This document shows positions 1 to 64,000 of a stretch of DNA of 64,000 nucleotides, piece by piece (position 1 is the stretch's first letter; each line of letters starts with the position of its first letter). The DNA comes from Haliotis rubra (Eukaryota), in contig NW_025766026.1 of the NCBI RefSeq assembly GCF_003918875.1, forward strand, positions 1,302,001 to 1,366,000, in the 5' to 3' direction. The notes below the pieces were generated by a model. That model was not told where the DNA came from, did not search any database, and saw nothing but the letters and a program-made list of their open reading frames with translations. The translations under genes were made by a program, and so were the position numbers.

Positions 1-39
1 AAAGAAGACTAGGCAAACAGGCAGTAAAAATTAAGAATG

Positions 40-350
40 GAAAATGCCTTTCAGAAGCTGGTCGAATGTAACATATGTTATATTTGGGATTACGCTTTCT
101 TAGTAAAAGGGCAAGCTAGAGTACTTCCTGCTGTGTAGTCCCATCTGGGTTTCGAACCCACACTCCTGTGGGAAGTCACCGAGTCGCCAGCACAGAACAT
201 CAGCGACCTGACCCACTCACCCATACTTCTGAGGGCAGGGCTCCGAAGACTATGAATAGACAATTCCCAGGATTCGAATCCCGAATGGAACTCCACTGAA
301 AAACAATACTAGAAATTGTATTGTATATGAGAAAGTCTAATCCCCATATA
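40..350. repeat. Dispersed repeat with tRNA-like B-box remnants, repeated at about 3340-3740
   Basis: Shared blocks GGTC.AATGTAACATATG and CCCATC.GG.TTCGAAC...CGCCAGCACA.AA.ATCAGC. Confidence 0.55.
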
Positions 351-1128
351 TAACATATGGCAGGCCAATATCAATATCTAGCATAATATAATTATAGTTT
401 TAGTAAGTAAATTTATCCAAGGAGAATAAAATCATATGTGTTAATGATGATCGCCAATGATTTCATATTGAGACTGTATTTAAACGACTGAAACGAAATT
501 AATTAATTTTTCGAAGTGACTTCATGAGTCAACTTCATCACATACTGTTAATACATGAGTTACCTCTAAGGTGACTAAAATACTAAAATCTACCCAGTAA
601 TAAGTCGGAACCAAATAAGAATATCTCTATAACAACGTAAAACAACACGAAGAGAGCACCGAAAAGCTTGCGTTAGGCCAATCTCTTCTTATTTACAAAC
701 ATGCGCGTTTGTTTTCAAACAAGAGAAAAGTCCGGTCACGTGATGTGCAAATTAGCCTGTGGCAGTGATTTTTTTTTTTAAATTCTAGTTAAGCACCGCA
801 ACCAGCTTGTGCAGTCTACAAACTATGTAAGCTGTTATCCGTCGGGAAATGGTTGTGGCACACTTTGCCCCAAATGGGAATCGTTGCTTGATATCGTTGC
901 TAGCATCTTAACGAAAAATGGAATGCACTGTGAGTACAAGGGCACTACGACACATGAGTCTCTCTGGAACCATAAAAATGCCAAGTGATGAATAATGATA
1001 TCAGCTCACCACGTCGACCTTTTGGCTGTCATCCGGATTACACAGGTGCCATTGTATATTTTCTTGATGTTAATTTCATGCCATGCATTTCAATGGTCCA
1101 TACCTACATAGTTTTGAGTATGTTTCAG

Positions 1129-2436
1129 GTTCTGTAAGCGGCAAGATCACAAGCCTTGACATCACGCCATGTGCCTCCTTCCCTTGCCTGTTCCCCAAGG
1201 GAAAGAACGTCAGCGTCTCCATCACCATCACCGCCAGTACGTGGATACCCTTACTCCTTCCGATTGAGGCACTGTTAATCAGGGGGCATAGGGCTAGCCT
1301 AGCGTTTAAGCGTTCGCTCGTCACGCCGAGAACCCGGGTTCGATTCCCTCATGGGTACAATGGAAACCAACTTTTGGTGTCCCCCGCCGTGATATTGCTG
1401 GAATATTGCTAAAAGCGGCGTAAAACTAAACTCACTCACTGTTAATCAGTCAGCCGATCTTTAGCGGGTGTGAAGAATAGAGGTCAAAGCGACCATCTCT
1501 CATCATATTCTTGATATGATATGACAGTACAATGCATGAAATGCTTTCGTGATATCCTTCCATGAGATTGTTGGAAAGTTGCACTTTCTCACTCTCTTAT
1601 TACATTAACTGCTACAGCTTCCTGTGCGTGGTGGGTACAGTTCCTGCAGAAAGTCGTTGTTTTTATACCAAACGACGTTAGGATATGATACTTCTTGTTA
1701 CCCTGTCTGGCGAACAGCATTAATCAAATATAACTACTGGGTAGTCCAAGCAGGGTATCCGTATTAAACTGTTTGTCAGTGAGCTAGCAATATACAATTG
1801 GCATAGTATAGGCTAGTATATGATCCATCCCTTCATTAAATTAGTGACGTCATCTTGAGCGTCACGTCAAACCCCACTATCTCACCTCTGTGTATTCTAA
1901 GCATGTCCATGGCATCCATTGTATAGGCGCCCAGGTGACGTCAGCTAAGACAGAAGTTCACGGCATCATCGCTGGCATCCTGACGCCCTTCCCCCTGGCC
2001 CAGCCCGACGCCTGCAAGGATATGACCTGCCCCGTCAACAGTGGCTCCGACGTCACCTACACCAACCAAATCTTGGTGCAGGAAGTCTACCCTAAGGTAT
2101 ACCATCCTTTTGAGGTGATACAACAGACTACAGACAGACTAAATATCTTTCTTTTAAAAATTATTTCATTGGTGGTATATTTTAGCGGGAAGGCAATTTC
2201 TTTCCTTTTTCAAAACACAATTTTTTCTAGTATTTTTTTCGCTTCGTTGAAGATCCGTATAATGTGGCAAGAAAACAATATGTGTTCTTCACATTTCATT
2301 ATCCTTCTTGACTTAAACAATGTGATCGTTTGCATGCCTCCTGTTTCAGATCCGCCTGGTCGTCAAGTGGGAAATTCAGGATCAGTCAGGACAAGACTTT
2401 ATCTGCTTCGAGGTTCCGGCGGAAATCACTGATTGA
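1129..2436 (+). CDS. NPC2: NPC2/ML-domain lipid-binding protein, copy 1 (5'-partial; exons 1129-1236, 1927-2096, 2350-2436)
   Basis: GT-AG exons in phases 1/1/0 splice to GSVSGKITSLDITPCASFPCLFPKGKNVSVSITITASAQVTSAKTEVHGIIAGILTPFPLAQPDACKDMTCPVNSGSDVTYTNQILVQEVYPKIRLVVKWEIQDQSGQDFICFEVPAEITD*. This shows the NPC2 Cys spacing and the PFP, YP and VVKW motifs. The signal-peptide exon was not found and is presumably upstream of the window. Confidence 0.92.
1281..1440 (+). mobile_element. SINE family A (about 160 bp, tRNA-derived head, (CACT)n tail); at least 15 full or partial copies in the window
   Basis: A box TAGCCTAG(T/C)G and B box GGTTCGATTCC, with TSD CACTGTTAATCAG here. Other copies at about 6560-6725 (TSD CTTCCCATCCA), 10790, 13464, 17640, 18915, 19586, 20558, 20862, 24050, 29770, 29945, 48315, 53370, 59465 (TSD TCATACCTTTAACA) and 60178. 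Confidence 0.9.
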
Positions 2437-3012
2437 ACATGCGCTGTGCTCCATACCGGAAATGCCATAGGCTAGTTCAGTCTAGGTATAATTTGATTCT
2501 CTCGCTTTTGGGGCTTTAAAGACCCTTGGTTTCAGTGAATTAAAAAGTAGATTAGTGCTATGTTGTTGTTGTTGTTGTTATTGTTGTACAAATACTGTGA
2601 TCTCTTTTCATGAACCGATCGTAACGCTACGACCTCCTCGGTTCCGTCTTTTAGCCTCGGCATACGGTGACTTACTTAAGGTAGGATCACGGTAACATGG
2701 ACTGTCCATTATATCAACTTACAACAGACGAAAATCTAAGATCACAGTAACACCGGCTGTTTTATGTGGACGTAAAGCTCAGATCACGTTAAAATCCTCT
2801 TTGTAAGGGACCGTCCATAATTTATAGCTGTGTGTGTGTGCGTGCTTGCTTGCGTGTGTATGCGTGTGTGTGAGAGAGAGAGAGAGAGATGTTGATTTTT
2901 ATGGAGAAGCATTACAATGTGAATGACACCCCACCCCCTCAAACTTATGTACAAAGTAAGTGACCCCACACCCACCCACCCCGCACGTCATGTACAAAAT
3001 CATATCTCTCAA

Positions 3013-3066
<54 letters not shown>
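3013..3066. repeat. (TCTCAC)n microsatellite; others include (CA)n at about 11330-11366, (TG)n at 38213-38236 and (TCTG)n at 41494-41527
   Basis: Read directly from the sequence. Confidence 0.95.
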
Positions 3067-4050
3067 ACACTGAAAACTGTGTCTGTTTAAGGTCGATTTA
3101 CGACAGTCGTAACGCTACGACTGAGACACAGGTGCATGGGTAGACATGAAGTGTAAGGTCGGGCCGTCAAGTCGAAGGTTCGACTCCAAACATGGTCACT
3201 GCCATGATTGTTACTAGACACGGACTGACATAGCGTGTGTTTAAGACAGTGATAGTGATGATACCAGTTGTCCATAGCCTGCCCCTTTGACGACACCTGT
3301 TGCAAACACACGCAAAGACAAGGCAATTGTTATAAATACAAAATACCATTAAGAAAGTGGTCAAATGTAACATATGATATATAGTTCATTACAGTTCTCA
3401 GTAAACTAAAGACATTAGTACTATTGTTGGGTTGAGTCCCATCCCGGATTCGAACAAACACTCTCAGTTTCAGGCACCTTACCGCCAGCACACAAAATCA
3501 GCCTTCTAGTCCACTCAGCCTACACAGAAATGAAAGTCAGACTTTGCCTACAACTCTGACAAGGGCAAACTGGCACAGCTCCTATGGCGCAAAGCTAAGA
3601 ATACACAATGTCATTTAGAAAGTGGTCTAAAGTAACACATGTTATATTTCGGATTACACATTCTCAGATAAGTACAGATTCTAGTACTTTGTTGGTTTGA
3701 GAAAGTGTAATTTCAAATATAACATGTGTTACAAGTCGATAGTTCACCCAAACAGTTATGGTACTCGCATTTCCAGGGAATTGCATTTTTTGCATGAATT
3801 TCTTTCACTATAAATTATGGATAACAACTTCTTCGTGACTTTCGTGAGTGCGACGTTTCGATACAGATTCTTGTACCGTTATCAAGCGGGATCATTCGGG
3901 GTTTTTTTCAGTCCTAACATTTTTTATCACTGGCACATGAAGTTAAACTTCAAATTGTGTTCATTTGTTATCATAATAATGAAGATGGAAATATTAATGA
4001 GTAAAAAAGAGTTCATCTTTGTTGATCAATGTAAGGATATACATATACTT

Positions 4051-4973
4051 GGGTCTAGGACAATTGCCATCCGGACAATCGGCACCGGACTATTGCCACC
4101 TAGGACAATTGCCACCAAAAACATTTTAAAACATTCAGTTTCTTTAACAATTTTTATTGAGTTTGACATGGTAATCAATATCAAATAATAACATAATCTT
4201 CCATATTACCAACTTTCAACAGCTTAGATTTTGAGAAGGCGTTCGATACAGTATCTACTACAGATTTCTTTGATTATTGTCTTAGCTAAATCTGGTTTTG
4301 GTCCAGAAATCATTCGTTGGATAATGCCATATGAAACAACATCCTGTGTTATCCAACATGGTAAACTCTCTGATTTTTTCGTAAATGACCGAGGATGCAG
4401 GCAAGGACATCCTCTGTCACCGTACCTCTTTATTTTCGTCGCCGAAATGGTTGTATGATTAGAAGTAATAAGAACATAACAGTTATTGCTATTTACAAGA
4501 ACGAGTCTAAATTGAATCAATGTGCAGATGATACTGAATTATTTCTTGAAGAGAGTGAACAAAGCTTAAAGGCTGCTATTGATGAATTTTATACTTTTTA
4601 TAAATTGACAGGACTTCAAATAAACATTGATACGATTCTAGCAAATATACGATTAGGCACTCTAGAAATATCCTTTTTTTATTTACTCATAACTGAATGT
4701 CATTAGAATTTGTTGAAATCATGCAAAGGCTCTAGAATTTAAGTTAAGAATCTAAGAATCTAGTTGATCAAAGTCAGAATATGAATATACCAAGAAAACA
4801 CTGACTCTTCATCATCTAAAGTTGTGTTTATTGACAACCTGCATTCATTTTCTCAAATAAAATTACATTATATAAAACTTCTGGGTGGCAATAGTCCTCA
4901 CTATCATAGCAAAAATAACTGGGCGGCATTTGTTCAAGGTGGCAATTGCCCGAGTGGTAATTGTCCTTCTCCC
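4051..4973. mobile_element. TIR DNA element with GGACAATTGCC subterminal repeats, containing a LINE RT fragment
   Basis: Ends GGGTCTAGGACAATT and AATTGTCCTTCTCCC, inverted subterminal repeats, and TSD ATATACTT (8 bp, or 9 bp CATATACTT) on both sides. Confidence 0.75.
4215..4660 (+). pseudogene. Degenerate non-LTR (L1/Tx1-like) reverse transcriptase fragment
   Basis: Frameshifted motifs LDFEKAFDTV, GCRQGHPLSPYLF, QCADDT and TGLQIN. Confidence 0.85.
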
Positions 4974-7900
4974 ATATACTTATACTACCAATTGCGCTTG
5001 CGGGTGGCGCAGCAGAGATTGCAACCCAGTCAATGATTCTGGGATATCATCCAGGTAGTCGCTGGGGGAAAAGGCAACAAAGGCAACAACCAGTCCCGTG
5101 GAATTGCTCTGGATCAGTGTCCCCTTAATGAACCCTTACAACTAAGCCCTCTTCTATGGGAACATTCCCAATGAATGCATGACTTTCTTGAAACCTTTCT
5201 AGTATACATGCATCCATCACAGCAATGTTTTTTACCACCTGTTATTTTTTGGTATAATTTCCATCTTGTAATGCTATTAAGTCTGTAAACACTGACGTTA
5301 ATGATAATGAGATCAACCGTATATACTTTGTCCAGCTTTGGTGAAGTGCAAAAACTATATATATCCAGAGCAAAGTATTAAGGTGGGTGACTAGTAAGGT
5401 GAGGATTAATTAGAAAAATTAATTAGAAAAAGAATTACAAAGCAACAAATGACAGCTTGACAACGGTACAAGAATATGTATCGAATCGTCGCACTTCCGA
5501 AATAAATAAGATGTTATCCATAACGTTTGTTCAATATTGTATCTCACAACTTCTAAAATGCCACTCAAACAAGTTTCTTTCACTAATGCGTCAGATTTGG
5601 AATGTCCTCCTCATGATCACCATAATGCGTTTGGAAAACTTTACAGAGGATGTAGCCTAGATAACTTTTAGTCCAGCGGATAAGTGATTAAATTGTGCAC
5701 TTTGAAATTTGGCATGATTGTAGCTTATTCCCTTCTTATCAAATAAAGACTGAGAGGCGTCGCATAATTTTTTATATTTTTCATATTTTTTGGGGGAAAA
5801 TAAATCATTTTCTTCTACTATTTTCGTCATAATATTTTTCTAAAATCTCCAATTCTCATACATCATATATTATAGCTGATCATTTTTCATCTATACATGT
5901 CTTTTTATCTTTAACGGTTAGGTCCACGGAAGACAATTTATATAATGACTACCCGAAAATGGGAAAATTGACGGACATATTTCAAAATGGACTGCATCAG
6001 TAAAATAAGTATGAGATCATTCTTGGTGGAAGTGTGGGACGGAGGCATATTTCTCGGCAAAAAGTGAACTTAAAGACGGGAAAGCTGAAGTTATCAATCT
6101 TGTCATTAAAGTTTAGTGAAGAGTTTTCGACAAATTGTTTGAGTTTTTGAGAAACCACATGGTAAGAACTCGACGACTCAATACTTTCTGTAAGCACAAA
6201 GAAAGACTGAATGTCAAGTGGTCTATCTTCGAGACAGGTGGTACATTTGCTGGACTCCGACTTGTAATCAGTTACAAAGATAAGGACAGCTGAGACTTTC
6301 TTATCTATCCATGATCCTGACTTGTATCCAAATTCAAGTCTATCAACATTATATAAACAACACATGTGTACGCATGCAGGGACTAAACATAGAATGTTTC
6401 ATTCTGATCAATCGTATAGCATAAAACCACCGATTTATTCAAACACGATTTCCTTGTTCACTTGGCTACTGGTTCCTTCTTGGTTACTTGATACAAGTGT
6501 TCATGGTCTGACTCCAGCAGGAACACACATGAGTGTGGCGACAGTCTTCTTCCCATCCAAGGGTGGTGGGGTAGCTTAGTGGTTAAAGGTTTGCTCGTCA
6601 CGCTGAAGACCCGGGTTCGATTCCCCACATGGGTACAATGTGTGAAGCCCATTTCTGGTGTCACTCGCCGTGATATTGCCGGAATATTACTAAAAGCGGC
6701 GTAAAACTGAACTCACTCACTCACACTTCCCATCCATGTGTTGCTTCATACCCCTTACAGAACATTCTACGCGTGGAGCTAAACTTCCACTTCACCAGAA
6801 TCAAAGTTCATATTTGTAAAACATTGTTATGGTTTTGGTTTGGGTCGTGCTTTTTAGACCTTTAACCTGTGCAATGTCCATCAGTTGTACCCTACCAATT
6901 GTTCTATGAACTGTATGGCCCCTGAAACAATACCCCGATAGTCTACAAACGTGTGACTTTATCGTATGACATACTCATCTGAATCAGTGTCAACATATGT
7001 GCGTCAAAACTTGAAAGTCACCACGAAGATTAGATACCATGCACCACACGTAGGAACAGTATTTCCCAAATTTAACAATGTTAGGAAATTAAGGCGTCAT
7101 TCGAGGACCATATGATCGTTTGAAATGTACGTATCATTTTGCCGCAAAATGTGTATTCATTACGCAGGTCATCAAATGAAAGAGCATTTGAAAGCTATGA
7201 ACAAATAACACAGAAGTGAGTAAATATGGTCATCGTTTCAAACATATTAAGAACGTTTGAAATATTTGTAAATATTGTTTATTGATGACACAGGACGGTA
7301 TAAATACCCTTGAAATCGTGCATATCAAGGTTTAGATTTATCCTATGTTTCATACTCTCCTAAAGGATCGTTTATTGGTAAATGGATTATTACCATATTG
7401 ACAGAAATGAGCGTTTATTTCAGTGGTTCGGTGATATAACTAATTGCAGCCATGACTAGGAGCACCCACGCCAGTAACATACATAGGTCACTGGTAACAT
7501 ATGGCGCGGGGATCCATTTTACCACAGACAGAAGTTCCCTGTATATTTGTTGACCCACACTTTATCGACGCACTGCATTGAACTGGTCTACGATTTCAAA
7601 CTCAGCAAACATCCTTTCCCACCATTATTTGATAGTAATACAGGCATATACATTTATTATATAATCCTAATCATATAATTGACAATGGTATTAACTTCAA
7701 TCACCTTATGATAACGTAAGAGATTTTACCGAAAGCTGATGTGCAAAATAACAAAATAACATAACATTTAATCATATAATGTTTTATATGTGATAATGTG
7801 CATCAATTCTGCTAAAGTGCACAATGTATGTTAGGTTGGATACATCAAAAAGGGTATTTGGAGACGAAATATATATCAGAGATTCCAATTATGCGCACGA

Positions 7901-8705
7901 AGTTTTTTCATTTTCTAAAGATTGTCTGAGTTTGTTTCCAGTCAACAAGAGACAAATGAAAAGAAATAAGCATTGAACTTCACTCTGAGTGAGTGTACTG
8001 GAGCATTAACCTTTATAGAGCGAGGGCCAAAAGATATAAACGTCGAAGTTTGCGTCTCAGTTTGGAACGCACAATGTCTACATAGGTACACTATTTTTTT
8101 ATGTCATGAGAGCATATATTGCCTGATTATACTTGTCACTTTTCCCTTTCCTCTAGACATGTAATATATTTGTGGTTGTTACTTTTAATACAAAATCGCC
8201 TTTTCATACCAAACTTCAATGCGCCTTGTGTGTTTGGAGCATTAGTGTGTGAATGAAGAGAGTACAATACTGTGACTACGTATGGAACATGCTTTATACC
8301 AGTCAGGTATACACAGGACCATGTGTGTGTACATATACGCATGAGAAATCAAACAACCAAAACATTATAACAACACTGTGCGTAATTACCTAGTGTAGCT
8401 TTAATACCTTGATATTTTTACAGATCTGTTGTTACTGATGGAATGCAGTGGTCGGGGTTTCAAAATCTCTGAATAATGCACGGAAGCCAAACTTATCGTT
8501 TTTTGTAACTTAGTCATTGGTTTAACTACCCAAATAGGCTGGAAGAGTCATAATATGCTGAGTATCCGAAAAGCTTTCAAAACCCAATGTGGTTCAAGCC
8601 CTTTCTGGAGACGTGTCCGACCACTCTCAAATTTAAATTTGTCTGAAGAACTGAAGTGATTAATCTGGTGTGTCCGCTTGCTTTACACTGTTTAGCTTAG
8701 ACAAG

Positions 8706-8714
8706 GTCACGTGA
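8706..8714. promoter_or_regulatory. CLEAR-like E-box GTCACGTGA about 570 bp upstream of NPC2 copy 2 (similar sites at 735-743 and 17539-17547)
   Basis: Matches the TFEB/MiT-TFE consensus GTCACGTGAC at 9 of 10 positions and lies near lysosomal genes. Function is not shown. Confidence 0.4.
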
Positions 8715-9275
8715 ACCTGCATTTGTAAAATTAAAAATATGAACCCAATTTGTTTACATTGTTGAAGAAAAACTGTATCATGTTTTAGGTCCGGTAATAT
8801 GTACATATTCTTGCCTTCAAGTTTATAAGGCATGGAAACATCTGAAAATTGACATGTTTCCCCTTCTGGGGTAATGTCAAACTTTAGTAAACAGAAAATA
8901 TTAGAAATTTCAGTATCTACTGCAATTAATAGGAATGTATTAGGAATACTCGATAATCAAGGTATCAACTTTTGAATTTATTCCTGGAAATGTCTTTAAA
9001 TCCGGTCATAGCATACATGAAAAAGGTGCTTATGCATATACGATGAGCATATGTTTCAAAGATGTTGCTTCATATGAAATAAACGCCCTAACTTACTACA
9101 TATCGGGAAACATACGCAAATCCGGTCATAGCATATATTTCCTACTTAATTTGTATTTGTTTCAGTACCGTAAAATACGGATTTTGATCCTGTGATGGCT
9201 AAATAAGAACAGTGGCATTAACCTCGAGGTCTCTGAAAGGTTGTAATTGTGCTGGACTTCACGCATCCTTTGAAT

Positions 9276-11182
9276 ATGTTCCTGCGAGTGGCGGCCATCC
9301 TGATTCTCACTGTGGTGTCATGTTCTGGAAATCCTGTGACGGAGTTCGAGGACTGCGGTTAGTGACGTAAACACCCGAGATGGTCGGAGTAACACCACGA
9401 GGGAGCCACGATCGAGTTACATGACTACGATTTCGCAAAAACACTTTAAAAACAACCCAAAACACGTAATGTGATTGATGTATTTATGTATGAACATGTA
9501 CTGTGATTACCTATTACCAACAAGCCAGTAAACTAAGCCGTAAACTACCTCATGCTTTATATATAAACATTTAAAGGATGTGTATCAATGTATGTACAAC
9601 TGTGATGTTTACCCTGATTGCACTAACTGTTCTTTCCTCTTGCAGGTTCTACTGTTGGTGAAATCAACCACATAGACATAACGCCCTGTGAGTACAGCTC
9701 CCGGTGTTCAATTCCCCGGGGCAGCAGCGTCACTCTCGCCCTCAACTTCACCGCAAGTACGTCATGCAGGCTTCCCAGAATGAGTGAGCGAGTGAGTGAG
9801 TGAGAGTGAGTGAGTGAGCTCAAGTTTTACGATGCATCGGCATTATTCCAGCCTGATAGCGGCAGGTACTGAATGCATGCACAAGTCCATTTCACAATTT
9901 TTTTTTTTCATTAAAGTATTATTTACAAATAGGAACGTCACAACACTGTATTTTACAAAATCGACTTGATAACATTTGCCATATACCATATACACTTCCT
10001 CTTAACATTCTCTGTTGCAGATGCCGAGATCACTTCAGCTAAAACCTCCATAGCCGGAATAATTAACGACAACTTGTACCCATTTCCGGTTCCGCTTGAT
10101 GCGTGTCAGCACATGGAGTGTCCGTTACAGAAGGGAAGCCAGGCTTTCTACAAGAACTCATTCTTCCTATCAGCAGTACTACCACCGGTACGACCTACCA
10201 ATAATCCTTTTCACCGGATCTGATTCTAATGACACTATACTGGTGGTTGCTTTATTTTTGCTGACACAAAGGTAGCTCGTATTTGTGTAACACATCCAGT
10301 TTGAGACTGAGCTCATGCTAGTTACTGGCTCTTATGCCTTCTACAAAGGTTAGCTCTTAAAGATGTGTATCAGTGTAGCTAGTCTTATCTAAGTGAGACT
10401 GATTAGAATGGTGAGTGAGTATAGTTTTACGCCGCACTCAGCAATATTCAAGCTATATGGCGGCGGTCTGTAAATAATCGAGTCTGGATCAGACAGTCCA
10501 GTGACCAACAGCATGAGCATCGATCTAAGCAACTGGGATACGATGACATGTGTCAAGCAAGTCAGTGAGCTAGACCACCCGATCCCGTTAGTCGTCTTTT
10601 ACGACAAGCATGGGTTGCTGAAGATCACGGATCTTCATTGACGGATCTATGGTAGTGGGTGACTGTTACACCATCCACAAAGATGGGTCTTCGGGAATGT
10701 GTCACATCAGTGTAACACATCTATCTTTATTGTTACTGAGCTTAAACCAGTGGTTAATGTCACTTGTATACCTTCTGTAAAGAATGTTGCGGCTGGGTAG
10801 CCTAGTGGTTAAAGCGTTCGTGCGTCACGTCGTAGGTTCGATTCCCCACATGGGTACAATGTGTGAAGCCCATGTCTGGTGTCCCCGTCGTGATATTGCT
10901 GGAATATTGCTAAAATTGAGTAAAACTAAACTCACTCACTCTACAAATGTGATGTGAGATCTTTTATATCGGTGTCACACGTCTGATTTTAATGATGCTG
11001 GGTCTATACCAGTGATTGCTAAACATGCGTACTACAATGTAATCATTGACATGTAACATCATAATGGCATTCTAAACCATGTTCCCGTGTTTCAGATAAA
11101 TGCCACGGCCAAGTTCGAGCTGCTTGATCAACTCGAGAGACGCATCGTTTGTTTCACTGTTAATGTAAAGCTGGCTTGGTGA
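9276..11182 (+). CDS. NPC2/ML-domain protein, copy 2 (148 aa; exons 9276-9357, 9646-9756, 10021-10187, 11096-11182)
   Basis: Signal peptide MFLRVAAILILTVVSCSG, then EFEDCGSTVGEINHIDITPCEYSSRCSIPRG...YPFPVPLDACQHMECPLQKG...INATAKFELLDQLERRIVCFTVNVKLAW*. All six canonical Cys are present, splice sites are canonical, and there is an AATAAA at 11207. Confidence 0.92.
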
Positions 11183-12127
11183 TGTCAGCTGTCCATATCT
11201 ATAGTGAATAAACATCTTTTCGAACCAAACGCATTATGATTTAACGAGTTTTACAGAAATCATATGGAATCCTACACGGGACAAGCAAAAACAAACAAAA
11301 AGCGTCAAAATTGAGCAAAGCGCGACACGCACGCACGCACGCACACACACACACACACACACACACAAAACAAACAAAAAAACTGTACAATATAAGCAAT
11401 CATGGCTAGCGTCATGGAGTCACGGAACAAATATTTCAGGACACAACACTTGATATATCATGGGTCAAGGGAAAAGATATACTGACTGTACTGTCCATGC
11501 ACCAGCGTGAACGAAGGCTATGCCTGTCTCTAAGGGTAATAGTGTATATAGTTCGGTTTTCGATCGTCAGGATAAAGCGTCAACAACTTGGACCAGCAAC
11601 AGAACGCGACCGCACTCGTTTGGACAGGTATGTGAGCATGGCGATAGCCCCACATCTGCTGTCATCTTTCATACTTCTGAATCAAACATGAAAACTTCAA
11701 ACTAACCTGTCTCGTCCCGTGCCTTCGTTCACGCATCGTGTACTGTATTTCCCGCGAATCACAAAGTGTTCGAGCCCACTCAACTCCCCCTTTGAAAGTT
11801 CCTGGATCCGCCCATACATGTAGGGTAACAATATGGTGCAGGAATCCTGATGTAGATCATTTAAAGAGGTTACAACCAGGCTTGTTAACATCGACCCATC
11901 TGGTTTGTCCCGTTATGTGGAGTAGATTCAATACAAATGGACAAAAAAACGCGCATAAAATCTCCAAATCATCATTATCTTCGCCGAAAAAAGCCTTCAT
12001 GAGAATATCCAGTTGTTGTATACTCGGCGTCAGTAATGAAGGGTCAAGCTTTTGGTAACACTATTTCCAAAATTTGTAAAATTTGTTGGAAATATGTACA
12101 AATGAATGTTTTACCAACTTTCTCAAC

Positions 12128-13460
12128 AGTATGGAAAAACACATCGGGCCACTGAAATGTCATTATTACGTTCTTTAACGTCCGCAGTCTGTTACAAATG
12201 GCGCATCGTTTTATTCAAATTGTCAATATGGAAATCCACCTGTCACTCAATGTCAATGATTTGCACGTGCAAGTCGCTCTATCCATGGAAAGTGGAGGAC
12301 AATACACATGCATTTATGCTTTTTCAATGCCGTTCATTGTTCAGGTTCCTCTTTGAAATCGCAGCCTAAAATGAGACGTTTCGTTGACACTTGCTGAAAG
12401 GGGTCAGGCAATAGGCCTTTTGGAATCTGTCCGCTTTAATGTGAGTCAGAGTGCTATTGGTAGACTGGGAATGGGTCCGTGGAATACGTCGACCAGGTCG
12501 CCCCAGAGTCACAACAGTCCGAGATGATAGGCACATGATTAACACTGCGATTCGTAACACATTCCTTAACGCAGCAGATCTTCAGACAGAACACTTCAAT
12601 GTTAACAATGTAAGGATATCCAGGAGCACCGTTCTTCGACGTTAAGGGGCTGCCGGACTCCGCTGTAGGCGATCTGCAGTTCGTCCACCACGTCAAAGGC
12701 AGGCGCGTTTGAGATGGACTAGACATCATGGCCGCTGGAATCAACGCCAATGGTCTCGTGTGCTCTTCACAGATGAAAGCAGATTCAATTTGTCCTTCCA
12801 TGATGATCGCCAGAGGATTTATCGTCGCAATCGAATCACAGATGCAACTGCGGCCACGCATAACCGATTTGGCGGGGTTCGGTCATGGTTTGGGCATGGA
12901 TAAATCCTACTGGACGTACTCCACTGCACGTGGTCGATTCCTGCAAGTTATGCATGACTTTTATGGTCGATCCTCTTTGCTGCAAGACGACAACGCTAGG
13001 CCTCATAGGGCCAGGATTGTCACGGAATTCCTTAGGCAGCAGGGTGTAGAGCGGATGGAGTGTCCAGCATGCTCGCCAGACCTCAACCCAATTGAGCATG
13101 CCTGTGATGAACTCGGTCGACGTGCGTACACACGTAACCCAGCACCAGTGGATCTCCCAAGACTCCGCAGAGCTCTAGTAGAGGAATGGAATGCGATTCT
13201 GCAAGCTTTCTTTATGAACTTGATCTTGGAGGCGCGAGGGGGTTACACAAGATATTGAATGACCGTGTGCTTCATGTTTGTCATTTTTATTTTGGGGTGT
13301 TGGTCTATACAACTTATGTTTGCTTGTGCTGTTTGAACTTTTTGTCTGTAGGTCACGATGTGTCACGTTTGTCAACACATGAAACATTATTATGATACTC
13401 TTAGTTCTATTATTTCTGAGAAACCTTTCTTTACATGCGATATATGTCATTTGACCCTTT
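12128..13460 (+). mobile_element. Tc1 (DD34E-type) transposon relic; transposase pseudogene about 12440-13258
   Basis: RPGRPRVTT..DDR, VLFTDESRF, LLQDDNARPHRA, SPDLNPIEH, RGGYTRY*. It has internal stops, a frameshift and a deletion. The element ends are approximate. Confidence 0.9.
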
Positions 13461-14285
13461 ATGTTAGCAATATTCCAGCAATATCACCTCTGGGGACACC
13501 AGAAATGGGCTTCACACATCGAACCCGGGTCTTTGGCGTGACGCGCGAACATTTTAACAATTAGTTTACCCCACCGCACCCGAGTTCTATGAGGTTCTCA
13601 TCTGACCAACTCACTGGACAAATGGGATGACGTAATTTGGTCTACATGACGTTGGCCGGTCATATTCCTTCCTACGATCATCAGATCGTTTCTGTTGTAA
13701 TCCCAGCCCTTGACGCTGTCACCGCCGTAGCTGCCATGCTCCTGGAACACTGCCGGATAGTACTACTCTTCCCGCCGTCTCAAACACATTTCTACTATCT
13801 GTAAAGTGTAAACAAAACCTTGCTTCACCAGAAAACATACTGTGCTTGGAGACGTGGGTAGAGCTACTATCCGGAAGCGTTCCAAGAGCACCATAGGTTC
13901 AATGGTGACAGCATCAGGCTGGCGAGTTACTTGTCACATTTACTTGCGTCTTAGTTGAAACGATATGGTTTTAGAGTATCGACAAGCGTTCTTAGATCTT
14001 ATTTAGTTATCAATATTATCTTCGCCTTGATAATCCACCTGTGTGATTGGCAAAACGTTGACACTGGCGGTGTAGGCAGGGTGACGTCACAAATGTCCGT
14101 TGTGTCATGTATGTATCCCTGCGCCTAGACATGTTTTGAAACAACTCGTAGTATGATAAATGGCATCTGCCACTCGTGTAGTAATCTTTATGTTTCAAAC
14201 AATGAGATATATAAGACGTTATCACTAATCTCTTGTGACATGTGATCGTGATGGGTGTATTACCTCATCAATGTTGTAGGACTAG

Positions 14286-14640
14286 ACCGCCTCCGTGGTG
14301 TAGTTAGAGCGTCCGCCCAAAGAGAGCGGAAGGTCGCGGGTTCGATCCCCGGACTCCACGTCATACCAAAAGACGTTAAAATATGGTACTTGTTGGTCCC
14401 TGCCTGGCGCTCGGCATTAATGGGTACAAGGACTGGTCGGCTCGGAATCAGTATAATGTGTCTGAGTGGGGTATTCATGTTTCACTGCGGCATGGTATCT
14501 CAGTGGGCTAGCACTATAAAACCAGCTTAAGTCTGGGCTAGTACAAGCAGCCGCACATACACATACACGCACATGCACGTCGTCATATGAGCGAAATATT
14601 CTCAAGCACGACGTTAAACCCAATTTCGCCTCACCTCACC
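14286..14640 (+). mobile_element. SINE family B (about 360 bp, tRNA head, conserved central core, (CACCT)n tail)
   Basis: Near-identical copies at 17825-18195, 19070-19427 (TSD TTCATGCAAAGAGG), 20931-21281 and 39198-39552 (TSD TTCCTTTAACAGG). A diverged copy lies at 54465-54810 and a 3' stub at 56729-56792. Confidence 0.9.
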
Positions 14641-14703
14641 TGTACATCATTATAACACGTTTGCTTCGTAAGGAGTTTTATTAAGTATAAATAGATGTGA
14701 CCA

Positions 14704-16920
14704 TCACCACAGGACCTGGATGGGTACAGTGAAGCAGATGATACGTCTGTCGAGTTGATCCACCAACTGGAACTTGGCCGTCACATTTATCTGAAAGGAA
14801 ACAACAGGCACTTGCTGAGTGTATTAAATTATTAACAGATTATATATCATTTTAATAGGTACACAAATGCATCCACCTTTGCAATAGATATAAAAATCGA
14901 CGATCTGTATCGGGTCGATCTCTTGAACCTGTGATACACTTACTTTTTACACTGCATACTTCGTAAAGGAATCTATTTAGATTGTTAGGATTTGTGTAAA
15001 GGCAGCGTTTAAATTTCCCGCCTGCCCGACCGTCCGGAACGGTCTGTTTTCATCTCGGACGGTCAAATTTCAAAAGTAGCCTGTCCGGTGGTCTGGTCGA
15101 TGGTTTTACCCCAAAGAGTATATATTTCATAATATCAGACAGGTTCTCTTGTCCTCAGTTTGAGGTGTTTAAGGTATTATAAAAATTATGTTAAACTACT
15201 TACGATTGGACAGTTCATGTTACGGTGCATTGCCTGTTGAGGCTATGTAGTTCATTGCGATGCTTACAAACAGTGATTGGAGCTTGCGCGAGTTGGAAAT
15301 GGCAGTCACAGTTTTTTATTGTTGAAAACCGGACAGGCAAGTTTGTATCCTGACTGGTTATTTTTTAAAGTTACCAGTCCGGCTGCCTGGCTTGGAATTT
15401 TGGGAGTTTTAAACACTGGTAAAGGTCATACCTTTGGAAATGCTTCCGAAACGAAGAATGTGTTATTGTAGGCAGCCGAGTCTCCGTTCTGTAAAGGACA
15501 CTTCATGTACTGACACGCATCCGGCGGAACCGGAAATGGGAACAAAGTGTTGTCAATAATTCCCCAGATGAAGGTTTTAGCTGAGGTGATCTGCCCTTCT
15601 TCAAAAGAGAATAAATGCGTTCCGTCAAATCGCAATTTCTTTCAAGATAGCATTCAGACGTTCGGTCAAATCACAATTTCTTTCGAGAAACGAAAACAGT
15701 CGAGTATGAAATAATATTACTGTATATTATATGGTGGTTCAGGAAAGTAAGTATCATGTTGAATGTTTAGACACTAGGTTGTACATTCGAGGACCTGCAT
15801 GACGTACTTGCAGTGTAGGTGACGGAGAGACTGGCATTGATGCCCCGGGGAATGGCACACCGGACGTCGCTGTTACAAGGAGTTATGTCGATGTAGTTGA
15901 TCGCACCAACAGTCGAGCCTGTAAAGAGGAAAGTGCGTGTAATTGGTCAAAGAATAATCGTAATACATATACGAGGTATATCGTCAGCTGTTACAAACTT
16001 GTCCTGAATGTTGGGGAAAGGGCGTGGTCGCCTTGGTTTGTTGGTTAGTTGGCTGATTTGTTTTTTAACGCAACACTCAGAAATACTCCAGCTATATGGC
16101 GGCGGTCTGTAAATAATCAAGTCTGGACCAGACAGTCCAGTGATCAACAGCATGAGTCTCGACCTACGCAATTGGGATACGACTTTGACGGCATACACCG
16201 TCAATCGTATAGGGAACACAGGGATGCGGGGTACCGTTAGAATGCTTCATGAACATTCTATACTGGTTGTAAGGGGCGAATTGGTGAATTGGTTGGTCCG
16301 AATTGGTGGTTTTATTGAACAAGTGTCATCGTACCCCAAGGGCGTGGATTGGTGCTCATAATGTCAATCACGGGTTTGTATGATCCAGGCTCTGTGCAGA
16401 CCGCCGTCATTTACATGGAATGTTGCCGAAACAAGATATACACGAGGAAATGGTGTGTGCCAATATTTATATAATTACTGTGTTGAATGAAAGGTTCCAG
16501 ATAATTTTTGTCGGTTGTCCATTTGCACTGAACGTCTGGGTGTTGTAAAATTGCTGCCTTATGTGAAACCGAGATATCCTCTTTGTATAACAGAGTTAAT
16601 TATAACTGTAATATAGACTTATGTATGGCGTTACCTGTATATTTGAAATTGCATATATAGAACATTTAAGGTATAGTACCGTTTACTCACTCAGCTCAAG
16701 ATTTTTTTAGTTTGTGAAGGGTTATATGTTTACATCATTTCATAAAATCCATAACCATGTCCTGATTAGAGTCACGTTGCCCGATCGTGACTCCCTCGTG
16801 GTGTTACTCCGACCATCTCGAGTGTTTACGTCACTAACCGCAGTCCTCGAACTCCGGCACGGAATCTCCCGAAGATGACACCACAGTGAGAAGCAGGATG
16901 GCCGCCGCTCGCAGAAACAT
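14704..16920 (-). CDS. NPC2/ML-domain protein, copy 3 (148 aa; exons 16920-16839, 15918-15808, 15598-15432, 14790-14704)
   Basis: MFLRAAAILLLTVVSSSGDSVPEFEDCGSTVGAINYIDITPCNSDVRCAIPRG...FPFPVPPDACQYMKCPLQNG...INVTAKFQLVDQLDRRIICFTVPIQVLW*. Exon lengths 82/111/167/87 are identical to copy 2. Confidence 0.92.
15003..15418. mobile_element. Non-autonomous TIR element (CAGYGTTTAAA ends) with 7-bp TSD
   Basis: TSD GTAAAGG. A closely similar inverted copy lies at 42561-43013. Confidence 0.85.
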
Positions 16921-18499
16921 ATTCAGAGGATGCGTCAAGTCCAGCACAACTTTACCTCGTCCACGAGGTTAATGTCAGTGAACTTACTTAACCACGGTAT
17001 CTTATCGTAATGGCGACCTTCACATGTATTTGTCAATGTGCTCACGCTGTTTCAGATAAATATATCACACGATACACTCACACATACTAGGAGACGATGA
17101 GGGTAGTGTTTCGGGATGGTCATGATCTTTGGTGCAACTATTGTCCGTCAACCTTAGTTCTGGCAACCAGTTTTTATCGATTTATTTTGCTTGAGTATGT
17201 TTTATAAAATGAAAATTAGACATGTGGTATTTGTATCCTTTGACTTAACTCAGTCATATAGTTGCCATTCCAAATTCGGGGTCGGGTGGTCAGGCTCGTT
17301 GTCATCGTATCCCAGTTTCGTAGATCGATGACTTGGTTGACACATGTCGTCGTGTCTCAGTTTCGTATCACTGTTAATGACTGGATTGTCTGGTCTAGAC
17401 TTGATTATTTACAGACCGCCCCCATACAGCTGGACTATTGCTGAGTGTGGCGTAAAACAACACAAAACAAACAACAAATCGTACAAGGTTAAAGAGTTGT
17501 TTTGTTATCGTGTACTTTCATGATTGGGATCTCATCCCGTCACGTGGGATAACAGCAGATGATTGAATGTCTGTCAACACTGACAGTACGTGTGTCAAAC
17601 ATGCTACCTGCGACCTTGGGTCACGCCTACAGTACTGACTGACTGACTGAGTTTTGGTTTTACGCCGCTTTTAGCAATATTCCAGCAACATCACGGCGGA
17701 GGACACCAGGAATGGGCTTCACACATTGTACCCATGTGAGGATTCGAACCCGGGTCTTCGGCGTGACGAGCCAACGCTTTAACCACTAAGCTACCCCACC
17801 GCCCCTCCTACATTACTGATCAGTGAGGTGAGGTGAGGTAAGATGAGGTGAATTTGGGTTTAACGTCGTGCTTGAGAATATTTCGCTCATATGACGACGT
17901 GCAAGCGTATGTATGTGTATGTGCGGCTGCTTGTACTAGCCCAGACTGAAGGTGGTTTTTTCAATGCTAGCCCACTGAGATACCATGCCGCAGTGAAGTA
18001 TGAATACCCCACTCAGACACATTTATACTGACTCCGAGCCGACCAGTCCTTGTTGTACCCATTAATGCCGAGCGCCAGGCAGGGACCAACAAGTACCATA
18101 TTTTAACGTCTTTTGGTATGAAGAGGTCGGGGATCGAACCCGCGACCTTCCGCTCTTTGGGCGGACGCTCTAACCACTACACCACGGAGGCGGTCGATCA
18201 GTGTCAGTGCATGTGAGTGTGAGTGAGGTTATTCTCAAATATCCTGTCATGGGATGTTTGAGAGATCATGCGAAATGTACTTACTTTTTTAAACGAGAAT
18301 CGAACAACCCTTTGATGGATCTTAATTTGTTAACCAAAAGAGCACTACTTTAAGAACATTGTTTCGATTGTCTCTCTTGATAAGGATGATCTGGATGACT
18401 TTGACAAACGTGTCCTTGAAGACGTTATTCGTCGATTGCACATATCAAATGAACGTATTTCATCCACAAAGATTAAAACAAATACTTAAAGATTAATAT

Positions 18500-18904
18500 G
18501 ATATCGATTTTTCAAGGTTCACGATCTGTAAACTCTTATTGAACTTTTAGTTGCAATAACAGACGCCTGAATACCAGATGTTAACACTTTGTCAGCCTGG
18601 GATATCATTCCTGAGATACCTGGCTGTCTTAGCTCTGTAAGAGTTTACAGATAGTGTCAGGGGTGGAAATAACTTTAAAATTGCCAGTGGCACATGTAAA
18701 ATCACTTGCCTGATAATTTTTCCACTATACCGGCCGTTTTCTTGTTGATTTTTTAAATAAACAACATAATTAACGTTGGAAAGTCAACTGGACACCGGTA
18801 CAGTGTGATATACAAATTTGCTTGCCCAACAGAAAAACACTGGACTCGGACGTCGGGCAATGGGTTATTTCCACCCTTGCAGTGTACCTTGAAAAATTAG
18901 TATC
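18500..18904. mobile_element. MITE with long TIRs whose right TIR is interrupted by a second MITE (18658-18879)
   Basis: The outer TIR GATATCGATTTTTCAAGGTTCACGATCTGTAAACTCTT is split on the right side. Inner TIR is CARGGGTGGAAATAAC with TSD TAGTGT/CAGTGT. Confidence 0.75.
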
Positions 18905-21900
18905 TTTGAGTATTTCCCATGTGGGGAATCGAACCCGGGTCTTCGGCATGACGAGTGAACGCTTAAACCACTAGTCTACCTCACCGTCCCTCTAGTATCG
19001 ATGACTGATGATTTCTTGATACGTAAGAGACAATACGTCTTTACTCCAAGAATCAGGAGTTCATGCAAAGAGGTGAGGTGAGGTGAAATTGGGTTTAACG
19101 TCATACTTGAGAATATTTCTCTCATATGACTACGTGCATGCGTGTGTATGTGTATGTGCGGCTGCTTGTACTAGCCCAGACTTAAGTTGGTTTTATAGTG
19201 CTAGCCCACTGAGATACCATGCCGCAGTGAAACATGAATACCCCACTCAGACACATTATACTGACTCCGAGCCGACCAGTCCTTGTTGTACCCATTAATG
19301 CCGAGCGCCAGGCAGGGACCAACAAGTACCATATTTTAACGTCTTTTGGTATGACGCGGTCGGGGATCGAACCCGCGACCTTCTGCTCTTTGGGCGGACG
19401 CTCTAACCACTACACCACGGAGGCGGTTTCATGCAAAGAGGGTATCAGTAGAAGCTATATGTGATACCAATTTTATGTAACTCGCGTTCAACGTGACATA
19501 TTGGAATTCATTTATACACCCGCGTGCTGCATTTGACCACGAATGTGTCCCTGGGAGATCTAGACACCTCGTTCAACGTGACATTGGTTAAAGCGTTCGC
19601 TCGTCTCGCCGAAGACCAGGGTTCGATTCCCCACATGGGTGCAATGTGTGAAGCCCATTTCTGGTGTCCCGCACCGTGATATTGCTGGAATATTGCTAAA
19701 AGCGATGTAAAACTTCACTCATTCACTCTCACTCACTCCTCACTCACTCACTCACTCAACATACCTATTCTGAATAGTGACTGAGTGATTATCGTAAGTG
19801 TGCACGTACCTATCCGTGCATATTGCCGGAATATTGCTTAAACTCACTCACTCAAAGTGACATTAAGAAAATGACATTTGGTTCGTAAAAATGATATGGC
19901 ACAGATTCGTGATCTGAATTGTTATCTATAGATCGTATGACCGCTGCACTTGTGATGTAAATAAATAAGACCGTCACGAAGTCGTATAGAACTTTATCAT
20001 GTACATTTCAGATGTTATTTATAGCTCATGGGCCTGAGATATATGCAGTAGGATTGAACTAGATTAACTTATCTTCCAGGGGCGGATACAGCTTTTTGAG
20101 AAAGGGGTGGAGGGTGGGGGTTTGCACACTTCATTTTCACCCGTTTTAACAAGAGTTTCAATGGTCATTTAATAAACTTTCAGGACAAAAAGGGGTGCAC
20201 CTCTGGGTCCGCCTATGTCTTTGGTGCATTTTCAGACACATGATGTATGTAAATATAAATAAATATTCCTGAAGGATTCTTTGAACGAAGTACTTCAACC
20301 CATACGCTCATTCCGTTCAGTTTATCGAATTTTCACACATCCCTTTCATCGAGGGGGGGAGTCTTCTTGCTGGTTACGGAAAGGGGCGAGTGGTGACGAA
20401 GGAGGATCACAATGGATCCGTCAGATTAATGCTACATATTGCGGCAGTTTGTAAGTGACCACACTTAACCAGACACACTGGTCAGTATCGATAACACCAC
20501 CACCACACTCAATCAACCATATCACTCATTGTAACCAACTACTACTCATTTTCAGTAGGGTGCGGTGGGGTAGCCTAGTGGTTAAAGCGTTGGCTCGTCA
20601 CGCCGAAGATCCGGGTTCGATTCCCCACATGGACACAATGTGTGAAGCCCATTTCTGGTGTCCCCCGCCGTGATATTGCTGGAATATTGCTAAAAGCGGC
20701 GTAATACTAAACTCAGTCAGTCAGTCATTTTCAGTAGATTTACAGTAGATTTACGACGATCGAAGCGCTACGAAAGCTTTGTAAAACGAGGTCAAGGTAA
20801 TGACTGCAATGAAATCAAGTTACAAAACACACTGGTGTTATATAGAAGCACACGTTGATCAGGGCCGGTGAGGTAGTCCTGTGGATGAAGTTATCGCTCG
20901 TCACGCCGAAGACCGGGATTCGATTCCTCAGTGAGGTGAGGTGAAATCGGGTTTAACGTCGTACTTGAGAATATTTCGCTCATATGACGACGTGCAAGCG
21001 TGTGTATGTGTATGTGCGGCTGCTTGTACTAGCCCAGACTTAAGCTGGTTTTATAGTTCTAGCCCACTGAGATACCATGCCGCAGTGAAGTATGAATACC
21101 CCACTCAGACACATTATACTGACTCCGAGCCGACCAGTCCTTGTTGTACCCATTAATGCCGAGCGCCAGGCATGCAGGGTACCATATTTTAACGTCTTTT
21201 GGTATGACGCGGTCGGGGATCGAACCCGCGACCTTCCACTCTCCGGGCGGACGCTCTAACCACTACACCACGGAGGCGGTCCGATTCTTCAGTAATTATG
21301 TAGGCTGGATGAACCAATTTCCATGAACATAATGATGGTATTTCCTCTTAGCAGCAACATCTTTCCCCTCATCTTACAATATATATATGGAACAAGCGAC
21401 AACGCAATACTACTATATTCATGAACGTTCATTAAGCATAACCTGAATCCAAGCTACGTGTTAAGATCCGGCCAAGTATTGATCTTCAACAACCCATTCC
21501 TGTCGTATGAGGTGGCAAACGGGATCGGGGGGTCAGTCCCGCTGACTTGGCTGACACATCTCATCGTATCCCAGCTGCGTAGATCGATGCTCATGATGTT
21601 GATCACTGAATTGTCTGGTCCAGACTCGATTATTTACCGACTGCCGTCATATAACTGGAATATTGCTGAGTGCGGCGTTAAACAATTATAACCCATGGTC
21701 CAAACAGGCCGAAATACTCTAACGAAATAGACTAACATACTGGAATGCACTTGCAAAAACACGTTTTTCAAACAATATCTCAAAAGCTATGGATCGCATG
21801 TTCACGTGCTGAGATTGTAAGTTAATTGTTACTCTTTTAATACGGGGAATTTGGTTTTAAAAGCATATACAAGAGCATGTTATGTGTTCATAGTGATCAT

Positions 21901-22022
21901 TCCAAAAAGTGGATGGTGCGTGATTGATGCTCATGTTATAGTATATTTTGTCCTTTTTAAGGTTGTTTAACAGCGTACCCAGCGGTATTCCCGCTGTGTG
22001 GACCAGACAAGCCAGAGATTTC

Positions 22023-22348
22023 CAGGGGCGGATACTGCTTTTGAGGTGGGGTGGGTGCACAGGCCCTTGTGTCTTTGCGAGGATAAAAGTTTTAAATAAA
22101 TGCATAAAATTGAGATGACCCCCGACTCGAAATGCTTCACAGTACAATACACGATGATGCATTGTACTGTGAACCATTACGAGTCGGGGGTCATCTCAAA
22201 AACAATATTTTTAAATCATCAATCCTCGCAAAGACACGAGGGCCTGTGGTTTTCACGAGAGTTTCAGTGGTCATTTTATAAACTTTCAGGACAAAAGGGT
22301 GGGGGTGGGGGTGTTGCGCATCCTTGCACCTCTCTGGATCCGCCTAAG
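22023..22348. mobile_element. G-rich MITE family (other copies 20077-20217, 31859-32033, 38177-38357); this copy contains a 185-bp foldback at 22061-22245
   Basis: Ends CAGGGGCGGATAC and GGATCCGCCTA(T/A)G. TSDs in the family are ATTTC, TAACAA and CAGAC. Confidence 0.75.
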
Positions 22349-22718
22349 ATTTCATCATGAGCATCAACCTACGGACACGCATCAACAAGGTCTACGGGTC
22401 TTACCATCCGATCGCCTCTCGTGACAAGGTGCACGTGTTATCGTTAGGTAAGACTGTTTACTCGCGTGTTAACAGTAGATAAATTCATTGCCACGTGTAG
22501 AAGATCGTCCCAACCAGTGGACCAATACACAAACTACAACCCGCTACGTAATATACGTAGTTTATCAGCGGGACGAGGATCAGATAGACTGACAGTGGTG
22601 TCGCGTCAGTGCTGAATCAATGGCTTCCTGACCGTGGACGATAAGAATCCGTATCACCGTCGCTGAATACCGGACCTCCGATCTTGTCAGTCTCGGTCTA
22701 CTACAAACACACACCGTC

Positions 22719-25700
22719 ATGAACGTTCTCCTCTGCATCGCTGTCTGTGCGACTTTGCTATTTGTGGCCCAAGCGGAGTCCATCAATTTCAAGAACTGCG
22801 GTGAGAGCATGTTTTATTCTAAGCCACAAGGTTCTCCTTCCAATACGAAATGAGGTGGATGTGTAATTTAACAGAGCGTGACAACGCTAAATAGCTATGC
22901 GAATATTTCAAGGGTGAGGTTATAATGTACTTGCACAAAGGGATTTCAACGCATCAGCTATCATAGCTCTCAAGACATAGATTTCGCTTGCTAAGAAATC
23001 GTAGCAATGTGTTGCTCAACTTTCACTATCAGACGACCCGTGAAAATCCGGGTTAGAATTGATCTTCAGTAAACCATGCTTGTCGTAAGAGACGACTAAC
23101 GGGATCGGGTGGCCAGGCTCGCTGACTTGTTTGACACATGTCATCGTATCCCAGTTGCGTAGATCGATGCTGTTGCTGTTGATCACTGGATTGTCTGGTC
23201 CAGACTCGATTATTTACAGACCTCCAGCATATAGCAGTGTATGAAATAAGGCCTGTCCGACCGCCCGAGACGGTCTAGATTTCTGACGGACGGTCTAAAT
23301 TTACACCTAGCCAGCCCGATGGTCTGGCAATTTTTTTATATGTTCCACATATCTGAGTAAATTCACCATATTTGGTCTGGTTAAATCCATTTTGGGCTGG
23401 TAACATTTTGAAGTTACCAGCCCTGATGTCTGGCTGGAATTTTGGCTTATTTCATACACTGCATATAGCTGGACTATTGCTGAGTGTGGCGTTAAACACC
23501 AAACAAACAACTCACTATCAGGGCTCCTTCCTCAAAGTGATCGCAAACTTAAGACGATCGTAACCCCCATACGTTAACATAGGTTTACGACAGTCGTAGC
23601 ACTACGATCGCTTTGAGGAACGGTGCCCAGGCATCTACTGGTCGCTAAAAATAGTCATTATTAGCAAACAAGTTAGACTTCGTTCCACATGATCATCACG
23701 ATCGTAGCGACGACAGACGTAAGTCTGTGATAAAGTTTTTGAGTTACGACCACAGTAGAGTAGAATCGCTAGTGGAACGGTCCATTCAACAAAGTGGTCG
23801 TAGAGATGATACTGAGGCCTATGCTTTATAACTCGATTAACGTAACGCTACGTTCGCTTTGTCGATCGTAGCGCCATGACGATCAATGCGGAGCAGTACA
23901 AAGCTAAAATTTCGCAGATGTCAGAACAATCGAATACCTAGTGTCTAATGCTGCGGTCCCAGTGGCGACCTCGGGAGCTCGACCGACTCGACCTCGCAAA
24001 CTACTCGACCGGTCTCGACCTGGGGGGGTATATCGACCTCACAACGACTGACTGACTGACAGAGTTTGGTTTTACGCCGCTTTTAGCAATATTCCAGCAA
24101 CATCACGGCGGGGGACACCAGAAATGGGCTTCACACATTGTGCCCATGTGGGGATTCGAACCCGGGTCTTCGGTGTGACGAACAACACAACGACTTCATA
24201 ACGACCTCATAACGACCTCGTAAGGACCTTTACGACCTTAGTTCGATTTTAGTTCGACTTCAGTCGACCTATCTCGACTAAGGTCGGCTTAGTTGAGAAG
24301 ACCTATACTCGACCAGCTAGACCTGTATATCGACCTCATTTCGAATGAATTTCGTCCTAAGTCGACCGGCCCGACCTCACCGCGACCTGTGTTCAACCGG
24401 AGCGACTGGACCCGACGGAAATTCTATGTTTCTGCCGAGTAGACCCTTGGTTCCCATATTGTATAAATTACAGGGTGCATTTTCACCAGGTACCCATTCA
24501 ATTAGAGGACTGCAAAGTAGTAACATCACCATCAGGAACCTTGACGTAAACCATGTGAGCCCCGAGAAGCGAAGACTGCTTACCCTTTGGGTGCAGATAG
24601 CCTGGCACCTGCTTGAACGGGTGGATGACCTGGAGAATGCCAACCCTCCTCCAAAGCCAAAGCCTCAGCCGTAAGCACATCAATCCTATCCTTGACGCCT
24701 TCAAAGCTGAGTATCGGTCAGATGTATCGGATCAGAGTAGATGGAATACTGTAGACCGTGCTTTCAAGGAAACGTGGCAATTTCCATATTGCCTCGGTGC
24801 GTTTGATGGCAAGCACAAACGCATCAAGAAGCCTCCAAAAAGCGGGTCCCTCTTCTACCACTACAAGAACTTCTTCTCTATCGTCTTGCTGGCACTCGCG
24901 GATGCTGACTACAAGTTCCCGTGGGTTAACGTCGGGGCCAAGGGATCAGCATCAGACGCTGATGGTCTTCAACCATTCACGAGATCGGATGGAGGGCGAT
25001 GACCTTGTATTCCCCGCATGGTGTGCCATACTTCATCATCGGAGACGATGCCTTTCCACTCCGCCCCTGGATGATGAAGTCCTTTTCCATGCGTCAGATG
25101 GAACTCGATCAGCAGATCTTCAACTGCAGGTAATCATTCTTTTCCATAAATACCTAAATCAAATTATAACTTAGTATCTTTGGGTGTATGCAATATTATA
25201 TCAAAGGTTTTGAAATTTGAATGCATTTGACTTAAAAATGTTTAATTTGTGACTTTTGCAGACTGTCTCGGGCCAGACGAGTGGTGGAGAATACTTTCGG
25301 GATTCTGGCTATGAGGTTCCAGATATTCCTCGGCTCCCTAAATAGCACTGCAGTCAGAGCTGAACAGATAACCCAGGCCTGCGTCACTTTACACAACATG
25401 CTGAGAACGAGGAACCGAAACAGTCAGATGAACCTCATAGACCGGGCAATGGGAACTGTTCACTCACCCAAGGCGAGTGGCGCTCCTGCACACAGCTGCT
25501 TGATAGGGGTAACCGGGGTGCGAAGAACGTTACCCCACTAGATGGCGCCAACCAAAGAAACTATTTGAAGGACTATTTCATGGGCCCAGGAGCTGTTCAT
25601 AGGCAAGAGAAAATGATATCCAAATGACTTTAAAGTGTACTCTATTATTTAGGACTACTTCATTTACAAAGGAACTCTTGTTTGTCTTTTATTTACACTA

Positions 25701-28540
25701 TTTACAATTGGTAAATGCGAAAAAAAAAACCAATGAAAACTAACTATATACATGATGAACAAAACAAACTTTATTACAATCGTACAAGATGTATTTACAT
25801 TTACACTTAGCAATTGATGGAAAATACAAAAAAAAATATCAGATCAAAAAGCTTTTAAATCTTGTATTGGAAACTCATGTAAATAATCTGAAGGTAACAT
25901 TTCACATCAGTATAAAGTGCTCATGACAATATATGAGTATCAAGTTCCACTTCTCAGTTTCACTGTCCTTGCTGAGAGTCCTGAACATGTGACTGATCCT
26001 CTGAGGTGTGTGTAGGGTCCAAGAGACCGCTTGGCAGGTACAGAGATATACCTGCTGCAGCACTGGAGTCAAAGTTAGGGAAGATACCAGCCTGGTTCGC
26101 TGCTTTGCGGCGTGTTGCAGAGGGTGGTGTGCTCAGGGTGGACCTCTGGATGGCAGCAGGTTGGTGTGGAGATGATGTGCTACCACTGGCTGCCGTTTGG
26201 CTTTTATGAAGCATCTGGGAAGATGGCGACCATTTATGCGGTCGGCGAGGACTCGATTAGGTCGAGTTGAGTCGAGATAGGTTGACTTCAGGTCGAGTCG
26301 GTCGACTTAGGTTGAGTCCAAGTCGAGTCCAGTTCGAGTTGGTCGACTCAAGGTCGAGTCGAGGTCCAGTCGAGGCCGAGTACAGATCGACTCTAAGACG
26401 AACACAGATCGGCATGTCAGGCCACCTCGACCTTCAACTCGACCAACTCGACCTAATGTCGACCTAAACTCGACCTTTTTTTCGACCTATTCTCGACCTG
26501 GTCTCGACCCCATCTCGGACCGAAGGTCGAGGAGGAAGTCTAACAATGTGCTTATATTTATTTAGTTACCGTAGACTGAACATGTATAGAAAATGAGTAC
26601 ATTGTGTCATATTCACGTGGGCAATAACAACGATATTGTCCCATAGCGACCTTTCTGTACTCGCACTTGGGTACAGCACGTACTTTTTACCTCGACCTTT
26701 GTGTACTCCGCAACTGGGTACACCACGTACTGATACAAGACGGTCGAGGGGACCTAACCTTTGATCCTGAGGTAGATACAGCTGATATCACTAAACGTTA
26801 TCATATTGTTTATGTAGATCACAAAAAATATGTATGTCATGGCTGCGCTTAATGTTATTATCAGGTGTTTTTGTTCCTAAGTGTCCTACCGTTTGTAATG
26901 ATATACCCCGCCAAGCTTCAAGTTAAAGCTGGCGTTCACCAACCTATGCTTGTCATTGGGGCGACCAACTAAATTGGGTGATCAGGCTCGCTGACTCACT
27001 TAACGCTTGTCATCGTATCCCAACTACACTTCGATGCTCATATTGTCGATCACTGGATTGTCTGGTACAGTCTTGATTATTTACAAACCGCAAAAATAAA
27101 AGTTTAATTACTAATTTGATCAATCTAGAATTCGTATTTGAGAGTTTGTCCGATCCTTACTTGCCTCTTATATTCGTTTGATTTCTTAAAGCCTATTGGA
27201 TATTTCCACAGTCACCCCAAACCATGCGCCATCAGTACAAGCGATGACGTCGACCTAAAGCGTCATCTAAACGACATTGGGACATTTAACATGCAAGATA
27301 TGACTCTATCACATCATTTATGAATAAATATGAATATGATCCATGGTAAAGGAACGATTCATGGGTGTAAAATGTAAAATATTCACATCATGTTTACAGT
27401 GCCAAGTGTTTCTGGTTCCAGACGCCAATGGCACCGTGACGTCAATGGACGTCGCGCCCTGCCCCGTGCAGCCATGCGTGTTCCATAAGGGCGACAACGC
27501 CACTGTCAAAATCTGTTTCACGGCACGTGAGTACTTTTCTCCAGTTACCATTAAACATTCTTAATATATGGTTTTATTAATATCTAAAATTGTTTGGTGG
27601 TAACTAAGTTTCTTATATACCTTTGTTTAATTATACACAAGCAGTGGTTCGCCTGTATGATTAGAGGATATATAGTACCCTGTTTCAGAAGGAATACATG
27701 TATTTCATTTTTTTAAACTTTTAGCATATACCTCTCCATGGGTATCTCTGACATGTTATCTTTGAAAATCAATAAATTTCCCCATTTCGGTTCAAATGTA
27801 CAACAATTCGAATATGGTAAAAAATGTTATACTTTCTTTTGCCCTTCGGGAAATTTTTCTTTTTTCACACGGCAGCAGCGGTGAACCTATCTCGATTTGA
27901 ATGTTCATGCTAATTAAAAACATTTTCAATTTGTGTTCATTTGTTCACAAAATACCGGTTTCAGCTGCGTCGTCCAATAACTTGACAGCTGAGATTGATG
28001 GGGTCGTGGCGGGGATCCCAGTCAAGTTCCCCATGCCGAACCCAAACGGCTGTTACCAGTCCGGCATCGGGTGCCCCATCTCCAAGGGCCAGACCTATTG
28101 CTACACCAACAACCTGGCAGTGCTGCCGTCATACCCCTCGGTAACTGATGATACTCCTCTCGTTAGCTTTAGTACCGTTATTTACACAGTTATAGAGAAC
28201 GTGTACATATACCCTCCTGCCGCCCAATCTACATCATATTATGTACAATCACCACATGTTGTTCCAGATCCGGCTCGTGGTCAAATGGTCACTCTTTGGG
28301 GACGACAAGGTCCCTGAGTTCTGCGTCCTGTTCCCCGTGGAGATAGATGGTGCTGGGAGGGACACTCCCACGGGGAGAGGGGTAGACACGCCCAGGGAGA
28401 GGGAGGTAGACACGCCCACGGGGAGGGAGGTAGACACGCCCACGGAGAGGGAGGTAGACACGCCCACGGAGAGGGAGGTAGACACGCCAACGGAGAGGGA
28501 GGTAGACACGCCCAGTCGTAAAGACGGGAATATTGAATGA
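22719..28540 (+). CDS. NPC2: NPC2/ML-domain protein, copy 4, with C-terminal repeat extension (about 211 aa; exons 22719-22800, 27422-27526, 27965-28140, 28268-28540)
   Basis: MNVLLCIAVCATLLFVAQAESINFKNC/DANGTVTSMDVAPCPVQPCVFHKG...GIPVKFPMPNPNGCYQSGIGCPISKGQTYCYTNNLAVLPSYPS/IRLVVKWSLFGDDKVPEFCVLFPVEID followed by (EVDTPTER)n. Intron 1 (4.6 kb) holds a Harbinger relic. Confidence 0.9.
23235..23461. mobile_element. Related 7-bp-TSD MITE inserted into a SINE-C copy
   Basis: TIR CAGTGTATGAAATAAG and TSD CATATAG. It shares an internal CCGACCG..GACGGTC motif with 15003-15418. Confidence 0.85.
23948..26540 (+). mobile_element. PIF/Harbinger transposon relic in intron 1 of NPC2 copy 4
   Basis: Transposase motifs WQFPYCLGAFDGKH, YKNFFSIVLLALADADYKF, IGDDAFPL and LSRARRVVENTFGIL. 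TCGAC-rich subterminal repeats occur at both ends in inverted orientation. A convergent low-complexity ORF remnant lies at 26214-25960. A matching right TIR was not found. Confidence 0.9.
28358..28515 (+). repeat. Coding 24-bp minisatellite (about 7 units) in the last exon of NPC2 copy 4
   Basis: Unit GAGGTAGACACGCCCACGGAGAGG = EVDTPTER. Confidence 0.95.
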
Positions 28541-28999
28541 CTACTCCATGTGCAGTTTCAGTCCTGGGTCTTCCGCATTACCATGGAGACCAAGAGCAAC
28601 ATCCCCTGACCCCGTGGTTCTCACTGTCTCCACAGCCCCAGAGAATAAATTAATTAAGGAGTCAAAGTCGAGAATGATTGGGCAAGTGTAGACTGCCTCC
28701 GTTCAAGGCATGAAATAAAGAATTCCTTTTGGATAACCGCCATATAGCTGGAATATTGCTGAGTGCGGCGTAAAACAACAAGCTTCTGGATTATGTTTGT
28801 TTTTCATCTGGTAGAGATATGTTTTAACTAGAACAACTATGTAAGACTAAATGCCTACCTTTTTGTCAGCTTCCATAACTACTGTGATTGTGAGGTTGGA
28901 CATCGTGTCAGTGTCATAGGTCTTGTTGCACTTCCATTTCAATACAATTTTGCATTAGTCTGACACATTTGAACGATTTAGTGTATATATGATGTTTTA

Positions 29000-29290
29000 T
29001 TAATGGATTTGTATGTTTTGTGCTTCTGTAAAAACCTGTTCTCCTGCTCGTGTGCTGTACATGCGTTATAGGTATAAACCTACAATGTATATGTTTTAAA
29101 TGGATTTGTATGTTTTGGCTTCTGTAACAACCTGTTCTCCTGCTCGTGTGTTGTACATGTGACTGGGCGAAACGTTCGTTATAGGTATAAACCTACATTG
29201 TATATGTTTTAAATGGATTTGTATGTTTTGAGCTTCTGTAAAAACCTATTCCCCTCCTCGTGCGCTGTACATGCGACTGGGTGAAACGTA
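29000..29290. repeat. Three degenerate tandem units of about 100 bp
   Basis: AATGGATTTGTATGTTTTG..CTTCTGTAA.AACCT occurs three times. Confidence 0.8.
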
Positions 29291-30394
29291 TACATTGTAA
29301 ACCTTATCTTCATATTAAAAATGATAGCGACCAAAATGCGATAAATTATCTGAATTCCACACAAATAGCAGAAGATGAGAGCAAAGTCAGAATTCTAGTC
29401 ACGAGGCGAGTATTGTAACTCCAGGTCAAACTAATCGTGGCTAGTTAGTTTCTCCAGTCACGTGTACACCATATTTGGTTCATGCCCTGAACCAGTAATA
29501 ATATAGACACAAAGCTTGGTTGGTTACAAATTGCCTTTTTAATATAAGTCTCCATGTTTGTTTTGTGTATATATTTGAAATAAACAATATTACAGTTTTC
29601 TAAAATGTGAGAAGGCTCATTGTTTTTGAATAACCGTGAACCCAATTAAAATATTCTATGATCACGTGGCTTACAGGCTTTGAACTTAGTCAAACCCAGT
29701 CTAAGTAAACTTAAGCTCAGTATTATTCGTTACACTGCTTATAGCGAGACTGAGTCATACCATATTCTTTAGTGAGTGAGTATGCCATCAACATCATGGC
29801 GGGAGACACCAGAAAATGGGTTTCACACATTGTATCCACGTGAAGGATCGAACCAGGGTCTACGGCGTGACGAGCGAACGCTTTAACCATTAGGCTACCC
29901 TACCCCCACATTGGTCCTGTGACTGAGCCAAGTCGAGACCATCTGATGAGTGAGTATGGTTTTAAGCCGCTTTTAGCAATATTCCAGCAATATCACGGCG
30001 GAGACACCAGAAATGGGCTTCACACATTGTACCCATGTGGGGAATCGAACCCGGGTCTTCGGCCTGATGAAGAATAACGTTGTTAATTAATGGCATGTCA
30101 TACACAACATTGTTGATCTCAGACATGGACGTTCAATTCCACTAATCCATGCTTGGGGGCATATATGGGCATGGGCTCAGGCCCAAATGACAATACATTC
30201 GTCGCGAATTAACGATTGAGGGGAGGTAACTGCTGCTCCGGCGTGAACAGACGCTCGGAGTATAGAGAAAAGTGTGTCATATGTACAGCCTGTACGTTTC
30301 AAGTTTGCGAGTTACATGATCGTAACAGAAAGGATATCATCCGATACACTTCCTGCAGACTTTCACCGGAGTATCGACCCACGACTTCAGCACC

Positions 30395-33300
30395 ATGTCG
30401 ACGGCTGGCAGCAAAAAGTTAATCAATGACGTTGATGCATGCGTGGACGAATGTCTGGATGGTTTGGTAGCGGTCAATCCCGGCCTGAAGAAGTTAGCCG
30501 GACACAGAGTGATAGTGAGATCCGATATCGACTCGGTCATCCGAAAGGGGCAGGTCGGGCTGTTGTCAGGGGGAGGGTCCGGCCATGAACCCGCCCATGC
30601 CGGTAGATATAGCATTTTTACGTATCAATTGTTCTGTGCTATAATGGATTCTAATATTATTTTTCCATCAACCAGATGGCCTATAAAAATCATGCGTATC
30701 CCTGTACGTATTTATGACTGTTAAACAAGGGTATGGAATAAATTAATTAATTGTTGTTTAACGCTCTACTCAGCAATATTCCAGCTATACGGCGGCGGTT
30801 TGTAAATAATCGACTCTGAACCAGACAATCCAGTGATCAATAGCATGACTATCGATCTACGCAGTTGGGATACGACATGTGTCAACCCAGTCAGCGAGCC
30901 TAACCACCAGATTCCTAGTCGCCTCCACAAGCATGGGTTGGTGAAGACAATTCTAATAGGGTTCTTTAGGGAAGGTATGGACATGCTTAAGGTTGTATAC
31001 TCACCCAGTGTACACATGTAAAACATTCCAACACTTAAGGAATTTCAGGTACAAATTTAAAATCTCCTGCAACATATAAGCGTATTTCTAGATGGGCCAG
31101 GTTAGATGACCTGGTAACGGCTGGTTGATTACACTATCCAGATTGAGTGAAGGGTGTTCATTGCATCAGTCACTGGATTGTCCAATTCTGTCTTAAATCT
31201 TTTCAGACTGCCCTCTTTTAGCTGGATGTTTAGTCTGTCTCACAGTCCCTGAACCACATTATTTTCCCTACTGCCTTGCCCGCCCTGAAATACCTAGCCC
31301 TAAATGAAGTAAGTCCAGACTTCCTCGATCAGGTTCAGGATTTCCCATCTCACTGTAGTCTGATCTTACAGTCCCTGAACCACATTATTTTCCCTACTGC
31401 CTAGCCCGCCCTGCAATACTAAAGCCCTAAATGAATCAACTCTAGATTTCCCCAGGTTCCTCAATGTTCTGAAACTCCCAACTCACTGGGAACTCCTTTC
31501 CAATTTATGGGTCTATTTGTTACAATCGAAATTATATTCATTCCGGGACTAAGCGTTAGTCCACTGGAAGTTTTATGAAAGTTGTATTAAACAAACAAAA
31601 CAAAAACCAAAGGTCTGTCAGTGTAATAAATGTCAACACGTGAAAGTTATGGAGGATGCCTTAGGTTATGCCTTAGATTGTGTATCAGTTATTTTCTACT
31701 TGGAATCTGGTTTGGTAAATGATTACTGCAACTAAGTGCATCAGTCCTAGTAATGCACATGATTAACACGACAGTACACACGTACATCAGAGGTGTTGTT
31801 TACCAGGTAGCATCCATTTCATGACTTCTGTCAATCATAATTAATAATCATCTAACAACATAGGTGGATCCAGAGAGGGTTGAGTGGGGAACAGGGCTGT
31901 GCAAACCCCACCACCACCACCCACCACCCCTTTTGTCCGGAAAGTTTATTTTAAATGACTATTAAAACTCTTGTGTAAATGGGTGAAAATGAAGTGTGCA
32001 ACCCCCTTTCTCAAAAAGCTGTATCCGCCCCTGTAACAACTTTGGTGTAATGCAACATTCTGCATAGTATCAGGCCAAATAAAAAAAATATTCTGAAATG
32101 CTAAACATACAAGTTATTATATAGGATTCAGTAGTAATATATGCTTCAGTAAAGTCTGTACTGATGTCCCTGTTTCAGGATACATTGGTGAAGGGATGCT
32201 GAGTACGGCTGTTGCTGGCGCTGTGTTTACGTCCCCACCCCCCAACAGCATTCAAGCCGCAGTGAGAGCTGTTGGCAAAAACAACCCAGGTAAGACAACA
32301 GGTGTAATGTATTGAAACCAAACCATTTAACTCATACCTTGATTATTTTAAGAAATAACAGTTAAACCAGTAAGTATTGACAAAATTCTTAAATTAAAAG
32401 TCAAATAAGGAAAAACGGCATTAGCAATCACACAGACAAAATTCCTTTGTAATGACTAGTTGCTTAATGCTTAAAGCACAAATATATGAGAATGTAATGC
32501 TCACAGTCTCTCCACATCTCATCACAAGTTTAGAAAAGTGATTGTAGTGCAAGGATTTCTGTAACACCTTTTTGTCTACCTCAGTGTTCGAAATTAACAT
32601 TTCGAGATAGCAAATTTGCTATTCAAAATCCTATTTTGCTACCTGAAAAAAAACACAGTAGCAAAAAACTTGCTACCTGGTATATTTAAGTGAACTGCAA
32701 GTTTTGCTGAGACATTTTCATCAGATCCTTTTCTAGACTTAACCACTTAAATCATGACAACCATGTCCAGAACCAGTGGGCTGAATTGAAGGTTCTTGTG
32801 AACAGCAGCAATGTGTTGAAAAACCTACACCCAAATGCTCTACGACAAAGAATATTTTACACAGACCAGGACAGGAATGACTATGATGCCATCATCAAGG
32901 TGATATTTCTTGTTGAACTTTATCCACTTTCAACTGCTTGCTGTGAAAGGGGGTTTTCTGTTATGAAGAAAATCAAAACAGACAGGAGATGTAGATTGCA
33001 GACAGACACCCTTGATGACTTGATGAGAATCAAACTTTCAGGCCCACAGACTTTCAGGGAATTTGATCCTAGACCACTAGTGAACAGGTGGTGGTTGAGT
33101 GGTGAGAGGGCCTGGCCCCGATTCCTCGAAACAAACTTAAGTTTAATACAGTTCCATATGGCCAAATACAGTAATGGGACTGGGAGGGGACTGGGAGGGA
33201 GGGATTAATAGCAATACGGAAGAATGCTGCTACCAGGTAAGGGATTTTGCTACCTACTTTTAAACCAGGTAGCAAGTACTTGCTACTTTCTAAGAAAGTT

Positions 33301-36300
33301 AATTTCGAACACTGTACCTTTAACTATGAGAGAAGGTAGAGAAAATATGAAGGTTACTATCAGAGAGTGAAATTAATTGTACATCACTCAAAATGTAGCA
33401 ACTGCAGTAGCCTGAATTGTACTCCAATGGTATCAGGTTGGGACCAGTAACTATTCCAAGGTTTTAGTTGTCTATAGTTGCTCCTATACCTCATGTGACA
33501 GGGGGAGTGTTGATGATTGTGAAGAACTACACTGGGGACCGACTCAACTTCGGCCTGGCTGCCGAGAGGGCCAAGGCAGAGGGCATCAGTGTTGATATGG
33601 TGGTGGTGGCGGAGGATTGCGCCCTCACATCCACGGACAAGACAGCCGGCAGGAGGGGGTCTTTGTGGGACGGTCCTCATACACAAGGTAGGAAGCTTCT
33701 TGTCAGCCACTGTTAGGCTGACTGTTAGGCAATCACTGACAGGAAGAATATGTGAAACTGAACACAGACCTGAAGGTGTGATAAGTGAACGCTGTGACCA
33801 CCACACTGGAATCACACTGCAAGTTATATGCGGAGTAATCTCCCTTGATAGTTTTCCTGGGTGATTCTCAATTACTGGTGCAGCCATCTCATCTACCTGG
33901 TCTGTCTCACAGTCCCTGAACCACTTTATTTTATCTTCCTCTGAACCCTTTCTGCAATGCTAAAGACCCAAATAAAATTTTCCACAGGTTCTGAATCTCC
34001 CATCTATGATCTCACTGCGTCACCTTTTCAATTTAAACAGAATTATTTGTTTCTATCAAAAATATATATATTCAAAAAACTATGTGTCGGTCTACCATCT
34101 ACCCTGTAAATGGTTTCATCTGAACGAAATATATTGATCAGATATCTTGTTTTGAGTAGAATCGTGCATTCCCTGTTTTAGATAGCGGGTGCCCTGGCTG
34201 AAGAGGGGAAGACTTTGTCTGAAATTGTGACCATTGCCAGAGATGCTGCAACAAAAAATGGGTGTGATAATTAACTCCTTTTTACTTATCTGCATCATTA
34301 AACTATTACTTTCCAGGCGAAGGTTTGTGTACATGTGGAACAGAGCTACAGATAACTTTTTGGGTCATTGAGTTATGTACTCGCTTGTGTTCATCTCAAT
34401 TGGGTATCCTAATTTTCCTTTGAGTAACATAATAAATTGTACTCACCTCACTCAAACTCAAATGGGTATTTTGCCAGTTTCCATTAATTTTAAAAATACA
34501 GAAAAGTTTAAATGTTAGTGTTTGTTATTTATAGTTGATCTGTAATATGAGAAATGATAAGAAAGACTGCAAGTTGATAAGTTCATGTCCTGAAATTGAA
34601 CCTCTCAATATACCTCAGTTATTTTATCTATCCATCAGTACGCTAGCTAAGGTTTGACTTTTTTATGTGTACGCATGTAAGATCATATTTATTGAGAATT
34701 TACAAACTTTCAAGCGTACTTGTATGCAATAGATTTAATAGAAATAGAGTTTTCATATAAATATTTGCGTAATTTACGCAGATACGCAGCTTATCTGTAC
34801 CTCTGGTGGAAGATTTCATATTCAATATTCATATATTGTATTTGATATTTATGCATTGAGCCACTCCAATTTAACTGAAAAATGTTTGAGAAAAAATATA
34901 TAAGGGAAAAAAAATAAGTTTTAAGAATAAATTAATAAATTGATAAATTGTTAATGTCATATGTATTTTGAGTTAAATGATTGAAAGACACATGCACTCA
35001 CCCCCACATACTATTGTTTGGTGGGAGGGGCTAAAAATGGCATTTAGTCAGATGTGACCGACATGTAAGTACATTGGGCCATGAGTGGTGACTTGATACT
35101 CCTTTGTGCCTGTCATATGTCACTGTCACATGTCACATGTCACTTGTGTTTCTGTAGGGACTATTGGGCTGTGTCTGTCCCCCTGCAGTGTACCTGGCTC
35201 CCGGACCTTCCTTCCACATCCAGGATGATGAGATGGAACTCGGCCTGGGTAAGTAGTGTCCTGTCATTTCCTTGTGCCTAGGTAGTCCAGTGGTCTGACT
35301 TTTTCACATATTTGTTTTTATTCTATCAATGAAGATATTTTGTATCAAATTTCAGTATATACACACTAGTAGTTATTATCCCCCCGGCATGTAACACGGG
35401 GGGATATAGCCAATGCCTCGTCCGTCCATAATCGGAAGATTGGTAGATATATCAAACAGAACCTAAGGTGGTGCCTTTTGCTATTTACAGATGTTTGTCA
35501 TTTTTTTTTTTCTTGGTTTCCATGGAAACATTTTGGACTTAGTCTTAAAGGAAGGGAGCATAACTCAAAAACTGTTAAATATTTTTCTGCAAACATTGGT
35601 AGATATATCAAACAGAACCTAAAGTGGTGCCTTTTGCTATTTACAGATTTTTGGCATTTTTATTTTTCTTGGTTTCCATGGAAGCAGTTTAGACTTAGTC
35701 TCAAACGGGAGGGGTGAGCTTTGTTTCTGAAGCACAACTCAAAGACCGTTCAATATCTTTCAACAAAAGTTGGAGGATATATCAAACAGATCTTGAAGTG
35801 GTGCCTTTTGCTCTTTGCAGATTATTGGCATTTACACTTTTCCTGATTTCCATGGAAACAATTTTGACTTAGTCCAAAAAATCAAGTTGGGCTTTAAGTA
35901 ACTGTCAGATGATTTGTTCTTTCAAATTTTTGGGGGCCGGGGGGATTTGTTATCTTCTGATGACTCTTGTTTCAATAGGTTGTTGTTACATTGCTTGAAT
36001 ATTCTTGTGGTGTAGAACTACAGACACTCAAGTTAGTCCCTGTATGTTTTATGTGGGTGTTTTCTCCAGGTATCCATGGGGAGGCTGGAGTCAAGAGGAC
36101 CAAGGTAGGGATCCGTTCATTCATATTGTTAAATAACCTTTGTTGCTGATGTTGCTGTTTAGTGACATATGGTGTGATGTACAAAGTATGCACAACTAAA
36201 TAGACTTACGCTGCATATCCCGTTGGGCCAGATTACAAGAATTTATCTTTCAGGCGTAATTCCAGCATAATATAAAATGTCATGATCAGTATGGCTGTCC

Positions 36301-39300
36301 ATTTTCATGGACAGCTTTCAGATACTACAATGAAACAACTTTTGTTTCATTATTAGTACAAAAGTACTTATAATCATTCTCCCATGGGCTTGTAGATATC
36401 TTAAATGCTTTGGACTGGAACCTGTAATTCTGACATTGCTAAGGGAGATAACTCCTCACAACAATACCGCTGGGCCACCTCAGTACGTTGACTGATGTTC
36501 ATGTAAGTTTCATTAACCTGCTACATTTCATTATGCTTGCTACAGCTGGTGAGTGCTAAGGAGGCGGTCAAGATGATGCTGGACCACATGACCAACCCGA
36601 AGACCACCACACATCTCAGCCTGTCTGCAGGTAAACCACCATTAGGAACCATAGGGCTGAGCTTTTGTTTGTTTGTTGTTTAACGCCGCACTCAGCAATA
36701 TTAAGGTTATATATGGTGGCGGTCTGTAAGTAATCGAGTCTGGACCAAGCAACCCAGTGATCAACAGCATGAGCATCTATGTACACATTTGGGATACTAT
36801 GACACGTGTCAACCAAGTCAGAGGACCTGACCACCTGATCCCGTTAGTCGCCTCTTACGACAAGCATGGGTCCTAGTGCTAAGCCCTGTGCTAACTTCAG
36901 TGCTAAACGTAGTGCTGTGATACTGCTTGACTGAAAATTAAATTTCGTTCTGCCTTCAACCTTCTGTTTTCCTGGGCGCAGCGCAATATAACCAGTTTAC
37001 CGGTATTTACCGGGTCAGACATGAAAATGATAGTATTGTAGTACACTGATTGAAAACCGGTATTTTGACATGCATTCGGAAAACTTCGTAACACTCGGAA
37101 GCCTTTGGATATTTCCTTGTTTCATTTGTGCCAGATATTATACACAGTTTTATTTTGTCATGATTAAAAGTTCTATTAAAGCTTAATCAAGCATAGTGAT
37201 TTTGTTGTGTTCATGCTTTATAAATCAAGCATTAACTTGATGATAAGTTGTTTTTTGTTTAAAAATACTTCTTGCAATATATTGCAATACATATCGCAAT
37301 ATATGCTTTCGCATTGCAATATATCGCAATATGAAAATTCTCTACAATACCCACCCCTACTGTTTTCTCAAACTGTGAGTGAGGGAGAGAATAAGAGTGA
37401 ATGAGTAAGTGTAAGACAGTGAATGACTTGCTGTCTCTGCAGCAGTTAAATATTACTGTTTTTTAAACGTTTATGGTATTTAAAATTATTTGAAAATTAA
37501 TTGAAAATTCCTCCAGCTGTCCCACCATTGACCATTGCTTGACTAAGGCCCACCTTTCACCTGCCTGTCCTCTGCATGTATTTTCCAGGTGACCGTGTGG
37601 CGTGTATGGTGAACAACTTGGGAGGAACATCCGTCCTGGAGCTCAACATTGTGGCACGAGAGGCAGTCTGCTACCTAGGTAGGGTTGGTGAAGAGAATCT
37701 CACCTGACTGTCTTCTGACATCAAATATACCTTAAAATAGATTTGAATCTTATAATATGTGTGCATATATATATATATATAATATATAACGTTTCACATC
37801 AGATGCTTGTTGTTTTAGATCAGCATCTCTCATTGTGCCATTGTGTTTGTGTTGCAGAGGGTCGAGGACTGAAAGTCGATCGCATGTACTGTGGGACGTT
37901 CATGACGTCGCTCCAGATGGCGGGCGTGTCCATCACCCTGCTTAAGCTGGATGACACATTGTGTCGCTGTCTAGGTAGGTGCCAGAGTGTCACTATGTGC
38001 AGTGTCAGATTGTGTCACTGTCAACTCGGACTGAAAGTCAAGGGAGCATGTATATGTAAATCTCACTCCAAATTTCAATGTGGCAGTCATACTGAAGAAG
38101 CTATTTATGTAACATAATGTATGATTGGTGGGTCTAAGAAAAATAAGTTGATACACAGATTCTCAAATCCACAGACCATAGGCGGATCCAGAAATTTAAT
38201 TTTCAAGGTGTTTGTGTGTGTGTGTGTGTGTGTGTGAACAACCCCACCTTGGCTCTGCCATTGCAAAACATTAAGTTCAATGTGGTCTTTAGTCATTTTA
38301 GTCATTTTCAGGGGGTTGGGGGTGTTTGTCTGAACCCCCCCTTTGGATCCGCCACTGCAGACACAGATTACGATTTCTCTGAGTCTGAAATCAGTCTATT
38401 GTGAGTGCCCATCAAAGATGTACGTAGATTACACTTAGATGTGACCTGTTGGACTGAATGTGTTCGCCAGATGCTCCAACATCAGCACCTGGGTGGTCGA
38501 AGCCGTACCTGCCTCGTGGAGTGACGGACAGACAGACACCAGGACAGATGACCATTGATGATTCAAGCACGGATACAGTGGTCAGTGGAGACGAGTCAGT
38601 CAGCTTGTCACAAGGTACATACACCATGGGAGAAATGATGTCAAGCTATCCACTGTGAACACGTTTTTATTAATCATCAAATGTGCCATTGTGTGATATA
38701 TACTAGAAATAATTGGATGAAATGTCTTCAGCCCATTTTGGTCAACTAGATTTACCACACTTGATTGTGAGAGAATGAATAAATGAACAGAAGAATAAAT
38801 GAACAGAAGAATAAATCATTATTGCTTTATGCTGCCTAAGCAATATTAAAGCTGTTCACAGTTTGTTGATAATGGCTCCAACATGTGGATGATAATGGCT
38901 CCAACATGTGGATGATAATGGCTCCAACATGTGGATGATAATGGCTCCAACATGTGGATGATAATGGCTCCAACATGTGGATGATAATGGCTCCAACATG
39001 TGGATGATAATGGCTCCAACATGTGGATAGAAAGAAGAATAAAGCATCAGAGCAAAGCTTACTTGCAATAAAATCTATATCGTGTCATAAACCTGTTTTC
39101 TTTCAAGAATGCTATTATCTTTTGATCATTTTATAATATCTTACTGTATGTGGAAGTCTATGAATGATTGTAGTTAGGGTTATATATTCCTTTAACAGGT
39201 GAGGTCAGGTGAAATTGGGTTTTACGCCGTGCTTGAGAATATTTCGCTCATATGACGACGTGCATGCGTGTGTATGTGTATGTGCGGCTGCTTGTACTAG

Positions 39301-41492
39301 CCCAGACTGAAGCTGGTTTTATAGTGCTAGCCCACTGAGATACCATGCCGCAGTGAAGCATGAATACCCCACTCAGACACATTATACTGACTCCGAGCCG
39401 ACCAGTCCTTGTTGTACCCATTAATGCCGAGCGCCAGGCAGGGACCAACAAGTACCATATTTTAACGTCTTTTGGTATGATGCGGTCGGGGATCGAACCC
39501 GTGACCTTCCGCTCTTTGGGCGGACGCTCTAACCACTACACTACGGCAGCTGTTTCCTTTAACAGGAATGTGGTATCCTGATGATTGTTGCATCCGTACA
39601 TCCAGCCAAAGACCATTCTTCAGATCCCCCTGTATGTGAAGCCAGGTCCAGGGGTCCCTACAGTGATGTAGTGGAGCTAACCCTTCTGGCTTGTTGGTTT
39701 CAGAGGATGGTGCCCGGCTGTATAATGTACTGTCTGCAGTGAGTCTGTCTCTGGTGGCTGCGGAGGGTCGGCTCAACTCTCTGGACCGCGAGGCAGGGGA
39801 TGGAGACTGTGGGACAACAGTCAGTCGGGGGGCTAAAGGTGAGTCTTGGGGGGGATTTAGATTATGGGACCATGGTCAGTCAGGAGATGAAGGAGAATCT
39901 AGGAGGGCATGGAGACTGTGTGATGCCAGTTAATTTTGGAGCTAAAGATGAGTCCTGGAGATGGAAATTATTAGACAGGGTTTGTCTAGCATCTTTAGGT
40001 GAATCTTGGAGGGGTACAGAGGGTATTGGCCATGGTTAGTCAGGGGCTGTTGGTGATTTCCAGAGGGGACCAAGATTATGGGACTGGGATTCTTGGAGAG
40101 GACTCAGAAGTCTATAGGTGAGTTGTGGAGTGTGGTGGAGATTTTTGGACAGGAGTGATAGGTGAGTATTGAAGGGGATGGAGACATTTGTAGGGGTCTG
40201 CCATTGTTTATAAGGGTCTGCTGTCATTTGTAAGGGTCTGCAGACTGGGGGCTAAAGGTAAAGGACCTGATTCCACATCAATACATGTGAAGGTATTAAG
40301 ACATCATGATATGTATATTTCCAGCCATCCTTTCCAAACTTGGTACGAAGGACAACCCAGGCTTGCCAGTGAGGAACCCATCTTCCCTGGCCCTGTCTCT
40401 GGCCAACATAGTAGAGACAGACATGGGGGGCTCGTCGGGAGCTGTAAGTGAAGCCAGTTCCCAGAAAATTGTTTGATCGGCATTCTAGTATTCCATTAAT
40501 TCCATCAATATCTTTATTTTACTCAATTTGGTAAGTGAAATACAAGTCACCTCCACAAAGTTGTAGCATTATTTATTTCTGTATGAAAAGGGAATTTTTT
40601 AATTCCATTGGGGAATTTTACAGACATTTGCTGCAGACTTGGGGCCAAATGACCTCCTCACAGCAGGCCTTGATAAGCCCCTATATGCCTTTTGAGCTGT
40701 TTTTATGTTGTATTTTATGTTGGAATAATGCACATAAACCTGGTCAGTCTCAGTCTCTTAAAATCTTTATCAATTTGGAAAATGGTTTTGCTTCACTAAA
40801 ATAACAGAAGGATATTAGATATAAACACCTTGATGCATCTATCTGATAATGCCGTTCAGAAAGTGATACTGAGATTTGAAACCTGATGGGCCCGTCATGA
40901 GTCATTTTGTTGAATGTGACTTCACCTGCCACCATCTGGCAAACGCTGAATGTATGACACGGTATTCTGTTGCAGCTGTACAGCTTGTTCTTGACTGCAG
41001 CAGCGAAGTGCCTGAAGACATCAGCAGGAGCTGCAGCATGGAGCACGGCCCTGCACCAGGGCATTCAGGCTGTCACCAGGTCAGTTTACCTGGTTCATTT
41101 GGTGGAAGGATCAGAATAATCCTACTACAGTCTCATACTAGCACGTTGTTTGGACGTTGCATGAATATTGCTAACAATGGTGAAATGTCTTACTGTAAAT
41201 TGCTGACACATCAACGAACAAGTGTCATGGTTGCTTTTGGAGGTTGGCAAAGAAACATATAAGTTTAGTCAGTGAATTTGCAGATACTGAACCATTGACA
41301 AAATGTAGTTTCAGGATTGTGTATACTTCTGGTATGTTAGCCTTCACTAGAAGAAGTATATTTCTAGAAATCTGCATATGTATATTTTCTGTTGTCCTCT
41401 GTTGCAGATATGGAGGAGCAGAACCGGGGGACAGAACCATGGTAGGTCCAGGCATTCACCTTGGTACTGATTGTAAAAAGCTTTCATATGCG

Positions 41493-41527
<35 letters not shown>

Positions 41528-43423
41528 GTTTATGCATGTCTGTGTTGCAAAATGGTTAAACTTCCTATGATGGGAATGATGCAGTAACAATTATTGTATA
41601 GGTAGTGTTTCTGTGTAAAAATATGATAAGTTGGTTTGGTTACTCTTTGATCATGAAAAGAAGAGAGACTTTGTTACCAGGTCCTGAGTTCTGGTCTAGA
41701 TATTGCCCTGTAATGCCAAATGTGCTGTGATATCATATACACATGCTAAATGTCAAGTTAGAGTGGATCTTTACTGACTTGAAGAGACATGATAGGATTG
41801 CCAGCTGACCTAGTCCTATTGCTCCCCTTAAAGCATAAACATGATAAAATTTTATAACAGGTGACTTTGTTTTGACACAGCTTGACGCCCTCTATCCTGC
41901 CAGTTCTACGTTGGAGAAACAGCTGCCTCAGTTACCTCCCCTGGAAGCATTTGCTAAGGCTGTGGAGGTAATGGTTTTTTTGTTTGTTCGTTTGTTGTTT
42001 AACATCGCACGTCAGAAACATTGCTTTAAGACGGAGGTCTCTAAAAAATCTGGACCAGGGCCCCGTTCCACAAAACGATCGTAGAGCTAAGATGATCGTA
42101 ACTCCCATACTTTAACATAGACTTACGACAGTCATAGAGCTAAGATGATCGTAACTCCCATACTTTAACATAGACTTACGACAGTCGTAGTGCTAAGATG
42201 ATCGTAACTCCCATACTTTAACATAGACTTACGGCAGTCGTAGCGCTATGATCGCTTTGAGGATAGGGGCCCTTAGTGATTTACATCAGCAGCATCGATC
42301 AACGCAACTGGGATACGATGACATGTGTGGTGCAAGTTAGTGAGCCTCACCACTTGATTCTGTCAGGTACCTAGTACGACAAGCATGGGTTTGCTGAAGA
42401 CCTACGAACCTGGATCTTCATGGGTCAACAAGGAATAGGTCACATTTGTGCTGTTATTGTACATCCTGTTGTCGTAGTGTTGTGTTGCATACATTCTTTG
42501 TAAACATTTACATTTTGGACAACTCCCCTGACATTCCAAATCATGATCCAAGGGTATATACAGTGTTTAAAACTCCCAAATTCCAAGCCAGACAGCCGGA
42601 CTGGTAACTTAAAAAAATTACCAGTCCAGATACAGACTTGCCTGTCCGGTTTTCAACATTAAAAAAATGTGACTGCCATTTCCAACTCGCGCAAGCTCCA
42701 TTCACTGTTTCTAGCCATCGAACTACATAGCACTAACAGGCAATGCACCAAGTTTAGGTAAACTGAAAGTACATGTGTTATGATTGGTTATCGTAACATG
42801 AACTGTACAATCGTATGTAGTTTAACATAATTTTCATAATACCTTAAAAGCCTCAAACTGACGACACAAGAACCTGTCTGATATTATGAAATATTTACTC
42901 TTAGGGGTAAAAATATCTACCAGACCACTGGACAGGCTACTTTTGAAATTTGACCATCCGAGATGAAAATAGACCGTTCCAGATGGTCGGACAGGCGGGA
43001 ATTTTAAACGCTGGTATATAAAAAAATAGCTCACAGACCTACACTTCTATTCTGCCAATGAACAGACATTTTTGCTTATACATGTAATATAAAACATCTA
43101 TTATGCATCAAGCAAATTGTGTATTTATTTCAAAATTTGGCAATGATTTTTCTCCAATTAATAAATATTACTCATGTAAATGAAATATGTAGATGAGTTA
43201 CAGGCCCTATGTGTCTTGTGTTTAGTGTTTCCATACCCTACTGTTGACACTCAGCATGATGTTGTTACAGGCGGCGCAGCAAGGGGCAGATGCTACAGCT
43301 GGTATGAAGGCAGGAGCAGGGAGGGCCAGCTATGTGGGGGCGGTGAAGCTCAACCAGCCTGACCCTGGGGCTGTCGCTGTCACAATCTGGATGAAGGCAG
43401 CACTTGCCTCACTCACATCATAA
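30395..43423 (+). CDS. TKFC: Triokinase/FMN cyclase (dihydroxyacetone kinase), copy A; 16 exons, about 591 aa after correcting three +1 indels
   Basis: Exons 30395-30602, 32179-32289, 33502-33687, 34182-34261, 35158-35248, 36070-36104, 36546-36630, 37589-37678, 37858-37974, 38471-38614, 39704-39838, 40325-40443, 40976-41079, 41408-41441, 41881-41967, 43271-43423. Motifs: [69 protein letters not shown]. As given, the sequence is frameshifted in exons 3, 4 and 5. Confidence 0.93.
32582..33314 (+). mobile_element. Internally deleted hAT element retaining the C-terminal dimerisation domain
   Basis: Perfect 17-bp TIR CAGTGTTCGAAATTAAC and 5-bp TSD TACCT. ORF 32786-33208 contains [36 protein letters not shown]. 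Confidence 0.9.
34341..34805. mobile_element. MITE with 6-bp TSD
   Basis: TIR CAGAGSTACAGATAA and TSD GTGGAA. Confidence 0.8.
35374..35970 (+). mobile_element. HINE/DINE-1-like (non-autonomous Helentron-type) element
   Basis: 5' ATCCCCCG..CGGGGGATATA hairpin, a TCCG microsatellite seed, internal tandem repeats (GATATATCAAACAGA..AAGTGGTGCCTTTTGC three times) and a 3' CGGGGGGAT inverted motif. Confidence 0.6.
38868..39028. repeat. 23-bp minisatellite, 7 copies
   Basis: Perfect copies of GATAATGGCTCCAACATGTGGAT. Confidence 0.95.
39795..40262 (+). repeat. Degenerate repeats of about 52 bp derived from the TKFC-A exon 11 3' end and donor site
   Basis: About 8 variants of GGGGATGGAGACTGTGGGAC...GCTAAAGGTGAGTCTT. 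Confidence 0.7.
42057..42272. mobile_element. Short palindromic MITE family (GGGCCCCGTT.CACAAA...); this copy has an internal triplication
   Basis: Related copies at about 23519-23630, 51240-51333, 55920-56135, 57317-57424 and 61897-62008. Confidence 0.7.
42561..43013. mobile_element. Second copy of the 7-bp-TSD TIR element
   Basis: CAGTGTTTAAAA...TTTTAAACGCTG with TSD GTATATA. Confidence 0.85.
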
Positions 43424-43454
43424 TCACAGAAACATATCCTTGACTGAAGACTTG

Positions 43455-44110
43455 TGATATCAGATCCAGTATGTTTTTATCCAGCAGTTAAAAAGTGGCC
43501 CAGTGCTTATTATATCAATATTTTGGGGCCCTTGTATTTCTGGGAGACATTTCAAGGAGAAATCTGTACCAGGGTGTAATAAACCCAGAGCTTATATGAG
43601 ATTTGAGAAGAAGCGCCAGTTAGTGATCAGGCATTCATTTGCGTCAAACTGGCATTTATTGAAGGAAATATGGTATGTTGCTTCTGTTACAAGTGTCATG
43701 ATGTGATCAGTTATTTGCTTCAAACTGGCATTTATTGAAGGAAATATGGTATGTTGCTTCTGTTACAAGTGTCATAGTGTGATCAGTTATTTGCTTCAGA
43801 CCGGCATTTATTGAAGGAAATATGGTATGTTGCTTCTGATGCGGATATCTATTTAATCAGTGGCATATTTTATCCAGCAGATCAATAATGGCCCAGTGCT
43901 TATTATTTAAATATTTTGTGACCCCTTGAATTTTTCTGTTTTTCATACCAAGGAGAAATCTGTACCATTGTGTAATATACACAGTACTTCTTTGAGATTT
44001 GAGAATTAGTCCCAACTAGTGGTCAGGCAGTTATTTGCATGGACTGTCATTTACTGGCGGGAATATGGTATGTTGCTTCTGATGTAGGTGTCTCTATGTA
44101 ATCAGTGGTA
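43455..44110. repeat. Duplicated block plus a triplet repeat of about 75 bp downstream of the TKFC-A stop codon
   Basis: 43455-43700 resembles 43845-44110. GGCATTTATTGAAGGAAATATGGTATGTTGCTTCTG occurs three times. Confidence 0.75.
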
Positions 44111-45164
44111 CTGGCCATGAAATACATATGCAGGATGATTTTTATTTCTGAATTTCACAGATACACAGATACCGATTTTCAGAAAGTTTACATTATCAAA
44201 TGTATTTTGAATATCAGTGACCTTAATCTACAATTTGTTTGTTTGTTTGTTGGTTGGTTAACGCCGCATTGAGCAATATCCCAGCGTGGTATGTATATAA
44301 TCGAGTCTGGAAAAGACAACCCAGTGATCAACAACATGAGCATCGATCTATGCAATTGGATACGATGACATATGTCAACCAAGTCAGCGAGTCTGACCAC
44401 CCGATCCCGTTCGAATTAGTCGCCTCTTACGACAAGCATGGGAAACTGAAGACCAAATCTAACCCAGATCTTCACAGGTGCCTTAATCTAGTGAATATTT
44501 TCACTGAATAAAAAGGATGAATGAATCAATGCTCTGATTCAGTGTGAGAGGAGGAATTGTTTCAACCTAAGTTTCATTCAATGTACTGTAATGATGAATG
44601 TGTAAGTCATATATTCAATATATGAGAAGGATGGACGCATCCGTTTTCTTTGGATTCATTGTATAGGAAGGTTGATCATCTGATTCAAAATATGAAAACA
44701 GTGTCAAATTCTGTTAATTGTTTTGTAAGAAGGATGAATGTGTCAATCGTCCTCTGATTCAATATATGAGAAGGATGCATGTACTTCCTTTGATTTTATA
44801 CAAAAGAATACATGCATGAGTGATTTCATTCAATGAAAAAGGATGTATATGTTGAGGTGCTCTTCTTTCAGTAACTAAGAAACATGCCTGTGTTGAGCTT
44901 CATATCATTCCTGTATATGAAACTGCTGACTCAACCTTCTGATTCCGTATATAAAGATGGATGTGTCCCATTGTGCACTGATTCAATGTTTTGTTTGTTT
45001 GTTTGTTTATTGTTTGAAGCTGTTGTTGGCAGTATTCCAGCTGTGTCACAGTAGTCTGTAAATACTGGACCAGACAATACAATGATTGACTTCATGTGCA
45101 TCGATCAGTGGATATAAGGATCCATGTCCCAAATTGTTAGTGATTTTTTTAGGACAAATGTATT

Positions 45165-46560
45165 AATCTTGGGGTAATTCAGTATTGAAAATGGCAAAGG
45201 GATGTTCAGTGGTCAGGAATGGTAGTGATGTTCAGTGGTCAGGAATGTAGTGTGTATAAATGATGGGAGTAATTCCGTATTAAAATGGCAAAGGGATGTT
45301 CAGTGGTTATTAAAATGGCAAAAGGATGTTCAGTGGTCAGGAATGTAGTGTGTATAAATGATGGGGTAATTCCATTATTAAAATGGCAAAGGGATGTTCA
45401 GTGGTCAGGAATGTAGTGTGTATAAATGATGGGGTAATTCCGTATTAAAATGGCAAAGGATGTTCAGTGGTCAGGAATGTAGTGTGTATAAATGATGGGG
45501 TAATTCCGTATTAAAATGGCAAAGGGATGTTCAGTGGTCAGGAATGTAGTGTGTATAAATGATGGGGTAATTCCAGTATTAAAATGGCAAAGGGATGTTC
45601 AGTGGTCAGGAATGTAGTGTGTATAAATGATGGGGTAATTCCGTATTAAAATGGCAAAGGGATGTTCAGTGGTCAGGAATGTAGTGTGTATAAATGATGG
45701 GGTAATTCCGTATTAAAATGGCAAAGGGATGTTCAGTGGTCAGGAATGTAGTGTGTATAAATGATGGGGTAATTCCGTATTAAAATGGCAAAGGGATGTT
45801 CAGTGGTCAGGAATGTAGTGTGTATAAATGATGGGGTAATTCCGTATTAAAATGGCAAAGGGATGTTCAGTGGTCAGGAATGTAGTGTGTATAAATGATG
45901 GGGGTATTAAAATGGCAAAGGGATGTTCAGTGGTCAGGAATGTAGTGTGTATAAATGATGGGGTAATTCAGTATTAAAATGGCAAAGGGATGTTCAGTGG
46001 TCAGGAATGTAGTGTGTATAAATGATGGGGTAATTCCATTATTAAAATGGCAAAGGGATGTTCAGTGGTCAGGAATGTAGTGTGTATAAATGATGGGGTA
46101 ATTCCGTATTAAAATGGCAAAGGGATGTTCAGTGGTCAGGAATGCAGTGTGTATAAATGATGGGGTAATTCCGTATTAAAATGGCAAAGGGATGTTCAGT
46201 GGTCAGGAATGTAGTGTGTATAAATAATGGGGTAATTCCGTATTAAAATGGCAAAGGGATGTTCAGTGGTCAGGAATGTAGTGTGTATAAATGATGGGGT
46301 AATTCCGTATTAAAATGGCAAAGGGATGTTCAGTGGTTAGGAATGTAGTGTGTATAAATGATTGGGTAATACCGTATTAAAATGGCAAAGGGATGTTCAG
46401 TGGTCAGGAACGTAGTGTGTATAAATGATGGGGTAATTCAGTATTAAAATGGCAGAGGGATGTTCAGTGGTCAGGAATGTAGTGTGTATAAATGATGGGA
46501 TAATTCAGTATTAGAAATGGCAAAAATATGTTCAGTGGTCAGGAATGTAGTTTGTATGAA
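45165..46560. repeat. 67-bp tandem satellite, about 20 copies
   Basis: Unit GTATTAAAATGGCAAAGGGATGTTCAGTGGTCAGGAATGTAGTGTGTATAAATGATGGGGTAATTCC. Confidence 0.97.
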
Positions 46561-46918
46561 TAATGCGTATGCTATTTTCACTGGGACAGACATGGACGTT
46601 CCAGGTAACAGAGATAGGTTTTGGGACTCTCTTTGTGGGTTTTTAATTAAACCTGTGGTATTTTTTGTAATTCTTTGAGATGAAGGTTATTGGTATGATA
46701 TGGTGCCTATATTTGGATGCTTTGTTCGTTGTGAAATGCTGCAGTCAGCAATATTCCAGGTGCTACCGGGGGATGAAAACAATGGAGTTTGTATCTGACA
46801 ATCCTGTGATTTGCATCTTGAGCACAGTCTATACAGTTGGGATACAGGGACATGCATCAACCAAGTCAGCGAGCCTGGCCTCTCACTGGACCCGTTTTAC
46901 AAGCATAGTTCTCCTTTA

Positions 46919-47245
46919 GGGCAGACCAATTTTATTTCTTGTTTTACGGATCCGCCTGTCATATTTTTTCAAGAATAAGAAAGAAAAAAAAGAAGTTATT
47001 TTCCCCGCTCAAAAAATAAAATCCTGATGTTTTTATTGGCCAAAAATGTAAACTTACAAGAAAAATGTTTTTTAGATGTTTTTAGCCCCATATACACTTC
47101 ATAAATTGCCAAAAGTAAAATACTTTGAGTATTTTGAAGGAATATTACTTTGACTGGTGATTTTATTTTTAAAAATTTTTTCCCTCCTGCCTTTAGGTTT
47201 TCTGAGGACAAAATCCATAAAACAAGAAATAAAATTGGTCTGGCC
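46919..47245. mobile_element. Tourist/Harbinger-type MITE
   Basis: TIR of about 30 bp (GGSCAGACCAATTTTATTTCTTGTTTTAYGGAT) with TTA on both sides. Confidence 0.75.
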
Positions 47246-48989
47246 TTATGGTAATATAGCTTCAATGAAGTATTTCGCCACTTTTGCAAGCTGAAATAGA
47301 TATGGGCATTCCATAATAATGGGCTAGGTGTGAATTTTGAAACTGTAAGTTGTTATCGGTATTCCAGCTGCATCACACAGCTACCCATAAATAATCAGGT
47401 GTAGGTCAGACCAACTGTAGATCATAGCGTGACCAGTTTACCTTGTGTCTGAGTTACCATGACAATCAGCTATGTCATGTCATGGGTGTGTTTGTTGTTT
47501 ATCCCTTCTGTATTCCAGCCATATGATGGCAACCCCCAAACAATTGAGACCAGACAATCCAGTGATTGATATTATGAATGCAGATCCAAGGTATCAGGGT
47601 AAGACTGAATGCAACGCACAACTCTCCAGCCTGTCCACCAAGGCAGTTAAGTCACATCAAATGATCGATTCTAACGCCAAGTGTTCCAACATAGTAGTAG
47701 TATATTATAACAAACATGACGTAATAGGGTCTTGTTGGACCTAAAACTTGTAATTCTATTTACTTCCCGTATTGAGGAATACTAATTTCTCACATCCCAC
47801 TAACTTGAATATCATACCACAGAGAAACTAGCTGGCAAACATGATGTATGTTGCAATATTACAACCAGACAGAATACTTGACAATGTTATATAAATAATA
47901 TGCTTTGTATATACTTGTGTCTTTGTTTTCTTTGTTGAGCCTCACACTCTGCAATACAGTAGTCTTGCTATATGACATTGGCTTGTATATATTCCCATCT
48001 GGAGTAGACAGTCTGGTGATTGGCATCTTGAGCATCGATCTTTGCATATCGCATATGAAGTCATGACACACATCAACTAAGTCAGGCTGTCTCTCTAGTT
48101 CTAACCAGGATCTTCAACTGCAACACATCAACCTGTTTCTACAAACGTCCAATTGTGTTTTACACACTTCTTGGGGTGTTGAATTTGTTGTCCAATACGC
48201 CAATAACACTGACTACACCCAGTAAATAACCGAGTCTGGACAATCCAGTGATTGATAATATGAGCAACGACCCACCCCCTTTGCTACGATGACACATGAC
48301 ATCACCCTCCTGGAGTGGGTGAGTATAGTTTTACGCAGCTTTAGCAATATTCCACCAATATGGCGGGGGACACCAGAAATGAGCTTCACACATTGTACGT
48401 ACCCATGTGGGGAATCAAACCCAGGTCTTCCACGTGATGAGCGAATGTTTTAACCACAAGGCTACCCAACTGCCCCACGACTAGATCCCACAAAGCCCCT
48501 AGTACTGCAATCACAGGTTGCTGGGGACACATTCCAACCTGGAACCCCTTTAGCGGTGGCGTCTTGTAAACTGATCTAGTGAGCCCAAGGCGGCTGAATC
48601 TTACTCTGCAGTAAACCAAGGCCCACAACGTTACGGCGGTTGTTAAGGACCTGTCCTGGCCAGAAAGTAGTGCCCATGGAACCTTATGGGACGTTATGGA
48701 GGCGGCTTTGTTCTCCTAATGCTTTACAGCTTGTGTTCAGTTGTATGTCGAACATCACTTGATTGACACAGCTTGAAAGATATGACATGTGTAAGAGGAA
48801 AACAAACTTTTTCATCTTCATTCGTTAGTTAAAGTCTCTTTGAAAAAAACCCTAACATTTCAAGTACTTTCTCGTTATTTTAACTATTTTCTGGAAATTT
48901 CGAGTATATTCTCGTTATATTAATTTTCTTTAAAATAACTGGAAGCTGCGGGAAAAAATACTCAAAATCAAGAAAATAATCGAAGCAAC

Positions 48990-50480
48990 GCGGATAATGT
49001 ATGCCATAAAAGTGGCAAAATCAGGTTTCCGCACAATATGGTCATGTCCACAAATCTGTACAGGTTGGGATGGTGATGTAGAAGACTGCGGGAACTGCCT
49101 GGTGATGATTCCAAAAGGGTGAGTCGGAAATGTGCCTCGTGGTCAACCCATGTCGTCACCACCTGTGGTGTGGCGTCTACAGCCTTCAGCCAGGGTTCTT
49201 GCACCTCAGGAACAGGAAGAAGGGAAAGTCCGGGCCAGTGTTTGCCCTTAACCCCGAAAAGCTGCAGGCCCTAAGGACCCAGAACCATAAGGAATGTGGT
49301 CCTGATCAGAATGTGTAGGCCCTATATTTTAATATGGAAATAATACTCTTAGTTATTGTGGATGAAAAAGCTGTCGGCCTGCAGAAATCAAAAGCTGTGG
49401 ATCCGAGTGGTTTTCAGTCGGCTTCGGGCCTAAGGACCGACGTCATTTTCAAAAGCTGGTCCATGCGCACTTCCTAGCCAGCTCTGCAGCTAGATGTCTT
49501 GCTTCTACCGGTCAGCTAAGCCAAGATCTTAAATCTTCCTCTATATAGTTCTGGTGTAGTGGAAGAAACATCCCTTGATGTCTGCTTCAGGGATTCACGT
49601 TCAATCTCTCGAATGACCGCCATTTCAAAGTTAGTCTGTACAGTAACTGGTGAGAAGGGTAGGTTGGGAGGCTTCTGGTACATCTGTTTTCAACAAAGTG
49701 AAGAGTCTGCTGTCTGTTTAACAGCAGGGCCAAGAAAAGGGAGTCTATGGTGTACCCACTGAGGTCATGTACAGTGTACAACTGGTTCCACGTGAGGATA
49801 GCAGGTAGTCATTGCTAGCTTCAGCACGACATCTGTGCTGCTCATCAGAGGAAACGTTCAGGATCTTGTCTCGTTCGCCGTCTGCACAGAGATATAAACT
49901 TTTGCCATCCCATGTCGTGGTCCACTGCACATAAAGGTAAACATCAGCCCTGATCTGTGACAGGACAGGGAATTCCAATGTGTTCGCGAAAAAGGGTAAG
50001 GATGTCCTGCTAGACCGGAACCACCCGTCACTAATACAATTTGTATAAAACATATGTTTCCCAACACCTCATCCAGGAAAGCATTTCGAGTGTGGTCTGT
50101 AAATACTCCTTAATTTATGTATACGGAGAAACTTGCACTTCATCCAAGGGCTTGGCAGCAAAGCAGTTTCATCAGGAAGTATCCGTGACTCCCACGGTTG
50201 TAGACGCCAGGATGTCTACAGCCGTGGTGACAGAGCAGCAGATGAATAACAGTAGCCATGGCGGTTGTCTTGGACATAAAGTTTATAGCGGTGTAGTCTG
50301 TGAAAACAGATACAAGTGGTCGTTTCGTTGAAGGTTGTGGTCTTATGCAAACGTTTGTTTTTGCGTCTGCCATTTGTTCATTTTGAAATGTGAGGGAAAT
50401 ACGTTTTAATAATACCTTTCTGTGGACAGGCTTGGTTATATTTGCCAACAGAAAGCTATACTGGCCGAAAAGTGCGACTA
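48990..50480 (-). mobile_element. Mutator-like (MULE) transposase relic, interrupted by a small insertion at 49236-49458
   Basis: Degraded motifs across frames: QLYTVH..G....LFLALL, VQTNFEMAVI, IKGCFFHY...RKI.DLGL, LSLLPVPEV, TWV and HHPNLYRFV. Confidence 0.8.
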
Positions 50481-51425
50481 AATGAATCGATTGATTGGGC
50501 TTAGTGTCTTGGCTGATAGCGTGTCATCGTAACCCCGATGTTGTGGACTTTTGCTCATGATATCACTCACTGGTCCTGACTCGATTCTTTCCACGTCTCC
50601 CTATATTGTCAGAATGGAAAAAAGACTTGCACACACGCACATACTTCTAAGCAATGGACCTAAAAGAACTCTTTGAAACACTTTTCCTCAACACCGCATC
50701 GTGTCTACCTTTACGTTATGTATACTAAGGGGTGACACTGTCTAGGGCATGACAACGAATGTCTACGTTATCATACACAACCTTTAAGATACACAACAAA
50801 CTAGGCCAGGCGACTAATATGGCCTCGTTTCTCTCGCTGACCTTGACCCTGACACGAACTGAGACTGGGCGGTACAGGGGGCAGATACTAGGCTGCTAGG
50901 GTACAGTGCAGTGTGACAGGGTACAGACATCTGATGACAGAGTGAGTTGCCATTATCGATATTATGCTGTATGACATTCTTTTTTACAATCTGAGCTCCA
51001 ATGCATGTGGCAGTATAACCCAACGTTTGCCTGTTTGCTGTTAAGACTGGAGCTAATGTAATCTGATAGAGATGACGCACTGAACAATGGCTTAGTCTGT
51101 AATTTAATCTGTGTAGAACTTACAGAGACAACTCACTACATTTATCTAGTCCTGTCATCTATCGTGCACGTGTTTGATCGGTGACACACAAATATCGATG
51201 TCAATTCATATAAAGTTCGTTTACGCGTCATTATCGCACTTGGGCCCCGTTTCACAAAGCTATCGTAGCGCATGTTACAGTATAGGAGGTACGACAGTCG
51301 TAGAGCTACGATAGCTTTGTGAAACGGGGTCCTGTTCGCTTTTATATGCCACTGTTCTGTATAATCGTATCTTTTTATAATAACAAGGTGGTAGTAAATA
51401 CAAATCTGTAATAAATCCATATTTG

Positions 51426-51623
51426 NNNNNNNNNNNNNNNNNNNNNNNNNNNNNNNNNNNNNNNNNNNNNNNNNNNNNNNNNNNNNNNNNNNNNNNNNNN
51501 NNNNNNNNNNNNNNNNNNNNNNNNNNNNNNNNNNNNNNNNNNNNNNNNNNNNNNNNNNNNNNNNNNNNNNNNNNNNNNNNNNNNNNNNNNNNNNNNNNNN
51601 NNNNNNNNNNNNNNNNNNNNNNN
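51426..51623. other. Assembly gap (198 N)
   Basis: N run ending 120 bp upstream of the TKFC-B ATG. Confidence 1.
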
Positions 51624-51743
51624 TCGTTCCGATTATGTTTTCAGCACCAGTGGTCAACTGTTCAAAAAGCGACGTTACAATTATAACAAACTCAAACTCA
51701 CTCACTCATCCAGCCAGGACTAACGCAAACAACAAACTACAGA

Positions 51744-54700
51744 ATGAGCGGACAGGGCAGCAAGAAGCTGATCAACTCCGTGGAGCGATGCGTGGACGAC
51801 ATGCTAGAGGGCTACGTGGCCCTCAACCCGGGGGTGCGTCTATTACACGGTCATCGTATCGTAATCCGGGCCGACGTCGAAGACTACGTGAAGTCCGGCA
51901 AGGTGGCTGTGTTGTGTGGGGGAGGGTCTGGGCACGAGCCAGCACAGGCAGGTAAAAACAAACGGAAGTATGCTACTCAAATCAAGTTAAGGAACACCAG
52001 CAATTGAAAGGCTGTATCTTGCAATATGTTTGTTTGTTTCTTGTTGAACAACGCACTCAGCAATATTCCAACTATATGGCGGAGGGCTGTAAAAAATCGA
52101 CTCTGGACCAGACAATCCAGTGATTACCACCATGAACATCGATCTACGCAATTGAGATATGATGTCATGTGTCAACCTAGTCAGCGAGCCTGACTACCCG
52201 ATCCCGTTAGTTGCCTCTTACGACAAGCATGGATTTGAAGAGGCCAATTCTAAGTCATATGAAACAATGTGTGTTAACTTTTTAAGTTCATTATACATCA
52301 TATACATTTTGCTATAACATTTTTGAAAGAAACATGACAAGAAATAACACATAATGCAGTTATCGTACGGTGCCCTGGACCAGGTAATAATGTAACTTAC
52401 GCGTCTTAATCATTCCAAATGAAGATGATACAATTATTTTGATTGTTTTCTGTGTACAAGGGTATGTTGGGCGGGGTTACCTGACGGCGTGTGTGGCAGG
52501 GTCGGTGTTCGCCTCTCCCCCACCCCAGGAAATCCTTCCGGCAATCAGAGCTGTGGCCAAACGGAACAAGGGTAGGTGTGGCGCTCTATGTTTGACCTTT
52601 ATAATTACTCGAGAGTCGTTGTTGTAAGAGTTAATTCTTTAGAAAACAAAACTACCCAAAGAGGAAAATTGAATATTTACCTAGGCCTTGTCTCTTTACT
52701 GTGTTTGTTTCCACCTCTGAAAATTCATGGAAGACAGACTATAGTCATCACTTACAGTCGTGTTTGGAGATCGGGATCAAACGCCTTTCTCTCAGGGACG
52801 GTAATATAAGATTGATTTGTGCAAGTTGGGCCCTGGCTGACCGCGTGTCTTAGTAGTAACGTGGATCTTTGTTCCAACAGTCAACAACTAATTCGCCTTG
52901 TCCTGACAATTATACAGAAGAATCAGTGGTTTTAGCAGGAAATAAGGACTGGTGTAAGTATTAAAGAATTTCCTACCACAAGATAACTCACATTCCCCGT
53001 GTGTTGTGACTGTGTCTGTACAGGCGGGTGTCTGTTGTCCGTCGCCAACTACACTGGAGACCGGCTCAACTTCGGACTGGCCTACGAGAAGGCTCGACAA
53101 GAAGGGATCAAAATCGCTATGATAGTTGTGGGCGAGGACTGCGCCGTGACGACAAACGACCGTACCGCGGGCAGGAGAGGACTTGTCGGATACATCGTTA
53201 CAAATAAAGTAATGTAACGTTTTGATTTTAACATTCTGACCAACGTCAAAATATTCGAGGTCACTATACATGGCATTTGCTTACATAAGAAAACTGTTTT
53301 GAATGGAAATAAAGAGTTTTTGTTTCTACAGTTAATGTTCTCAGGAAAACGAAGTCTCTATGTTGAGATGGGGCCTAGAGGTTAAAGCATTCGCTCATCA
53401 CGCCGAATACCCGGGTTCGATTCCCCACATGGGTACAATGTTTGAAGTCCATTTCTGGTGTCCCCCGTCGTGATATTGCTGGGACATTGCTAAAAGCGGC
53501 GTAAAACTAAACTCAATCACTATAACGAGGTCAGTGGTCTAAGTATCCGCGTTAAAACCCAGCCACCAACTGCTGGTTCCTGTACATAATTCGTTCACCG
53601 TTTGCTAGATTGCTGGAGCTTTGGCCGAGATGGGTCGGAGTCTGGAGGATATAGTTGAGATTACCACTGCTGCCACCAAACAGATGGGTAGGTGGAGAGG
53701 GGTGGCATCCCTGTGTTGACCATTTCAGAATAGGGTTTCACAGCGGAATAAACTACCGGGCGAAAGAAAGAAACTTGGATGTGACCTAAAGCTGACAAAT
53801 ATTATTAAGCTGACCTTTTATGACATACACAGTGATATAATGTTTGTCAAGATAACCGTATCAATGTATCAACATTGAATCACCATCTGCTGTTTGCTTC
53901 ATCTAAACATGGACGGATAACTTTTGCCCGGTATTTTATGCCCAACATTTCGGTAACGTGCAAAGTTGTCACCGCGGCCTATAAGTGATCTCAGAGTTAC
54001 GACTGACGCTACGGCCGTCCTAAAGTAAGGGAGGTACAACCGTTTTGGCTCTAAGATCGCTGGTTCAAGTCCAAGATTTCTGGTGATTATGGAGTTTGGC
54101 CTCCCAGAAAGGAATAAACTTAAGAGATATGCGAATCCTTGGGCATCCCCCCTACATTAATCTGGTTTTCCGTGATATGATGAAAATAACTTCAGGGACT
54201 ATCGGCTTGAGCTGGAGTGCGTGTTCCGCGCCAGGATCTGGACCCACGTTCAGCCTCGGGGATGATGAGATGGAGTTGGGTCTGGGGGCACACGGGGAGG
54301 CGGGCGTCAAGCGCATGAAGGTCTGTGGGCTTTTGCTACACTTGGCAACTGTATATATATACACAGTTTGGCAACATGAGAATCCATCAAACTTTATACT
54401 CTCAACAATCTGATGTCAAACTAAGATGTCTGTGCAATTATCATAATCATCAACTGCCAACTTGATATGCCAACTCCTTGGCATAGTGGATACAGCGCCT
54501 GCTCAGAGAGCAAAGGTCGTTGTTCGATCCCCGGCAGAGTCATAACGATACCTTTAAAATATGGTACTTATTGTTACCCCGCGCTTGGCGTTTAGATGGT
54601 AAAACAAGAACTGGTCGGCTCGGAGGTAGCATGCTGTGTCTGAGTAGGCTATCAATGTTAAACTGCGGAATGTTATCGCAGTAGGCCAGCACTATAGAAC

Positions 54701-57700
54701 CGTCGTGAAAACCTGTACAATCTGCAACACACTTACTCACGCACGACCATCATACGCCAATTTGCCTTACTGGGACATTGCTGTGTGTGCCGTAAAACAT
54801 CATTCACTCACTGTGACTAAATGAGGTTCCTGTTGGTAGATGACCAGTGCTAGGGAAGCAGTGACGATCATGATAGACCACATCACAAACCCGGACAACC
54901 CCACACACCTCAAGGTCACCAAAGGTGAGGGTCACGCCGACCTATTTCCCATCCGGTACAGGATGACATCAATACTTCTTCAATTACCACAATTAAAACT
55001 CGTACATTACTGTAATTAGAATACAACGCTTTGCAGCTTCTACACATGAGGGCAAAGAAATGCGGACCATTCATCTTAGAACGTCTGAATATATCATTAT
55101 CTTTGTAGATAAAACATACCATGATGCTAATGAGAATCCTCAACAAGATAGCCGTTCACGTCTTTTAGGTATACAGTGTAAATAAATAATTATTGTATCC
55201 TGCTCACAGGTGACCATGTTGCTGTCTTCGTCAACAACCTCGGCGCCACCACCGTCATGGAAATGAACATAGTCGTAGGAGAAGCAATTTTGTACCTTGG
55301 TGAGGCACATTATTTGTACATACTACTGAAAAAAACTTTAGTAATATGAAAGAAGTGGATGGTCCTTAACTTGTTTTGAGGAGGATGAACTCAGGTGTTG
55401 ATTTTCAGTTTAACCGATATGTATGTGACGTAGCAGAAGACGTCCACCACAATGCAGTGATTGGCTTAGTCATGTATAAGATATGGGACATTAAAACAAT
55501 ATTTTTATGAATGAACATCTACCTGATAGACATATTGCAGAACACATCGGTGTGTTGGTTGAACGATGTTACTGCCAGCGTTTCATGACGTCCATGGAGA
55601 TGGCGGGATTTTCCATCATGCTGCTGCTGCTTCTGAGTGACACTCTCACTCAGTGTCTGGGTGAGCTCGATCGCATGACACCAGCATGACACCAGCATGT
55701 CACCTACACAATACAGTATTCCTGTATTCCAGGCAACCACTATTGCCTTAAACCCGCCTTTCTCGGTCAGTGAATGTATTATGCAACTTTTAGCAATATG
55801 GCGGCGGTATCCTTTTTCGGGAATGGACTATATTGCTGGCTGCGGCATGAAACACACTGCAGTGAGTAAAATAACACCAGTTCCACCCCTCTTCACTCCG
55901 CCATGTCAGAACAGAAGCAGCCTCGGTTTCGTATAAGGTGTTTTTGTGTGGCGAGAGCACAACAAAGATATGACCGACAACTGGTCTATGTTAGAGCACA
56001 GGCAAACTGCAGCGCAAATAGGGTTGCGCAACAAAGAGAAAATGACCAGTTTTGCGAGTGTTGCGCAACCCTATTTGCGCTACAGTTTGTGAGTTACGAT
56101 CATTTTAGCGCAAAGGTCGCTTTGTGAAACTGCTTTCTGTACGAAACAGAGGCTTATGTTCTCTGGGCATGATAGGTGCGTGCATGCAAGAAGACACTAG
56201 TGCATGTCTGGTGTTGTAGATAGCCTGGGTATGCACGTGGATCGCGCGTACAACAGCCCCTTTAAAACCTCCCTGGAGATGGCTGGGATCTCCATCACCC
56301 TGCTTCGCTTGGACATAACACTAACCCAGGCTCTCGGTAAGCTAATGCAGCGTATTATTATGCTTTATATAACCAATCTATTATGATAAACGTCTTCGTC
56401 CCAATCACCTCAACAACTTCGTGTTGAACACTGTTTAAATTGCAATGAGCGAAAATAAGGAAGGGTTGAATTAGAGTAGAAATTTCACGACGTGTCGCTT
56501 CCGACAAGCAGCATTGGTGGTGAGGTTCAAATAATATATCAAAATAGTGCAAAAATATATTACACGGGGTAACTGTGAATGAAATGCATCATGATGGCAT
56601 GGCAACTGTTAGGTTTCATTTCAAGCATTTGTAGCAGCACGATATATAATCTTTGTAAAACTACCTGCACTGTTCACTTAATGACATACATGTATGTTAA
56701 AAAGAAACCTTGTATACTAGTACTTTGAAGTGAGGTGAGGTGAAATTGGTTTTAACGTCGTGCTTGAGAATATTTCGCTCATATGACGACGTGACTAGTA
56801 CTTTGAAATCGGAATTGGAACGCTTTTAGTGTTTTGTGAGTTTTGTGTTTTAATTATGAGTTCCTGGTTAGTTACCAGTATCCCTGATGAACTATATATA
56901 TGTGAACTGTATGTTGCATTATTGTATTACTCATGTATCTGATTGTAACCTTACCAATGGTATCACATTTTCTGGTGCAGATTTTCCAACAGACTCCCCA
57001 CATTGGCCACGCCCACTTCTACCACGTGGGGTGACTGACAGACAGACCCCGCCCCGTTTAGTGCTGGATTATATTGAGGACACGCCCAGTACGACCTTAG
57101 TGGGCGGGGCGGAGGTGGGATCAGGTACGCCATAGTATGATAATCGAAGAATTGTAAATATTATGTTGGTACCGACTTTTCATAAATCTTAAATGTGATG
57201 CTGAAATAAGTGAAGAGTTGGGTCCCTTTACAAGTGCTCGTGAAACATTACAGTTCAGTCATTTGTGGACATAATTGTGTCCTTTTTCCCTAAAATTTCG
57301 TCGTCATTGTAAACCAGGATATAGATTTTCGAAGCTCTCTTAGCGCTAAGATAGTCGTAAGTGCCATACATTAACATTAACTTGCGACTATCTTAGCGCT
57401 AAGAGAGCTTCGAAAATCTAGGCCTAACATATATAGGTCCTAACACTATAACCAGTGAAGATCTGGGTTAGAATTGGTCTTCAGCAATGCTTGTTGTACG
57501 TAAGAGGCGACTAACGGGATCGGGTGGTCAGGCTCGCTGACTTGGTTGACACATGTCATCGTATCCCAATTTGCCTAGATCGATGCTCATGATGTTGATC
57601 ACTTGATCGTCCGGTCCAATATTTGTCAATAATTGCTGACATCTGCAGGGATGATAAAGTCCATGCAGGTAGCAAAAGCACATAAGTCCCAATGGTCTCC

Positions 57701-60700
57701 AGTGTGGTGATGTGCCCTCAGTTTCTAGCAATATGTGGCCTGTTTTATGTTGTATTGCTGTGTATAGTAATACCTGTTTATGGTTTCACTGTAAATTTAA
57801 GTGTAAAGCTGTGCGAGTCTAGTTGTTTTAAAATAGTCTAAGTTAACTTTTATGAATAAATAGTTTTCAGAAATACTGCCGATATGACTTCACTCGCTCA
57901 CTCACGCATTGTTTTGTATTCACGTGTGTTCAACCCTTGTCACTTTCACCCATTTCAGATTATGCAGACAAACTGTACGAGATCATCGCGCACGTGTCCG
58001 AGAAACTTATGCAGAACGAGGCTCGACTGAACCAACTGGACACAACGGGGGGAGATGGGGACACGGGCAGTACATTGGCACGAGGAGCTAGGGGTGAGTG
58101 TCTGGAAAACCACAAAATATTTAAAATAATGAATAAAAAGGAATATTAGCTAAGTTATTTTGGTCGCCTGAATTTACGACAAGGATAAACCTGTGTCGTT
58201 TTAGACAGGGTAAGGACCGTTCCGCAGCTGCTGATATATACTACTCACACTTTGCTTAGGATCACAAAAATTCCCAACTTTACTTAAACGTAGATTAATA
58301 ATTTGAAATTGTATAATTTCATTTAAACTGGATAAATAATAATATGGTAACCCTTCTTTAGGCAAACAGCCACTTTAATCTAACCTTATGAACTTGATAC
58401 ATGAGTAACCATAAAAAATGGTTTTCATGCCACCAATAAACCATTTTGCAAATCATGGAACAAGTCCTTGACAAGTACACAACACCTGTCAATAGTAGGT
58501 ATTTGGATCCACAAGATGCAGTGGCATACTGAAACCTAGGACCCATGCTTACAATAGCTTAGATATTTAAACCAAATTAGACCCCACATCATAGGTTTCT
58601 GTTGAATCAATGACTTGATCCTTAGCAAAGTGTGAATAGTATAGTAGCCCTGAAGTATTTATCCCTTAAAGGAGGACTTAGCCAAGCCATGTTGGCAGTC
58701 CAGGCATCATTCAAATTCTTTTGTATGTAGGTAAGTTGTCATGCATTAAAAAACATTCAACAGGCTAATGTTTCCACGCTGATTTTTTCCACCTATTGTG
58801 TAACGTAGGTATTTAGGCAAAGTATGAGCTTTTTCAATTTGTACTGTTTCTTTTATTTTAGCCATTTTAAAGCAGCTTGGTAACAAAGACAAGCCCGGTT
58901 TGCCTGTTGATCAGCCATGTTCCCTGGTGCAAGCCCTGGCCTCCACGGCTGAAAACCAGATGGGGGGCGCGTCCGGAGCAGTGAGTTCTTTACTATTGAT
59001 GATTACAAATGCACCATTCTAATCGAAAATGTAGCGACAAAACCCTTTCCATACCAAACTGATTCCTATAATTGCCATGAAATGGGAAGAGTGACGAAGC
59101 CAGGTGCTCGCAAAGATGAGAGCCTACCTTGCTCAATACGTGCTTCCCGTGGCACAGCCTACAGTTCACCTGAAAAAAACCCACTGGAATATATGATACA
59201 CGCGAAATGGGGAATTGCATCGGACATCATTTTGGCCATCGCCATAATGGGTGCAGGACGTACAGATCACAGTAGCCTATACCGGCCTTGAGCCAGGTTT
59301 CACTGCTGTTGGTTGTGCGTCGTCGTGACGCGGATCGTTGCTTATGCTATCAACCACTTGTTTTCTAACCAAGACGTGCATAGTTACAGCTTAAATATTT
59401 CTGACACAAATGAACCTCAATTGTCATTGCAAATACTGCACGACGTGATTCATACCTTTAACACTGACTGACTGAGTTTGGTTTTAGCAATATTCCAGCA
59501 ATATCACGGCGGGGGACACCAGAAATGGGCTTCACACATTGTACCCATGTGGGGATTCGAACCCGGGTCTTCGGCGTGACGAGCCAACACTTTAACCACT
59601 AGGCTACCCCACCGCCCCTCATACCTTTAACAGCACGGGACGTCTGTACAGACGATCCTTCACTATACGAAGATCTGGCAGAGCCTAATGAACGTCTTTA
59701 TGGAATCTATTCGTATTTTCAAGGTCGAAGTGCACTTGCAGTACTTTACTGGAAGGTCGAAGTGCTCTTGCAATACTTTACTGGAAGGTCGAAGTGCTCT
59801 TGCAATACTTTACTGGAAGGTCGAAGTGCACTTGCAGCACTTTACTGGAAGGTCGAAGTGCACTTGCAGCACTTGCAGTACTTTACTGGAAGGAAAACGT
59901 TATAGAATAATATATTTCAAACTAGACTAAGAGATCGCACGAATGACAGACTGACATGTTCATGATGTACGTGATATGGATGGCATATTGTCTGAGGCTC
60001 CACTGTCATACTCTCGTAATCGTGGGTTCGAATCCTGAATCCTGATTAAAGATTTGGTTTGTCAGTCCTTACTGTTCAAATGTGGTTAACCAAAGTGTAA
60101 TAGTTCTCATACCTCCATCCCTTACTGTTCTCATTCAACTTTAACCAGACACGTGACGTAAGCAGAGTAATGCTCATAGGGGTGTTCGGGTAGCCTCGTG
60201 GTTAAAGCGCTCGCTCGTCACGCCGAAAACCCGGTTTCGATTACCCACATGGGTACGATAGGTGAAGCCCATTTCTGGTGTCCCCCGCTGTGATATAGCA
60301 GGAATATTGCTAAATGCGGCGTAAAACTAAACTCACTCACTCACAGCGTTAAAGCCAACCACCTCACTCGTCCAATGATACACTCTGTGACACTCTTCCC
60401 CAGCTGCACAGCCTACTGCTGACGTCAGCATCCAGCTGTCTGAAGGACTCCGTGACGGTAACGGCATGGCGCGACGCCCTGTCACAGGGGATAGACGCCG
60501 TCAGAAGGTGAGCCCATTGGTTTGACATTCGATCATAACCTCTGTACTTTTTTTATCTTCTTACCAAAGTCTTGTTGCTTCTTACATAACGTCTCTGTCT
60601 GCTGATATAGTGTATATAACTATATGCTAAATGATGTACTTTGCAGATATAGTGTATATAGCTAAATGCTAAAAGATGTACAATATAGCAATGGGGTATG

Positions 60701-62752
60701 TAACTGAATGCTAAATGGCGTATATTGTAGATATGGAGGCGCTGAGCCCGGAGACAGGACGATGGTGAGTAGTGACACAGACTTCTTAAGCGAAACTCTG
60801 CTATACATCTTCGATCGTTCACAGTGTTCCATATTTGTTAAGGATATCACTATTCCTTGGAGTAGGAACCACTTAGAGCCAAACTGTATGAACATCAGAG
60901 CATATCATAATAAATTCAAACAAAGTATATATCAATTCCAAATTTCTTATACCACCATTTCATACCTCGAAGGATGAAATTCATTTAGTATGCGAGACTT
61001 CTTGTGTATTCTGACAGTGATACAACCACCATCTGTATCGCAGAATAAAATAGTTTATCAAAACGAGAGGGGACGTAAGCCTATCTGTGCTCAACCCAAC
61101 AGCCTCAAGTCAAATAACTTGTGATGACATGTAGAAGTGATGACCGTGACTCGTCTCTCCACAGCTGGACCCCCTGTGTGCTGCGAGGGATGTGCTGTTA
61201 TCTAGACTGTCAGAAACAACGCCCATCCAAGCCTTCACGGAGGCGGTTCAGGTACGTCACAGGGTAGCATGTATCTACATGGGGAAATGTAGCATTCTTG
61301 ACAATGTCATGTCTTTTTACACTTTTCAAGGTTCAGTTTCAGTCAAATAAGACTGAAGGCTCCAGATACGGTTGTGTGGAACGTACGACTGTCCCCAAAT
61401 AACAACTATAAACAACTATAGGTCCCTACATATTCCTTCCTCATTCGTAATTTTTCGGTTGAGTCTCTGTTAACTCGAAGTATTTACGTCGGGCCCTTCA
61501 ACTTCGACACAACGGTGTTTGTATATTGATTCTAACAATGTAACGTTATATTTCATAGATACCAGGAGTCCCTAGCATAAGGAACTACATAGATGTAAGC
61601 ACTAGTTACAACTATCTAGAAATACATATTATACATTTCTGAATCAATACTCCATTCATTCTACTACTACAGCTACAGCTCCAACTACAACTACTGCTGT
61701 TGATACTACTACTTATACTACTGATTATAACGATATAACAAACAACAAACACAATACATTTATCATATAGCGCCTATTATCCACCATTAACACATAAACA
61801 ATATCTAACAGCATGCACACTGAAGATATGATGTACAGAACAGGTTTGCTGTTAGTTGGTGACCATGGATCGCTGTGATCTCGCATATCAGACATCAGGG
61901 TTCCGATCCACAAAACGTGCGTAACGTTACGACCTGTCGTAACTCTATAGTTGATCATAGGCTTACGAATGTCGTAGCGCTACGAACGCTTTGTGGATCG
62001 GGCCCCAGACTTGTAGTATACCGTAACCAATATTACTCTGGAATAAGATAGTTTTGAAAGATGAGGTTTTATTGCTGAGTTGAAAGCTGTCTGTGAGGGG
62101 ATTGCCCTGAACCACAGAGTTGGAACTGTTGGAGCGAAAACTTTGTCTACAGCGGCTCCCGTTCTCGGCTGCGTCAGAAGAACATCCACAGATCGAGATG
62201 TGTCGATTTTTTAGATATATACTCACGAGATCCACAAAGCCATTTATATGTAGGATAACTAATTTGGTGGTTTGTTAGTTGTTAAACGCCGCACTCAGCA
62301 ATATTCCAGCTATGTGGCGGCGGTCTGTAAATAAGTGAGTCTGGACAGGCAATCCAGTGATCAACAGCATGAGCATCATTGTACACAATTGGGATACGAT
62401 GACATGTGTCAACCAAGTAAGCGAGCCTGGCCACCCAATCCCGTTAGTCGCCTCTTAAAACAAGCATGGGTTACTGAAAACCAATTCTAACCCGGATCTT
62501 CACGGGTAGATTACGAATATGTTTTCGTGCATTTTTATGCTGTCCTGTCTTATGATTCTGTTCCTTAGATTACTGTAGAAGATATTTATCAATGGTCTGT
62601 TGCAGGCAGCAGAGAAGACAGCAGAGGCGACAGCGACAATGAGGGCATACGCTGGACGGGCCAGCTACGTTAACCCTGACCGTCTTACCCAGCCGGACCC
62701 CGGGGCTACGGGGGTGGCAATTTGGCTCAGGGCCATACTGGAGAAATTGTAA
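51744..62752 (+). CDS. TKFC: Triokinase/FMN cyclase-like, copy B (intact, about 589-590 aa, duplicated exon 9)
   Basis: Exons 51744-51951, 52461-52571, 53024-53208, 53609-53687, 54196-54320, 54840-54924, 55210-55299, [55541-55660 or 56220-56336], 56981-57124, 57959-58093, 58862-58980, 60404-60507, 60731-60764, 61165-61251, 62606-62752. Exon lengths match copy A apart from A's three indels, the fused exon 5/6, exon 9a and the last exon. The frame is open throughout. Confidence 0.93.
55541..55660 (+). CDS. TKFC-B alternative exon 9a (numbered by homology to copy A)
   Basis: ttgcag|...|gtgagc, phase 1-1, 120 nt. Encodes [40 protein letters not shown], homologous to copy A exon 9. Confidence 0.75.
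56220..56336 (+). CDS. TKFC-B alternative exon 9b
   Basis: ttgtag|...|gtaagc, phase 1-1, 117 nt (same length as copy A exon 9). Encodes [39 protein letters not shown]. Confidence 0.8.
59720..59892. repeat. 32-bp minisatellite, about 5 copies
   Basis: Unit AAGGTCGAAGTGCACTTGCAGTACTTTACTGG. Confidence 0.9.
62265..62506 (-). mobile_element. SINE-like family C (about 240 bp, TGTCGTAAGAGGCGACTAA hairpin, (AAAC)n tail); about 20 full or decayed copies
   Basis: Copies at about 10410, 16045, 17270, 21455, 23035, 26935, 30750, 36665, 42275, 44235, 52025 and 57453, among others. It shares the GGAATATTGCT...GGCGTWAAAC 3' end with family A. Confidence 0.8.
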
Positions 62753-63615
62753 GGAGCAGCCATGAATATATGGCTTAACTATAACAGATTCACAAAAGAA
62801 TGTTAGTGTCGCCACTGTACATTTCCTCTCATGGAGTCCAGAGTTCTCCAATACAGAAGATCGTTTCGATGGACATCTTGACATTGGACGCAGCGAAGTC
62901 TTGCAGTGTGACCTGTCTGTGATAATTATTCCGTGTTACTGGGTAAATTATGATTGTGACGCGTTCATTTTGGTTACTTATTTACTCATATACTGTCCAA
63001 TGCATTTATCTGTACAATGAGACACCGCTAGTCACTAGCCCAAGGTAAATCGTCTGAAATAACAATTTTCAGGGTAATCGTTCCCAGCAGAAATCCACTG
63101 AAAAGAGTGTTTTCAACAAGTCTCAACTTGTTTCTTATTAATTCTTTGCCAAACGTAAATGATCAAGAGATGATCATCTAGAGAACACGTCGTTGCAATC
63201 CACAAACATACGCAATATTATGGTTGGCGGGTGTGCAACGGTTTATCTTCCATAACAACACCGGGATAGTCCTCACGACACATGCTACATGGGATACACC
63301 AGGAATAATGGTCGATAAAGTATTAGTAATGGTTGGGTATTAAAACCTGTATAACTGTTCAATCATATTTACATTCTACTGTCCGTGGTTGAGTGTCGTT
63401 GTTGTTGCTGCTGCTGCCTTTGGTGTTGTTTGATGAAGTGTTCAATACCCCAGCAGTTTCACAGCTCAATATTCAGGAATCCAGAATTATTTTGTTTTGA
63501 TCTGGATCTCAAACACTTAACGCAACCTGCGGACATCTCTCCAAACCTTGTGACTTCAGCGCTAAACTGCATTTCTTGTCTTCACGCCGAGATACCAAGA
63601 CGGTGTACGTCTGGA

Positions 63616-63788
63616 CTAGTTTGTGTAGTCGGAGAGAGGATGTGAATAGTTCGAGCTCCAATCGCGGAGGAATACATTCTCTAGCTGTTGACGTAAGGAC
63701 AACGTCTCGTTATCAGACTGCGGCTGTTCCATAACGAAACCTATCCCCGCCGTGTACAAAAAGTAGTTCCCTGACCAGTTAGAGGTTC
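63616..63788 (-). CDS. PLD3: Last coding exon of a PLD3/PLD4-like lysosomal 5'-3' exonuclease; the rest of the gene lies beyond the window
   Basis: Acceptor tttccttgcag, then GTSNWSGNYFLYTAGIGFVMEQ...LRQQLENVFLRDWSSNYSHPL...*. This matches the PLD3 C-terminal signature (GTSNWSGNYF...LRxQLExIFLRDWxSxYS). Confidence 0.88.
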
Positions 63789-64000
63789 CTGCAAGGAAAT
63801 ATGATTTGAAGAGTACGGAAATGTTAGCAGAAATCGAAATACAGTTTAATGTACTTTTACTGATATCAGAACCCATGGTGATATGAGTTGATTTACTATC
63901 ATGGATAATATTTTCAAACGAAATCTATCTGTGCCGACATCGAAGAGTCAATAAGCTTGTTCCAATTTAAGTCTACATCTAGACTTTGTATTTACTATTT

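Follow-up and report, generated by a model that had tools for sequence, protein, structure and literature searches.

The 64,000-nucleotide stretch of Haliotis rubra DNA that was analysed (hereafter the window) carries two genes with Dak1 and Dak2 domains in head-to-tail arrangement, TKFC-A (A, 30395-43417) and TKFC-B (B, 51744-62752). In the exon models built from the window the two proteins are 57.7% identical, A comprising 591 aa and B 589 aa or 590 aa depending on whether alternative exon 9b or 9a is included, and the interval 51744-62752 runs exactly from the start codon to the stop codon of B. The features are given below.

30395..43417, + strand, TKFC-A, canonical comparator, 16 coding exons, signature K-H-I-C-G-C-S (exon model, RefSeq match)
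51744..62752, + strand, TKFC-B, ATG to stop, 15 coding exons and one alternative (exon model, RefSeq match, Pfam Dak1/Dak2)
51744..51951, + strand, B exon 1; second His replaced by Gln (51945-51947), GHEP His kept (51933-51935); RNA-like contig at 51744-51904
52461..52571, + strand, B exon 2 (exon model, Pfam Dak1)
53024..53208, + strand, B exon 3, VANYTGD and GRRGLVGY; Lys to Ala (53044-53046), Cys to Val (53185-53187), Thr to Tyr (53191-53193); spliced RNA-like contig spans 53071-53208
53609..53687, + strand, B exon 4 (exon model; spliced contig connects 53208-53609 and 53686-54195)
54196..54320, + strand, B exon 5, LGAHGEAG; Ile to Ala (54288-54290), hemiaminal His kept (54291-54293)
54840..54924, + strand, B exon 6 (exon model; spliced contig connects it to exon 7)
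55210..55299, + strand, B exon 7, NNLGAT; Gly to Ala (55245-55247), ordinary variation
55541..55660, + strand, B alternative exon 9a, 120 nt; has depth in the RNA-like run and is conserved in both H. cracherodii and H. asinina
56220..56336, + strand, B alternative exon 9b, 117 nt; part of RefSeq isoform X2
56981..57124, + strand, B linker exon between the K and L domains (exon model)
57959..58093, + strand, B exon with GGDGDTG; both Mg-binding Asp kept, Cys to Thr (58063-58065), ordinary variation
58862..58980, + strand, B exon with MGGASG; Ser to Ala (58969-58971), putative equivalent of human Ser446 (PMC13663913, Table 2)
60404..60507, + strand, B exon (exon model)
60731..60764, + strand, B exon (exon model)
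61165..61251, + strand, B exon (exon model)
62606..62752, + strand, B last exon; retains the Arg of the AGRASY loop and the Asp of QPDPGA, stop codon 62750-62752 (Pfam Dak2)

B is an intact, spliced, conserved gene under purifying selection. With exon 9b included, its 589 aa match the RefSeq entry P0156 ('triokinase/FMN cyclase-like isoform X2 [Haliotis rubra]') at 100% identity, GT-AG borders are found in 15/15 of its introns, and spliced contigs of the RNA-like run (X1) link exons 3, 4, and 5, and exons 6 and 7, where the models place the junctions. The reading frame is open across 589 codons in three Haliotis species (H. rubra, H. cracherodii, and H. asinina), with Nei-Gojobori dN/dS values of 0.113 between H. 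rubra and H. cracherodii (dS 0.43) and 0.096 between H. rubra and H. asinina, the value for A being 0.146. Exon lengths are identical in A and B in 13/15 cases, and the intron splitting A's counterpart of B exon 5 is absent in B. Compared against Pfam, B holds both Dak1 (PF02733, residues 22-340, 2.5e-107) and Dak2 (PF02734, residues 413-586, 2.7e-42), and its AlphaFold model has a pLDDT of 91.8. Among NCBIfam profiles, B scores 497.5 against NF011049 (cutoff 492) and 559.4 bits against the TIGR02361 dak_ATP glycerone kinase equivalog, below the cutoff of 574.95 bits, whereas A lies above it at 618.5.

A is 100% identical to P0168, 'LOW QUALITY PROTEIN: triokinase/FMN cyclase-like [Haliotis rubra]'. 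In this assembly it carries two 1-base homopolymer insertions, at ~33660 (an extra G in a G5 run) and ~35202, and its GRRGLCG motif is readable only across the +1 frameshift caused by the former. The H. cracherodii orthologue of A has exons of 185 and 90 nt at the two sites, without the extra bases, and the insertions are probably assembly errors.

Residues replaced and residues kept in TKFC-B

A sequence-only reading of the locus had listed seven motif differences between the two genes, all of which are present in the exon models: VANYTGD in B vs VKNYTGD in A, Gln in B for the second His of the GHEP motif, Ala for Ile in LGxHGE, GRRGLVG vs GRRGLCG, NNLGAT vs NNLGGT, DGDTG vs DGDCG, and MGGASG vs MGGSSG. 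A further strongly diagnostic change, absent from that reading, places Tyr in B where Thr follows GRRGLxG in A. The Lys of KNYTGD is a dihydroxyacetone contact according to UniProt and crystal-structure annotation. As that reading had stated, B retains the His of xHGE, the His of GHEP, and the Asp of NYTGD. The motif differences go beyond chance, since B departs from 15/160 conserved columns and A from 0/160, the columns being those conserved at ≥93% among 45 named Lys-bearing metazoan TKFCs.

The same sites were surveyed in 74 Lys-type homologues, including outgroups, cnidarians, and vertebrates, and in 63 Lys-less invertebrate proteins, both protein samples having been seeded with Lys-less queries, which inflates the Lys-less share. 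The KNYTGD Lys occurs in 74/74 Lys-type proteins by definition of the set. The second His of GHEPAHAG is found in 72/72 Lys-type proteins and is lost in 43/63 Lys-less ones, and the Thr after GRRGLCG is found in 73/74 and lost in 32/63; B has Ala, Gln, and Tyr at these three sites. In Lys-type proteins Ala never occurs at the Ser446-equivalent or at the variable position of LGxHGE, nor Val at that of GRRGLxG, whereas among Lys-less proteins the Ser is lost in 19/63, the Cys site changed in 12/63, and the Ile site changed in 8/63. A change at Ser446 of the human enzyme reduces triokinase activity, whereas cyclase activity falls only slightly (PMC13663913). The claim that B has altered substrate- and nucleotide-site motifs stands in part: the putative substrate-site changes affect residues invariant in ordinary TKFCs, whereas NNLGAT and DGDTG are ordinary variation (4/74 Lys-type vs 4/63 Lys-less proteins), and DGDTG is hardly unusual, the Citrobacter freundii dihydroxyacetone (DHA) kinase itself having GDGDTG. 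The substitutions are common in Lys-less paralogues and isoforms but not in canonical orthologues, so that the earlier concern that they might be commonplace in ordinary orthologues applies only to the former.

Where aligned, neither the Lys-type nor the Lys-less set varies at the hemiaminal His, the GHEP His, or the NYTGD Asp. In the alignment (A1), H64, H227, T117, and D119, among them the GHEP His, the xHGE His, and the Thr and Asp of NYTGD, are invariant, as are D414, D416, G461, G462, and G465 of the L domain, with R559 and D572 nearly so. B carries GGDGDTG, MGGASG, AGRASY, and QPDPGA, and has the DGD Asp pair, the Gly residues of GGxSG, the AGR Arg, and the DPG Asp.

Lys-less forms across invertebrates

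B is placed by phylogenetic analysis not with canonical orthologues but in a separate gastropod clade of eight proteins from Patella, Littorina, Babylonia, Pomacea, Gigantopelta, and Haliotis, all of them Lys-less (UFBoot 97, SH-aLRT 98, and 99 in another tree), whereas A groups with the Lys-type genes of Patella, Gigantopelta, and caenogastropods. The tandem order A-then-B is found in H. rubra, H. cracherodii, H. asinina, and Littorina, and in Patella vulgata both genes lie on one chromosome, >10 kb apart. Gene trees and gene order thus date the A/B duplication as at least as old as crown gastropods. Within the B clade the residue at the Lys site is A, S or P, and varies between A and S even within Haliotis, a pattern that suggests relaxed constraint more than the gain of a particular new contact.

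Outside gastropods, Lys-less forms include a second oyster gene, a second amphioxus gene, paralogues in echinoderms, hemichordates, and tunicates, and isoforms in Mytilus and Lingula, the replacing residues overall being T, A, P, S, I, L, and M. The view that animal TKFC is usually single-copy does not hold for invertebrates, as many molluscs, echinoderms, amphioxus, and others have two genes or two copies of exon 3. In Mytilus and Lingula, Lys and non-Lys copies of exon 3, the homologue of B exon 3, lie in tandem inside one gene as alternatives, and since both isoforms share exon 1, neither has lost the second His. The Lys state requires at least 13 changes on the tree, and an AU test of single vs repeated origin of the Lys-less forms gave p 0.32 and 0.68. 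Across independent contrasts, loss of the second His or of the Thr along with the Lys ran in one direction only, without reaching significance (4/9 pairs the same way, 0 opposite, p 0.125; ~5/9, 0 opposite, p 0.06). In the sample, only Lys-less forms are seen in tunicates, cephalopods, heterobranch snails, chelicerates, and myriapods and, if this is real, Lys-less enzymes can fill the housekeeping role.

Function of TKFC-B

B shares with canonical animal TKFC/DAK (human TKFC, gene A) the Dak1+Dak2 architecture, length, exon pattern, and the catalytic residues from the hemiaminal His to the loop Arg, and differs in the KNYTGD Lys, the second GHEPAHAG His, the Thr after GRRGLCG, and the Ser446-equivalent, in its separate clade, and in its score below the TIGR02361 cutoff. 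The ATP-dependent DHA kinase of C. freundii (1UN8/1UN9), which B matches best both in sequence (4.8e-81) and in structure (TM 0.68/0.73), has the same fold and domain order; its VKNYTGD, GHEPAHVG, GIHGE, RGIAGT, and MGGSSG represent canonical states that B has lost. Other invertebrate Lys-less TKFC-like proteins have lost the same Lys as B, often together with the second His, Thr, and Ser, and have kept the catalytic residues.

On balance, B is somewhat more likely than otherwise to be an active covalent kinase that arose by ancient tandem duplication and whose triose pocket has been remodelled, with substrate preference or kinetics shifted relative to A. Duplication of a triokinase/FMN-cyclase gene would have yielded a functional enzyme. 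B retains the two-domain fold of DHA kinases and the full set of catalytic residues, comprising the hemiaminal His predicted to hold the carbonyl substrate, the GHEP His, the Thr and Asp of NYTGD, the DGD and DPG Asp residues for Mg and nucleotide, and the loop Arg. Such an enzyme would remain an ATP-dependent covalent kinase and possibly also a cyclase. In the K domain the putative DHA-contact Lys has been exchanged for Ala, the second His for Gln, and the Thr after GRRGLCG for Tyr, and in the L domain Ala has taken the place of the putative Ser446-equivalent, a residue that human TKFC needs for full triokinase activity. The pocket predicted from these exchanges would be less basic and remodelled, and its substrate preference or kinetics would therefore be expected to differ from those of A, which matches the canonical consensus perfectly and may handle the housekeeping triokinase/FMN-cyclase job. 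A shifted substrate site is a reasonable reading because the changes fall on residues invariant in ordinary TKFCs while the catalytic residues are kept, and the pocket changes of B probably mark a shifted substrate preference.

A less likely explanation, still to be taken seriously, is that B is an ordinary isozyme with A's chemistry, retained because of dosage or because its expression is specific to a tissue or condition, its pocket substitutions being near-neutral. The intact catalytic residues, the variability of the Lys site within the B clade, the sampled lineages with only Lys-less forms, and the two of seven changes that are ordinary variation are all in keeping with it. Near-neutral drift is, however, at odds with the near-invariance of the Lys, second His, and Thr from outgroups and cnidarians to vertebrates, with the excess of conserved-column departures in B over A, with the alteration of the same positions in many other duplicates and exon-3 copies, and with a score under the glycerone-kinase equivalog cutoff. 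It appears unlikely that B has specialised as an FAD-AMP lyase (FMN cyclase) whose triokinase activity is weak or absent. The presumed triose-contact Lys is missing from B, and Ala stands naturally at its Ser446-equivalent. The two activities of human TKFC are separable, changes at His221, Thr112, and Ser446 impairing the kinase far more than the cyclase, and the cyclase stays largely intact when the His is replaced (PMC13663913); a pure cyclase would have had no need of the hemiaminal His, GHEP His, and NYTGD Asp, which are nevertheless unchanged in the 63 Lys-less proteins where aligned, across several hundred million years.

That B is a non-catalytic sensor or regulator, binding a carbonyl ligand or a partner protein in the manner of DhaQ or of mammalian MDA5-binding TKFC, is improbable. 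Lactococcus DhaQ is a DhaK paralogue that serves as a transcriptional co-activator. DhaQ of Lactococcus lactis (2IU4/2IU6) is a structural match to the K domain of B and, as a DhaK-fold paralogue whose role changed after duplication, a precedent with an NCBIfam profile of its own (TIGR02362), against which B reaches 212 bits at a cutoff of 413.25. DhaQ, however, is a K domain alone and not an enzyme, whereas the L domain of B is full and conserved, with all Mg/ATP residues present, B has a dN/dS of ~0.1 over its whole length, and its sequence gives no sign of a new interaction surface. Human TKFC is reported to inhibit MDA5 signalling even when it has no catalytic activity (PMC13663913); abalone are reported to lack MAVS and to have divergent RIG-like genes (PMC11103948). 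The conservation of every catalytic and nucleotide-binding residue in B speaks against the non-catalytic role that the sequence-only reading had offered. A decaying pseudogene or an assembly artefact can be set aside in view of the frame open in three species, the low dN/dS, the GT-AG introns, the spliced RNA-like contigs, and the RefSeq match, the frameshifts of this assembly belonging to A and not to B.

The hemiaminal chemistry kept throughout the Lys-less forms would point to a kinase for a different carbonyl substrate. It is tentatively suggested that the Lys-less forms constitute a second enzyme activity of invertebrates, directed at a carbonyl substrate other than dihydroxyacetone or glyceraldehyde, in which the same pocket residues would have been switched through duplicated genes in gastropods, oysters, echinoderms, hemichordates, tunicates, and amphioxus, and through mutually exclusive exon-3 copies in the mussel and the brachiopod, TKFC-B being one fully separated example. 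A literature search found no functional description of Lys-less TKFC forms and, to our knowledge, TKFC has been studied almost only as a single vertebrate enzyme, with regard to fructose metabolism, cyclic FMN, MDA5, and human disease variants. Many invertebrates hold a second form, attained repeatedly through gene duplication or through duplication of exon 3 alone, that has lost the predicted triose-contact Lys and its partners but has an untouched catalytic machinery, and these forms may provide a set of natural separation-of-function variants of TKFC, in which the two activities are not easily told apart. The locus would represent a clean case in which gene duplication and alternative splicing reach the same end. 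As the fatty-acid kinase FakA/FakB and DegV proteins show, changes in the substrate-binding domain can adapt this two-part kinase plan to widely differing substrates. FakA/FakB and DegV are remote structural relatives of both B domains (E ~1e-5) and, with 10-20% identity, separate subunits, and a lipid substrate, provide an analogy to B rather than evidence of membership.

The two TKFC genes and the state of the assembly

Motif scans, together with a comparison of exons between TKFC-A, the canonical gene carrying the Lys of KNYTGD, and TKFC-B, its Lys-less paralogue, revealed two Dak1+Dak2 genes arranged head-to-tail on the forward strand of the window. Exons were searched individually and modelled with GT-AG junctions, using full-length homologues as a guide.

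Exon models (window positions)
30395-43417, + strand: gene A, 16 coding exons
51744-62752, + strand: gene B, 15 coding exons plus the alternative pair 9a/9b
55541-55660, + strand: B exon 9a
56220-56336, + strand: B exon 9b

Exon lengths are equal to those of A for 13 of the 15 exons of B, exon 4 is one codon apart (79 nt in B vs 82 nt in A), and an intron between LGLG and IHGE (35248/36070) splits A and is missing from B (54196-54320), having been either lost in B or gained in A. The translated models share 57.7% protein identity. In word searches, the A model was identical to the database protein P0168 and the B model with exon 9b to P0156, "triokinase/FMN cyclase-like isoform X2 [Haliotis rubra]"; the window is therefore from the blacklip abalone and both genes are annotated already, so that B is not new as a gene.

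The A protein is marked LOW QUALITY in RefSeq. Its frame is broken in the assembly by a surplus G in a G5 run at ~33660 (33655-33660), a frameshift across which GRRGLCG has to be read, and by a second surplus base, a C in a CCC run at ~35202 (35200-35202). The H. cracherodii orthologue has neither extra base (exons of 185 and 90 nt), and both single-base homopolymer insertions are probably assembly errors. A run of 198 N at 51426-51623, ~120 bases 5' of the B start codon, makes the B 5' UTR and promoter unreadable in the window. The introns of B contain repeats (51944-52343, 53344-53543, 56544-56943 and 57144-57743) resembling other copies in the window, e.g. at 30750-30900, 36660-36870 and 44230-44500; their contig word depths are thousands of times those of the flanks, indicating an interspersed, SINE-like family of elements of very high abundance.

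Integrity and age of TKFC-B

B is a working gene, as established by its open frame in three species, its dN/dS, spliced contigs and a confident AlphaFold model. All three Haliotis species (H. rubra, H. cracherodii and H. asinina) have a reading frame uninterrupted for 589 codons, and dN/dS is 0.113 (dS 0.43) between rubra and cracherodii and 0.096 between rubra and asinina, a constraint at least equal to that on A (0.146). In a public RNA-like run, contigs drop the B introns precisely at the modelled junctions, one of them linking exons 3-4-5 and another linking exons 6-7 and extending towards 9a; depth in this run is present at 9a, with none at 9b. The public runs covering the B stretch are three, all available as contigs, and thus report presence rather than level. 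The AlphaFold model of B has a pLDDT of 91.8, and its structural matches are, best first, C. freundii DHA kinase, DhaK, DhaQ and DhaL. The open frame, dN/dS and spliced contigs rule out a pseudogene. The 9a/9b pair is kept with open frames in H. cracherodii (16743-16859 and 17491-17607 of locus L001) and H. asinina (15791-15907 and 16723-16839 of locus L003), 9a being one codon longer in H. rubra than in either.

Phylogenetic trees were built from 89 proteins and from 44 molluscan proteins plus six non-molluscan lophotrochozoan outgroups. Haliotis B clusters with Lys-less proteins of Gigantopelta, Patella and caenogastropods (SH-aLRT 99 in the 89-protein tree; UFBoot 97 and SH-aLRT 98 in the molluscan tree), and in both trees A clusters with the Lys-type genes that these animals also carry. 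The tandem A-then-B order is common to three Haliotis species and Littorina, and in Patella both genes lie on one chromosome, >10 kb apart. Together, the gastropod-wide B clade and the tandem order place the duplication at least as early as crown gastropods. Over the same splits, B-lineage branches are ~1.1-1.4x as long as those of the A lineage; within Haliotis, B is no faster than A. Synteny, seen as DNA similarity only, reaches past B, since 63394-63807 is ~74% identical to H. cracherodii DNA just 3' of B, where a minus-strand PLD-domain gene ends; a Pfam search of the ORF 3' of B in the window returned nothing. A third Dak1/Dak2 gene lies ~8 kb 3' of B in H. asinina (L003 29529-31734); its exon 3 is of the B type (VANYTGD ... 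GQRGLVGY), making it an additional tandem duplicate of B, and neither the H. rubra window nor H. cracherodii showed such a copy.

Substitutions in B and the recurrence of Lys-less forms

The sequence-only reading had proposed B as a kinase with altered substrate-site and nucleotide-site motifs, and all seven of the differences from A that it listed are present at the places named, as are the three catalytic residues said to be kept (the xHGE His, the GHEP His and the NYTGD Asp). Their distribution was scored in homologues sampled as 150 representatives matched by B exon 3 plus 120 named proteins matched by a Littorina B-type protein, from which 141 proteins of 500-700 residues were aligned and, leaving out Haliotis B, 74 Lys-type and 63 Lys-less proteins (with and without the Lys of KNYTGD, respectively) were compared.

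Residue states in Lys-type and Lys-less proteins
Second His of GHEPAHAG: His in 72/72 Lys-type; lost in 43/63 Lys-less
Thr after GRRGLCG: Thr in 73/74 Lys-type; lost in 32/63 Lys-less
Ser446-equivalent: Ser/Thr, never Ala, in Lys-type (n=74); Ala in 19/63 Lys-less
GRRGLxG residue: Cys/Ala, never Val, in Lys-type (n=74); Val in 12/63 Lys-less
LGxHGE residue: Ile/Leu/Val/Met, never Ala, in Lys-type (n=74); Ala in 8/63 Lys-less
Hemiaminal His, GHEP His and NYTGD Asp: invariant in both sets
NNLGAT state: 4/74 Lys-type; 4/63 Lys-less
DGDTG state: 4/74 Lys-type; 4/63 Lys-less

NNLGAT and DGDTG, being equally rare in both sets, are ordinary variation rather than altered motifs, and C. freundii DHA kinase, like B, has GDGDTG. 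Across 160 columns that are conserved among 45 named canonical proteins, an unbiased scan counted 0 departures for A and 15 for B, of which H68Q, K114A, T163Y and S463A recur in other Lys-less groups; T163Y had escaped the earlier list. The NCBIfam glycerone-kinase equivalog (cutoff 574.95 bits) is passed by A (618.5) and failed by B (559.4), which passes the broader NCBIfam family model.

Gastropod B is not alone in lacking the Lys: oysters, cephalopods, heterobranch snails, echinoderms, hemichordates, tunicates, amphioxus, chelicerates and myriapods have Lys-less forms too, and the tree cannot account for the Lys state with fewer than 13 changes. Two annotated isoforms of Mytilus differ solely in exon 3, and tandem exon-3 copies, non-Lys then Lys, are found in Mytilus trossulus (locus L004, 4015 and 4458) and Lingula anatina (locus L005, 2077 and 2713). 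The database protein P0001 carries both Lingula-type exon-3 motifs and looks like a gene prediction taking in both copies. The second His is lost in most full gene duplicates and retained in exon-3 isoforms, as it is encoded in the shared exon 1. In a tree of exon 3 only, whose 61 columns are too few to tell ancient exon pairs from repeated origins, AU tests did not reject one clade per species (p 0.32 and 0.68). Independent contrasts found the second His and the Thr lost only where Lys was lost, with too few pairs for significance (p 0.125 and 0.06), and gave p 1 for Lys vs Ser, again with too few pairs. The TKFC of heterobranchs (Lymnaea, Physella, Bulinus, Bradybaena, Elysia and Plakobranchus), the only one in the sample, lies on a long branch on the A side of the tree, with Lys replaced by Thr and the second His kept, so that in these snails the canonical gene itself could be altered. 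A literature search of a limited collection, where absence is no proof, found no description of Lys-less TKFC paralogues or alternative exon-3 copies, and it is this recurrent, testable pattern, more than the single gene B, that is of main interest.

Predicted consequences for the triose pocket

The Lys of KNYTGD carries an annotation as a dihydroxyacetone contact; the papers in the limited collection searched make no mention of its role. Each active site combines the K domain of one subunit with the L domain of the other. The substrate attaches to the xHGE His as a hemiaminal; in human TKFC, replacement of this His abolishes kinase activity and largely spares cyclase activity, mutation of Ser446 lowers the kinase and only slightly the cyclase, and the Asp residues of DGD and DPG are required for both (PMC13663913). 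Judged from its residues, B most likely remains an ATP-dependent covalent kinase; its altered pocket would be minus one positive charge and two polar partners, a change predicted to alter substrate preference or kinetics.

Retention of kinase activity is likely because every Lys-less protein keeps the hemiaminal His, the GHEP His and the Asp, and a pure cyclase would need none of them; specialisation of B as a cyclase, for which these residues would be dispensable, is accordingly ranked below an active kinase with a remodelled pocket. A regulator of the DhaQ or MDA5 type, in line with the non-catalytic role raised by the sequence-only reading, is also ranked below it, as is a plain isozyme. 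The case against a specific new function is that the residue replacing Lys is not fixed and that some lineages may have Lys-less forms only, as their sampled sequences suggest; the replacing residue is A, S or P across the B clade and A vs S within Haliotis.

Follow-up and report, generated by a model that had tools for sequence, protein, structure and literature searches.

A conserved pair of tandemly duplicated exons in an abalone TKFC gene, probably used as alternatives in two full-length isoforms

The window analysed here is a stretch of 64,000 nucleotides of the Haliotis rubra contig NW_025766026.1, and all positions given below are counted from its first letter. Two tandem genes for triokinase/FMN cyclase (TKFC) lie on its + strand, TKFC-A at approximately 30.4-43.4 kb and TKFC-B at 51.7-62.8 kb. 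Both RefSeq isoforms of TKFC-B map exactly onto the window, XP_046567380.1 (isoform X1, 590 aa) with 590 of 590 residues and XP_046567382.1 (isoform X2, 589 aa) with 589 of 589. The difference between these isoforms is confined to aa 295-333, a segment that is encoded by exon 9a in X1 and by exon 9b in X2 and in which 19 of the 39-40 residues are unlike. The features concerned, and the evidence used to place them, are as follows.

51744..62752, + strand: coding span of TKFC-B, 15 coding exons plus the alternative exon (exact RefSeq protein mapping; Dak1 matches)
55210..55299, + strand: constitutive exon 8, upstream of the pair (contig joints 54922>55208 and 55298>55540, GT..AG; protein mapping)
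55541..55660, + strand: exon 9a, 120 nt, phase 1-1, in isoform X1 (translation, Dak1 match, protein mapping, spliced contigs)
55661..56219, + strand: intron between 9a and 9b, 559 nt, canonical GT-AG (sequence)
56220..56336, + strand: exon 9b, 117 nt, phase 1-1, in isoform X2 (translation, Dak1 match, RefSeq protein mapping)
56337..56980, + strand: intron between 9b and exon 10 (sequence)
56981..57124, + strand: constitutive exon 10, downstream of the pair, encoding the start of the K-L interdomain linker (joint 55659>56980; protein mapping)
37858-37974, + strand: single homologous exon of TKFC-A (blastp and mapping)

Two further observations concern the quality of the assembly around these genes. 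A run of 198 N (51426-51623), which is either an assembly gap or a masked stretch, precedes the start codon of TKFC-B by about 120 nt. Exons 3 and 5 of TKFC-A contain two single-base frame breaks (33660 and 35202) when set against the RefSeq 'LOW QUALITY PROTEIN' model; both sit in homopolymer runs, GGGGG and CCC, and have the appearance of indel errors in the assembly as opposed to the marks of a dead gene.

An earlier note on this DNA, made from the letters alone, had described two homologous but strongly diverged exons in TKFC-B at a place where TKFC-A has one. Reading and translating the window reproduced this description exactly, including the coordinates, the lengths of 120 and 117 nt, phase 1-1, the AG/GT sites, the lack of stops and the translations that the note had quoted. 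An AG stands before each exon and GT(G/A)AG after it, and with one base contributed by the upstream exon both can be read through without a stop. In a blastp comparison among all open segments of the window, the peptides of 9a and 9b share 52% identity (E 2.5e-7), and in a profile search each matches Pfam Dak1 positions 266-305/306 with an E of ~2e-6. This peptide identity, together with the match to the same stretch of the profile, indicates that 9a and 9b arose by genuine duplication of an exon and that their similarity is not fortuitous. At the nucleotide level the two are only 54-59% identical, and this divergence, along with the orthology of each copy across species, rules out an assembly artefact or a recent duplication. 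TKFC-A does have only the single exon listed above.

The remark that both exons had changed the Gly of the G-x-F-M-T-S-L motif also held: this column is at least 90% Gly in 50 metazoan TKFCs, and is occupied by Gln or His in 9a and by Ser in 9b. Different ancestral features are retained by the two copies, S-I-T-L-L-(K/R)-L-D by 9b and both Y-C and Q-C-L by 9a. At 55619-55621, within 9a, the reference has a CTG run of five Leu codons where three of the four read runs and the other abalones have four. The additional codon, which is in frame regardless, could reflect polymorphism, a difference between species or a minor error in the assembly.

The exons of TKFC-B tile positions 1-306 of Dak1 (PF02733), and the profile match and the presence of the K-domain catalytic residues place the protein in the Dak1/DhaK family. 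In an alignment of the full protein with the dihydroxyacetone kinase of C. freundii (1UN9; E 6e-80), L-G-A-H-G-E-A-G is aligned and the swapped segment falls at the end of the K domain. X1 and X2 were modelled with AlphaFold, from an alignment of 50 sequences in each case. The models had mean pLDDT values of 90.9 and 91.1, with 84-97 in the swapped block, and present the same secondary structure over the segment. This consists of the end of helix 280-296, strand 300-307, the conserved F-x-T-S-x-E-M-A-G loop, strand 317-323/324 and helix 327/328-334/335, and is followed from residue 336 to about 380 by a linker, encoded from exon 10, of some 45 residues that are modelled without secondary structure. 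Within the substrate-binding K (Dak1) domain, the swapped segment makes up the last strand, the conserved T-S-(L/M)-E-M-A-G loop, a strand and a helix, and it directly precedes the linker to the ATP-binding L domain. TKFC is an intertwined L2-K1-K2-L1 dimer whose active sites lie between the K and L domains of different chains and whose activity needs domain closure (PMC6429413). The swap may tune K-domain stability or K-L closure while the catalytic residues are unchanged.

Transcript evidence came from two small RNA-like runs, which were examined as contigs together with two DNA runs. Contigs of the RNA-like runs contain exons only, with GT..AG joints at 54922>55208, 55298>55540 and 55659>56980. 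The joint from exon 8 to 9a (55298>55540) is present in both runs, and that from 9a to exon 10 (55659>56980), with 9b skipped, is present in one run at a depth of 3; 9a is used and 9b is skipped. Relative to the window, the 9a sequences carry two synonymous substitutions (in four of four and three of four runs) and a one-codon deletion in the Leu run (three of four). Exon 9b had a depth of zero in both RNA-like runs, in which expression was low and contigs show presence, not absence. A search for transcript-derived protein fragments across exons 8-9-10 found none, a blank that says little. RefSeq models from four abalone species include none with both exons and none with neither. Of the two spliced isoforms that the earlier note had proposed, the one with 9a is thus backed by splice joints on both sides of the exon, and both are backed by the substitution in RefSeq and by the retention and constraint set out below; for 9b the splice pattern comes from the RefSeq isoform models, and its use in vivo is suggested by these automated predictions and by the constraint on its sequence.

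The same substitution is annotated in other abalones. H. rufescens and H. cracherodii have X1 and X2 isoforms of equal length that are unlike only in the 9a/9b exon, and one H. asinina gene has an isoform with 9a and an isoform with 9b, whose N-termini are also unlike. At the genomic loci of the four species, the order is 9a then 9b, the AG/GT sites and phase are kept, and the intron between the exons measures 559-815 nt. These loci have the hallmarks of tandem exon duplication, with homologous neighbours of near-equal length, in phase 1-1 and with AG/GT sites in all four species. Orthologues of 9a were found in three further species and orthologues of 9b at all abalone loci. The deep-sea vetigastropod Gigantopelta has one exon only at this position.

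In a tree of these exons, the orthologues of 9a grouped in one clade (100/98) and those of 9b in a second (98/93), and one origin of 9a plus 9b was not rejected (p-AU 0.59). The separation of the two clades indicates that the duplication predates the abalone radiation. Synonymous sites are saturated between 9a and 9b (pS 0.69-0.82), and dS between species is 0.33-0.58, which indicates a duplication several times older than that radiation. A further arrangement occurs in H. asinina, where three tandem TKFC-B genes lie at 39.85-39.90 Mb of CM074533.1 and only one has kept 9a. The other two paralogues have lost the body of 9a through an identical deletion, which spares 60 nt of upstream flank and 7 nt of exon, and 9b is their sole copy.

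The earlier note had proposed that retention of both exons in related species, and their dN/dS, be checked. Both exons are intact in splice sites and frame in the four abalone species, and dN/dS, computed from exact mapping of each species' own protein, was 0.26-0.75 for 9a and 0.17-0.34 for 9b, which points to constraint on both. For the rest of the gene it was 0.09-0.11 in five of the six species pairs and 0.21 in the closest pair, H. rufescens-H. cracherodii. In the N-versus-S test, 9b gave a significant contrast (p 0.001-0.03) and 9a a weaker one (p 0.02-0.7). Pairwise divergence (K) was 0.10-0.13 for 9a and 0.15-0.23 for 9b as against 0.31-0.92 for aligned intron columns (Fisher p for exon versus intron from 0.005 to 1e-14; for 9b, 0.005 to 1e-9). 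The rates of 9a and 9b equal those of the adjacent constitutive exons and are 2.5-5 times below those of introns. Gap columns number in the hundreds in the introns, with none in 9b and one in-frame Leu codon in 9a. Three-way nucleotide identity is 0.77-0.93 for exons 8, 9a, 9b and 10 and 0.0-0.73, mostly 0.1-0.6, for introns. Judged from these substitution patterns, both copies are kept under purifying constraint in related species. One stretch of intron also stands out in the comparison.

56590..56680, + strand: conserved intronic block downstream of 9b (60-73% three-way identity vs 10-50% elsewhere in introns; four abalone species)

These data bear on whether both exons are functional. Exon 9b could be an unused relic, with the X2 isoforms being annotation artefacts spread by homology from one annotation run to another, a proposal that accords with the zero RNA coverage in the two RNA-like runs and with the failure to find transcript-derived protein fragments. 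We regard this as very improbable, as it is at odds with the low dN/dS and N-versus-S results for 9b, with its conserved splice sites, with the absence of indels where introns have many and with a divergence below that of intron columns. Moreover, 9b retains canonical family residues and is the sole remaining copy in two H. asinina genes. The same sequence constraint led us to reject the view of 9b as a pseudo-exon.

The converse proposal, that 9a is decaying and that 9b is the ancestral and essential exon, draws on the loss of 9a from two H. asinina genes, on a dN/dS that is higher and less clearly below 1 than that of 9b and on the additional Leu codon of the H. rubra reference, which three of the four runs lack. 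However, 9a is the exon observed spliced in RNA-like contigs, its nucleotide sequence changes more slowly than any other part of the region, and its reading frame and splice sites are intact in four species; there is accordingly only a slight chance that decay accounts for the data. The low rate of synonymous change in 9a fits exonic splicing signals better than decay, and we infer that such signals may lie within this alternative exon.

We consider it probable that 9a and 9b form a functional alternative pair, with one exon per mRNA and two full-length isoforms. An old tandem duplication inside abalone TKFC-B would have given rise to 9a and 9b, and each mRNA would take one exon to encode either X1 (590 aa, with 9a) or X2 (589 aa, with 9b). 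Exclusive use would follow from the nature of the segment, a core structural element required exactly once, and the two versions could then differ in their effects on the K domain or on its closure with L.

Exclusive use might be enforced by the reading frame, by steric or spliceosomal incompatibility or by RNA structure. Exon lengths of 120 and 117 nt are each divisible by three, and the codons at the junctions remain GAT/GAA, so that double inclusion or skipping would be in frame and escape nonsense-mediated decay. The 9a-9b intron, at 559-815 nt, leaves too much room for exclusion by steric hindrance, and every donor is a U2 site of the GTRAG type. No docking/selector stem of at least 8 bp was found in homologous columns, although this search covered three lineages with gappy intron alignments and had low power. 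With RNAalifold on four species, the only long-range helices were short, exonic or AU/GU-rich. Neither of two such helices is taken as evidence for an exclusion device. One is an 11-bp pairing of exon 8 with 9a, confined to conserved coding sequence; the other spans 8 bp, is AU/GU-rich and lies in the intron between 9b and exon 10. The exon 8 stretch (55221-55231) is complementary to 55594-55604 of 9a, the M-E-M-A-G codons, over 11 bp with four G-U pairs, and also pairs over 10 bp with the matching motif of 9b (56270-56280). This complementarity may be coincidence, since it lies wholly in conserved coding sequence.

The 9a-9b intron of H. rubra folds far better than its shuffles (z -6.9), and its ends are complementary at -40 kcal/mol, a value reached by 1.7% of shuffles. 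Complementarity of the intron ends is absent in H. rufescens, H. cracherodii and H. asinina. The intron also contains the following element.

56003..56089, no strand assigned: 31-bp inverted repeat (hairpin) in the 9a-9b intron, arms 97% complementary (depth ~95,000 in DNA runs)

This hairpin was not found in the orthologous 9a-9b introns and is the source of the strong fold in H. rubra; it is a high-copy repeat peculiar to this species rather than a conserved regulator. Self-folding of the 9a-9b intron is thereby ruled out as a conserved mechanism, as both the hairpin and the end complementarity are confined to H. rubra. A second repeat, of very high copy number (summed depth of millions in DNA runs), occupies 56730-56793 in the intron flanking 9b and is present in many RNA-like contigs. 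As no structural, frame or steric device was found, the choice between the exons is most likely regulated by trans-acting splicing factors.

The same findings leave room for a looser form of splicing, in which both exons are functional, one (probably 9a) is the default and the other behaves like a cassette exon, with appreciable amounts of mRNA containing both or neither. Such splicing would incur no frame penalty and would meet no steric or spliceosomal incompatibility at U2-type sites separated by 559-815 nt, and conserved competing RNA structures were not found. We nevertheless judge it unlikely. The RefSeq models of four species never hold both exons or neither, one contig links 9a straight to exon 10, and the segment supplies the K domain with two core strands and a helix, so that products with two copies or none would probably misfold.

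Mutually exclusive exons derived from tandem duplication have been defined for the purpose of prediction (PMC3228551) and reviewed (PMC9013439, PMC9741552). Like known pairs of this type, 9a and 9b are adjacent, homologous, of near-equal length, in the same phase, with splice sites that are kept, conserved between species and responsible for the same structural element. Set against known pairs, their exclusivity is putative, their lengths are multiples of three and competing RNA structures were not found. The RefSeq X1 and X2 of H. rubra, and their equivalents in H. rufescens, H. cracherodii and H. asinina, are the same object as the pair in the window; these are automated predictions, and no source names the abalone pair as mutually exclusive exons. 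A search of the full-text literature found no paper on mutually exclusive exons in TKFC or dihydroxyacetone kinase, or on Haliotis triokinase. A 2026 review of TKFC describes only a human truncating event in the last intron, and the terms 'invertebrate', 'mollus', 'paralog' and 'duplicat' are absent from its text. The view in the earlier note that no such pair was known in TKFC is therefore borne out for papers but not for databases, as RefSeq lists the abalone isoforms and, in bivalves and Lingula, a pair at another exon. The abalone exon pair is thus already in automated annotation and is a real but ordinary case of alternative splicing that is undescribed in papers.

Alternative splicing has comparable outcomes elsewhere in this area of metabolism. 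Ketohexokinase exists as KHK-A and KHK-C, made by alternative use of the adjacent homologous exons 3A and 3C, and the kinetics of these isoforms are known. As in abalone TKFC, one internal homologous exon is swapped in an enzyme of the fructose/triose pathway, but ketohexokinase belongs to another protein family and the gene in question is a vertebrate one. KHK-A is named as a splice isoform in PMC13663913. In human TKFC, an alternative 3' splice site in the last intron truncates the L domain and abolishes activity (PMC11506722; PMC13663913). This event is, like that of abalone, alternative splicing of TKFC, but unlike that of abalone it does not involve a homologous exon swap.

A closer parallel is provided by TKFC of seven bivalve genera (Pecten, Ylistrum, Mercenaria, Mya, Ruditapes, Dreissena and Mytilus) and the brachiopod Lingula. 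RefSeq X1 and X2 isoforms in these genera are of equal length and unlike in a single exon, exon 3, which corresponds to H. rubra aa 107-167 and encodes the N-Y-T-G-D-R substrate-binding segment. The two exon-3 copies are in tandem in one gene of Pecten maximus (4257-4442 and 8846-9034 of the locus examined). In abalone, TKFC-A has an 'X1-type' exon 3 and TKFC-B an 'X2-type' exon 3, and in other gastropods and in oysters the two types similarly sit in separate genes. An exon-3 tree placed all X2-type exons, both those used as alternatives and those that stand alone in a paralogue, on one side of a branch, with a support of 88/89 that is moderate, that derives from 62 columns and that applies to a group defined after the sequences had been seen. 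A backbone tree built without exons 3 and 9 placed oyster gene 2 beside oyster gene 1 (99*). These phylogenetic patterns suggest an old exon-3 alternative pair that was later resolved into separate paralogous genes. The exon-3 pair resembles the abalone exon-9 pair in gene family and type of event, with one exon swapped, but involves another exon and is much older.

It is possible, though we advance this only tentatively, that exon pairs in lophotrochozoan TKFC repeatedly arise and later resolve into single-exon paralogues, with the exon-9 pair as the most recent case, and that the isoforms are measurably unlike in kinetics, stability or partners. Under such a process, a pair would have arisen at exon 3 anciently and at exon 9 in the abalone lineage, and the resolved cases would include gastropod TKFC-A and TKFC-B, oyster genes 1 and 2 and the 9b-only copies of H. 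asinina.

Here we have characterized a pair of duplicated exons which, taken alone, is a routine annotation-level fact already present in RefSeq. The pair adds a well-supported homologous exon substitution in an enzyme of central carbohydrate metabolism, for which the only alternative splicing described in the literature is the human truncating event. As the swapped segment adjoins the hinge or linker that has to move for catalysis, the natural isoforms would be a ready-made experiment on the effect of this region on activity. In combination with the bivalve exon-3 pair and the 9b-only genes of H. asinina, the abalone pair provides a tractable system for studying how splice isoforms become separate genes. 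If the recurrent process is borne out, TKFC would be a natural model in which to follow a metabolic enzyme as it moves between alternative splicing and gene duplication.
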